This document shows, in pieces, positions 1-64,000 of a stretch of 64,000 nucleotides of DNA. The first letter of the stretch is position 1; each line of letters begins with the position of its first letter. Below the pieces are notes generated by a model, which was not told the origin of the DNA, did no database searches, and was given only the letters and a program-made list of their open reading frames with translations. The stretch is from Macrostomum lignano (Eukaryota). The translations under genes and the position numbers were made by a program. Where the stretch lies: contig NIVC01000671.1 of assembly GCA_002269645.1 (NCBI GenBank), positions 186,001-250,000 of the forward strand, given 5' to 3'.

Positions 1-1795
1 TGCACTATCTAATTAGGCCTATATCCATTTTATCTAGGTAAGGCTTAGCGTAGCTAGTCAATTATGATTTTTTAAAGAGCAAGGTGTAAATTATAGATAT
101 TTTATTTTAACTAGGGGCCTTGAGCTTTAATTTCTTTCAGCGTTCAGGCGGTTCAGCATACTCGAAAAAGACTAGGCCCATATGCGTGGAATTTAACTGA
201 ATGTCCTGCTTATAAGCTTTAGACTTATAGAGACACATAAAAGTATATTGGTTAAAATAAGTATTAGCGCGAAAAAATGGAGCACCAAATTACGCAGTTC
301 GCAACTGGGACCCGTCGCTAGCAATAAGTGATCGGTGGTAACTCGTATGTCAAAGAAAAGACCTGAAAATCTATAAAATCGAATTGTAAAAATAAAACTT
401 TTTCTTCGCTTGCATTCTTCAATACCCGTCGAACAAGTCAAAGGGCAGGGCTAACGAGTCTTTTGGCATCCGATGAGCGACACAATAATCTTAGTAAGTT
501 TATTATGCTTATTATTTTGTTAAATATACTACAATTTTACAATCCGCTATATATATAGCTACCTTGGAAGAACCCCCTGCAAAAGTCCTCTCTGTCCTTG
601 CATGTTCCATGTAATCCTCTCCTGGAGCGTCTTTTTATCATCGGCTGACTTGTAGATTGACAGCTAAAAGACACAAGTTAGTAAGTTAAGTTCAGAGCCC
701 TTCTGACACCCGATTTCCAAAGAGCTGGTTTGGAAAGCCATGCTCACGTACTGGTGGCGGCAGATTAGCCTAATCTCCGGGTTAGTTGATTTCTGCTGTT
801 CAAAGTTTCCTGCTTATCTCTCGCTATGTTTTTAAGCTATATACATTTAGGACGTAGCTGCTCGCCACATATTTTTGCTATACCTTGGGGCTGACCATGT
901 ATCTGATATGCTGTAGCTTGGGGAGGACAGCTAGCATTATTAATGATAGATTTCTTTGCTCTAAGGTCTGACAAGCATTCCGATTAAAGAAAGCCGAACC
1001 AATCGATATATTCTAGCGGAATGGGCGACGCTCGCCTCCCCGCAGCGTCTTTGGACCGCCCTGCAGCTAAATCGATATATTCCTCATTTCCCTTTTTGAA
1101 TGACTCTTTTTAATGATTGGTGTATGTGACACATTCGCCTCTTTAATGTACATGTACATGTTAGAAGTAGCGATCTAGTAGGACACACGTATACTGTATA
1201 TAGATGCATGCATAAGATTTAAAGTAAGGATCACTGGTATAAGTACATAATAAAACCATTCATTTTTTTAACTACCTGATAGTCCAGTGGCCTGTCTCGT
1301 GTAAAGTCGTGCAGATCGGCATGCGGTCAATAAAATTTACAGCAGCGTATCTGATACACAGAGGGAATTATTTGAGTAGAGAACAGTGGATTAAACATTA
1401 GAAATCCCTCGGAAAACCGTACTGAGTGTTAATCACAAGATCCCTATACACATACCGTGTAGATGTACAAACATGTAGATGTACACACTTTCTTGTACAT
1501 CGTTGTACATGTACATATGATAAACATCATCAGGTATATGTAGGATGTAGCGCTACTGATACCGCAAATCCCATGTTAGAATAGTTCGTAGATACAACAA
1601 TACACATCCATGAGCAACTCCAACTTGGACTACCCAGCATGCAGAGCCCGATCATGATTCGCGCTTTCTACATATGTTAATGTTTCGACCCTACAGTATA
1701 CCTGATCTGTATTAATGTGAGATTAATCTACGCTTAAATTGCGCATTTTTTTACTTTTTAACACACTTTGGTTTATTGATCAAAAACCGTTCAAT

Positions 1796-3233
1796 TACAC
1801 CATTTTACCCTCGATTTTAAACAAGGAGAACTTCGAAACTGACAAACTCCTCTTCAATATTGACACTCTATGGTCGGGCACTCAAAATCTACAATCAATA
1901 TTGACAGATCAAGCTTCAATTTTGACAAACTCTGGTTCAATTTTGACAATGCACGTTTAGTCAACTTCTCCTAGAAAATTCGGTAACAAAGTAATCCAAT
2001 GAAAGCCTGAACGGTGCTGAAGTGAGCTGTGCAAAATCAGCTCATTTTGACCTTGCTTTTGGGATCTACAAGTAATGCTAAAGTTTATTTTTCTCCATCC
2101 TTTAACACACACAGTCTAAAATAGCCTGACTAGTTGGGCTGCAAAGTCCGGTTCTATTTTGACAGAGTTGCTTCAAAACTGACACTCTATGGTTTGTGTA
2201 CCCGAAAAGTCCGCTTCATTTTTGACAACTCCTAATCAATATTGAACAGTTTACAATCAGTTTTGACTGCTACCTTATTGCCCCGTCTGTTCTTTGTTGT
2301 GGATGCTTTAGAAAAAGGCCGTAAACACGTGGCATTGTTAACGATTCAAAGATCGAGGTATCGTACTCCCATTTTTAAATAACACGCAGATGTTAGATTT
2401 CTAGGTTATGTTAGGTATCTGGATCTGAGGATGACAGAAATATCTTGAGAAAACAGTGAACCAAGAAGTATTTACGATGTACGAATCGTCTATTTTCAGA
2501 GGCGATTGATTCATAGGAAGCACTAGCCCTCAATGGGTTCGGAAGCCAGGCAGCGTGGAACGTAGGAGAAACAGAGGTTGAGCCATCTAGCGCACTTCTC
2601 AGCCGTGACGCTCTGAACCGTGTTGTGCACTTAGATTAGAAACACGAACACAGAGCGAGAACTGCTTTTCTGTTCTTTTGAATTTCTCTGTGACAAGACG
2701 TGCATACGTTTGTCTGACCAACCATCTATGATGTAACAAGCCGTAGCCAATTAGATTCGAGGCACAAGCTGCCTCAAGACATAGACAAAAAACAAACTGC
2801 CATAGACAAAAGTCTGCCTCGACATTTCCAAGCTTTTCTCTTTAGTCAAAACTGATTGTAAACTGTTCAATATTGATTAGGAGTTGTCAAAAATGAAGCG
2901 GACTTTTCGGGTACACAAACCATAGAGTGTCAGTTTTGAAGCAACTCTGTCAAAATAGAACCGGACTTTGCAGCCCAACTAGTCAGGCTATTTTAGACTG
3001 TGTGTGTTAAAGGATGGAGAAAAATAAACTTTAGCATTACTTGTAGATCCCAAAAGCAAGGTCAAAATAAGCTGATTTTGCACAGCTCACTTCAGCACCG
3101 TTCAGGCTTTCATTGGATTACTTTGTTACCGAATTTTCTAGGAGAAGTTGACTAAACGTGCATTGTCAAAATTGAACCAGAGTTTGTCAGTTTCGAAGTT
3201 CTCCTTGTTCAAAATCGAGGGTAAAATGGTGTA
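1796..3233. mobile_element. Non-autonomous foldback/MITE-like DNA transposon with long terminal inverted repeats
   Basis: Left arm 1796-2268 and right arm 2844-3233 are near-perfect reverse complements (TACACCATTTTACCCTCGATTTT ... AAAATCGAGGGTAAAATGGTGTA). TA lies at both ends, consistent with a Tc1/mariner-type target duplication. The 575-bp spacer has no transposase ORF. Confidence 0.8.
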
Positions 3234-3818
3234 GAATTGGAATTGCATGGGTTGGATCTCATGGTTGCTGCATGGTTGTACGCTTAGGGGGCATAAACAT
3301 GCGAAGCCAAAGTATACCATCACCTATTTATATACGCAAACTAATGCAAGTAATGATTGCATTCGCAAAGAAGCGCGCGTCAACTTCTATCATGACGGAC
3401 GGTGAGGACCAGCATGAGGCATCGGTAGATGGTATCTAATGAGATCATGATGCAACTCTCCCATTTAAAATGCCACCTTCAATTCAAGAAAATACTTACA
3501 AAAACTGAAAGCGGTGCTTTTGCTGTCAGTGTGAGTCTATTTTTAGCCCGCAATGGCGGACAATAAAGAACTGCCGGAGACTTTACAATGTCTCAACAAC
3601 ATAGCCATGAAATTGCAGTGTGCATTGGAACGCTTAATAACAACAACAAAAGCTGGCTGTTGTTTCCGCTCTAAAAATAGAAGTTTTCGTATAAATCTGC
3701 TGTCAAAACAAGTTCGCTGCTCTACAAGAAATATGGAAGACCGTTTCTGTAAAACGTTTGTAGTCGCAATCGTGCTTCGTACTTGAATTTTGGTGCGTTT
3801 ATTGGTACAGCTACAAAC

Positions 3819-6484
3819 ATGAGTTTTCTAGGCCTCCATACAACTGAGGCTAGACGGACTTCATCAACCAGCTGCAAGTATGCCAGACGGTCGGCCATTG
3901 TCAAACTGCAGACGCCTTCTTCAATTGCGTCAGAGAGCCGCCGGAAGTGCGCCAGCGTCGGACCCGGCGAGTGGCAGCCGCAGGAACTCGGTGAGCTGAG
4001 CTGACGCAATAGTTGCTCTGTAGCTCGTAGGGAAACCTTAATTGTGGCTAAGCAGATTTAGAGCAGCATGAAATTAGCAATGAACCTGTTTGTTTCCCTT
4101 CTTTGTTTAGTGGATTTTGTAAGCATAGCATAGTTCTGAACTTATCAGGGTGTTTCAAAGTATACTTTTCCGAATGGTACTCAGGTGGCTCTCAGAAGCG
4201 CTCGTCTCAATCTGCTGGTCAAACTCAGCATCACGACGATGACAGCAGCATCAAGGACGCGAGCTTCTCCAGACCGAGGCGGCCGATTCGATCAGCGTCC
4301 GTGCTGGCGACGTCTCCAACTGGACCCTCTAAAGCGGTACCGCCGACGCCGCAGCGTTCCATGTCGGTGCTGCCGCCCGGATCGCGACGTCCCAGCATCG
4401 ACTCTGTCGGCGCGGCCTCCAGATCCGCCCGGCCAGCCGGCCTGGATTTTTCCGACGGGATGACGCGCTCTGGCCGGATCGACGAGCGAGACGAACTCAC
4501 CGGGAGCGAGTGCGACGACGCTGATGACGTCTTCGCTCCCATGGACGAGCGAGTCCAGACTATCGACTTCTCAAGAATGCGAACACAGAGCATCCAGATT
4601 ACTAAGAACGAGTTGCGTAAGAAAAAGGACACCTTGGCAGTGATAAAGAAGCAGGTGAAGCACTTCTTTCACGAGAATCGAACCGGACCCGAGACTGACG
4701 AGCAAGGCAACGTTGAACTGCCGATGAACCCGTTTGTACAGTCCAGAGAGGATCACGACTCCGGCCTGCTGCCAAGTCAGCGGCTGTTCCGCCTAGCCAG
4801 GCACGAGCAGCAGGAGCTGCGCGATCGGCATCTTAAACACAAGCAGCCCAATGGGCGTCACCGCGTACGGAGTGAAAGTGTTGATGACTACGAGTTCGCC
4901 TGGATTGTAAAACGCGTTTCCAAGAGCCCCGCTGCAGCAGCGAGCAGCAGCGCAGTGAGTGTCAGACATGACGAGCTCGGCGATGCACAAGCGGAAGCAA
5001 TAATGGTAGAGACCGGAAACAAACCAACAGAAGGCAACACACATGCGTCAAAAATTGGCTCGGATACCGTCGACTTTCAGGAGCGGGTGAACATGTTTCT
5101 TCAAGTCAAGAAGCCGAGCTCACTGGGGGTGCACAGCGAGTGTCCGGATGATTTGGAGCAAGTGAAAACGCGTCGGGCTCAGCTACTGTTCATGAATGGC
5201 TTGGTTGAGTCGCCACCGACAGACGCTCTCAGTCCAGAAGAGCGCGAGATACTTCAGAGCCGTCTGCTCGACCGAAACGGCAGTTCTGTTGACTTTGAAG
5301 ATGGTGGTAGATTTCCGTGCGACTGCTGCGGGTCGGCTGGCTCACTTGATGTCGACACGAGCCAGTCGGCCGCCAGATATTACGATCTGCTGTTTGCGCG
5401 CAGGAAGAACGACAGCTTCACGGTGCGATTCGATCTGGTGCACTGCCTGCCCAGGTTCCTGCTGCACTACAAGTTCCACAAGCAGCTGTACGACTGTCTG
5501 GACGCAGCGGAACGGCAAGACCTTGTGAAGGCGGCCACGGATATCACCACAAGCTACAACCTTGGCCATTGCACGCTGCAGATACCCCACGGAAAGTATC
5601 GCACCAATGCCTACCCGGCGTTCTTCGCTTACATCATTGTTCCGGACCACACCAAGTACCTGGAGATTTTCGAGGCCTGCAATCCGCCTGTAAAGCCGGG
5701 CGTGCGCCAGAAAAAGAGCAGCTGTGCGATCCCCAACTGGCCCGACAAGAGCTACGTGACCGAGTTCTGGACCTACTCCAAGGAGAGCTCGAGACCCAGC
5801 GACAAGGATCCAGGACTATCAATGAAGCTGTACGAGAAGAACGTGCTTCGCAAGCTGCAGCTGGTCAAGATGCCGGAGCTGCTGGTGACGCGCCGGAACC
5901 CGCGGTCGGAAGTTGCAAAACGGAAGCCCGCAAAGCAGCTGCGGAGAGAATTCGACCTGTTTGAGGACTTTTTGCTCATCCCGCACCAGGAGCAGCCAAT
6001 GCTCGGTTTCGGCTCACTTGAGGACCCAAAGCACGCCTTGGAATCGAGATCACCAGAGCCGGACATCAAGTTCCTGGACCGCCTGCTGCAGGCGATGAAC
6101 AGCTACGTCAGGCAGCACCTCAACACCCGACAGAGGCGACTGGATGGTAGGGAAGACCTGAGCTGCACTGTGAACCTCAGCCTGCACCACAGCTACGCGT
6201 TCAAGGGCCACCAACGGGTCTACGGCTTCATCGGCTTCCCCCCAGCCTCCACCTACTGGGCGGCTCTGGTGCAGGAGCAGCGGAAGAACGCCGCCCTGGC
6301 TGAGACGGCCGTCACTCAGGAGGACATCCGGCTTATGCGGGTGCCCGCGGTAAAGCTGGACAGAGTCAAAGAAGAAGGCAGCAGCAAAACTGAGGAAGAG
6401 GTTGCGCCTGCCGATGTGAAAGAATCGCCTGAGGACTTCATGGATGCAGTGCTGGCGAGACTGAATGGATGTCGAATGCAGTAG
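3819..6484 (+). CDS. Uncharacterised ~820-aa protein: disordered Ser/Arg/Asp-rich N-half, globular C-half
   Basis: GC-rich 793-codon ORF 4103-6484. Likely model join(3819..3990,4185..6484): donor CTCG|GTGAGC at 3991 and acceptor TCAG| at 4184 are both phase 1 and read ...QELG-GSQKRSS. The start codon is uncertain and an upstream exon near 3553 is possible. Confidence 0.75.
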
Positions 6485-6489
6485 CCAGC

Positions 6490-6618
6490 GCTTGTACTCT
6501 TGTACTTTTGTACTCTTGTACTCTTGTACTCTTGCACCCTTGTATTCTAGCACTCTTGCATTCCAGCACTCGTACTCTCGTACTCTTGTACTCTATAATT
6601 CTTGTACTTTTGTACTAG
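6490..6618. repeat. Degenerate 8-bp tandem repeat (TACTCTTG)n just after the stop codon
   Basis: Directly visible. Confidence 0.8.
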
Positions 6619-7467
6619 AGCTCCGCGCACTGATGCGTGCTCTGCAAATACACGTAAACTGCTTACTAATTTGCTTGTCAACCAGAGATGAGAAATTTTT
6701 CTCTAAAAAAGCTTATTCCAGCAAGGATTGGTTTAGTATTTTATCCCGTTGGTTCACCTGATGATGGAAATCATTGGCACTGTAAAATTCCATCATATCA
6801 TGCATTGTTTCTTTTTTCAATGAGGGAACTTGAACAAATGCTACCTGGTATTTTAATATATTATTACGAGCATAGTATTAAATATATTTCAATTAAGTTC
6901 AGTGCAGCACTGACTGCATTGCACCTCCTATTTATACACCAGTGAAAACACTGCCTATTTTTCATTTTTATCCGGTTATTAAATAATGGCCTGCTCGATA
7001 CTGCCTACTGATAACAGAGTAAAAGTAGAGCGTTACGATCGCGACGCGATTCTGTTGCAAAGGTAGGAATAGTTAGAGAACAATGAAATTGCTTGATAAG
7101 TGAGAAATAGTGGATATTTGTGACACAAGAAGTTTATTACAACACAGGCACTATTAACATCAAAGCTGCTTCTATTTATGTCGGAACGCAGCAAGAAATC
7201 AATGCAATTGGATCAGATATAGCTCATATTTGTAATATCGCGTTATTGACAGAGATCGACAGTAATTATTAAACTGTTATAACGTGCAGGTAATACACTG
7301 CAAGTACGGCACTGGCACGTAATAAACACACTTAGGATTTGCAGTGCAGGTGCAATATTATTAATTAGAAAGAAAATCACCAACTTTATAAATTTTGCGA
7401 CAAAACCATGAAAACAGACAAAAAACTTGCAAGTAGCGCATCTCAAGGTGGTAGCGCTTATCAATCA

Positions 7468-7940
7468 ACCAGGGACACCTGGAACCAGGGACACCTGGAA
7501 CCAGGGACACCTGGAACCAGGGACACCTGGAACCAGGGACACCTGGAACCAGGGACACCTGGAACCAGGGACACCTGGAACCAGGGACACCTGGAACCAG
7601 GGACACCTGGAACCAGGGACACCTGGAACCAGGGACACCTGGAACCAGGGACACCTGGAACCAGGGACACCTGGAACCAGGGACACCTGGAACCAGGGAC
7701 ACCTGGAACCAGGGACACCTGGAACCAGGGACACCTGGAACCAGGGACACCTGGAACCAGGGACACCTGGAACCAGGGACACCTGGAACCAGGGACACCT
7801 GGAACCAGGGACACCTGGAACCAGGGACACCTGGAACCAGGGACACCTGGAACCAGGGACACCTGGAACCAGGGACACCTGGAACCAGAGACACCTGGAA
7901 CCAGGGACACCTGGAACCAGGGACACCTGGAACCAGGGAC
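7468..7940. repeat. 16-bp minisatellite (ACCAGGGACACCTGGA)n, about 29 copies
   Basis: Near-homogeneous array; the unit contains the dyad CCAGG-GACA-CCTGG. Confidence 0.95.
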
Positions 7941-8150
7941 TAATTTTTTGAGAAAGTTGAGAAAAGTGACTCATTTCAGAAATAGAGAAAATAATTGGCA
8001 ACAACAGTAATTAAGTGTCCACAGAAAAATAAAAACTTTCTATATTGCCAAATTGTATACATTAGTACGAGTTAGTTTCACTAACTAGTAAAGTCGTGCG
8101 AGTAAAAGGTGACACAGGGCGGCAGTGCGTAGCGGCAGCGTCCCGGCACG

Positions 8151-21143
<12,993 letters not shown>

Positions 21144-21359
21144 GCTGCACCCGCTCCGAGTGTCTTATTGCGCTTCAAGAACTTCTGCGACAAAACTGGA
21201 ATGGTTTGGCGGAAACTTCATCTCTGCAAGGCTTTCCTCTCGTCTGCCTCATTCTTTCAGCTCACAATTCTTGAAGAATAAAGACTAGCTGTCTTATCAA
21301 AAGGAATACTACAGCTATGAGACTTACAAATGATGATGAGGCTTGCATGAGCATGTCTT

Positions 21360-21793
21360 TAGACTGGAGATTAGAGGGTTAGAATAATTGGAGATTGGAA
21401 ATCGGAGATTAGAGATTAGATATTGGAACTCGGAGATTAGAGATTGGAGATTGGATGGTTGAGATTAGAGATCTGAGATAAGAGATTGGAGGGTTGAGAT
21501 TAGAGGTTAGAGATTAGGGATTGGATATTGGAGTTTTGAGATTAGCAATTGGAGATTGGAGTTTTGAGATTGGAGATTGGATATTAGATATTGGAACTCG
21601 GGGATTAGAGATTGGAGATTTCAGGTTGGATGTTTGAGATTCGATATTTGAGATTAGAAATTGTAGATTTGAAGTTTGAGATTAGAGATTAGAGATTAGA
21701 GATTAGAGATTAAAGATTGTAGGTTTGAGATTAGAGATTGGAGATTGGAGATTAAAGATTGTAGGTTTGAGATTAGAGATTGGAGATTGGAGA
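21360..21793. repeat. Degenerate (GAGATTA/GAGATTG)n repeat
   Basis: Low-complexity 6-7-bp units. Confidence 0.8.
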
Positions 21794-21810
21794 CTGTACA
21801 AACAGCTTAC

Positions 21811-22020
21811 CCGAGAGTCTGGTGCCAAGAAGCGTTGCAGACTTGCGAAATTCGAGCAGTCGAAATTTTGTCAAGAAAACCGATCCTCCACTCTTTTCAT
21901 TCAGAGTCTGCAACATCTTTGTTTGAGCAGGAAGTTGAGCATTGGCTGGCAGAAGTTAGCCAACCAGAGCAGCTGGTGAAGTTCTAGCTTCAAAATCTAG
22001 AAGATAGCAGTTCCTATCTG
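21811..22020 (-). other. Possible 5'UTR exon of DUR3
   Basis: Strong minus-strand donor CGG|GTAAGC at 21810 and a candidate acceptor at 21289 flank a repeat-filled interval, like the other introns. The upstream boundary is a guess. Confidence 0.3.
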
Positions 22021-22231
22021 TGAGTAGCTTGAATTATATTATCAAAAATATTTGCATAGAAGAGAAACGGCGTGGTCCTGATCGAAATGACATTGCCATT
22101 TGAGTTATTTGGTGAAAAATTTTATATGCCTCTATAAAAAGTGCTTTTAATACAACTGATTGATAATACAATAATTAATAAAGTAGCAAAAACAATCTAT
22201 GATTCCAGCAGGCTTGAGTTGCGAGTCCAGA

Positions 22232-22442
22232 GAGGGAGAGTTGAGAGGGAGAGTTGAGAGGGAGAGTTAAGAGGGAGAGTTAAGAGGGAGAGTTGAGAGG
22301 GAGAGTTGAGAGGGAGAGTTGAGAGGGAGAGTTGAGAGGGAGAGTTGAGAGGGAGAGTTGAGAGGGAGAGTTGAGAGAGAGAGAGAGTTGAGAGAGAGAG
22401 TTGAGAGGGAGAGTTGAGAGGGAGAGTTGAGAGGGAGAGAGA

Positions 22443-22482
<40 letters not shown>

Positions 22483-22716
22483 GAGAGGGAGAGTTGAGAG
22501 GGAGAGTTGAGAGGGAGAGTTGAGAGGGAGAGTTGAGAGGGAGAGTTGAGAGGGAGAGTAGAGAGGGAGAGTTGAGAGGGAGAGTTGAGAGGGAGAGTAG
22601 AGAGGGAGAGTTGAGAGGGAGAGTTGAGAGGGAGAGTTGATAGGGAGAGTTGAGAGGGAGAGTTGAGAGGGAGAGTAGAGAGGGAGAGTTGAGAGGGAGA
22701 GTTGAGAGGGAGAGTT
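22232..22716. repeat. 13-bp purine-rich minisatellite (GAGAGGGAGAGTT)n with a (GA)n core
   Basis: Directly visible. Confidence 0.92.
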
Positions 22717-23084
22717 AGTACGTCAAAGGTCAACGTTTGTTTTCCTTGAGGCCAGCCACCCATGCGATCTTAAATGAATGCAAATCTTTTCCCCGTCGCT
22801 CGAAGGATTTAGGCTCAAGAAATAATTTACTAAAGTACATTGCAATCTGTAAACCTGCTATGTGTCTTGGGTTCAAATATCAACTCAAGGCAAAGAGAGG
22901 CAACCGGAGAACATTTGTTTATAAATTAATTTCTCAGCTTGTATTTGTAAATATTTTGACGGTGAAGCTCTTTCTTGAATTTTTTTTCAAAGCAAAGAAA
23001 ACTCTGTAGGTAAAGTTGTCAATCAAAAGTGAATAAAAAATATATCAATTGATGAGCCGAATAGTAAAAACATTAATCAGTCGG

Positions 23085-23094
23085 TCAGTCAGTC

Positions 23095-23168
<74 letters not shown>

Positions 23169-23307
23169 TAATCAATCAATCAATTAATCAATCAATTAAT
23201 CAATCAATCAATTAATCAATCAATCAATAAATCAATCGATCGATCAAGCATTCAATAAATCAGTCAGTCAATCAATCAATCCAATCAATCAATCAATCAA
23301 TCAATCA
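23085..23307. repeat. (ATCA)n microsatellite abutting the stop codon of the TIR exon
   Basis: Directly visible. Confidence 0.92.
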
Positions 23308-25733
23308 AGGCGGCCCGGAGATCTGCTGCACCCGCTGCACCAGCCGAGCCAGATTCTTCTTGGCCAGCCGCTCGCTCCCGATGTCTATGGCCGGAATCGC
23401 GGCCAGCCGTTTGCGCAGGCCGGCGGCGCAGCTGGAGTCGGGCGGCCAGGCGCAGAAGGTCAGCAGCACCGGCAGCAGCGGCCTGCGCTGCCTGTAGGCG
23501 GCTTCAATATCCGACTGGCAGTTCTCGCTGCGCAGATATTTTGGCGTGACGGCCAGCAGAACGCAGTGACAGTCGCGCATTGCTTTCTCGATGAACACCT
23601 GCGGATGTTTTGCAATAGATAGGAAACTAAGGGATATCTAGTAATAGGGTGGCGAAGCATTTAGCAAGCAAGGGTTTTAGTTCATTTACATGCTGAACCT
23701 TCTTTGCTGGCGCCCTCATCTGGCACTCAGTTTAGCACACTCATCTGGCAATCAGTTTAGCACACTCATCTGGCAATCAGTTTAGCACACTCATCTGGCA
23801 ATCAGTTTAGCACACTCATCTGGCAATCAGTTTAGCACACTCATCTGGCACTCAGTTTAGCACACTCATCTGGCAATCAGTTTAGCACACTCATCTGGCA
23901 CTCAGTTTAGCACACTCATCTGGCACTCAGTTTAGCACACTCATCTGGCACTCAGTTTAGCACACTCATCTGGCAATCAGTTTAGCACACTCATCTGGCA
24001 CTCAGTTTAGCACACTCATCTGGCACTCAGTTTAGCACACTCATCTGGCACTCAGTTTAGCACACTCATCTGGCACTCAGTTTAGCACACTCATCTGGCA
24101 ATCAGTTTAGCACACTCATCTGGCACTCAGTTTAGCACGCTCATCTGGCAATCAGTTTAGCACACTCATCTGGCACTCAGTTTAGCACGCTCATCTGGCA
24201 CTCAGTTTAGCACACTCATCTGGCACTCAGTTTAGCACACTCATCTGGCACTCAGTTTAGCACACTCATCTGGCACTCAGTTTAGCACGCTCATCTGGCA
24301 CTCAGTTTAGCACACTCATCTGGCACTCAGTTTAGCACACTCATCTGGCAATCAGTTTAGCACACTCATCTGGCACTCAGTTTAGCACACTCATCTGGCA
24401 CTCAGTTTAGCACACTCATCTGGCACTCAGTTTAGGAGAGTGCTAAGAAAGTGCAGCTACTGGTATTTATGATGGAGCTACACAAGAAATATTTATACAG
24501 TTAATATTTTATCTGATGTACTCTAACCGAAGGATTACCCACAAATTAATTATTAGTTACACAGCAGTCCGCCCGCGCTTATTATAAAGTGCATCTCTAA
24601 AAGAAACACCAATTTTGGTTGCCAACCTTTCGACTGCCGTCGTCACGAACGCCTTTCATGATCTGCAAAATAAAAAAAGTCGAGAAAAGTTTGCCAGCAA
24701 GCAGCGAGGTGAAAAAAAACAGTGAACTGTGATTTTTTACGAGAGCTATGATGGAGTTGATTTCTAAGCAAATAAACGAAAGCTTCTGATTTGACTAGCT
24801 GTAATTGCTGGCAAACACTAAAGAAGCGCGCTGTTGAAAAAAAACATTAAAATGGCACGGCTCGGCTCATTGTTTTTATGATTTTACGAGTATTTTGTTA
24901 TTCTCAGCTGACTGTGTAGCAATATGTGTAACAGATATGATAAAATAGATTCATAACACCAAAGAGTCGAGCTGTGCCATGCATTTTTTATGATATTTAG
25001 GTACAGAAAATGTACGTAGAATAAAAATATGACATAGAATCCTAATTTTGTGGACCTAAAACTTTATGAATATCAATAGAGCAATAAGATAGGCACAACA
25101 TATCAAAAGAAGAACATTGGGTCTGCCTCCTATCGAAAGCACTAACAATTTTTGTGCTGAAAAATGAAAACTTCCTATCTCTGTAGCGTATTTTTGGCGA
25201 AAAATGGCCTTCAAAACTTTTTCCACGAAACGCGAGGGTCGTGCCTTGGGGGTTGGCCTTCATGGGCGTGAATGGCCGTGACGAGAGAGTCAACCGGGTT
25301 TACGAAGAAAGTGATAGCAGAGTGTCGCATGCAGTGAAGTGATATTCAATTTATTGGCAAAGCTGAACTGTCAGGTCACTCCAATTACCTTCATGCTGCC
25401 CTCATCAGGACTCTTGTCGGTGTCAAGCTGCACTCGGATTCCGTGGCCAATCAGGAATCGCTTCAGCTCCAGCACAGCCTCGGTGGAGTCCCAGTGATAG
25501 GAGATGAACACGGAGGTCTGTTGAGGCTGCTGGCTGGGCACTGATGGTGCCAAGCTGGACTGTGTACCGGTTCGAGTCCTGATGAAGCCAGGAGAGGCTG
25601 GGTTAGGCTGCTGCGACTGGCTGGATGATGCAGCAGAGTCCAAACTGCGCGCAGGGGCTGCGAAGAAGTTCGGCAGTGTTGCCAGTTGGATTGCAGAGTT
25701 GTTCCAGTTTGCATAACTGGGGTTGGTAAGAGC
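23305..25733 (-). CDS. TIR-domain (TIR_2-type) coding exons; separate gene or alternative 3' end of the TIR-SAM-TIR gene
   Basis: complement join(25389..25733,24627..24662,23305..23598), all phase 0, 224 aa. Reads SVFISYHWD...IRVQLD...AMRDCHCVLLAVTPKYLRSENCQSDIEAAYRQRRPLLPVLL, the canonical TIR beta/alpha pattern. The 5' end is unresolved. Confidence 0.82.
23714..24433. repeat. 25-bp minisatellite (CTCAGTTTAGCACACTCATCTGGCA)n
   Basis: About 28 copies with C/A variants. Confidence 0.95.
24850..25240. repeat. Dispersed repeat, copy 1, with an internal inverted repeat
   Basis: Homologous to 32528-32760 (AAAATAGATTCATAA...GAGC(C/T)GTGCCAT; AACATTGGGTC; TTCCTATCT...GGCGAAAA). 24851-24886 is an inverted copy of 24943-24982. 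Confidence 0.65.
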
Positions 25734-25789
25734 CTGGGCAAAACAACTGCATGTCATTGTGGCTATGACATCACACCTTTCAATGTTAC

Positions 25790-27126
25790 ACGGCTCTGAC
25801 ATCCTATCATTGCTGACATATTCTATCTGACATCCTATCATTGCTGACAGATTCTATCTGACATCCTATCATTGCTGACAGATTCTATCTGACATCCTAT
25901 CATTGCTGACAGATTCTATCTGACATTCTATCATTGCTGACCGATTCTATCGACATCCTATCAATGCTGACAGATTCTATCTGACATCCTATCATTGCTG
26001 ACAGATTCTATCTGACATCCTATCATTGCTGACAGATTCTATCTGACATTCTATCATTGCTGACCGATTCTATCGACATCCTATCAATGCTGACAGATTC
26101 TATCTGACATTCTATCATTGCTGACAGATTCTATCTGACATCCTATCATTGCTGACAGATTCTATCGACATCCTATCAATGCTGACAGATTCTATCGACA
26201 TCCTATCAATGCTGACAGATTCTATCTGACATCCTATCAATGCTGACAGATTCTATCTGACATCCTATCATTGCTGACAGATTCTATCGACATCCTATCA
26301 ATGCTGACAGATTCTATCTGACATTCTATCATTGCTGACAGATTCTATCTGACATCCTATCATTGCTGACAGATTCTATCGACATCCTATCAATGCTGAC
26401 AGATTCTATCGACATCCTATCAATGCTGACAGATTTTATCTGACATTCTATCAATGCTGACAGATTCTATCTGACATCCTATCATTGCTGACCGATTCTA
26501 TCGACATCCTATCAATGCTGACAGATTCTATCTGACATCCTATCATTGCTGACAGATTCTATCTGACATTCTATCATTGCTGACAGATTCTATCTGACAT
26601 TCTATCATTGCTGACCGATTCTATCTGACATTCTATCAATGCTGACAGATTCTATCTGACATCCTATCATTGCTGACCGATTCTATCGACATCCTATCAA
26701 TGCTGACAGATTCTATCTGACATCCTATCATTGCTGACAGATTCTATCGACATCCTATCAATGCTGACAGATTCTATCTGACATTCTATCATTGCTGACA
26801 GATTCTATCTGACATCCTATCATTGCTGACAGATTCTATCTGACATTCTATCATTGCTGACCGATTCTATCGACATCCTATCATTGCTGACAGATTCTAT
26901 CTGACATCCTATCATTGCTGACAGATTCTATCTGACATCCTATCATTGCTGACAGATTCTATCTGACATCCTATCATTGCTGACAGATTCTATCTGACAT
27001 CCTATCATTGCTGACAGATTCTATCTGACATCCTATCATTGCTGACAGATTCTATCTGACATCCTATCATTGCTGACAGATTCTATCTGACATCCTATCA
27101 TTGCTGACAGATTCTATCTGACATCC
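25790..27126. repeat. 31-bp minisatellite (TCTATCTGACATCCTATCATTGCTGACAGAT)n
   Basis: About 43 copies with 30-bp variants. Confidence 0.95.
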
Positions 27127-27383
27127 TGGTACAACACAGTGAACACCACCAGTCAAAAATTAATTCTTGGATTCGAAACAAAAATTCGATTATAAATTTT
27201 CCAACCCTGGAGTCACACTTGCCACTCAATTGCTCCGAGAGTTAATGCGCAAGTTCATGGAAAACAAAAGTCTAACAATGAGAGACAGGTCACGCACACG
27301 TATAAATAAAGAAGGAGAGAGTCAATAAAATAAAAGTTCTTTTATAGGCATTATCTGTGTTGATCTAAAAAAACCAAACAAGG

Positions 27384-30300
27384 TCATTGGGCTTTCGGTG
27401 GGTCAGGGGGCGTCGAGCTGGACTCGCGTCTCAGCCACGCCTCATAGTCCATCAGGTAGTGCATGAAGAGCTCGGCTGTAAAGTTCCAATTGAAATTTGA
27501 TTTGTTCGGTGATTGTGTTGTTGGATGTACTTTAGAGTAGCGTCTGATGGCGATCCGCAGCCAGCGAGGAGGAAGGCACACGCTCAATCAATCAGTCAAT
27601 CAATCAATTAACCAATCAATCAATCAATCAATCAATCGATCGATCAATCAATCAATCAATCAATCGATCGATCAATCAATCAATCAATTTTTAATTAATC
27701 AATCAATCAATTAACCAATCAATCAATCAATCAATCAATCGATCGATCAATCAATCAATCAATCAATTAATCAATCAATCAATCAATCAATCGATCGATC
27801 GATCAATCAATCAATCAATCAATCAATTAATCAATCAATCAATCAATCAATCGATCGATCAATCAATCAATCAATCAATTAATCAATCAATCAATCAATT
27901 AATCAATCTATCAATCTATATATCTATCAAGCAATCCATCAATTCATCAACCTATCAATTACGCTCGTAATTAATCAATCAATCAATTAATCAATCAGTC
28001 CATTATACATTTTGCGACCAATTATAGAGGTTTAGGGTTGGACGGATTAGCTTAGCGTATCTCCATCCCAATCTACAATGAATTTTTACAATTATATGTT
28101 CGGTCTAAAGAGTATAATTTTATACAGAATTACTAGAAGCGAGTTCAAGCCAATTAAATTGCAAAGAAATTAATAAACAAAGCCAATGTCGCTTTAAAGT
28201 TGTAGTGAATGTCAATGGAGACGCATATACGATCTCTTTCTCTACGAGCTCTCACAACCCACATCGGCTCACCGGAGGTGTGCGCCAGGTAGCCAGCAGG
28301 TGGCAGCTTTCTGGCCAGCTTGCGCACATAGCTCTGCTCAAGCACCACGGCTGGGTGAGTCCGCTCGGGCGCCACTATGGCCGAGCCGAGCTCGTCCAAG
28401 CTGTCCGCCACCGGCTGGCCGCTGAAATCCAAGCCTTGGGCATCGTCTGAAAGAAGAGAATGAGGCAAAGGAACATCATCTGAATGACGTTAAGATGCAA
28501 CCCGTAGGAGTGTTTGTCTTGATTGACTTTCTGCAAGCAATATGCAACATGCTCGTAGACTGTGCTACCATATCCCCATGACAAACCTGCATGTTGCTAA
28601 CCGATTTAACTTGAAAGGAAAACCCTCTCCTACTTGAGGAGAGTAGCTAGACGTTTCACGTTCAAAATAGGAGGTAAAAAAGTGTACTTAGGCATCACTT
28701 CTAACCTCGATGCGAGCTTTCTGGGTGGGAACGCGGTTTGGAGTGGGATTGGCCATAGACAAAACTCGATATGGAAGAAGTGCAATTTGTTCCCCTGGCC
28801 TATATACCAAGTTGATGTGTCCTAAAGTTGGGACTGACATCGGGGGGGGGGGTTTAACACAGACTATATTGCATTTTCACAGCCAATTGGGCCTAGGAGC
28901 GAGTAATTTTATCCTTAGCGGGAGAATCGAGCTGTTGAAGAATTGATTTTCATAGTCTATGGCCCAAGCTTAATCCTTAGCGGGAGAATCGAGCTGTTGA
29001 AGAATTTCTTTTCATTGTCTATGGCCCAAGCCTAATTCTTAGCGGGAGAATCGAGCTGTTAAAGAATTTCTTTTTATTGTCTATGGCCCAAACCTAATCC
29101 TTAGCGGGAGAATCGAGCTGTTGAAGAATTGCTTTTCATAGTCTATGGCCCAAGCTTAATCCTTAGCGGGAGAATCGAGCTGTTGAAGAATTGCTTTTCA
29201 TAGTCTATGGCCCAAGCTTAATCCTTAGCGGGAGAATCGAGCTGTTGAAGAATTGCTTTTCATAGTCTATGGCCCAAGCTTAATCTTTAGCGGAAGAATC
29301 GAGCTGTTGAAGAATTGCTTTTCATTGTCTATGGCCCAAAGGGGGGGGGGTCAGTGGTGCAAGCAACTTGAGAATTTGGGCCGCGCAATTAATCCTTTCC
29401 ACAGTATATCTTTCTTGTATTTGCTGAAGCAGCGTCTGCAAATGGTTGACATGCCAACATACAATTGGCATTGACACTTTGATTTCAGTTGAAACAAATC
29501 AAAACGGACAAAGGCAAAAGCAGGGATGAGACAAGGATTACAGATTATACAACTACAGGGAGAATAAAATGCGAACAGCCTTCTAATGCCTAAAAAATGT
29601 TTCCCATCGTAAAGTTCAGCAGATCAGGAGACGGTTAGTACGCAAATGCATTGTTTGCTTGCGTCGACTGTATCTGATGGGGGGGGGTTCTGAGCTGCTG
29701 AAGGGATGCATGCTCGTACTTTGGCATTTATCATGGGTGCCAATTTTGTGGCAACATCAGACCCAGCCAGGCCGACACACCACGGACAGGCAACAAAGCA
29801 ACTCACACAGCAGAGCCCGCAGCGCCGGCCGCAGCTGAAACCAGCAGTTGGTGAGGAACAGCACGATAACCCGACGGCCCAGCCATTCGGCGAACATCAC
29901 GCAGTGATAGAACACCGCCGATCTCGCGCTGTGCTCGGTGAGCAGCACCAGCACGTGACCGCAGGCGGCCATGGCGGGCCCGTTCTTGCGCAGAAAGTCG
30001 TCCCTGGACTCGCCGAGCTCTTCAACGTGGCTAACGCGAACTCGGCGACGCTCCAGCGCGAGTTTCAACACGTCCCGAGTTTTGGCGTCCCGGCGCGGAT
30101 CGCAGACGAGGAACACGCAGCCGGGGCGCGGCTTCGTCAGGCGGCACCGGCCGCTCCAGCTGTCACGCTGCTCAGCCTGCAGGCGGTTCAGAATCTCTCT
30201 TGTCAGCTTCTTCCTAGACAGCTGCACGTCCACCCGAAGGGAGCCGGCCAGGTCAGCGTCCGTCAGGCTGTAGGCCAGGAAGCCGTCCACTCCCTGCTCG

Positions 30301-31102
30301 GCAAACTGCTGCCTGTAGAACTCGCGAATGTCCAGACTGTGCAGCCACTCCTGCAGATCGTTGACAGTCCAGGCCAGGAAGCGCTTGCTGGCGAACTGTC
30401 CGGTGTAGCCCGGTGCCAGCAGCGGCTCCGGCAGCAGCGGCCGGAAGTCGGTGGCGAATCGCTCCAGCTGGGGCGCCAGTCTGGCTGAGCACTGGGCAAT
30501 CAGCTCAGACTCGGCCGCTCCGCGGCGACGCGATTCGGCAATGTCGACCAGCGACGCCGCTGACGCATCGCCGTCGCCGCGCCGTATCGCCTCGGCCAGG
30601 ATTGGGGGACACTGGCGCTCGAGGCCGCTTTGACCTTGGGCGTCGAGCAGTACGGCGAACAGATGCAGCGAGGCACGATTGTCGTGCAGCCGCTCCGCCA
30701 GGGTGCGCATGGTGTGCAGCGCCAGCCGGCTGGAGAAGAAGGACTCGGACAGGAACAGCACAGCGGCGAAGCACTTCTCGGCCGCCTCCAGGCTGCAGGC
30801 CACCCAGGCGCTGCTCTCGAAGAGGCCTTCGTCTTTGTCGAACCAGACGCTGTCAGCCAGGCCAACGGCCTTGAGCTCCTTCACCAGGCGGGCGATGAAG
30901 CGCTTTTCTAGGAAACCAGCCTCCGGGCTGTACGCTACAAATATGCTGGCCTTCTCGCGGCTGTTGCCAGTCGAGTCGGCGGTCACTTCAGGCGCCGCCG
31001 CCTCAGCCGAAGTTGACGCCGCTGCATCGTCTTCTGTCAGCTCCGCCGGCTGACTGCCGATTCCGTCGTGGCTCTCAGAGGCCGCCAGCTTGCCGTAGCG
31101 AT
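27384..31102 (-). CDS. TIR-SAM-TIR protein, 5'-incomplete, at least 519 aa
   Basis: complement join(29807..31102,28273..28446,27384..27475), all phase 1. TIR1: SIFVAYS...VWFDKD...FAAVLFLSESFFSS. SAM: WTVNDLQEWLHSLDIREFYRQQFAEQGVDGFLAYSLTDADL. TIR2: VFLVCD...HVLVLLTEHSARS...GRRVIVLFL...RALLY|DAQGLDF. The first exon seen starts in phase 1 without an ATG. Confidence 0.85.
27585..27995. repeat. (ATCA)n microsatellite with GATC and ATTA variants
   Basis: Directly visible. Confidence 0.9.
28908..29340. repeat. 62-bp tandem repeat, about 7 copies (TTAGCGGGAGAATCGAGCTGTTGAAGAATT...GTCTATGGCCCAAGCTTAATCC)
   Basis: TTAGCG recurs at 29101, 29163 and 29225. Confidence 0.92.
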
Positions 31103-31399
31103 CTGGTAGAACGGGGCGTTGGGGAAAACAGAAAATATTGGGGGGAGAAAAACACAGACTGAAGCGCAGGGGGCCGTCCGCTTGAGCGGAGGCGGGAATG
31201 GAGATTTAATAATGGCTTTTTTGGCCGCCTTTATTCAATTATTCAAAAAGCAAAGGCTGGGCATGTATGATTAGAGAGAGAGTCGGAGGGCCTGCGATGC
31301 GGGCGGGTGCCTATAGTTGCACCGTTCGCTTCTCCGTCCTGGGATGTTTTTTATCGTTTCTCTGCCTCCCCTGTGTCTGCCTTTCTCCTCTCTATCTAT

Positions 31400-32528
31400 A
31401 TTCAGCCAGGAAAGACAGGATAGACAGTATAGACAGGATAGACAGGATAGACAGGATAGACAGGATTCAGCCAGGATAGACAGGATAGACAGGATAGACA
31501 GGATAGATAGGATAGACAGGATAGACAGGATAGACAGGATAGACAGGATAGACAGGATAGACAGGATAGACAGGATAGACAGGATAGACAGGATAGACAG
31601 GATAGACAGGATAGACAGGATAGACAGGATAGACAGGATAGATAGGATAGACAGGATAGATAGGATAGACAGGATAGACAGGATAGACAGGATAGATAGG
31701 ATAGACAGGATAGACAGGATAGACAGGATAGACAGGTTAGATAGGATAGACAGGATACTAGACAGGATAGACAGGATAGATAGGATAGACAGGATAGACA
31801 GGATAGATAGGATAGACAGGATAGACAGGATAGACAGGATAGACAGGATAGACAGGATAGACAGGATAGACAGGATAGACAGGATAGACAGGATAGACAG
31901 GATAGACAGGATAGACAGGATAGACAGGATAGATAGGATAGACAGGATAGATAGGATAGACAGGATAGACAGGATAGACAGGATAGACAGGATAGACAGG
32001 ATAGATAGGATAGACAGGATAGACAGGATAGACAGGATAGACAGGATAGACAGGATAGACAGGATAGACAGGATAGACAGGATAGACAGGATAGATAGGA
32101 TAGACAGGATAGATAGGATAGACAGGATAGACAGGATAGACAGGATAGATAGGATAGACAGGATAGACAGGATAGACAGGATAGACAGGATAGATAGGAT
32201 AGACAGGATACTAGACAGGATAGACAGGATAGATAGGATAGACAGGATAGACAGGATAGATAGGATAGACAGGATAGACAGGATAGACAGGATAGATAGG
32301 ATAGACAGGATAGACAGGATAGACAGGATAGACAGGATAGATAGGATAGACAGGATACTAGACAGGATAGACAGGATAGATAGGATAGACAGGATAGACA
32401 GGATAGATAGGATAGACAGGATAGACAGGATAGACAGGATAGACAGGATAGACAGGATAGACAGGATAGACAGGATAGACAGGATAGACAGGATAGACAG
32501 GATAGACAGGATAGACAGGATAGACAGG
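31400..32528. repeat. 9-bp satellite (GACAGGATA)n
   Basis: About 1.1 kb with GATAGGATA variants. Confidence 0.97.
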
Positions 32529-32760
32529 AATGACAAAATAGATTCATAAAGCAAAAAGCCGAGCCGTGCCATTTCAATTAATGGTTTTTAGGCACATGAC
32601 ATGTTTAATTGTACATATCGAAACATGAACATTGGGTCGGCCTTCTATCAAAAGTAATAACAATTTTAAAAATATGAAAAAAAGTGAAAAGTTCCTATCT
32701 ACGTAGTGTATTTTGTCGGCGAAAACCAGCCTTCCTTAACATTTTCTAAGAAATATAGTT
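32528..32760. repeat. Dispersed repeat, copy 2, diverged homologue of 24940-25240
   Basis: Shares colinear blocks with copy 1. Confidence 0.6.
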
Positions 32761-33194
32761 TCTCGTCCTTCTACTTTGGTAGTCCTTAGATCAGGCATGT
32801 ATAAAATAAGAATTTAATACAGCCAACTTCGAATATTTATAGATCGTTTTGTACTTGTAATTGAAGAAACAGGCTGTACGTTTGAAAACTGATCATTGAT
32901 CAAGGACTACTTAAGAAGACTTCAGTGGTCCTTGACAGTGTTTTTCTCGGAAACAAGACTCTCTGTCTCTTTATGAAATTGATCTGCTCAAGCTCATGTG
33001 CGTGCTTCTGTAGCAGTCTCCGCCATAGCTTAGCTTTGACAGTTAAACCAAGGCTTACAGATTCCAAACCCCTCAGATTTTATAATTGGGTTCGTTCTCC
33101 TATCAGTTTTTCTTGGCATTCCAGTTTTTATCCTGCAGACTGCGTGATCCGTGATCATTCGCTTGACTGTATCACGCTTGCAGGCAATATAAAG

Positions 33195-36100
33195 ACTCAC
33201 AGATCATGTTCTCTTTCAGTATGCAGAGCAGCCTAGAGACTCACAGATCATGTTCTCTTTCAGTATACAGAGAGCAGCCTAGAGACTCACAGATCATGTT
33301 CTCTTTCAGTATACAGAGAGCAGCCTAGAGACTCACAGATCATGTTCTCTTTCAGTATGCAGAGCAGCCTAGAGACTCACAGATCATGTTCTCTTTCAGT
33401 ATACAGAGAGCAGCCTAGAGACTCACAGATCATTTTCTCTTTCAGTATACAGAGTAGCCTAGAGACTCACAGATCATGTTCTCTTTCAGTATACAGAGCA
33501 GCCTAGAGACTCACAGATCATGTTCTCTTTCAGTATGCAGAGCAGCCTAGAGACTCACAGATCATGTTCTCTTTCAGTATACAGAGAGCAGCCTAGAGAC
33601 TCACAGATCATGTTCTCTTTCAGTATACAGAGCAGCCTAGAGACTCACAGATCATGTTCTCTTTCAGTATGTAGAGCAGCCTAGAGACTCACAGATCATG
33701 TTCTCTTTCAGTATACAGAGCAGCCTAGAGACTCACAGATCATGTTCTCTTTCAGTATACAGAGCAGCCTAGAGACTCACAGATCATGTTCTCTTTCAGT
33801 ATGTAGAGCAGCCTAGAGACTCACAGATCATGTTCTCTTTCAGTATACAGAGTAGCCTAGAGACTCACAGATCATGTTCTCTTTCAGTATGCAGAGAGCA
33901 GCCTAGAGACTCACAGATCATGTTCTCTTTCAGTATACAGAGTAGCCTAGAGACTCACAGATCATGTTCTCTTTCAGTATACAGAGCAGCCTAGAGACTC
34001 ACAGATCATGTTCTCTTTCAGTATACAGAGCAGCCTAGAGACTCACAGATCATGTTCTCTTTCAGTATACAGAGCAGCCTAGAGACTCACAGATCATGTT
34101 CTCTTTCAGTATGTAGAGCAGCCTAGAGACTCACAGATCATGTTCTCTTTCAGTATACAGAGTAGCCTAGAGACTCACAGATCATGTTCTCTTTCAGTAT
34201 GCAGAGAGCAGCCTAGAGACTCACAGATCATGTTCTCTTTCAGTATACAGAGTAGCCTAGAGACTCACAGATCATGTTCTCTTTCAGTATACAGAGCAGC
34301 CTAGAGACTCACAGATCATGTTCTCTTTCAGTATACAGAGCAGCCTAGAGACTCACAGATCATGTTCTCTTTCAGTATGTAGAGCAGCCTAGAGACTCAC
34401 AGATCATGTTCTCTTTCAGTATACAGAGTAGCCTAGAGACTCACAGATCATGTTCTCTTTCAGTTTGCAGAGCAGCCTAGAGACTCACAGATCATGTTCT
34501 CTTTCAGTATACAGAGCAGCCTAGAGACTCACAGATCATGTTCTCTTTCAGTATGCAGAGAGCAGCCTAGAGACTCACAGATCATGTTCTCTTTCAGTAT
34601 ACAGAGTAGCCTAGAGACTCACAGATCATGTTCTCTTTCAGTATACAGAGCAGCCTAGAGACTCACAGATCATGTTCTCTTTCAGTATACAGAGAGCAGC
34701 CTAGAGACTCACAGATCATGTTCTCTTTCAGTATACAGAGCAGCCTAGAGACTCACAGATCATGTTCTCTTTCAGTATGTAGAGCAGCCTAGAGACTCAC
34801 AGATCATGTTCTCTTTCAGTATACAGAGCAGCCTAGAGACTCACAGATCATGTTCTCTTTCAGTATACAGAGCAGCCTAGAGACTCACAGATCATGTTCT
34901 CTTTCAGTATACAGAGCAGCCTAGAGACTCACAGATCATGTTCTCTTTCAGTATACAGAGCAGCCTAGAGACTCACAGATCATGTTCTCTTTCAGTATAC
35001 AGAGCAGCCTAGAGACTCACAGATCATGTTCTCTTTCAGTATACAGAGCAGCCTAGAGACTCACAGATCATGTTCTCTTTCAGTATGTAGAGCAGCCTAG
35101 AGACTCACAGATCATGTTCTCTTTCAGTATACAGAGTAGCCTAGAGACTCACAGATCATGTTCTCTTTCAGTATACAGAGCAGCCTAGAGACTCACAGAT
35201 CATGTTCTCTTTCAGTATACAGAGCAGCCTAGAGACTCACAGATCATGTTCTCTTTCAGTATACAGAGCAGCCTAGAGACTCACAGATCATGTTCTCTTT
35301 CAGTATACAGAGCAGCCTAGAGACTCACAGATCATGTTCTCTTTCAGCATACAGAGCAGCCTAGAGACTCACAGATCATGTTCTCTTTCAGTATGTAGAG
35401 CAGCCTAGAGACTCACAGATCATGTTCTCTTTCAGTATACAGAGCAGCCTAGAGACTCACAGATCATGTTCTCTTTCAGTATACAGAGCAGCCTAGAGAC
35501 TCACAGATCATGTTCTCTTTCAGTATACAGAGCAGCCTAGAGACTCACAGATCATGTTCTCTTTCAGTATACAGAGCAGCCTAGAGACTCACAGATCATG
35601 TTCTCTTTCAGTATACAGAGCAGCCTAGAGACTCACAGATCATGTTCTCTTTCAGTATACAGAGCAGCCTAGAGACTCACAGATCATGTTCTCTTTCAGT
35701 ATGTAGAGCAGCCTAGAGACTCACAGATCATGTTCTCTTTCAGTATACAGAGTAGCCTAGAGACTCACAGATCATGTTCTCTTTCAGTATACAGAGCAGC
35801 CTAGAGACTCACAGATCATGTTCTCTTTCAGTATACAGAGCAGCCTAGAGACTCACAGATCATGTTCTCTTTCAGTATACAGAGCAGCCTAGAGACTCAC
35901 AGATCATGTTCTCTTTCAGTATACAGAGCAGCCTAGAGACTCACAGATCATGTTCTCTTTCAGTATACAGAGCAGCCTAGAGACTCACAGATCATGTTCT
36001 CTTTCAGTATACAGAGCAGCCTAGAGACTCACAGATCATGTTCTCTTTCAGTATACAGAGCAGCCTAGAGACTCACAGATCATGTTCTCTTTCAGTATGT

Positions 36101-39100
36101 AGAGCAGCCTAGAGACTCACAGATCATGTTCTCTTTCAGTATACAGAGTAGCCTAGAGACTCACAGATCATGTTCTCTTTCAGTATGCAGAGAGCAGCCT
36201 AGAGACTCACAGATCATGTTCTCTTTCAGTATACAGAGTAGCCTAGAGACTCACAGATCATGTTCTCTTTCAGTATACAGAGCAGCCTAGAGACTCACAG
36301 ATCATGTTCTCTTTCAGTATACAGAGCAGCCTAGAGACTCACAGATCATGTTCTCTTTCAGTATGTAGAGCAGCCTAGAGACTCACAGATCATGTTCTCT
36401 TTCAGTATACAGAGTAGCCTAGAGACTCACAGATCATGTTCTCTTTCAGTTTGCAGAGCAGCCTAGAGACTCACAGATCATGTTCTCTTTCAGTATACAG
36501 AGCAGCCTAGAGACTCACAGATCATGTTCTCTTTCAGTATGCAGAGAGCAGCCTAGAGACTCACAGATCATGTTCTCTTTCAGTATACAGAGTAGCCTAG
36601 AGACTCACAGATCATGTTCTCTTTCAGTATACAGAGCAGCCTAGAGACTCACAGATCATGTTCTCTTTCAGTATACAGAGAGCAGCCTAGAGACTCACAG
36701 ATCATGTTCTCTTTCAGTATACAGAGCAGCCTAGAGACTCACAGATCATGTTCTCTTTCAGTATGTAGAGCAGCCTAGAGACTCACAGATCATGTTCTCT
36801 TTCAGTATACAGAGCAGCCTAGAGACTCACAGATCATGTTCTCTTTCAGTATACAGAGCAGCCTAGAGACTCACAGATCATGTTCTCTTTCAGTATACAG
36901 AGCAGCCTAGAGACTCACAGATCATGTTCTCTTTCAGTATACAGAGCAGCCTAGAGACTCACAGATCATGTTCTCTTTCAGTATACAGAGCAGCCTAGAG
37001 ACTCACAGATCATGTTCTCTTTCAGTATGTAGAGCAGCCTAGAGACTCACAGATCATGTTCTCTTTCAGTATACAGAGCAGCCTAGAGACTCACAGATCA
37101 TGTTCTCTTTCAGTATACAGAGTAGCCTAGAGACTCACAGATCATGTTCTCTTTCAGTATACAGAGCAGCCTAGAGACTCACAGATCATGTTCTCTTTCA
37201 GTATACAGAGCAGCCTAGAGACTCACAGATCATGTTCTCTTTCAGTATACAGAGCAGCCTAGAGACTCACAGATCATGTTCTCTTTCAGTATACAGAGCA
37301 GCCTAGAGACTCACAGATCATGTTCTCTTTCAGCATACAGAGCAGCCTAGAGACTCACAGATCATGTTCTCTTTCAGTATGTAGAGCAGCCTAGAGACTC
37401 ACAGATCATGTTCTCTTTCAGTATACAGAGCAGCCTAGAGACTCACAGATCATGTTCTCTTTCAGTATACAGAGCAGCCTAGAGACTCACAGATCATGTT
37501 CTCTTTCAGTATGTAGAGCAGCCTAGAGACTCACAGATCATGTTCTCTTTCAGTATACAGAGTAGCCTAGAGACTCACAGATCATGTTCTCTTTCAGTAT
37601 GCAGAGAGCAGCCTAGAGACTCACAGATCATGTTCTCTTTCAGTATACAGAGTAGCCTAGAGACTCACAGATCATGTTCTCTTTCAGTATACAGAGCAGC
37701 CTAGAGACTCACAGATCATGTTCTCTTTCAGTATACAGAGCAGCCTAGAGACTCACAGATCATGTTCTCTTTCAGTATGTAGAGCAGCCTAGAGACTCAC
37801 AGATCATGTTCTCTTTCAGTATACAGAGTAGCCTAGAGACTCACAGATCATGTTCTCTTTCAGTTTGCAGAGCAGCCTAGAGACTCACAGATCATGTTCT
37901 CTTTCAGTATACAGAGCAGCCTAGAGACTCACAGATCATGTTCTCTTTCAGTATGCAGAGAGCAGCCTAGAGACTCACAGATCATGTTCTCTTTCAGTAT
38001 ACAGAGTAGCCTAGAGACTCACAGATCATGTTCTCTTTCAGTATACAGAGCAGCCTAGAGACTCACAGATCATGTTCTCTTTCAGTATACAGAGAGCAGC
38101 CTAGAGACTCACAGATCATGTTCTCTTTCAGTATACAGAGCAGCCTAGAGACTCACAGATCATGTTCTCTTTCAGTATGTAGAGCAGCCTAGAGACTCAC
38201 AGATCATGTTCTCTTTCAGTATACAGAGCAGCCTAGAGACTCACAGATCATGTTCTCTTTCAGTATACAGAGCAGCCTAGAGACTCACAGATCATGTTCT
38301 CTTTCAGTATACAGAGCAGCCTAGAGACTCACAGATCATGTTCTCTTTCAGTATACAGAGCAGCCTAGAGACTCACAGATCATGTTCTCTTTCAGTATAC
38401 AGAGCAGCCTAGAGACTCACAGATCATGTTCTCTTTCAGTATGTAGAGCAGCCTAGAGACTCACAGATCATGTTCTCTTTCAGTATACAGAGCAGCCTAG
38501 AGACTCACAGATCATGTTCTCTTTCAGTATACAGAGTAGCCTAGAGACTCACAGATCATGTTCTCTTTCAGTATACAGAGCAGCCTAGAGACTCACAGAT
38601 CATGTTCTCTTTCAGTATACAGAGCAGCCTAGAGACTCACAGATCATGTTCTCTTTCAGTATACAGAGCAGCCTAGAGACTCACAGATCATGTTCTCTTT
38701 CAGTATACAGAGCAGCCTAGAGACTCACAGATCATGTTCTCTTTCAGCATACAGAGCAGCCTAGAGACTCACAGATCATGTTCTCTTTCAGTATGTAGAG
38801 CAGCCTAGAGACTCACAGATCATGTTCTCTTTCAGTATACAGAGCAGCCTAGAGACTCACAGATCATGTTCTCTTTCAGTATACAGAGCAGCCTAGAGAC
38901 TCACAGATCATGTTCTCTTTCAGTATACAGAGTAGCCTAGAGACTCACAGATCATGTTCTCTTTCAGTATACAGAGCAGCCTAGAGACTCACAGATCATG
39001 TTCTCTTTCAGTATACAGAGCAGCCTAGAGACTCACAGATCATGTTCTCTTTCAGTATACAGAGCAGCCTAGAGACTCACAGATCATGTTCTCTTTCAGT

Positions 39101-40118
39101 ATGTAGAGCAGCCTAGAGACTCACAGATCATGTTCTCTTTCAGTATACAGAGTAGCCTAGAGACTCACAGATCATGTTCTCTTTCAGTATACAGAGCAGC
39201 CTAGAGACTCACAGATCATGTTCTCTTTCAGTATACAGAGCAGCCTAGAGACTCACAGATCATGTTCTCTTTCAGTATACAGAGCAGCCTAGAGACTCAC
39301 AGATCATGTTCTCTTTCAGTATGTAGAGCAGCCTAGAGACTCACAGATCATGTTCTCTTTCAGTATACAGAGTAGCCTAGAGACTCACAGATCATGTTCT
39401 CTTTCAGTATGCAGAGAGCAGCCTAGAGACTCACAGATCATGTTCTCTTTCAGTATACAGAGCAGCCTAGAGACTCACAGATCATGTTCTCTTTCAGTAT
39501 GTAGAGCAGCCTAGAGACTCACAGATCATGTTCTCTTTCAGTATACAGAGTAGCCTAGAGACTCACAGATCATGTTCTCTTTCAGTATACAGAGCAGCCT
39601 AGAGACTCACAGATCATGTTCTCTTTCAGTATACAGAGCAGCCTAGAGACTCACAGATCATGTTCTCTTTCAGTATGTAGAGCAGCCTAGAGACTCACAG
39701 ATCATGTTCTCTTTCAGTATGCAGAGTAGCCTAGAGACTCACAGATCATGTTCTCTTTCAGTATACAGAGCAGCCTAGAGACTCACAGATCATGTTCTCT
39801 TTCAGTATACAGAGCAGCCTAGAGACTCACAGATCATGTTCTCTTTCAGTATGTAGAGCAGCCTAGAGACTCACAGATCATGTTCTCTTTCAGTATACAG
39901 AGCAGCCTAGAGACTCACAGATCATGTTCTCTTTCAGTATACAGAGCAGCCTAGAGACTCACAGATCATGTTCTCTTTCAGTATGCAGAGCAGCCTAGAG
40001 ACTCACAGATCATGTTCTCTTTCAGTATACAGAGCAGCCTAGAGACTCACAGATCATATTCTCTTTCAGTATACAGAGCAGCCTAGAGACTCGCAGATCA
40101 TGTTCTCTTTCAGCATGC
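33195..40118. repeat. 44-bp satellite (GAGCAGCCTAGAGACTCACAGATCATGTTCTCTTTCAGTATACA)n, about 6.9 kb and 155 copies
   Basis: Period 44 with 46-bp variants; no unique spacers. Confidence 0.98.
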
Positions 40119-40984
40119 AGAGTTCTTCGCTTACCTTGATCAACCTACTGAATGGACTTGGCTGTTTTGAGATATTGCAATTTTTTAGTTAATAATGAAG
40201 CTACAGCTGGAAAACTTTACTAACGCATTTGACCAGTTGGCCATTAGGTCCTCCAATACAAACTATTTAGCTCAAATCCTTCATCAAAATAGAATTTTAA
40301 ATCTAATATGCTTACGATTAGAGGTACTGCTTTTGGTTACTAAGAGGGGCAGAGGGGTGAGAGAGCGAGAGAAAGACGCTAAAGAAACCAAAGCAATGCT
40401 AAGCTGATACGAAAGAGAGAAGTAGGGAGGGAGGAAGGCGCTGTGCTGGCCAAGGAGACCTGCAACGAATAAGAAGACTTGGCTGACCAGACTGCCTGGT
40501 CCAGATTCTCGGTCGAGTACTCCATGACTTAGGCTGGGCCTTGAGTTGAGTCGCCTGCACAGACAGAGCATAGCTGCATTGTGGATTGGGCAGCAACCCC
40601 CCTCCCCAGCACAGCCCGTGAAGAAGTTCAATGCATAATCGAGAGAGATAGAGAGGGAGAGGGAGAGTAGAGACGGGACCGCTTGCCTCCCCCCACGCCC
40701 CAGCAGCCGACTTGAGACAGAGTCTGCGTCTGCTGTATCTGGGGACAACAAATCAGCCCCCCTTGAGTAGCTGCCAGACAGTTACCTGTAGTCTATCTCT
40801 ATCTGCTCTATGCATATCTATCCAATATGCAAACGCACACAAAGCAGTGTAAGTTTTAAGCTAATATGACTGAACACCAAAGCAAGGAATTATTCACTAC
40901 AATGACTTTTTTGCTCCGATAAAACTCTAATTAAATTATGAAAGCTAGAAGCGTATTATTCTGAACTTTCTGTCTCCGCCGTCT

Positions 40985-41180
40985 ATTAGTCTACTTTTCA
41001 GTCTACTTCTCAGTCTACTTCTCAGTCTACTCAGTTCTACTTCTCAGTTCTATATTCAACTGTCTACTTTTCTGGCTACTTCTCCCAATTCTGAGGCTAC
41101 TTCTCAGGCTACTTTTCTGTCTACTTATCAGTTTATTTCTTACTCTACTTCTCAGTCGACCTTCAGTCTACTTCTCATCT
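40985..41180. repeat. Degenerate 12-bp repeat (AGTCTACTTCTC)n
   Basis: Directly visible. Confidence 0.7.
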
Positions 41181-42092
41181 ACATCTAGCTTATTTTTATG
41201 CCCCATAGCAACCCCTATTCTCAGTTTAATGCGCGCCCGAAGTGGCAATTTGGCCATTAACTGAAATTCTCGCTTCATATTAGCTCGTAGTTGCATTGAT
41301 TGAATTGTCTATGGCCGAAACCGGCTAACTTATTAATGACCGGTCATTATAATCAGACGTTTGCGCTGATCAACTTTATACGAAGTCAGCGTAGAGACCC
41401 GCTTTAAATGTTAGCATTAAAATGCATCGCCATCTTGTCATTCCATTTTCTATTTTCTCTGAGTCACAGGAGGGGTTGAGCGGCTGAGCACACAGCCAAA
41501 CAACAGTTACCTCTGGGGCTGTGTCAACTCAATGTACACCCCCGGGGGTGGGTGGGTGCACGGCCTGAACTCGGACTGGCTCAAGAGAGAGAACAGAAGC
41601 TTGCAAAACTTGGCTTTACTGAGTGCTGTACAGTGTGCAATACCTCTTCTACCCTCTGTAACCCTTTCTTTCTCTTCTGTCTCTTAATTAATTTTGCAGC
41701 CAGCAAGCCAGTAGACAGAAAAGGCCTCTCCAAACCGGAAGTCGCTCGTGAAAGCAGAAATTTGAGCAGAAATTCGCGTAACAACAAAATCCTGCGGCAA
41801 TTCTGAGGAGAGCCTTGCCTTCTTTTTCCTTCCGCTATTCAAAGGGCAACCAAGAGGCTAAAGTAAGTTTTCTCAGTGAATTGAAGTCTTACCCACTAGA
41901 GCTAATAATTAAGTTTGCTGGCACACTTCTCACCTGAGCTGCGGATCGATAGACAGCCAGATAGACTGACATCAAAGCTTTTTAAGATGACTTTGATGTA
42001 CTTTTGATGAGATATTATCCCTAGATCTCTAGTATATGACCTATGCTGTGTTTAGACATGTCCCTAACCTAACCGCTATGTAACCATCTCTC

Positions 42093-42375
42093 CATGACCA
42101 ATCTCTCGATGACCAAATCTATCCATGACCAAATCTCTCCATGACCAAATCTCTCCATGACCAAATCTCTCAATGACCAAATCTCTCAATGACCAAATCT
42201 CTCCATGACCAAATCTCTCCATGACCAAATCTCTCAATGACCAAATCTCTCAATGACCAAATCTCTCCATGACCAAATCTCTCCATGACCAAATCTCTCC
42301 ATGACCAAATCTCTCAATGACCAAATCTCTCAATGACCAAATCTCTCCATGACCAAATCTCCCTATGACCAAATC
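42093..42375. repeat. 16-bp minisatellite (ATGACCAAATCTCTCC/A)n
   Basis: Lies in a probable intron, 41863-42395. Confidence 0.92.
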
Positions 42376-42402
42376 TTTCCGTGACCAAATTGCAGACCAC
42401 AA

Positions 42403-42873
42403 ATGGTCGGCCTTGACCCGTACGAGGAGCGCCTGCTCATAGCGATGCTTGGCGGCGGAGTCGCCCTGATCTTCGCCATCGCCCTGGGCATCATCTGCTG
42501 CCGCAAGTATCGCCTAGACAGAAGCGGCGGAGGCGGCGGGGGCGGCAAGAACCGGATGTGGGCGGTGCAGCAGCAGAGGCAGCTGATGTTCCAGAGGCAG
42601 CCGGGGATGCAGCAGGCCTACCTGCCAACCGGTCATCAGACCAACGTAAACATGGACCCGGTTTACCTGGACCCGGCCAGGGGAATTAACCTGGCTGGCG
42701 GGCCGCCGCCACCGCAGCATCCGCAGGTGCAATCAAACTTGAATCCCACGTACGCTTCGGCGGTGCCGCAGGGCACCTTCCAGCAGCAGCCGCCGTCCAT
42801 GAGGCAGGCGGACAACACAGCTTATACCAGCATGCCGTATGGCCGCCCGAGCTACTCATCGCATCAGGTGTAA
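42403..42873 (+). CDS. Small single-pass membrane protein with a Gln/Pro/Tyr-rich cytoplasmic tail, 156 aa
   Basis: GC-rich ORF with hydrophobic LLIAMLGGGVALIFAIALGII followed by CCRKYR. Acceptor TTGCAG| at 42395. The preceding candidate exon (donor at 41863) has an in-frame stop, so it is probably 5'UTR. Confidence 0.8.
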   Translation: MVGLDPYEERLLIAMLGGGVALIFAIALGIICCRKYRLDRSGGGGGGGKNRMWAVQQQRQLMFQRQPGMQQAYLPTGHQTNVNMDPVYLDPARGINLAGGPPPPQHPQVQSNLNPTYASAVPQGTFQQQPPSMRQADNTAYTSMPYGRPSYSSHQV

Positions 42874-42949
42874 CAGCTGCTACTGCTGACTAATCGGGGT
42901 TGATTTTAGTTTTATATGGAGCGCTAAGTTCATTAGTACCTGGCCACCC

Positions 42950-43125
42950 TTGTCCTTATCTGACCTTTATCTGACCACCCTTGTACTTATCTGACCTTTA
43001 TCTGACCACCCTTGTACTTATCTGAATTTATCTGACCACCCTTGTACTTATCTAACCTTTATCTGGCCACCCTTGTCTTTATCTAGATTTTTATCTGGCT
43101 ATCGCTGTCCTTATCTAGCCTCTAT
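42950..43125. repeat. Degenerate ~31-bp repeat (TCTGACCACCCTTGTACTTATCTGACCTTTA) in the presumed 3'UTR
   Basis: About 5 copies. Confidence 0.7.
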
Positions 43126-44529
43126 CTGCCTGCCATATTTATCTATCCGTTCTCCCATTATGGCCAAAATAATTTACGCCAAAAATGAAAACTAGTTGTT
43201 TAGGTAACTAATAAAATTTGGTAGTCGCTCACTGACATCTAAGGCCATGCGTCAAAAGTACTTCCGCAACATTCCTCATTTGTGAAAATCTTTATAAAAG
43301 TACTAAGGGTCTGTAAATAACAGTTTTATGCTTGTTTTCTTGAGAATCACGGCATATTGATACAATATTTAACACATTTTCGCATTGTTTTATCTAATAT
43401 AGCTGTTGGGAGTAACAAATCGACATCAAAATTCATTTTTATATGTATTTTAATCACTGAAGTAATTCTCTTTTTTAAATACCATTTTATTTACTGTGCT
43501 CGGGTGAATTGTTAAATTTATTATCTATAAATAAACTGTACATGTACGTTTGAGGTAAAAAAACTTAGAATATGTTGTTATGTCAGAACACATAATAGGA
43601 CTGTGCTGTTCTGTTTTCTAAAGCATTGGTAACAATGGACCAAGTCATTTGTCTCCTTTTAAAAGCTTTATTTTTAACAAATATTTTTTGTATTTTCAAT
43701 TACCAAGCTGGTGGAGTCAGTTCTCAACCACCCTACTTATTTAATCAAAAATAGCACATATTTTTGTAAATAGAAAATAATTTTAGCTTCAGTTTAGCCA
43801 AGGTTAACCCTAGTTTGTGGGGCTGTAGTGAATTACGAGGGTATTTCCTAGAATAAAGTCTTCGAAATCCACATTGTCAGCAATTCAAACAGCAATTGTG
43901 ACTGCATGGCGGCAATAAAGAAAAATAGCTAATGTTTTTCCGGGTTTGCTATTCGCTTTTAGACTTGCGCAAACAATTATTTTCCTCAAAACGCTTTTTT
44001 AATGTTTTTAATTTTAGTTTTTTACATTACCAGAAAAGCATGCAGATAAAAAACAGCTTTAAATTAAAGAGTTGGAAAAAATGTGTACATTGCGACCGGC
44101 AGACTGCAACTTAAAATAAGTGCACGCGAGCGATAAAAAAATAAAAATAGTTTTAACAAAAAATGATTTTTATAATAAAAGTTTTAGCTGGCTGTGATGA
44201 ATGTAAATGAGATCAATGGAAGATTTTTAATAACTTTTGAGGCTGAAAATCAACAACTGAAAAGAATGCAAGAGCCCAAATTTTATGATTCGTGCAGGAA
44301 ACAAAAATTGTTTTAACTGGCGAGAGGATTGTCGGGGAAAAAATCATTTTAAAACAGACAAATGAATAAAAAATTCTTTTTATAGCTTTCAACAATTTTT
44401 ATGAAACAGTCTGCTGTGATTCTAGAACCCCGAAACAAAAAATATGTGACTCAATGAAGCATTGAAATTTTTGAAGCTTAATATTTCGTGAATCGAAAGG
44501 TCTAGAAAAGTGTGAACTTGATAACTATA

Positions 44530-45052
44530 AAAAATCTTAACAGAATCCAACAATCACTGAATCCAGAAATCAGTGAATACCACAATCACTGAATCTCCAA
44601 CAATCAGTGAATCCCCAACAGTCACTGAATCCTCAACAATCAGTGAATCCCCAACAATCAGTGAATATCCAACAATCCCCAACAATCAGTGAATCCCCAA
44701 CAATCAGTGAATATCCAACAATCCCCAACAATCAGTGAATCCCCAATAATCAGTGAATCCCCAACAGTCACTGAATCCTCAACAATCAGTGAATCCCCAA
44801 GAATCAGTGAATATCCAAGAGTCAGTGAATCCCCAAAAATCAGTGAATCCCCAATAATTAGTGAATCCTCAACAATCAGTGAATCCCCCAAGAATCAGTG
44901 AATCCTCAACAATCAGTGAATCCCCCAAGAATCAGTGAATCCCCAAAGAATCAGTGAATATCCAAGAATCAGTGAATCCCCAACAATCAGTGAATCCCCA
45001 AGTATCAGTGAATGCTCCAAGAATGTGTGAATCCCCAAGAATCAGTGAATCA
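44530..45052. repeat. ~18-bp minisatellite (ATCAGTGAATCCCCAACA)n
   Basis: Directly visible. Confidence 0.88.
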
Positions 45053-45241
45053 AGGTTTCGGTGAACTAAAAAACACCACTAATACGTGAATTATTAAGTC
45101 AGTGCGGTGGATTTCGCGAACCCCCAAAGTGTCGATCACGCAAAAACTTAAGTCGCAAGTTTTTGATTCAGAAAAGAAACAACACACACAGCTGTGAGTT
45201 TCGAGTCGAGCTGCGGCTGAGTCATGCACATCTGGCCGTCC

Positions 45242-48200
45242 TCAGGCGGAATACTGGCACACGAAGCGGAGGTGTCGGTGACAGGCCGCCGGTAGCCAGC
45301 CGCCGCTGCCGCCGCCGCCAGCGCCGCTCAGGCTGGAGACGCCGCTCATGGCCACGCAGTTGAACTGCCAGTCCAGCTCCGCCTGCTCGGTCCCCGCAGC
45401 AAAGTTCCGGTAGCCTTCGCTGCGAGCGACCGGCCCGCCAACCCAGACGAACCGGCCGCCGGATCTGTACATGCCGATCCAGCTGGCGCCGACCAGGTGC
45501 GCGAACACCTCCGCGTTCTCCTCCGGGCTGTCAATCACGGCCAGGTCGGCGCCCATTGATCGGCAGGTTCGCCGGGCGTCGGCCCAGTCAGAGAGGCCTC
45601 GGCTGAAGAAATAGGCGGACCGGCCGGAGCGGGACACCTCGCAGGCCGTCCACTCGTCCGGGTGGCAGCGATGCACTGTGGGACGTCGGGTGGATGACGG
45701 GTATGCGACAAATGAATGATAGCTAGATTACAGGTAACATTTAGATAACAGCTAGATTACAGCTAGAGGACAGATAGATGACAGCTAGATTACAGGTAGA
45801 GGGCAGATAGATAACAGCTAGATTACAGGTAACATGTAGATGACAGCTAGATTACAGCTAGAGGGCAGATAGATGACAGCTAGATTACAGGTTGATGACA
45901 GCTAGATTACAGATAGATGACAGCTAGATTACAGATAGATGACAGCTAGATTACAGAAGGATGACAGCTAGACTACAGATAGATGACAGCTAGACTAAAG
46001 ATAGATGACAGCTAGATTACAGATAGATGACAGCTAGACTACAGATAGATGACAGCTAGACTACAGATAGATGACAGCTAGACTACAGATAGATGACAGC
46101 TAGACTACAGATAGATGACAGCTAGATTATAGAAGGATGACAGCTAGATTACAGATAGATGACAGCTAGATTACAGATAGATGACAGCTAGATTACAGAT
46201 AGATGGCAGCTAGATTACAGAAGGATGACAGCTAGATTACAGAAGGATGACAGCTAGATTACAGATAGATGACAGCTATATGACAGATATGATCAGATGA
46301 TCAGCTGTATGATCAGCTGTATGATCAGCTATATGATCAGACAGATAAATGACAGCTAGATTACATATAGATGACAGCTATATTACAGATAGATGACAGC
46401 TATATTACAGATAGATGACAGCTAGATTACAGGAGGATGACAGCTAGATTACAGAAGGATGACAGCTAGATTACAGATAGATGACAGCTAGATTACAGAT
46501 AGATGACAGCTAGATTACAGATAGATGACAGCTAGATTACAGATAGATGGCAGCTAGATTACAGAAGGATGACAGCTAGATTACAGATAGATGACAGCTA
46601 GATTACAGAAGGATGACAGCTAGACTACAGATAGATGACAGCTAGACTACAGATAGATGACAGCTAGATTACAGATAGATGACAGCTAGACTACAGATAG
46701 ATGACAGCTAGACTACAGATAGATGACAGCTAGACTACAGATAGATGACAGCTAGACTACAGATAGATGACAGCTAGATTACAGATAGATAACAGCTAGA
46801 CTACAGATAGATGACAGCTAGACTACAGATAGATGACAGCTAGACTACAGATAGATGACAGCTAGACTACAGGTGAATGACAGCAAGATTTCAGGTGGGT
46901 GACAAGTAGATGATGACAGGTAGATGACAGGCAGGTGACAGGCAGATGACAGGCAGGTGACAGGCAGGTGACAGGCAGGTGACAGGCAGATGACAGGCAG
47001 GTGACAGGCAGGTACTTTTGGGACAGCCCTCGTAGATCAAAGTTGGTCTCACCAGTCCACAACTGGAGGCTGGCATTGCGCTTCGCGGTTCCGCCGGACT
47101 CAGCCAGGCTGTCGTAGCGGCAGCGCCGGTCCCAGCTGTAGCCGATGATGAGGGGCCGTTTGGCGGCGGGCGCTTTGAAGTAGCAGCTGCGCGAAGGCGT
47201 GAGGCTGGACACCGAGAACAGCACCGACCGAAGGTAGTCGGTGGGCTCCTCCGTGAGGCTTTGACTGCGAGAGAAATGGCGAGAGATATTGATAGTTCAT
47301 TAGGTCTTTAGAACCTTTACGCGGTCAACGGAATTGCTGTTTTCGCAAAAGAAATCTAATTATTAACTTGAAAAGTCTGAAGCCAAAGCTTCAAAGAAAA
47401 GAATCCTAAAGAGTAAAGGGTTCGCGATCCGTTAGGGTGATGCACCGTTCCTTTTAATCCGAACCGAAGATCAAACCCTAGGATTAATGATAATCCCTTG
47501 AAGTCGTTCATCTTTCTCGTGTCATCCGGAAAGTTCTTTTTATTCGAAAAATATCCAACAACCTACGAACGTACATATAGTACTACAGGATAATACTACA
47601 GTAAATCCTGTGCTCAAATCCCACATCCTGTGCTCAGATCCCACATCCTATGCTCAGATCCGACTTACTATGCTCAGATCCCACATCCTGTGCTCAGATC
47701 CCACATTCTACGATGAGATCCCACATCCTATGCTCAGATCCGACTTACTATGCTCAGATCCCACATCCTGTGCTCAGATCCCACATTCTACGATGAGATC
47801 CCACATCCTATGCTCAGATCCCACATCCTGTGCTCATATCCCACATCCGTGCTCAGATCCCACATCTTGTGTTCAAATCCCACATCCTATGCTCAGATCC
47901 GACATCCTGTACTCAGACCCCACATCCAATGCTCAGGTCCCACATCCTGTACTCAGACCCCACATCCTATGCTCAGATCCGACATCCTGTACTCAGACCC
48001 CACATCCAATGCTCAGGTCCCACATCCTGTACTCAGACCCCACATCCTATGCTCAGATCCGACATCCTGTACTCAGACCCCACATCCAATGCTCAGGTCC
48101 CACATCCTGTACTCAGACCCCACATCCTATGCTCAGATCGGGCCACATCCTGTGCTCATATCCCACATCCTGTACTCAGACCCCACATCCTATGCTCAGA

Positions 48201-51200
48201 CCCCACATCCCACAATTCGAACCTCACATTATGTGCTCAGATTCCGCATCCCACTACACAGATGCTGAGCTTCATCATCCCCCATATCAAGCCAAGCTCC
48301 CACCCGGCGCATCTCACACCAGCGCCTCGCAGGCCGCCCGGCTGCTGCAGGCTACTCGCAGCTCCGCTGTCTCGCCGTCGGCGGCAACGCCGAGCCGAGC
48401 CACCCGCAATCCCGCCGCAGTGCTCTCCTCGGCCACGCCGACGTCCCAGAGTTCGGCGAAGCGCAGCAGGGAGCCGGCCTCCAAGGTGGACAGCGACAGC
48501 TGCTCCTGCACCGCGGCCAGCACGCCGTGGCTTCGCAGCATCAGCCGGACGCTGACGAACTCCTCGCTGCTGAGAAAGTCGCGGCCCCGGCTCAGACTCG
48601 AACTGGCATTGTTGCCATGGAAACAGAGCAGCGGTTCGATCAGCAGGCGGCGCTGATGCGGCACCTCGCCGGGCTGCTGGTAGACCGCCACCGGGCACCC
48701 GTCGATGCTCAGGATGCGCAGCAGGCGCGGCGCCTCGTCGGCGGGGCACTCGCCCACCGCTGGCAGCTTCAACCGGAGGGCCTTGAGCGGCAGGCGGAAG
48801 TCACTGGCTGCAGAGGTCGGCTGCTGGTAAATGGCGGTCGACAGCTCGCAGTCGGCGACGTTAGCCATGAAGGTTGTCAGCTGGATTCGCTCGAACAGCA
48901 GCCAGGGCTGCGCGGAGAGATTGGAGCTGCGGGATGATGGAGAGCCTGTCACCTGTTCTCCGATCGTGATCAGGTCCCGAGATCCCAATCCGAGATCCCA
49001 ATCCGAGATCCCAATCCGAGATCCCAATCCGAGATCCCAATCCGAGATCCCAATCCGAGATCCCAATCCGAGATCCCAATCCGAGATCCCAATCCGAGAT
49101 CCCAATCCGAGATCCCAATCCGAGATCCCAATCCGAGATCCCAATCCGAGATCCCAATCCGAGATCCCAATCCGAGATCCCAATCCGAGATCCCAATCCG
49201 AGATCCCAATCCGAGATCCCAATCCGAGATCCCAATCCGAGATCCCAATCCGAGATCCCAATCCGAGATCCCAATCCGAGATCCCAATCCGAGATCCCAA
49301 TCCGAGATCCCAATCCGAGATCCCAATCCGAGATCCCAATCCGAGATCCCAATCCGAGATCCCAATCCGAGATCCCAATCCGAGATCCCAATCCGAGATC
49401 CCAATCCGAGATCCCAATCCGAGATCCCAATCCGAGATCCCAATCCGAGATCCCAATCCGAGATCCCAATCCGAGATCCCAATCCGAGATCCCAATCCGA
49501 GATCCCAATCCGAGACCACACCAGCTTACCTGAGGTCCCTGCAGGCAGCCCAGGTCTGGCAGAGCACCCGGAACTGGCCCCGGCTCCTGTCCACGCTGGC
49601 GGAGAAGCTGTCCAGCTGGTAGGCCTCGCTGCCCAAGTCCCTCCGAGTCAGATTCACCTTGCGCACCTGGAGAAATGACACCCGCTTGGGCGCTAGATTG
49701 GCGAGCTGGGCGGTCACGGTGTCCAGCACGGACTGGCGGCTGAGGTCGACGCCCAGGCTGGCGTAGGGGCTGCCCGTGAGGTAGTTGAAGCCCAGCTCAA
49801 CCCTGCCGTTGAAGCAAAACAGCGGCTCGATGTAGAACTCCGCCTTGGTGTCCTCGCGCTTGTGCACCACGGCGGTGCAACCGTCCACCGACTTGACGCT
49901 GAACAGGCGCATCGGCAGGGGCCGAGGGCAGCCGGGGAGGCGGCGGGTTTTGCCGTTCAGGTAGCTCAAATCGAAGTAGGAGGCGCTGCGACTCAAAATT
50001 TGCTTGCGCAACAGCTGCGGCATCCAGCAGTCGTAGCTGGGCAGATTTGCCGTGATCTCGAGGTTGAAGTTCTCCAGCAGCAGGGTGCTGTTCTGCAGCA
50101 TGTTCGAGCTGCGGAGCAGGGGCCAATGGTGACTGATTGAGAAGAATAAAGGATTGGGATCAAGGAATAGAGATCAAGGATCAGATTGGGGATCAGGAGA
50201 ATCGGGATGATCTAAATCAGGAAGGAGGATCGGTATCAAGATCAAGGATCGGGTTATCAGGGATTAGGGATCACGAATCGGGGATCAAAGATAAAGGATC
50301 AGGAATCAGGGATCAGGGATCAAGGATCAGAGATCAGGGATCAGAGATCAGGGATCAGAGATCAGGGATCAGAGATCAGGGATCAGAGATCAGGGATCAG
50401 AGATCAGGGATCAGAGATCAGGAATTAAGGATCAGGGATCAGGAAAATAATCGATGGACCATGGATCGAGAATCCGCATTCCAGGCGTTCGAGACGCAGC
50501 GGTCTGGATTGAGGACAATGTAGTGGGTAGCGCCGGCTCACTGCAGAGTCCTGCACACTCTGCCGCTCAGGCAGTGAATCCGCAGTTCGGCTTCGCTCCT
50601 ATCGAAGGCCACTTTGAAATCGCCGGCCTCGAGTCCCGGCAGCCGGGTCCTCGGTCTCAGCCGGAGGTTCCACAGCTCCATGAAGTCGATGGTGTCCTCC
50701 GCCGGGATGTCGGCGGTGTCGCTGGTCCCGCCGGAGTCCGCGAGGCCTCGGCGAACTTCGCCAAGCAGGGAATCGTTCGCCAGCGCCATTCGCAGACTCA
50801 GGTAGGGCAGGTTGCGCACGTAGTCAAAGTGCAGAGTGGGCGGCTGCCGGTCCAGGCAGAAGGCCGGTTCGACAAAGAGGCTCTGGCCGCCCAGGAGGTT
50901 GCGGGACCGGTGCAGCACCAGCTGGCAGGAGCCGGTCGGCTGCACCGGTGCCTGCACCCGGGGATAGGCGGCCTCGGCGCACACCAGCCGCGGCGGCGAC
51001 TTCTCCCTGAGGTAGGCCAGGTCTACGAGATGTCGCCTGGCCAGGATCAGCTTGCCAATGGGCTCCGGTGCTAGGCAGCCGTCGTCAGGCGTTGCCATGG
51101 TGATGTTGATTTGCAAGCGCTCGAGCAGAAGTTCGCTGGACTTTGACAGGTAGTTCCTGGAGATTAGTTAAGCAAGTCGAGAGTTGAGAAAGTCAGGTTA

Positions 51201-54200
51201 AAAAAAGCAGCCTGCACTAACCGCAGCGAATTTTGCTTAACTTTTCAGGCACTGACAGCAGTTATATCCAATCTCTGAGCTAGATTGCTTGGTTGCTAGG
51301 ATACCTGGTTGCTAGGATAGCAGGTTGATAGGATACCAGGTTGCTAGGATACCAGGTTGCTAGGATACCAGGTTGCTAGGATACCAGGTTGCTAGGATAC
51401 CAGGTTGCTAGGATACCAGGTTGCTAGGATACCAGGTTGCTAGGATACCAGGTTGCTAGGATACCAGGTTGCTAGGATACCAGGTTGCTAGGATACCAGG
51501 TTGCTAGGATACCAGGTTGCTAGGATACCAGGTTGCTAGGATACCAGGTTGCTAGGATACCTAGAATCGTTAGACCTAGAATCGATACCAGGTTGCTAGG
51601 ATACCAGGTTGCTAGGATACCAGGTTGCTAGAATACCAGGTTGCTAGGATACCAGGTTGCTAGGATACCAGGTTGCTAGGATACCAGGTTGCTAGGATAC
51701 CAGGTTGCTAGGATACCAGGTTGCTAGGCAATGTAATCGGAGCCAGTAACTATGGAAGCCAGTTTAAAACCGACCTAAGCCCGGCGCAGGCGGCCAGCCG
51801 GTCGCAATAGAGCCGCAGAAAGCCGTCCCGCTGGTTGTAGGAGGCGTAGAATTCCACGGCCGTCACGCCGCTGATGTTGGCAGTCGGCCAGATGCTGAGA
51901 TTGCCGATCATGGCGAACGCAACCGAGCGGAACCTGTCCAGGTGGGTCAAATTCCGCCTAATTAACGCCAACGCGTCGTCGCTCTTTAGGTCGACCCGGC
52001 AGCTGACGAAATGCGCAGATCTGGCGTAGTCGAATCCGACGCTGAACGCCGCCTTAAGACCGTCGTTGCGCAGCAGGAAGATTGGCTCGATTAGGAAGTC
52101 ATCCAGCTGAGATGAATGACTGCCTGGATGGTCCTGCCGTTTCCACAGCACCAGCGGCTGGCCCCGGTAGCTCACCACCTTCGCCACCTGCGGCTGCATC
52201 GACAGGCGACAGCGGGACTCATTGCCAGGCCGATCTGCCTGCCAGTGGCGCTGCAGCTCGGACACTGGGAACTGGGACAGGTGCGGCACAATGGGCCTGC
52301 GCTGCACCCAGTAGACTGGCGACTCCTCGCACGATGAGGACGCCGCAGAGGAGGCAGGCGCCTCGTCCGGCGAGAAGGCAAAGCTGAACTGCAGCGCGTC
52401 GAATAGCAGAGTTGGATTGGCGGCAATCTGCTGCCTGGGATGTTCGGGAGGGGTTTCTGTGATCAATCTAGTCTGTGTTCGCTCTCGGCCAATCAGATTA
52501 GAGATTATTTCAGGACGCGTGAGGTGGGTGTCCTTTGACTTTGGCGCTTATCCAATCAGATTAGAGATGATTTCAGGACGCGTGAGGTGGGTGTCCTTTG
52601 ACTTTGATGCGTATCCAATCAGATCAGAGATACATGTGTGGAGTGAGATGATCGAAAATCTAAAGTACAAGGAGTTTGTATTGGCCTCTTAATGTTCAAA
52701 TCAAAACTCTTTTTTATTTTAACATACGAATTTCGAGTCAAAACCCTAATACTCTACTGTTAGTATCAAGCAGGCTGAAATATTTCATATGCTTTGCAAC
52801 ATCAAATCAAGTGGAACGGTTTAAATTTCGTTTCTTAGAAAACACTTCAAAGGTGTAGGCTTTTCGGGAAAATACACTATCGAGGCAGGAGTTGGGGTTA
52901 GGGTTAGGGTTTAGGTTAGGGTAGGGTTAGAGTTAGGGTAGGGTTAGCGGTCCAGCTGGACCCCTGAGTACTCGTAGGAAGCGCGAGAATGCTCACCTCA
53001 GCACTTCAGCAGCCTTGGCACCCGCTGCTGTGTCGTTCGGCGCCATCAACCGGATATGGGCGACCTCCCGGTTGGTGGACAGCCGCAGTCGGTCCACTTT
53101 AAAGCCGGGCAGGCGCTTGCGGCCTTCCAGACGCCAGTCGACGAGGTGCAGGTAGCGCAGACTGGGAACTGGCCTGTTGGGCTGTCGCAGCCGCTTCACT
53201 GCGGCGCTTCTGATGTCCGACTGGCGGAGGCTCAGGCGGAGGGGCACGTGGGGGCTGCGGAGCGGTGCACTGGGTCAGGTAAACTTTGGGGAGACCTTTT
53301 CTAATGTCATTGTTACCAGCACATTGAGTAATCTGGGGATCTATGCAAATTTTTCAACTCAGGAGCTGAAGGGATCAGAGATCTTGAAACTGTAGGATCT
53401 GGTATTACAGCTAGGATCTGGGATTTTTAATTAAATCAGAGCATTGATTTAGCGTTTTATGACTGGGATTTGGGATCTGGAATTTGAGAACTGGGATTTG
53501 GGGACTGAGATTTGGGAACTGGGGTTTGGGATCTGGGATTTGGGAACTAGGATTTGGGAACTGGGATTTGGGATCTGGGATTTGGGATCTGGGATTTGGG
53601 ATCTGGGATTTGGGATCTGGGATTTGGGGACTGAGACTTTGGAACTGGGATTTGGGAACTGGGATTTGGGAACTGGGATTTGGGAACTGGGATTTGGGGA
53701 CTGAGACTTTGGAACTGGGATTTGGGAACTGGGATTTGGGAACTAGGATTTTGGGTACTAAAACTCTACGATAAGAACGTAGGATTGATGATCTGAATTG
53801 TCAATCTGGGATTTGGGATCTCGAATGCAGCAGTTAAGTCTCACCAGCCGCTGGCGTTCCGAAACCCTCGGGCGGTGACCGCCTCCCCGGTCTGCAGGCT
53901 GAGCAGCGGCTCCAGCCAGAACTCGCTCGGCGCCCTAGCCGCCACGGACTCGCGCCTCGTCAGCACAAACACCGGCCTGCCTTTGATGTAGAAATCCCGG
54001 TACAGCACCAGCTGGGGCGCCGGCTTGGAGCAGGCCGTCAAGTTGCGGCTGTCGTCGACATCGGGCGGGCCGGACGCGTCGCCGACGCTCCGGCGGGCGA
54101 AGTGCGCGACGTCGATCTGCGAGGCGGCGGGCACCACCACCGGCTTGGTCAGGTTTGCAACGGAGGCGCAGCCGTCGGGCGACACGGCGGAGTCCAGGCG

Positions 54201-55356
54201 GAGCAGGAAGCGCTCAAAGATCCCAACGCTGCCACTCAACAGCTGGGATCTGAAAAATTTTTCAGCATCGATTTTTATGGGAGTTGAGTTGTCCCATAAT
54301 GGGATTTTAGACATCCCATACTGGGATCTTGAATTTCTCATAATGGGATCTTGGATTTTCTAAAATGGGATCTTGGATATCCCATATTGGGATCTTGGAT
54401 ATTTCATATTGGGACCTTGGATATCCCATCATGAGATCTTGGATATCCCATAATGGGATCTTGGATATTCTAAAATGGGATCTTGGATATCCCATATTGG
54501 GATCTTGGATATTTCATATTGGGACCTTGGATATCCCATAATGGGATCTTGGATATCCCATAATGGGATCTTGGACATCTCATAATGGGATCTGGGATTT
54601 CCTGAGATGATCCTAGATGATCCATGATTACTCGTGATGGATTTTCTCGAGATGGGGTCCGAAATTTCCTGAGATAGGAGTTTCTAAGTTGGTATCTGGG
54701 ATTTCTTGCGATGGGATCCGTGTTGGAATAAGGGGAGATCTGAGAGATTTTTTGAGATTGTGATCCGAGATCCCTCATGATGAGGCATTGGGATGCAGTT
54801 CATAATCGCGGACATGCCTGAGTTCCACGCAGGCCCGCTGGTGCGGGCAGTTGATTCGCAGGTAGCCCAGCTGGCCCTCCGAGCTGAGCCGGAGGCTCTC
54901 CATCTTCCAGCCGCCAGGCAGGCGTCCCTCGGCCTCCGCAGGCGGCAGGCTGGCCCCGGCCGGCCGCAGGAAGGCCACAGACCGAGGCGCGGCATGCCGC
55001 AGCCTCTCCCTGGCCTGGTGCAGCAGCTCGTCATCTCGCAGAGCCACGGGAAAGCTCAGGTAGTGAACTTCGGTCAGCCGGTCAAACCGGACGCACGAGG
55101 CGTTGATGACGGCCTCGACGGGCTCGGTGGTTGGCAGGGACAGCAGCGGCTCCAGCAGGAAGTGGCCGCGCCGGTCCAGGCGCTGGTGCACAAACACGGG
55201 CACCCCGGCGAGTTCCAGGGTGGTCCAGTGGCGCAGCAGGCCGGGGCTCGGCCTCGTACAGTTGCCGCTGTCGCCGGCTTCAACGAATTGTTCAGCGGCC
55301 AAGGTGGCGGAGACACCAGTGAGGAGCAGCAGCAGGGCGTTAAGAACTGGCGCCAT
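45242..55356 (-). CDS. Secreted ~1435-aa protein: signal peptide, six tandem copies of an unrecognised ~200-aa domain, linker, C-terminal C-type lectin domain
   Basis: complement join(54814..55356,53845..54242,52997..53254,51775..52434,50542..51156,49530..50108,48318..48926,47053..47264,45242..45675) = 4308 nt, phase-consistent and stop-free. N-terminus [21 protein letters not shown]. Lectin domain: YFFS...[24 protein letters not shown]...WIGM...NCVAM...W...C...FVCQ. The first donor (CAT|GTCCGC) is the weakest junction. Confidence 0.85.
45715..47012. repeat. 22-bp minisatellite (GACAGCTAGATTACAGATAGAT)n followed by an 11-bp (TGACAGGCAGG)n
   Basis: Fills the last intron of the lectin gene. 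Confidence 0.93.
47608..48215. repeat. 20-bp minisatellite (TGCTCAGATCCCACATCCTG)n
   Basis: Directly visible, intronic. Confidence 0.9.
48975..49515. repeat. 13-bp homogeneous minisatellite (GAGATCCCAATCC)n
   Basis: Fills about 90% of intron 48927-49529. Confidence 0.97.
50150..50440. repeat. 7-bp repeat (GATCAGG/GATCAGA)n
   Basis: Intronic, degenerate at the edges. Confidence 0.85.
51290..51728. repeat. 16-bp minisatellite (GGATACCAGGTTGCTA)n
   Basis: Directly visible, intronic. Confidence 0.95.
52489..52625. repeat. Tandem duplication of a 62-bp unit
   Basis: CCAATCAGATTAGAGAT...TTCAGGACGCGTGAGGTGGGTGTCCTTTGACTTT occurs twice. Confidence 0.8.
52895..52947 (+). repeat. Short interstitial telomere-like tract, degenerate (TTAGGG)n
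   Basis: GGGGTTAGGGTTAGGGTTTAGGTTAGGGTAGGGTTAGAGTTAGGGTAGGGTTAG. Confidence 0.75.
53460..53755. repeat. ~14-bp repeat (TGGGATTTGGGAAC / TGGGATTTGGGATC)n
   Basis: Intronic. Confidence 0.88.
54285..54600. repeat. ~22-bp repeat (GGATCTTGGATATCCCATAATG)n
   Basis: Intronic; contains the dyad ATCCCAT-A-ATGGGAT. Confidence 0.85.
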
Positions 55357-55413
55357 GGTTACGATGGGTTCGCTCTATGAACTCCCCTATTTGCTGGCTA
55401 TAAGAGCATGCAG

Positions 55414-55420
55414 ATATATA
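55414..55420 (-). promoter_or_regulatory. Candidate TATA box of the lectin gene
   Basis: TATATAT about 60 bp upstream of the ATG; positional inference only. Confidence 0.3.
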
Positions 55421-58346
55421 GGGCTGGCTGGTGAGGTTGGGAGCCGCGAGCATCAGCTGATCTGCAGGGTCGGTTCTGTAAGCAAGAATAGGTATAAATA
55501 GGTCGAATACGTAAGCTATTACATATATATATATATATTGGAAGGGCGTGTGGGATGTACAACTCCACAGCCAGTACAGTGCAAATTGTAGTGCAATAGC
55601 TTCTTCTGTCACCCTTTACTCGCTTGTATTACACTGTATAGTACCCATTGCTCTTTTAGAAGACTTATTTGCTTTCCAGAGCCGATCGCAGTCTCGTGAC
55701 TGCCTTATCGGCCAATCCACTTGCGGGGATCGACGTTCCCGAGGCAGCTGCACGAAGGGGGCCCGAATTCCGGCATCATGCGGCAGCTGGGTGCTTTTAT
55801 CACGTGTCTGCGCGTTTAGCAAGGAATTTATATCTGCCGAGGTTCGCGCAACTACTGGGGGGGGGGGGGGCTGTCGCTATTTTAGTCGCCCGCGGGTCGC
55901 GTCATGTTTTCGGAACCAAGGAGGTCCGAGGTGGAATGGAATGGCGTGCAGATGCTGCTGGAATCTGCACCGCTTCTGCACTTGAAATGCGGAAATCGAG
56001 GTGCGCAGCTCTCTAGGAAGAATTTATGGCCGTATACGTATGCATTGCTTGGAATATGGAACTTTTTGCGCTCCATACCCTTGTTACAGATATAAAGTCA
56101 ATTGGACCGTTTTAAGTGTGACGTACGTTTTGTAACCACGCAGCTTCTAGTAGAGGGAACGTGCAAATATTTAAAATCATCCTGTTAATTACTAATAGTG
56201 CTGTGACGGTGTCAAATTCGTTCAAATACTTTATGGATTATTTGAGCATCATATTTGTGTTTTTTTAATGTAATATTGATTAACCTGATATATTCATATC
56301 TAATGTAATCAATAATCAATACTTAAGTTTGTTTTAATTGTATCTCAAAATTAATTATTTTGAAGCGTATTAATTGTGTCTATTTTGGCCGCATCTTCCT
56401 GCGCGGGCTCTAGCATGGTCTTGTGACCAATCAAACTCAGTCTATTACATGCTAGACTGAAGGCCCTTCATCATATATTGCGGTTGACTACTACAGAACT
56501 ATACTGCCCCTTTGGATTGTAAAAAGGCTGTCAATTGATAAACAATAAATTATCACTACTGTTCACCTCGTCACAGTGCTTTGCGATTTATTTAAAAAAA
56601 GCTTTTACGTTCCCAATTGTTTGAATCAAATTACAGTTTCCTTCTCGATCAGTTTAAACAAAAAAGTGATTTTAAACATTTAACGCCGGCCGATTGCTTC
56701 AGCAAAACCCTAAAATACGTTTGAACAAACAACAGGAATGCAATGAAGCGCGCTACATGTATTGAATAATTTGGACTTTGGAGCATCGCGCATCGCTGAT
56801 CACAACACTCCGTTTTCAGATCCTCGATCGAATTCATACATGCAAAACATTGAGTCGACTTGATGAAACGTACATGTATATAATTGCCAATGCAATTGCT
56901 CGGCTCATTATCTCTGGCGTTGGAGACACCGGTGTTGGGTCGGCTGGCATGACACCGAACTGGGCCGCCTGCGGCCAGGATACCCATTGCATAAGTCCTG
57001 CGGCTAACTAGCTAGCTAGTACCTTTCATTGCAGTCCATCGGATCTGGTTGGGGAAAAAAGCAGCCGTGCATGAATAGAAAAGTATACAACTGAGATTAT
57101 ATGTTTGGGAAAATTTACTTATTTTTGTTTTTAATCTCTAGCCGCCTATAAATAATTATATAAAACATTGTTTACATGCAATGTTCATACTTTTTATTTA
57201 AGCTACACAAACACAGCCATGGCAATGATGTAGATCGTTTCTTACATTTGTACGTACATCCTTTCATAACAGAAACCATGCATCGGACCCATCTACAAAC
57301 TTTAATCCGCAAAAAAACATTGTTGTTAAAGTAACGTGTTTCTTAGTGCTGAAAGTCAAATTAAGTTCTTATATTGTCGACGAAAAAGCAGAAATAAATT
57401 TTTTTACCGCGGCTTTCATTTAAACTTTTAGTAATTTAAAACAAATACGGTTACATAACTATTGATAAAAACAACACTTTGTAGACAATAAGTTATCATT
57501 TTAGTTTTAAATAGAAAAATATAATGATTAAAACTTCTTTAAAAACTGAGTTTTTGCTTTTATGTTTTGATAAGGTAAATAAGTAGGAGTTTAAGTGTAA
57601 CATTTGTATACTTTTTACAATATACGATCGTAATTCAATTTTGTAATCCAATACTTTGCTTCTATTCTATGCGCTCAAATCAATTTTGTCCTATTTTGCC
57701 CTACAATTTAACGCAGATTTTAACTCTAAGCTTGACTGGCTAGATCTGAGAATAGCCTATTCCTGATTTTGTTTTTACTACTGACCGATTGTCATTTAAC
57801 ATTCGCCCTGAGAAGTAGAACTACAATCTACTGCCTGCAATGATTTTGACCTATTAATACCACAGTGCTGCCATCTATAAGCTCTTGATTGTATTTTGAA
57901 AGCTTTTTTAGATTATTTTATTAATAACATTTAAATCTAGCCATTTGCTCTAAATTTTGTAGTAATCGCAGACTTCGCAGAAAATTTTAAGTTTTGGAAC
58001 TTGCCAACTCGGTTGTCCACGTTATAAATTTCTAGTTTATTGTATTCTAATTATTATTTTTGAAAGCCGAAAGTTAAAAAATCTATAAATGGGAACTCCT
58101 CTTACTGAACTGTTTACTTGATAATTCATAATTGTGTATTTTACAATTATATTAATGGTGTCGTGTCCATGTTCTCATCCTCATGCTCATGTCGCTTTAA
58201 TTAGAATATTTTATTTTAAAACTTCTTTCATATCTTCTAATGGTTCCAATTATACTGCATATGTATTATAATGTGATTCCTAAAATAAATAAAACTAACG
58301 CCTAACAGTTTATTTTCTATTGCAGCATTTAAATTAATCTATTTTC

Positions 58347-61300
58347 ATGGCAACTGACTTGGCAAAGGATCGAGCTGCTCGAAACCTCAGGAAGCAGAGT
58401 TCAATTCCTTCAGGAGGGGGGCCCATCGTACAGTTGAAGCACTTCGCTGGCGGAAAATACAAGCAGTGAGTTGCCCTAATTTCTATAGTGTAGTATGCAA
58501 AGCTTATTAAAAGTGCATTTCCCCATTATCCCCAACTAATCTTGTGATTAACTAACTATTACAGAGATGGGAGCCTCATCAGTGAGGATTATGATAGTGA
58601 CAGCAGGTTGTTGAATTTTAACGCCTGAATGGTTTTTATTTCATATAAACAACCCAATAAGAATCCATTTTTAACAAAACTGAAGCACATATTAATTGTA
58701 CTAGAAACAAAGCCCAGCTGACACCTATAAGTAGCATATCTGTTTTTGTTACATAATTACCTAATTTTAAGTTCCTTGCTTTTTGCAATTTAAAATTGAA
58801 CTGCCAATCTTTTTCAGCCACACTCCTATCCCTTAATAATAAAGGGTGCCTGCAGTAAGTGAAAGTTTCTATTTTGGTTTTGATGACAATTAAAATAAAA
58901 AGCATGTATGATGTTTTTTTATCATTTCTTTAATTAGTCTTTAATGCTTTGTTATATTTTGTCACTTGCTCATTATGTTGGTCTCGCATTCTTATGTTCA
59001 GTCTGGGCAATTATTTAATTTTGTTTTGCACTACAAGAGAAGCTTTTGTTTATTTGTTAGCTCGAATCTAGTCAAACTTCTGAGCACTTCTACTACTGAA
59101 ATCTTTTTATTTTCTAGCACAAGTTTTGGTCATCTAAAATTGTCTGCATTCTTTGGTATTACAGTCTATAAAATGCAATCTTGAAGTTTTTAATGCATGA
59201 ATATTTTCGATTTGCATACTCTTTTGAGTTAATCTGTCTGACCTATGGAGTTGAGCATGTATGACCTATGAAGTGGATCCTGTATGACCTATGGAGCTGA
59301 TCCTGTATGTATGACCTATAGAGTTGAGCATTTATGACCTAGACTGGATCCTAAATGACCTATGGAGTTGATCCTGTATGACCTATGAAATGGACCCACA
59401 TGGCCTAGACATAGATCTTGTCAGACTAAGAATTGATCCATCGATCCACTAGGAGCTGATTCCCTACCAGAATTCTACTCTGGGAGGTTGGTCATAGGGG
59501 GTCATGACATCCCCTGCTTGACTAAGCCAGTGTCCCTACCGACGACCCAAGGTCACCGGCCTCCAGCTCATTTCTAAGAAAATCAATTCTCCCGCCTCAC
59601 TGCGCTGGCCGCAGCTCCATCAGTGTCGCGTCTCAAGCTCAAGCGGAAGCTGAGCAGCAGCAACAGCAGCCGCAGGCGCAGTCAATGGGCCCCGCAGTTC
59701 GCCTGGAAAACACCTATCAGCTCGGCCCCTCGGCCACTGGCCAGTTCCCGCTCGGACAGGCTGGCCGAGTTCTGGGCCAAATTCTCCGGGACTACCTGGA
59801 CGGGGAGAGCTACGGGGAGGAATTCGCTCGGACAGTGAGCCAGAGCATTAGCCAGGTGAGCTTGACAGGCGATTTGCTAATCTGATTAGAGTTTGTGATT
59901 TTGCGGTCGCTAAGACCGGTTCTGACTCATCTCGTTCGCTGCTTGAACTGGCTTTTTCCTATTTTTATGGACTTGTTTTTTCAATCTTCCAGTTTCCAAA
60001 CCAAATCGTCTGCTTCTAACTATATCTTTCAGGATTTGCTTTTTCTTAATCGTCTGTTTAAAATCGTCAGTTTCCTGGTTTACTGTGTTCGAATGTTTAC
60101 CAAATAGTACTATTTCCGAATTTACTGTTTCCGAATTTACTGTTTCCGAATTTACTGTTTCCGAATTTACTGTTTCCGAATTTACTGTTTCCGAATAATC
60201 TGTTTTCGAATAATCTGTTTCCGAATCATCTGTTTCTGAATCATCTGTTTCCGACTTTACTGTTTCCGAATTTACTGTTTCCGAATCATCTGTTTCCGAA
60301 TCATCTGTTTCCGAATCATCTGTTTCCGAATCATCTGTTTCTGAATCATCTGTTTCCGAAAAAACTGTTTTCGAATAATCTGTTTCCGAATAATCTGTTT
60401 CTGAATCATCTGTTTCCGAATAATCTGTTTCCGAATAATCTGTTTCCGAATCATCTGTTTCTGAATCATCTGTTTCCGAATTTACTGTTTCCGAATCATC
60501 TGTTTCTGAATCATCTGTTTCCGAATAATCTGTTTTCGAATAATCTGTTTCCGAATAATCTGTTTCTGAATCATCTGTTTCCGAATAATCTGTTTCCGAA
60601 TAATCTGTTTCCGAATCCTCTGTTTCTGAATCATCTGTTTCCGAATTTACTGTTTCCGAATCATCTGTTTCTGAATAATCTGTTTCCGAATAATCTGTTT
60701 TCGAATAATCTGTTTCCGAATAATCTGTTTCTGAATCATCTGTTTCCGAATAATCTGTTTTCGAATAATCTGTTTCCGAATAATCTGTTTCTGAATCATC
60801 TGTTTCCGAATAATCTGTTTTCGAATAATCTGTTTTCGAATAATCTGTTTCCGAATAATCTGTTTCCGAATCATCTGTTTCTGAATAATCTGTTTCCGAA
60901 TAATCTGTTTCTGAATCATCTGTTTCCGAATAATCTGTTTTCGAATAATCTGTTTTCGAATAATCTGTTTCCGAATAATCTGTTTCCGAATCATCTGTTT
61001 CTGAATCATCTGTTTCCGAATAATCTGTTTTCGAATAATCTGTTTCCGAATAATCTGTTTCTGAATAATCTGTTTCCGAATAATCTGTTTCCGAATAATC
61101 TGTTTTCGAATAATCTGTTTCCGAATAATCTGTTTCTGAATCATCTGTTTCCGAATAATCTGTTTTCGAATAATCTGTTTCCGAATAATCTGTTTCTGAA
61201 TCATCTGTTTCCGAATAATCTGTTTTCGAATAATCTGTTTTCGAATAATCTGTTTCCGAATAATCTGTTTCCGAATCATCTGTTTCTGAATAATCTGTTT

Positions 61301-62384
61301 CCGAATAATCTGTTTCTGAATCATCTGTTTCCGAATAATCTGTTTTCGAATAATCTGTTTTCGAATAATCTGTTTCCGAATAATCTGTTTCCGAATCATC
61401 TGTTTCTGAATCATCTGTTTCCGAATAATCTGTTTTCAAATAATCTGTTTCCGAATAATCTGTTTCTGAATAATCTGTTTCCGAATAATCTGTTTTCGAA
61501 TAATCTGTTTCTGAATAATCTGTTTCCGAATAATCTGTTTCCGAATCATCTGTTTCCGAATAATCTGTTTTCGAATAATCTGTTTTCGAATAATCTGTTT
61601 CCGAATCATCTGTTTTCGAATAATCTGTTTCTGAATCATCTGTTTCCGAATAATCTGTTTTCGAATAATCTGTTTCTGAATCATCTGTTTCCGAATAATC
61701 TGTTTTCGAATAATCTGTTTCCGAATCATCTGTTTTCGAATAATCTGTTTCTGAATCATCTGTTTCCGAATAATCTGTTTTCGAATAATCTGTTTTCGAA
61801 TCATCTGTTTCCGAATCATCTGTTTCCGAATAATCTGTTTTCGAATAATCTGTTTTCGAATCATCTGTTTCCGAATCATCTGTTTCCGGATCATCTGTTT
61901 CCAAATCGACAGTTTCCGAGTCATAATTTCGAATTACCGTGTCTAAATTACTTTTTCCGAATTTACTGTTTCCGAATCATCTGTTTTCAGATCATCTGTC
62001 TCAAAATCATTTATTTCCGGGATTACTTTATTCGAATTTACTGTTTCCGAGTTTACTGTTTTCCATCTGTTCCACAACCGTCTACTTTCTAATCTGAACC
62101 GTGTGCAGTTTCCAACAAGTTTATATCCGAAACTCAACAGCTTCCAGATGAATCCCAACCCCCCGCCATCGCAGGTAATCAGAAGCCGCATGAAGGAGCT
62201 GCAGTCGCCGGCAGGACGCTACAAGGTGATCTCTCTGTGCAGCATCGGAGCCAGAGGCCCGCACGGCCTCAGCATGGCCAGCCGCTGTCTGTGGGACGAT
62301 TCTGTAGACAATTTTGTCAGCAGCCAGTTTGACAACAGCTCGCTGTACGCTGTAGCCACCGTGTTTGTCGTTTATCAAGAGTAG
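58347..62384 (+). CDS. TCTEX1D1: Tctex-1 domain-containing dynein light chain (TCTEX1D1/DYNLT5-like), 203 aa
   Basis: join(58347..58465,58565..58606,59615..59855,62175..62384) = 612 nt, phases 2,2,0. Motifs RLENTYQLGP, RYKVISLCSIG, ASRCLWD...DNF, NSSLYAVATVFVVYQE*. The two 5' exons are less certain, and orthology within the Tctex1D family is not established. Confidence 0.85.
59235..59400. repeat. Degenerate ~23-bp repeat (TGACCTATGGAGTTGATCCTGTA)
   Basis: About 7 imperfect copies in an intron. Confidence 0.65.
60110..62065. repeat. 15-bp minisatellite (GAATAATCTGTTTCC / GAATCATCTGTTTCT)n, about 1.9 kb
   Basis: Fills intron 3 of the Tctex gene. Confidence 0.96.
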
Positions 62385-62917
62385 ATCGCGATCGCTTGAA
62401 GCTACTTACAGTAGGATGCTGGTGTTCGCTAGTGTGGAGTCCTTCGAATCTAGTTGTCCATGATTGAAATGTTGAGAAGTAATTATAGAAAATTCAAGGT
62501 TATACATGTAGTCCTAGTGGTCGCCTACAGAATGAAAATGCTGTCAATAAGTCAAGTCGGTTTTTGCTGGGCATTTTTTACTGTCACTCAAACTGATATT
62601 AATGCTATTTTATCGAGCAGATTTCATTTGCACTTTGATATTTAACTTTTTTCCTGTTTTCAATTAAATTTTTAGTGTTGATTTGATCAATCGCAATGTC
62701 ACTTGTCACGCACTTGCGACTCTGATTTTTAAAACACATTTTAATCAAATCGAATATTTTTATCGGCTAGTTTTTTGTTTATGAATTTTTTGTTTAAAAA
62801 GTGCAATTTGTAGTAACTAGTGATTCGTTCCTGATTTTTAAAAGACAAATTTATGCTTATGCACAAACAGATTTAACTACTTTTTTGGGAGAATTTAAAT
62901 AAAACTGAATAAATAGA

Positions 62918-63582
62918 ATGAAGCGGTGCCCCTGAAGGAACGGGGGGGGGGAATGAAGCGGTGCCCCTGAAGGAACGGGGGGAATGAAGCGGTGCCCCTG
63001 AAGGAACGGGGGGAATGAAGCGGTGCCCGTGAAGGAACGGGGGGAATGAAGCGGTGCCCCTGAAGGAACGGGGGGAATGAAGCGGTGCACCTGAAGAAAC
63101 GGGGGGGAATGAAGCGGTGCCCCTGAAGGAACGGGGGGAATGAAGCGGTGCCCCTGAAGGAACGGGGGGAATGAAGCGGTGACCCTGAAGAAACGGGGGG
63201 AATGAAGCGGTGCCCCTGAAGGAACGGGGGAATGAAGCGGTGCCCCTGAAGGAACGGGGGGAATGAAGCGGTGCCCCTGAAGAAACGGGGGGGAATGAAG
63301 CGGTGCCCCTGAAGGAACGGGGGGGGAATGAAGCGGTGACCCTGAAGAAACGGGGGGAATGAAGCGGTGCCCCTGAAGGAACGGGGGGGAATGAAGCGGT
63401 GCACCCGAAGGAACGGGGGAATGAAGCGGTGCCCGTGAAGAAATGGAGGGGGGGAATGAAGCGGTGCCCGTGAAGGAACGGGGGGAATGAAGCGGTGCCC
63501 CTAAAGGAACGGGGGGAATGAAGCGGTGCCCCTGAAGGAACGGGGGGTAATGAAGCGGTGCCCCTGAAAGAACGGGGGGGGG
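62918..63582. repeat. ~32-bp minisatellite (GAATGAAGCGGTGCCCCTGAAGGAACGGGGGG)n with a variable G-run
   Basis: About 20 copies. Confidence 0.93.
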
Positions 63583-64000
63583 GGAGGCAACCACCTCTGA
63601 AGTGTCGAAGAAGCGAATACCTTGCTACGAGATTTGTCTCTAAAAAATTTGTCCTATTTTTGCTTATTCACTTGGATATTCGCTGGTATTTCCTAAACCT
63701 AGTCGCTCACTTGGTGCCTTCAGCAAGCAAAACTTTAAAGATCCTAAATAAATTTACTTCTTTAGAGAAATCACAAAGCAAAAGATCGACAGCTGTTTTA
63801 TTTTTTAATTTTCCGTTTTTTATTTAAAGTTGAAAGTGATAATTATTATATCGTAAGGTCTGTTTGGCTTCGGCTAAGACAAAAACACACGCACTGTGGA
63901 AAGCAAAGTTAGCAAGCATCGTTCCTGCATTTCCCTTGACAATACAAAGTTAACTTAGCGTGCTTTTGAAATTATTGTTGGTAAATTGATGGCTATAGTC

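What the first reader, a model, noticed from the sequence alone, without database searches (positions are those of the whole stretch)
27384..31102. TIR-SAM-TIR architecture: a SAM domain between two TIR domains
Seen: one 1.3-kb exon encodes a TIR, a clear SAM and most of a second TIR, and the next exon completes that TIR in frame. No transmembrane, LRR, death or ARM region is visible. Established: SARM1 is ARM-SAM-SAM-TIR and uses SAM oligomerisation to cluster its TIRs; MyD88 is death-TIR. This layout matches neither. Inference: a cytosolic self-assembling TIR scaffold from an uncharacterised invertebrate innate-immune or cell-death pathway.
Basis: partly seen in the sequence, partly recalled or inferred. 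Interest (0 to 1): 0.8.

Follow-up and report, generated by a model that had tools for sequence, protein, structure and literature searches.

The report
Flatworm TIR-SAM-TIR-TIR scaffold gene

Summary
The window is Macrostomum lignano DNA. The gene is on the minus strand and is already in GenBank as hypothetical protein BOX15_Mlig013155g1.

TIR1 and SAM pass Pfam's curated cut-offs. The second TIR does not (E=0.036), but an AlphaFold2 model of it matches solved TIR structures.
- **What was missed:** The annotated, homology-supported gene continues through three more exons to 23305 and adds a third, canonical TIR. The real layout is TIR-SAM-TIR-TIR.
It is not in that model. It is unusually conserved among paralogues, so it may be an alternative terminal exon.
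- **Family:** Members occur in cnidarians, molluscs, annelids, echinoderms, a hemichordate, lungfish and paddlefish. None is characterised.
- **Link to SARM1:** The closest solved relative of the SAM is SARM1 SAM1.
- **Catalytic residues:** Relatives almost always have Glu at the NADase position of TIR1 and TIR2. This protein has Thr130 and Cys400, and TIR3 has Asp.

Most likely it is a SAM-clustered, non-catalytic TIR scaffold. The N-terminus is unresolved.

The parts
29807..31102 (-). Coding exon 1 (1296 nt). Its first two bases complete a codon begun upstream. It encodes the N-terminal low-complexity stretch, TIR1, the SAM and about two thirds of TIR2.
   Evidence: The acceptor ctaccag| and donor |gtgagt are canonical and the frame is open. 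Pfam finds TIR_2 and SAM_2. The three paralogous loci have no indels downstream of the acceptor but several upstream of it.
28273..28446 (-). Coding exon 2 (174 nt). It completes TIR2 (strand E, helix E and two further helices).
   Evidence: It is in phase, with tttcag| and |gtgagc. tblastn with relatives hits it. It is identical to PAA78695.1.
25389..25657 (-). Coding exon 3 (269 nt). It encodes a Ser/Gln/Pro-rich linker and the start of TIR3 (VFISYHWD...).
   Evidence: tblastn with P0001, P0003 and P0008 hits it. Splice sites are tcgcag| and |gtaatt. It is identical to PAA78695.1.
24627..24662 (-). Coding exon 4, a 36-nt micro-exon (IMKGVRDDGSRK) inside TIR3.
   Evidence: tblastn hits it. 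Splice sites are ttgcag| and |gttggc. It is identical to PAA78695.1.
23305..23598 (-). Coding exon 5. It encodes the rest of TIR3 and the stop codon TGA (23307-23305).
   Evidence: tblastn gives 99% identity to P0001 and 33-37% to annelid and hemichordate relatives. TIR_2 scores E=7.5e-16.
27384..27475 (-). It is not in the annotated CDS. It may be an alternative 3' terminal exon giving a TIR-SAM-TIR isoform.
   Evidence: It is in phase behind a ttacag| acceptor. It has no counterpart in relatives or in PAA78695.1. Against paralogue L002 it shows one synonymous change and no indel in 92 nt. Unique intronic DNA differs at 7.7% (binomial P=0.006).
30453..30959 (-). TIR1 (model residues about 48-216).
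   Evidence: Pfam TIR_2 covers residues 53-154. The family profile hits MyD88 TIR at 4e-5, then RUN1 and TLR2. The AF2 model has pLDDT 88.7 and Foldseek finds plant TIR domains at E=5e-5 and above.
30189..30374 (-). SAM domain (residues 243-304), most like SARM1 SAM1.
   Evidence: SAM_2 scores 27.5 bits against a cut-off of 20.5. The family SAM profile hits SARM1 SAM1 and TIR-1 at E=4e-13 to 5e-13, and the next family at 3e-9.
28273..30143 (-). TIR2 (residues about 320-489), a cryptic TIR split by intron 1.
   Evidence: It scores below Pfam's threshold. hhalign against TIR3 gives E=2.3e-5. AF2 and Foldseek support a TIR fold. Database fragments holding only TIR2 carry no Pfam hit.
23377..25511 (-). 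TIR3 (residues 539-665), split over exons 3-5.
   Evidence: Pfam TIR_2 scores 59.2 bits, E=7.5e-16. The family profile's best solved relative is the SARM1 TIR, at about 1e-3.
30711..30713 (-). Codon for Thr130, at the TIR1 position that aligns in register with the catalytic Glu of TIR NADases (RUN1 E100, SARM1 E642).
   Evidence: This position is Glu in 75 of the 77 aligned TIR1 domains with a residue there. The window has Thr. The register comes and from the known S-x-x-x-x-x-E motif.
29901..29903 (-). Codon for Cys400, at the equivalent catalytic position of TIR2.
   Evidence: This position is Glu in 49 of the 57 aligned TIR2 domains with a residue there. It is Cys in all M. lignano copies, Gln in lungfish and paddlefish, and Asp or Val in two others.
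23509..23511 (-). Codon for Asp621, at the TIR3 position that HMMER aligns with SARM1 E642.
   Evidence: The profile alignment places 'kD' opposite SARM1 'KE'. This position is Asp in all family TIR3 domains.
31103..31165 (-). Pyrimidine-rich tract and AG acceptor of exon 1. The start codon must lie further upstream and was not found.
   Evidence: Sequence. Exon 1 has no in-frame ATG before residue 131. Among paralogues, indels start immediately upstream of the acceptor.

Best explanation
The locus is the M. lignano gene BOX15_Mlig013155g1. It has five coding exons on the minus strand (31102 to 23305) and an unidentified 5' exon.

It encodes a soluble protein of at least 688 residues laid out as TIR1 - SAM - TIR2 - TIR3. 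It belongs to an uncharacterised four-domain family that predates the split between cnidarians and bilaterians.

Inferred mechanism:
- The SARM1-SAM1-like SAM domain drives homo-oligomerisation.
- This holds three TIR domains per protomer at high local concentration.
- The TIRs can then nucleate TIR-TIR assemblies with each other or with other TIR proteins.

Almost all relatives keep a Glu at the NADase catalytic position in TIR1 and TIR2, so the family is probably ancestrally NAD+-cleaving. In the M. lignano copies these residues are Thr130 and Cys400, and TIR3 has Asp. This protein therefore most likely acts as a non-catalytic scaffold, adaptor or regulator rather than as an NAD+ consumer.

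Shown: gene structure, domain identities, family membership, residue states and purifying selection. Inferred: oligomerisation, scaffold role and loss of catalysis.
For: **Gene model**
- All splice sites are canonical.
- Residues 131-688 are 100% identical to PAA78695.1.
- The window is the same sequence as NIVC01000671.1.

**Domains**
- TIR1, SAM and TIR3 pass Pfam's curated cut-offs.
- TIR2 is supported by hhalign, AF2 and Foldseek.
- The TIR1 fold is confirmed on the window's own sequence.

**Family**
- Relatives align colinearly at 31-36% identity over the full-length model.
- They come from bivalves, gastropods, annelids, echinoderms, a hemichordate and Nematostella.
- Lungfish and paddlefish also have members.

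**Other points**
- The SAM is closest to SARM1 SAM1 and TIR-1 (E=4e-13).
- Catalytic position: TIR1 has Glu in 75 of 77 and TIR2 in 49 of 57. The window has Thr and Cys, and TIR3 has Asp.
- pN/pS against paralogue L002 is 0.30, with no stop or indel in 2069 nt.
- No transmembrane segment is present.
Against: - No functional or expression data were available.
- Oligomerisation is inferred only from SAM similarity, and this protein has one SAM where SARM1 uses a tandem pair.
- The catalytic-position assignment rests on sequence register and profile alignments, not on a residue-level structural superposition.
- Asp621 in TIR3, or some other residue, could still support catalysis.
- The N-terminus is missing, so an unseen upstream domain cannot be excluded for this species. 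Full-length relatives have only disordered N-termini.
- The spliced-leader ATG is out of frame at the 31103 acceptor.
Confidence: 0.55

Rival explanations
1. It is an active SARM1-like NAD+-consuming enzyme. SAM-driven clustering would activate TIR catalysis, with Asp621 of TIR3 or a non-canonical residue doing the chemistry.
For: The SAM is SARM1-like. The TIR2 and TIR1 models match NADase-type TIRs such as SPARTA, SARM1, RUN1, RPS4 and AbTir. Glu is conserved across the family in TIR1 and TIR2. One UniRef entry for a bivalve member is auto-named ADP-ribosyl cyclase.
Against: All M. lignano copies have Cys at the TIR2 position, and all three loci encode Thr at the TIR1 position. TIR3 has Asp. 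In the HMMER alignment TIR3 also lacks the four residues, including the Trp, that precede E642 in SARM1.
Confidence: 0.15
2. The reader's three-exon product (TIR-SAM-TIR with a 30-residue tail ending at 27384) is a real additional short isoform made from an alternative terminal exon.
For: The exon is in phase with a canonical acceptor. It shows one synonymous change and no indel in 92 nt, against 7.7% mismatches in unique intronic DNA (P=0.006). It is the only such conserved block outside the tandem arrays. NCBI lists mollusc X2 isoforms that end after TIR2 (P0002, P0006).
Against: It is absent from all three GenBank models of the paralogues. The tail has no similarity to any relative. No transcript data were available. 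The block could be conserved for another reason.
Confidence: 0.3
3. The locus is a decaying, non-functional duplicate in the polyploid M. lignano genome.
For: Both conserved glutamates are lost. No start codon was found, and the GenBank CDS begins at an internal Met that would cut TIR1 in half. The protein is the most divergent member of the alignment.
Against: pN/pS is 0.30. All three paralogues keep intact reading frames and share the same substitutions. The part of exon 1 upstream of the annotated Met has no indels and still aligns with relatives from other phyla.
Confidence: 0.05

Closest known systems
SARM1 / C. elegans TIR-1 / Drosophila dSarm (ARM-SAM-SAM-TIR NAD+ hydrolases)
   Same: It is the only characterised animal protein that combines SAM and TIR. 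The family's SAM profile is closest to SARM1 SAM1 by four orders of magnitude. SARM1's TIR is the best solved sequence relative of TIR3 and among the best structural matches of TIR2. Both are cytosolic, and clustering by SAM is probably shared.
   Different: This protein has no ARM autoinhibitory region and one SAM instead of a tandem pair. It has three TIRs, one of them N-terminal to the SAM. In this protein no TIR has Glu at the catalytic position, whereas relatives have Glu in TIR1 and TIR2.
MyD88 (death-TIR adaptor)
   Same: MyD88's TIR is the best solved sequence relative of TIR1 (E=4e-5). Both lack Glu at the catalytic position, which is Gln in MyD88 in that alignment. That fits a scaffold role.
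   Different: This protein has no death domain, and it has additional SAM and TIR domains. By structure, the TIR1 model matches plant TIRs better than MyD88.
ecTIR-DC families (evolutionarily conserved cytosolic TIR-domain proteins of invertebrates; Gerdol et al. 2017, as cited in PMC6321704 and PMC8662601)
   Same: It is a cytosolic multi-domain TIR protein conserved across many non-model phyla, well represented in bivalves, and of unknown function. This family was probably catalogued there.
   Different: I could not read that paper, so the family number is unverified. Those families are described as lacking vertebrate members, but this one occurs in lungfish and paddlefish.
NADase-type TIR domains of plant NLRs (RPS4, RUN1, RPP1, Roq1) and prokaryotic SPARTA TIR-APAZ
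   Same: They are the best structural matches for the TIR1 and TIR2 models. Relatives share the S-x(5)-E register of the catalytic Glu.
   Different: They sit in unrelated domain contexts. Sequence identity is only 11-19%. The window protein lacks the Glu.
Long (1200-1500 aa) animal proteins with tandem TIR3-like domains
   Same: Their TIRs match the family's TIR3 profile at E=1e-18 to 1e-27.
   Different: They carry Glu where this family's TIR3 has Asp. They have no SAM, TIR1 or TIR2. Their source organisms are unknown.

Membership tests
TIR domain (Pfam TIR_2, PF13676) - TIR1 | Sequence profile score above the curated cut-off, and a five-stranded flavodoxin-like TIR fold | tested here: met
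   Exon 1 alone scores 34.8 bits, attributable to TIR1, against a cut-off of 28. The AF2 model has pLDDT 88.7, and the top 15 Foldseek PDB matches are all plant TIR domains.
TIR domain - TIR2 (middle domain) | Sequence profile score above the Pfam curated cut-off | tested here: not met
   It scores 15 bits against a cut-off of 28, E=0.036. The PDB profile search finds no TIR. Fragments holding only TIR2 have no Pfam hit.
TIR domain - TIR2 (middle domain) | TIR fold, and homology to a bona fide TIR by profile-profile comparison | tested here: met
   The AF2 model has pLDDT 79 and a (beta-alpha)x5 topology. The Foldseek top 14 matches are all TIR domains, E=2.4e-5 to 1.4e-3. hhalign against TIR3 gives E=2.3e-5 at 76% probability.
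TIR domain - TIR3 | Sequence profile score above the curated cut-off | tested here: met
   TIR_2 scores 59.2 bits, E=7.5e-16.
SAM domain (PF07647 / PF00536) | Sequence profile score above the curated cut-off | tested here: met
   SAM_2 scores 27.5 bits against a cut-off of 20.5. The family profile hits SARM1 SAM1 at 4e-13.
SARM1 orthologue | N-terminal ARM-repeat autoinhibitory region | tested here: not met
   Pfam finds no ARM or HEAT hit in the window protein or in four full-length relatives at E<=1. A TIR sits N-terminal to the SAM instead. The extreme N-terminus of the M. lignano protein is unknown.
SARM1 orthologue | Tandem SAM1-SAM2 | tested here: not met
   There is a single SAM hit per protein.
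SARM1 orthologue | Single C-terminal TIR with catalytic Glu (E642) | tested here: not met
   There are three TIRs. The C-terminal one has Asp621 opposite E642.
TIR NAD+ hydrolase / cyclase | Glu at the catalytic position at the start of helix C | tested here: not met
   The window has Thr130, Cys400 and Asp621. Relatives have Glu in TIR1 (75 of 77) and TIR2 (49 of 57). The register comes from alignments, not from a superposition.
TIR NAD+ hydrolase / cyclase | Measured NAD+ cleavage | not testable with these tools
   This needs a biochemical assay.
MyD88 | N-terminal death domain | tested here: not met
   Pfam finds no death-domain hit.
Conserved TIR1-SAM-TIR2-TIR3 family (for example XP_052774240.1 of Mya arenaria, the Nematostella 'predicted protein' P0014, XP_071510154.1 of Diadema) | Colinear four-domain alignment over the full length | tested here: met
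   The first search gives E=1e-63 to 1e-87 and 33-38% identity over 85-92% of the query. Family HMMs find all four domains in order in 15 full-length proteins and in the window model.
ecTIR-DC (Gerdol et al. 2017) | Assignment to one of the numbered families | not testable with these tools
   The paper is not held. Citing papers give no architecture for a SAM-containing family.

The most novel reading that the evidence does not exclude
The TIR1-SAM-TIR2-TIR3 family is a second animal lineage of SAM-clustered TIR enzymes that lacks the ARM domain. It would be related to SARM1 through its SAM and would carry two potentially catalytic TIRs per chain. It is conserved from cnidarians to some vertebrates (lungfish, paddlefish). 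It would produce NAD+-derived signals or deplete NAD+ in an unstudied immune or cell-death pathway. The M. lignano copies would then be natural pseudoenzymes that have kept only the scaffold function. Lungfish and paddlefish would have partly gone the same way, with Gln in TIR2.
Probability: 0.3. Interest if true: 0.7.

Novelty: new variant of a known kind. Interest (0 to 1): 0.45.

Why it matters
SARM1 is the only animal protein known to use SAM oligomerisation to switch on a TIR NADase, and it is a drug target in axon degeneration.

A second, widely conserved SAM-plus-TIR family would offer a natural comparison for how clustering controls TIR activity. It has a SARM1-like SAM, no ARM brake and three TIRs, two of them with the catalytic Glu in most species. 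It might also reveal a new NAD+-based signalling route in animals.

M. lignano is amenable to RNAi and transgenesis. Its copies have lost both glutamates, so they could separate scaffold functions from enzymatic ones.

The practical value of this window is smaller. The gene is already deposited as a hypothetical protein, and its 5' end is unresolved.

Tried and rejected
- **Repeat family search.** A word-index search with the full-length alignment returned no new members. Searching with the TIR2 profile returned mostly unnamed exon fragments.
- **TIR2 sequence search against PDB.** It found no TIR, so I relied on hhalign and structure prediction.
- I used database relatives, and for TIR2 the 98%-identical paralogue P0001.
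- **Search for the 5' exon.**
  - Exon 1 has no in-frame ATG before residue 131.
  - No GC-rich island lies between 31103 and 40500.
  - The candidate ATG-to-donor scan gave only weak donors; the best in-phase one is 40571-40460, CAG|GTCTCC.
  - The M. lignano spliced leader ends in ATG (PMC8629364), but at the 31103 acceptor it is out of frame. It would be in frame only at the weaker AG at 31086-31085.
  - The N-terminus is left unresolved.
- **Pseudogene.** Rejected, because pN/pS is 0.30 and the frames are intact in three paralogues.
- **C-type lectin exon as part of this gene.** The exon at 45242-45676 on the minus strand ends in a stop codon. A plus-strand ORF (42403-42873) lies between it and this gene. 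I did not pursue it.
- **Literature.** The ecTIR-DC paper is not held. Other searches and two TIR surveys describe no TIR-SAM-TIR-TIR family.
- **Bacterial promoter and terminator scan**. It is irrelevant to a eukaryotic locus.
Full report
**What the sequence is**

The window has introns, microsatellites and GC-rich exons in AT-rich surroundings. The window is the same sequence as GenBank contig NIVC01000671.1. The gene lies on the minus strand.

**Checking the observation**

- Exon 1 runs from 31102 to 29807, between ctaccag| and |gtgagt.
- Exon 2 runs from 28446 to 28273, in phase.

- Exon 1 alone scores 34.8 bits on Pfam TIR_2 (cut-off 28), and the three-exon protein gives E=6.6e-9. SAM_2 scores 27.5 bits (cut-off 20.5).
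- An AlphaFold2 model of the window's own TIR1 with 11 relatives has pLDDT 88.7 and pTM 0.87. Its best PDB matches are plant TIR domains: RPS4, Roq1, SNC1, RPP1 and RUN1.
- The second TIR is not detectable at Pfam's threshold (15 bits, E=0.036). A profile of it finds no solved TIR by sequence.
- That profile does align with the family's third TIR (hhalign E=2.3e-5, probability 76%, 127 columns).
- An AF2 model of the 98%-identical paralogue has pLDDT 79 and five beta-alpha units. Foldseek's top 14 PDB matches are all TIR domains, including SPARTA TIR-APAZ, SARM1, RPS4/RRS1, RPP1, RUN1 and Cat1, at E=2.4e-5 to 1.4e-3.

So the second TIR is real but cryptic. About 45 database fragments that hold only this domain carry no Pfam annotation.

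tblastn with relatives shows that the gene continues. The remaining exons are 25657-25389, a 36-nt exon at 24662-24627, and 23598-23305. All have canonical splice sites. They encode a linker and a third, canonical TIR (TIR_2 E=7.5e-16).

The five-exon model gives 688 residues. Residues 131-688 are identical to PAA78695.1 (BOX15_Mlig013155g1). The layout is therefore TIR1 (about residues 48-216), SAM (243-304), TIR2 (about 320-489) and TIR3 (539-665).

No transmembrane segment is present. Pfam finds no LRR, death or ARM domain in this protein or in full-length relatives.

The block 27475-27384 is in phase and ends in a stop codon. It is absent from the deposited model and has no counterpart in relatives.

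It is nevertheless unusually conserved.
- Against paralogue L002 it shows one synonymous change and no indel in 92 nt.
- Unique intronic DNA differs at 7.7% and has many indels, giving a binomial P of 0.006.
- It is the only such block outside the tandem arrays.

NCBI also lists mollusc isoforms that end after TIR2. An alternative terminal exon that yields a TIR-SAM-TIR isoform is therefore possible (about 0.3) but unproven.

**The N-terminus**

Exon 1 has no in-frame ATG before residue 131, where the GenBank CDS starts. That start would cut TIR1 in half.

The upstream part of exon 1 is nonetheless very likely translated.
- It aligns well with relatives from other phyla.
- Among three paralogues it has no indels, whereas indels begin immediately upstream of the acceptor.

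So a start codon must come from further upstream, and I could not find it.
- Upstream lie a 9-bp repeat array and a 6.9-kb array of a 44-bp unit.
- The exon scan gave only weak candidates.
- The M. lignano spliced leader ends in ATG (PMC8629364). At the 31103 acceptor it would be out of frame.

**The family**

Colinear relatives align at 31-36% identity over the full-length model.
- They occur in bivalves, gastropods, the annelids Owenia and Dimorphilus, a crinoid, a brittle star, sea urchins, a sea cucumber, a hemichordate and Nematostella.
- A profile search of 1.84 billion representatives found 127 proteins at E<=1e-30. They include full-length members, many exon-sized fragments, and some long multi-TIR proteins that match only through TIR3.
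- Lungfish (XP_043921818.1, XP_043917895.1) and paddlefish (XP_041102628.1) carry it. The family is therefore not restricted to invertebrates.
- No named arthropod, nematode, teleost or tetrapod member was seen.
- All named members are annotated as uncharacterised.

M. lignano has at least three near-identical copies. pN/pS between two of them is 0.30, with intact frames.

**How it probably works**

The family's SAM profile matches SARM1 SAM1 and C. elegans TIR-1 at E=4e-13. That is four orders of magnitude better than the next family, liprin-beta. By established knowledge, SARM1's SAM domains form the oligomer that brings its TIRs together. The same role is the simplest inference here, although this protein has one SAM rather than two.

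Established knowledge also says TIR NADases need a Glu at the start of helix C (SARM1 E642, RUN1 E100). The state of that position in this family is as follows.

| Domain | Relatives | Window protein |
|---|---|---|
| TIR1 | Glu in 75 of 77 | Thr130 |
| TIR2 | Glu in 49 of 57 | Cys400 |
| TIR3 | Asp in all family members | Asp621 |

- Gln replaces the TIR2 Glu in lungfish and paddlefish.
- In the HMMER alignment, TIR3 also lacks the Trp-containing turn that precedes E642 in SARM1.

I therefore think the family is ancestrally a SAM-clustered TIR enzyme, and that the flatworm copies act as non-catalytic scaffolds or adaptors. This is inference. The register comes from alignments and not from a structural superposition, and nothing was assayed.

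**Comparison with known systems**

The protein is not a SARM1 orthologue. It has no ARM region, a single SAM, three TIRs and no C-terminal catalytic Glu. It is not MyD88, because it has no death domain.

It fits the description of the conserved cytosolic TIR proteins catalogued in bivalves (ecTIR-DC, cited in PMC6321704 and PMC8662601). That paper was not available. The held literature, including a survey of TIR groups (PMC7075850), does not describe this layout.

**Verdict**

The interpretation as a self-assembling cytosolic TIR scaffold is reasonable. "TIR-SAM-TIR" should read "TIR-SAM-TIR-TIR". The gene is already deposited and belongs to a broad, uncharacterised family. This copy is a poor candidate for NAD+ depletion.

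Interest is moderate. The family deserves study, while the locus itself adds mainly the natural loss of both glutamates.

Noticed in passing
window 33193-40122: A 44-bp unit is repeated about 157 times (6.9 kb, 96% matches) just upstream of the gene. The two paralogous loci hold only about 570 bp and 217 bp of it, so the array has expanded greatly at this copy.
   Followed up: partly
window 31407-32529: A 9-bp tandem repeat (CAGGATAGA, about 124 copies) lies immediately upstream of exon 1's acceptor region.
   Followed up: partly
window 25795-27127, 23715-24435, 28911-29339: Three introns of the gene carry minisatellites: 31 bp x 43 in intron 2, 25 bp x 29 in intron 4, and 62 bp x 7 in intron 1. 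(TCAA)n runs lie at 27584-27997 and directly after the stop codon at 23085-23308.
   Followed up: partly
window 45242-45676 (minus strand): An open frame encodes a C-type lectin domain (Pfam Lectin_C, E=5e-11) and ends in a stop codon. It is probably the last exon of the neighbouring upstream gene.
   Followed up: partly
window 49526-55356 (minus strand): Several ORFs of about 190 residues lie in tandem and share motifs such as F-x-[IL]-EP-[LI]-[FL]. None has a Pfam match. They may be repeated domains of one large gene, or a tandem family, upstream of the lectin exon.
   Followed up: no
window 4103-6484 (plus strand): A 793-residue open frame in one piece, GC-rich, has no Pfam match. It is probably a large exon of an unrelated gene.
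   Followed up: no
window 42403-42873 (plus strand): A 156-residue ORF has one hydrophobic stretch followed by a Gly run and a Gln/Pro-rich tail, with no Pfam match. It lies between the TIR gene and the lectin exon on the opposite strand.
   Followed up: no
relatives P0035, P0049 (Protopterus annectens) and P0040 (Polyodon spathula): Lungfish and paddlefish carry members of this family as partial or split gene models. Both have Gln instead of Glu at the TIR2 catalytic position. Conserved invertebrate TIR families are usually described as absent from vertebrates.
   Followed up: partly
relatives P0022-P0033 and others: About 30 database proteins stop some 37 residues into TIR2. This suggests a conserved exon boundary there in other species. 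In M. lignano the first exon runs about 70 residues further.
   Followed up: no
P0208 (UniRef A0A1I8IUA5, M. lignano): A mis-spliced fragment of this same gene is named 'Radical SAM protein' in UniRef. This is an annotation error that confuses the sterile-alpha-motif SAM with S-adenosylmethionine.
   Followed up: partly
P0021 (MetaClust, 688 aa) and P0130 (Bryopsis sp., 673 aa): P0021 shows the order TIR3-TIR1-SAM-TIR2, which is either a fused tandem gene model or a permuted form. A green-alga protein gives weak TIR1-SAM-TIR1-SAM matches.
   Followed up: no
relatives P0087-P0160: Many proteins of 1200-1500 residues carry two or three TIR3-like domains. They have Glu where this family's TIR3 has Asp. 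Their other domains and source organisms are unknown.
   Followed up: no

Follow-up and report, generated by a model that had tools for sequence, protein, structure and literature searches.

Collectins and ficolins are secreted recognition molecules in which a collagen stalk is combined with a C-type lectin or a fibrinogen-like head. The members of the VIgL family combine immunoglobulin (Ig) domains with a fibrinogen-related domain (FReD), C-type lectin or galectin head and bind to parasite surfaces (PMC5433772). In the snail Biomphalaria glabrata these proteins (FREPs, CREPs, and GREPs) are secreted, possess one or two N-terminal modules and a swappable head, and are encoded by multigene families (PMC5433772). 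Among the proteins of the flatworm Macrostomum lignano, the adhesive protein Mlig-ap1 features a C-type lectin domain together with Lys/Arg-rich regions, von Willebrand D, C8, and TIL domains and 17 EGF domains (PMC6410801). Additionally, reproduction-related genes of Macrostomum have been reported as rapidly evolving (PMC7336406). Here, a gene is described from a 64-kb window of M. lignano DNA (the window being the whole stretch analysed) whose product runs from a signal peptide through six diverged copies of one module to a C-type lectin-like domain.

Gene structure and product

The gene occupies the minus strand of the window (55356..45242), where splice-site reconstruction gives nine exons coding for 1436 amino acids, with the ATG at 55356 and the stop codon ending at 45242. 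Its features are as follows.

54818..55356, minus strand: exon 1, with start codon, signal peptide and domain 1 core; identical to P0026; A5 profile E 5e-39
55356-55294, minus strand: predicted signal peptide within exon 1 (residues 1-21), from hydrophobicity
53845..54249, minus strand: exon 2, which completes domain 1 (C-terminal extension) and, after a linker, opens the domain 2 core (N-terminal half, WLEPLLSL)
52997..53254, minus strand: exon 3, completing the domain 2 core (C-terminal half), without the C-x5-C pair
51775..52434, minus strand: exon 4, domain 2 extension, linker and domain 3 core (LIEPIFLL); profile E 2.5e-66
50542..51156, minus strand: exon 5, domain 3 extension, linker and domain 4 core (FVEPAFCL); profile E 7.5e-66
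49530..50108, minus strand: exon 6, domain 4 extension, linker and domain 5 core (YIEPLFCF); profile E 1.6e-73
48318..48926, minus strand: exon 7, domain 5 extension, linker and domain 6 core (LIEPLLCF); profile E 5.2e-67
47053..47264, minus strand: exon 8, domain 6 extension (helix and strand) and spacer, with a phase-1 donor
45242..45675, minus strand: exon 9, long-form C-type lectin-like domain and stop codon; Pfam PF00059 E 7e-11
45676..54817, no strand: the eight introns, mostly filled with minisatellites
48977-49515: intron minisatellite, 13-mer, 41.5 copies that are 100% identical
45742-46952: intron minisatellite, 22-mer, 55 copies
47605-48210: intron minisatellite, 20-mer, 30 copies
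51291-51728: intron minisatellite, 16-mer, 27 copies

The spliced product is identical at every residue to GenBank PAA78696.1 (P0026), deposited under the label "hypothetical protein" as M. lignano BOX15_Mlig001890g2 (Mlig001890.g2), and the annotation behind this entry is RNA-seq-based and genome-guided (PMC5730564). Moreover, an ortholog from another sample (P0002) lies on an intron-less contig of 4758 nt and is colinear, with six repeats and the lectin domain. Owing to the match with an RNA-seq-based annotation and to this colinear contig, the nine exons are one real, transcribed M. lignano gene; no transcripts dividing them among separate genes were seen. An earlier note, made from the letters of the window alone, had already joined nine exons into one gene, and its coordinates proved exact, whereas the length of 1435 residues that it gave has to be replaced by 1436. 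It also requires correction at intron 1, which has a GC donor in phase 2 (CAG/GCATGT, with the G at 54817), and at exon 8, which corresponds to positions 143-175 of the A5 profile (E 7e-4) and is the leading part of a repeat-unit exon with the core absent.

The starts of exon 2 (54249) and exon 3 (53254) were fixed by comparison with P0001 and P0002; the exon 2 acceptor, ttttcag/A, yields CVEL-R-SQLL, which is the same in P0001, P0026, and P0002. Domain 2 is the only domain interrupted by an additional intron, and exons 4, 5, 6, and 7 are in phase 2 on both sides. Further minisatellites are present in the introns besides the 13-, 22-, 20-, and 16-mers, and because of the minisatellites long spurious open reading frames occur on both strands. 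A profile scan of the 64-kb window detected neither additional module copies nor a FReD. The gene is also distinct from Mlig-tuf2 (Mlig020807), an intestinal gene that is confined to the species and matches CLECT weakly (PMC12732829), with which identity had been considered.

The protein of about 157 kDa contains 17 N-glycosylation sequons and 38 cysteines, and Lys and Arg make up 2.0% and 9.8% of its mature form. The N-terminal signal is the sole strongly hydrophobic 19-residue window (above 1.6), and the product of Mlig001890.g2 is, by its sequence, a secreted, soluble protein, in keeping with the signal peptide proposed earlier.

The six-copy module and its family

The repeats inside the protein share just 19-31% identity with one another, and all 15 repeat pairs are recognised by phmmer at E 2e-4 to 4e-18, compared with a best score of E 0.01 among 1200 shuffled repeats used as a chance control. 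The family profile likewise finds six copies in the window (E 1e-31 to 1e-73); in the profile search, repeat 2 was represented by the P0001 copy (its own row crossed an exon junction). The front part of the module follows the order G-C ... F-x-[IVL]-E-P-[LIAQT]-[LFIM]-C ... F-D-Y ... Y-x-S-L-x-V-x-L, and the rear part consists of a helix, S-V-x-F, L-R-x-x-C-x5-C-x-x-L, a second helix, a strand, and a Cys. The E-P pair is present in every aligned family copy (24/24 in the 24-row alignment A5), including all six repeats (LIEPLLCF in repeat 6), and an Arg is near-invariant. Repeats 1 and 3-6 have the ending [LF]-R-x-x-C-x5-C-x-x-L, whereas the Cys pair is missing from repeat 2, as it is from repeat 2 of the ortholog. 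A phase-2 intron after C-x5-C-x-x-x is a family-wide feature, and the six copies of the window display both this intron and the motif order by which the family is defined. Six diverged copies with EP motifs, the second without its terminal Cys pair, are what the earlier note had described, and the description stands.

AlphaFold runs covered single domains. A first model, built on the exon-defined unit (exon 5), reached a pLDDT of 74 with parts of two domains mixed and was superseded. The structural domain is shifted by about 55 residues relative to the exon unit; one phase-2/phase-2 exon comprises an extension, a linker and the next core. With structural boundaries, domain 5 was modelled at a pLDDT of 88.4 and a pTM of 0.82 (pLDDT 85.7-88.4 over five models). 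The structural unit of about 175 aa is formed by a core of about 140 aa, predicted to have five beta-strands, a helix and about four further beta-strands (alpha+beta), and by an extension of one helix and one strand (about 35 aa, pLDDT about 87), which folds back against its own core in the model.

Disulfide pairs were derived from the co-occurrence of cysteines across the 24 copies. C24 and C45 occur together in 18 copies, are both absent from 6 and never occur singly, and for C130 and C136 the corresponding counts are 20, 3, and 1, a covariation that indicates two disulfides. A third one, C7-C166 (both in 13 copies, neither in 4, a single one in 7), is probably formed as well and would pin the extension to the beginning of its core. 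Four cysteines (C88, C315, C546, and C1270) fall outside the predicted pairs.

Searched with the family profile, 1.84 billion proteins yielded 13 matches (representatives), comprising the protein's own copy, the ortholog, seven M. lignano paralog clusters and four fragments. Every named match is from Macrostomum lignano and the others are Logan or JGI sequences, which suggests, within the flatworm sampling of the databases, that the family is flatworm-specific; the earlier wording "lineage-specific" agrees with this. The identifiers Mlig001890, Mlig001546, and Mlig001894 have no mention in searchable paper texts or in the M. lignano paper supplements examined. The seven paralog clusters carry one or two modules ahead of a FReD, their heads matching Pfam Fibrinogen_C at E 1e-13 to 4e-37 (7 of 13). 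These paralogs are 450-700 aa long, and all full-length ones begin with a hydrophobic leader. Furthermore, the position and phase 2 of the module intron are common to the FReD paralogs and two other genomic contigs.

Identity between the ortholog and the M. lignano protein is 48% overall, 47-63% in domains 1-6 and 42% in the lectin domain. Across species, every one of the six positions is conserved in its own right, so the array is not a simple amplified spacer. Two FReD paralogs in tandem share 97% identity in the 5' module half (over 1170 nt), with a protein-level identity of 33-65% between their head exons. The head is more divergent than the arm both between species and in this tandem pair; the difference was counted for a recognition role, but stronger conservation of the arm would be just as compatible with an arm that itself does the functional binding.

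The C-type lectin-like head

Exon 9 matches PF00059 with 43.2 bits against a cut-off of 22.6 bits (37.8 bits with the full protein), in agreement with the C-type lectin cap named in the earlier note. The head is of the long form, having four core cysteines and an extra N-terminal Cys pair (C1296, C1304, C1330, C1399, C1424, and C1432), and contains the motif WIGM as well as a Gly/Ser-rich insertion in the long-loop region. The C-terminal 140 aa of the protein align with CD23, the asialoglycoprotein receptor (ASGPR), and DC-SIGN at E about 1e-9 to 1e-10. Compared with these proteins, however, the ligands of Ca2+ site 2 and sugar (EPN/QPD and WND) are replaced here: TEQ takes the place of EPN, opposite EPT of CD23, and WLP takes the place of WND, opposite the WND of ASGPR. 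The head of the ortholog has SDY and WVK at these positions. Since the head is without EPN/WND, and so departs from the EPN/QPD plus WND pattern of Ca2+-dependent carbohydrate-binding C-type lectins, a "lectin" activity in the strict sense is doubtful, and the name C-type lectin-like domain is preferable for the head. Binding by it would be Ca2+-independent or directed to non-glycan ligands.

Possible roles and known systems

By analogy, the product is most likely a secreted recognition lectin comparable to the snail FREPs and CREPs, with a new module replacing the immunoglobulin domains. The six domains would form an elongated, glycosylated, disulfide-locked arm with one recognition head at its tip. 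The protein would belong to a flatworm-specific family of secreted lectin-type recognition molecules in which the module stays constant and the head, either C-type lectin-like or fibrinogen-related, is exchanged. Its role would most likely be to recognise microbes or foreign surfaces as a humoral or mucosal factor. Taken as a whole, the proposal that the protein belongs to such a recognition family with exchangeable heads is a tentative one, to be credited with slightly less than an even chance. The extended stalk or multivalent scaffold of the earlier note, with its suggested parts in mucus, adhesion, egg coat or pathogen recognition, is likewise conjectural. Each chain bears one head and has no recognisable oligomerisation element, and owing to this the multivalency usually needed by recognition lectins lacks support.

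Among the alternatives, a structural secretion survives best. The protein may belong to the mucus, the extracellular matrix or a temporary-adhesion cement, with the domains as a cross-linkable scaffold that the head anchors to glycans. A large, secreted, glycosylated, Cys-rich, and modular protein would suit such a use, the cysteines outside the predicted pairs could form intermolecular bonds, and a mucin-like repeat rich in Thr, Pro, and Ser stands at the N-terminus of the ortholog. Moreover, the adhesive protein Mlig-ap1 is likewise a large secreted M. lignano protein with a C-type lectin domain (PMC6410801). However, the M. lignano protein studied here is without a mucin-like region, and its sequence relationship to Mlig-ap1 is confined to the lectin domain; the von Willebrand D/C8/TIL, EGF, and TSP-1 domains and Lys/Arg-rich regions of flatworm adhesive proteins are all absent by Pfam and composition. 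The six positions are conserved one by one and not homogenised, and the small paralogs with a FReD head are more typical of soluble lectins. A structural use is considered unlikely.

Another possibility is that the repeated domain itself is the ligand-binding unit, a new lectin, lipid- or receptor-binding fold, which would make the protein a hexavalent binder with an accessory head. Several observations are in its favour: the domains are better conserved than the head across species, the E-P pair and the near-invariant Arg persist throughout the family, six copies offer multivalency without oligomerisation, and the head has lost the canonical sugar ligands. On the other hand, the invariant residues lie at strand ends and in the core of the predicted model and may be purely structural, and the FReD heads of the paralogs are apparently intact, with strong Pfam scores, an argument that heads matter. 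Binding by the arm is rated as quite unlikely.

The domain might also be a highly diverged member of a named extracellular fold (e.g. a SEA-like or ferredoxin-like alpha/beta sandwich). Weak Foldseek matches (probability 0.6-0.77) to the small alpha+beta sandwiches of LuxS, ribosomal protein S24e, and PII-like proteins point in this direction, as does a borderline BFVD match to a Medusavirus protein (E 2e-4, TM 0.45). Against this, Foldseek gave no structural neighbour in the PDB in spite of the pLDDT-88 model (best E 0.028, TM <=0.25), and the first, exon-unit model returned an empty result. Pfam at E<=10 revealed no family common to more than 1 of the 24 copies, and a PDB sequence profile search had no significant match (best E 0.43). 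The UniRef labels "SHR-BD domain-containing" and "CAP10 domain-containing" attached to fragments of the protein were not reproduced by Pfam-A at E<=10. The confident match to a named family with which the earlier note would have given up its unassigned domain did not occur, and its proposed search with AlphaFold and Foldseek on a single repeat also left the domain unassigned. Membership of a named fold is quite unlikely, and the module is an undescribed domain, apparently with a new fold.

To our knowledge, the Macrostomum seminal-fluid candidates described so far do not typically bear a FReD or a C-type lectin head. A reproductive role as a fast-evolving protein of the seminal fluid, the egg shell or gamete interaction, for which the sole ortholog at just 48% identity, the seemingly genus-restricted family and the rapid evolution of Macrostomum reproduction-related genes (PMC7336406) might be cited, is very unlikely, as the heads are of that atypical kind, no reproductive domain signature is present, the gene identifiers were not found in the accessible supplements of PMC7336406, and 48% may be ordinary, depending on the divergence of the ortholog's species.

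The recognition reading can be carried one step further. The new fold would then be the invariant arm of a flatworm-specific humoral recognition family with exchangeable heads, a design invented independently; recombination would keep the arm exons of tandem paralogs near-identical and the head exons would diverge. This extended proposal is rather unlikely. If true, the combination of a constant arm with a swappable lectin head would have arisen independently of both snail VIgL and vertebrate collectins/ficolins. Little is known of the molecules by which flatworm innate immunity recognises its targets, and the module family offers concrete candidates in a species amenable to RNAi and transgenesis. 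Furthermore, a 175-aa extracellular domain with a confident AlphaFold prediction from 24 sequences and no PDB neighbour lends itself well to structure determination and may define a new Pfam family. The family also represents a clean case of exon-level domain shuffling, where one phase-2 exon unit stands before two unrelated heads and has been duplicated six times in Mlig001890.g2, anciently enough that every copy is individually conserved.

Compared with the known systems, the secreted recognition protein proposed here resembles VIgL in its C-terminal lectin-type head on a secreted chain, and the pairing of one or two modules with a FReD in the paralogs and of six modules with a C-type lectin-like head in Mlig001890.g2 recalls the same scheme. 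Unlike VIgL, it has no N-terminal Ig domain: no Ig family appeared in Pfam at E<=10, Foldseek matches to Fab chains had a TM of just 0.13-0.22, and the Macrostomum module has an alpha+beta architecture of 175 aa that includes two long helices. Mlig001890.g2 also carries six modules instead of one or two and a head without EPN/WND, and the likeness is one of architecture. The one hint of a diversification like that of VIgL is the tandem FReD pair, with its 97%-identical module half and diverged heads. Unlike the collectins and ficolins, the protein contains no collagen G-X-Y stalk (zero runs of >=4 triplets) and no evident trimerisation element, and its stalk is built of globular domains with one head per chain. 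Nevertheless, as in collectins and ficolins, a single type of stalk serves both C-type lectin and fibrinogen-related heads.

Gene model and protein product

The region at 45242-55356 of the window carries GC-rich open frames on the minus strand, and between them lie AT-richer stretches filled with minisatellites. The nine-exon model was assembled from splice sites, with two acceptors set by comparison with relatives.

Exons of the lectin gene (window coordinates)
55356-54818, minus strand, exon 1, splice-site model
54249-53845, minus strand, exon 2, splice-site model
53254-52997, minus strand, exon 3, splice-site model
52434-51775, minus strand, exon 4, splice-site model
51156-50542, minus strand, exon 5, splice-site model
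50108-49530, minus strand, exon 6, splice-site model
48926-48318, minus strand, exon 7, splice-site model
47264-47053, minus strand, exon 8, the final 'helix + strand + Cys' segment
45675-45242, minus strand, exon 9 (last), the C-type lectin-like domain

The spliced product has 1436 aa and is the same at every residue as the M. lignano entry PAA78696.1 in GenBank, 'hypothetical protein BOX15_Mlig001890g2', for which UniProt uses the family name 'C-type lectin domain-containing protein'. The annotation behind this entry was built from RNA-seq and genome-guided assembly (PMC5730564). Moreover, an ortholog of 1462 aa (P0002) is encoded without introns on a 4758-nt contig of run SRR30276812; it is 48% identical to the M. 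lignano protein and colinear with it in signal peptide, six repeats, spacer, and lectin domain. Because the RNA-seq-based protein is identical and the independent ortholog contig is intron-less and colinear, the exons belong to one gene; the nine exons of the earlier note are thereby upheld, and its length of 1435 aa is corrected. There are two near-identical genomic copies, consistent with the redundancy reported for the assembly: Mlig001546g1 differs by 7 substitutions and a 2-aa indel, and the annotation of Mlig001894g2 has a shortened N-terminus. Intron 1 is of the GC-AG type (donor CAG|GCATGT, window 54817), a donor accepted because the junction protein sequence CVEL-R-SQLL, common to the GenBank models and the ortholog, permits no alternative. 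Exon 3 opens at window 53254 within codon 315, which encodes Cys (TG|C) in this copy but Trp in the ortholog and in both further genomic copies (C315W, together with H317Y), so that this copy has an extra and probably unpaired Cys.

The minisatellites have periods of 13-22 nt, and a different one occupies nearly every intron. The 13-mer array at 48977-49515 holds 41.5 copies that are 100% identical. Such arrays give rise to long spurious ORFs on both strands, for example one reading '[13 protein letters not shown]'.

Minisatellites in and beside the lectin gene (window coordinates)
48977-49515, 45742-46952, 47605-48210, 51291-51728, 53462-53751, 54292-54602, and 50256-50442, within introns
44547-45051, further minisatellite directly 3' of the gene

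Elsewhere in the window, a 409-aa ORF (29757-30986, minus strand) lies on the strand of the lectin gene, about 14 kb farther downstream. It matches Pfam TIR_2 (2.5e-8, aa 15-116) and then SAM_2/SAM_1 (2.8e-6, aa 205-266), and looks by these matches like a gene of the signalling-adaptor type with TIR preceding SAM, the reverse of SARM1, in which SAM comes before TIR. Positions 14001-16000 show extreme GC skew (+0.72) at 60% GC, with long ORFs on both strands and weak low-complexity Pfam matches. Two further ORFs have no Pfam match, one of 793 aa (4103-6484, plus strand) and one of 664 aa in an AT-rich region (59910-61904, minus strand).

The predicted signal peptide is borne out by an N-terminal segment ([20 protein letters not shown]|AEQ) that is the sole strongly hydrophobic window of the protein; a membrane span is absent. 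The mature protein has a mass of about 157 kDa, a pI of 8.9, 17 N-x-S/T sequons, and 38 Cys. The proposed C-type lectin cap corresponds to the last exon, which matches Pfam PF00059 at 43 bits (cut-off 22.6 bits) and encodes a long-form C-type lectin-like domain with six Cys. Alignment with CD23 and the asialoglycoprotein receptor shows that, of the Ca2+/sugar ligands, EPN/QPD has given way to TEQ and WND to WLP; the ortholog has SDY and WVK at these positions. By its sequence, the head is a member of the C-type lectin-like superfamily devoid of the residues that define Ca2+-dependent sugar binding; going by the established rules of the superfamily, it probably does not bind sugar in the classical Ca2+-dependent way. 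Additionally, the ortholog carries at aa ~40-97, after the signal peptide, a mucin-like tandem repeat rich in Thr, Pro, and Ser (DVPSATT-like); the M. lignano protein has no such repeat.

The repeat module and its predicted fold

The six repeats claimed to share one motif order were recovered with all six of the quoted EP motifs. All repeat pairs are significantly similar (phmmer E 2e-4 to 4e-18; best E 0.01 among 1200 shuffled repeats), with an identity between repeats of just 19-31%. The ending [LF]-R-x-x-C-x5-C-x-x-L is found in repeats 1 and 3-6, and its Cys pair is missing from repeat 2, as had been noticed; repeat 2 of the ortholog is without the pair too.

The repeat had been called unassignable, and none of the searches yielded a confident match to a named domain family. 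Exon translations gave no match for the repeat in Pfam-A at E<=1, the whole protein matched Lectin_C alone at E<=10, 24 domain copies had no Pfam family common to more than one copy at E<=10, and the repeat profile found no match among PDB sequences (best E 0.43). UniRef labels two fragments of the protein 'SHR-BD domain-containing protein' (UniRef100_A0A1I8HC86, ~aa 713-1291) and 'CAP10 domain-containing protein' (A0A1I8HD81, ~aa 188-590); both names look spurious, as Pfam-A at E<=10 finds no such domains.

In every family protein the signal peptide leads straight into the first module, which begins at profile position ~55-60, and the last module is always trailed by one more 'helix + strand + Cys' segment, encoded here by exon 8. 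The structural domain thus comprises a ~140-aa core and a ~35-aa extension, and its boundaries are shifted relative to the exon unit. AlphaFold models were obtained for both boundaries.

AlphaFold models of the module
Exon-defined unit: 11 sequences, pLDDT 74, pTM 0.69; Foldseek against PDB, nothing
Structural unit: 24 sequences, pLDDT 88.4, pTM 0.82; Foldseek against PDB, best E 0.028, TM<=0.25

With the second boundary, five models scored 85.7-88.4 and the extension was modelled at pLDDT ~87; the predicted chain begins with five strands, passes through a helix and about four strands, and finishes with two helices and then two strands. The fold is apparently novel, judging from these models. 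In the BFVD viral library, predicted domain 5 (window 49930-48848) had one borderline match, A0A7S7YF07 of Medusavirus stheno T3 (E 2.1e-4, TM 0.45 over 173 columns, 12% identity), a 417-aa uncharacterised protein without annotation. That the module is an overlooked member of a known fold class, a question apart from the role of the protein, is improbable. Furthermore, the presence and absence of Cys across the copies follows the pattern expected of disulfide-bonded partners in an extracellular domain, and the pairs are predicted as such.

Cys pairs in the 24-copy alignment (alignment positions)
C24-C45: both in 18 copies, neither in 6, one only in 0
C130-C136: both in 20 copies, neither in 3, one only in 1
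C7-C166: both in 13 copies, neither in 4, one only in 7

A 12-repeat profile run against 1.84 billion representative proteins without a word index matched 13 proteins at E<=1e-3, the lectin protein and its ortholog included. Seven come from M. lignano, measure 350-700 aa, and have a signal peptide, one or two modules, and a C-terminal fibrinogen-related domain, or FReD (Pfam Fibrinogen_C, E 1e-13 to 4e-37); four are short fragments from one Logan run and three JGI metagenome contigs. As no organism other than M. lignano is named among the matches, the module looks limited to Macrostomum or close relatives, judged on whatever flatworms those representatives include, in line with the lineage-specific module first suspected.

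Evolution of the array and its proposed role

The introns between repeat units are all of phase 2 and lie in the fourth codon past the second Cys of C-x5-C. The FReD paralogs P0006 and P0003 share this phase and, within one codon, this position, as do an exon 5 homolog in the genomic sequence of another run (L003) and a JGI metagenome contig on which one module exon follows another (L002). The exon ahead of the lectin domain ends in phase 1. These features are the signature of duplication and shuffling of one exon unit before two unrelated heads. Between M. lignano and the ortholog, domains 1-6 are 63, 47, 47, 60, 59, and 56% identical by position, far above the repeat-versus-repeat identity within a protein, and conservation is lowest in the lectin head (42%, with loop indels). 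This positional matching indicates that the six-domain array predates the species split and that each position is separately constrained; on sequence comparison, the array is not a recently amplified spacer. Two tandem FReD paralogs lie 4 kb apart on the M. lignano contig NIVC01000142.1. Their 5' halves, made up of signal peptide, module 1, intron, and module 2, are 97.35% identical over 1170 nt (2000-3166 vs 5966-7135), whereas their head exons (3278-4175 vs 7234-8009) share only 33-65% protein identity. This single case hints that recombination may homogenise the arm while the heads diverge. The GenBank model PAA89661.1 (P0003) fuses exon 1 of the first tandem copy with exons 2-4 of the second.

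The protein is a secreted, glycosylated, and disulfide-stabilised chain of six globules with a single lectin-like head, and its paralogs put FReD heads on the same module; the observation and structural interpretation of the earlier note are correct. The six modules may form an elongated arm holding out an exchangeable recognition head, and the family would then consist of soluble recognition proteins of body fluid or mucus. This is the best reading, tentatively held. A structural component of mucus, matrix, or adhesive is unlikely, and the possibility that the modules themselves are the binding units is quite doubtful. A reproductive protein is more doubtful still. The literature searched gave nothing on expression or function of the lectin gene. 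The gene is not Mlig-tuf2, which is intestinal, has a weak CLECT match, and occupies a separate locus.

Comparison with known lectin systems

The arm with an exchangeable head would follow a working plan similar to that of chimeric lectins of the snail VIgL and collectin/ficolin types, yet the M. lignano protein belongs to neither. In collectins and ficolins, a collagen stalk serves the same purpose as the Ig domains of VIgL lectins. The latter bind parasite surfaces and join Ig domains to a head of the FReD, C-type lectin, or galectin type (PMC5433772). The M. lignano protein has no collagen stalk, and no Ig domain was found by Pfam or by Foldseek of the predicted model. Its sole common feature with Mlig-ap1, an adhesive protein of M. 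lignano, is the type of lectin domain. The protein, already deposited as a hypothetical protein, is classified as a modular secreted lectin-type protein with a new domain; newly recognised are the family status of the module, its apparently novel fold, the offset of its structural boundaries, its occurrence before two head types, and its conserved phase-2 exon unit.
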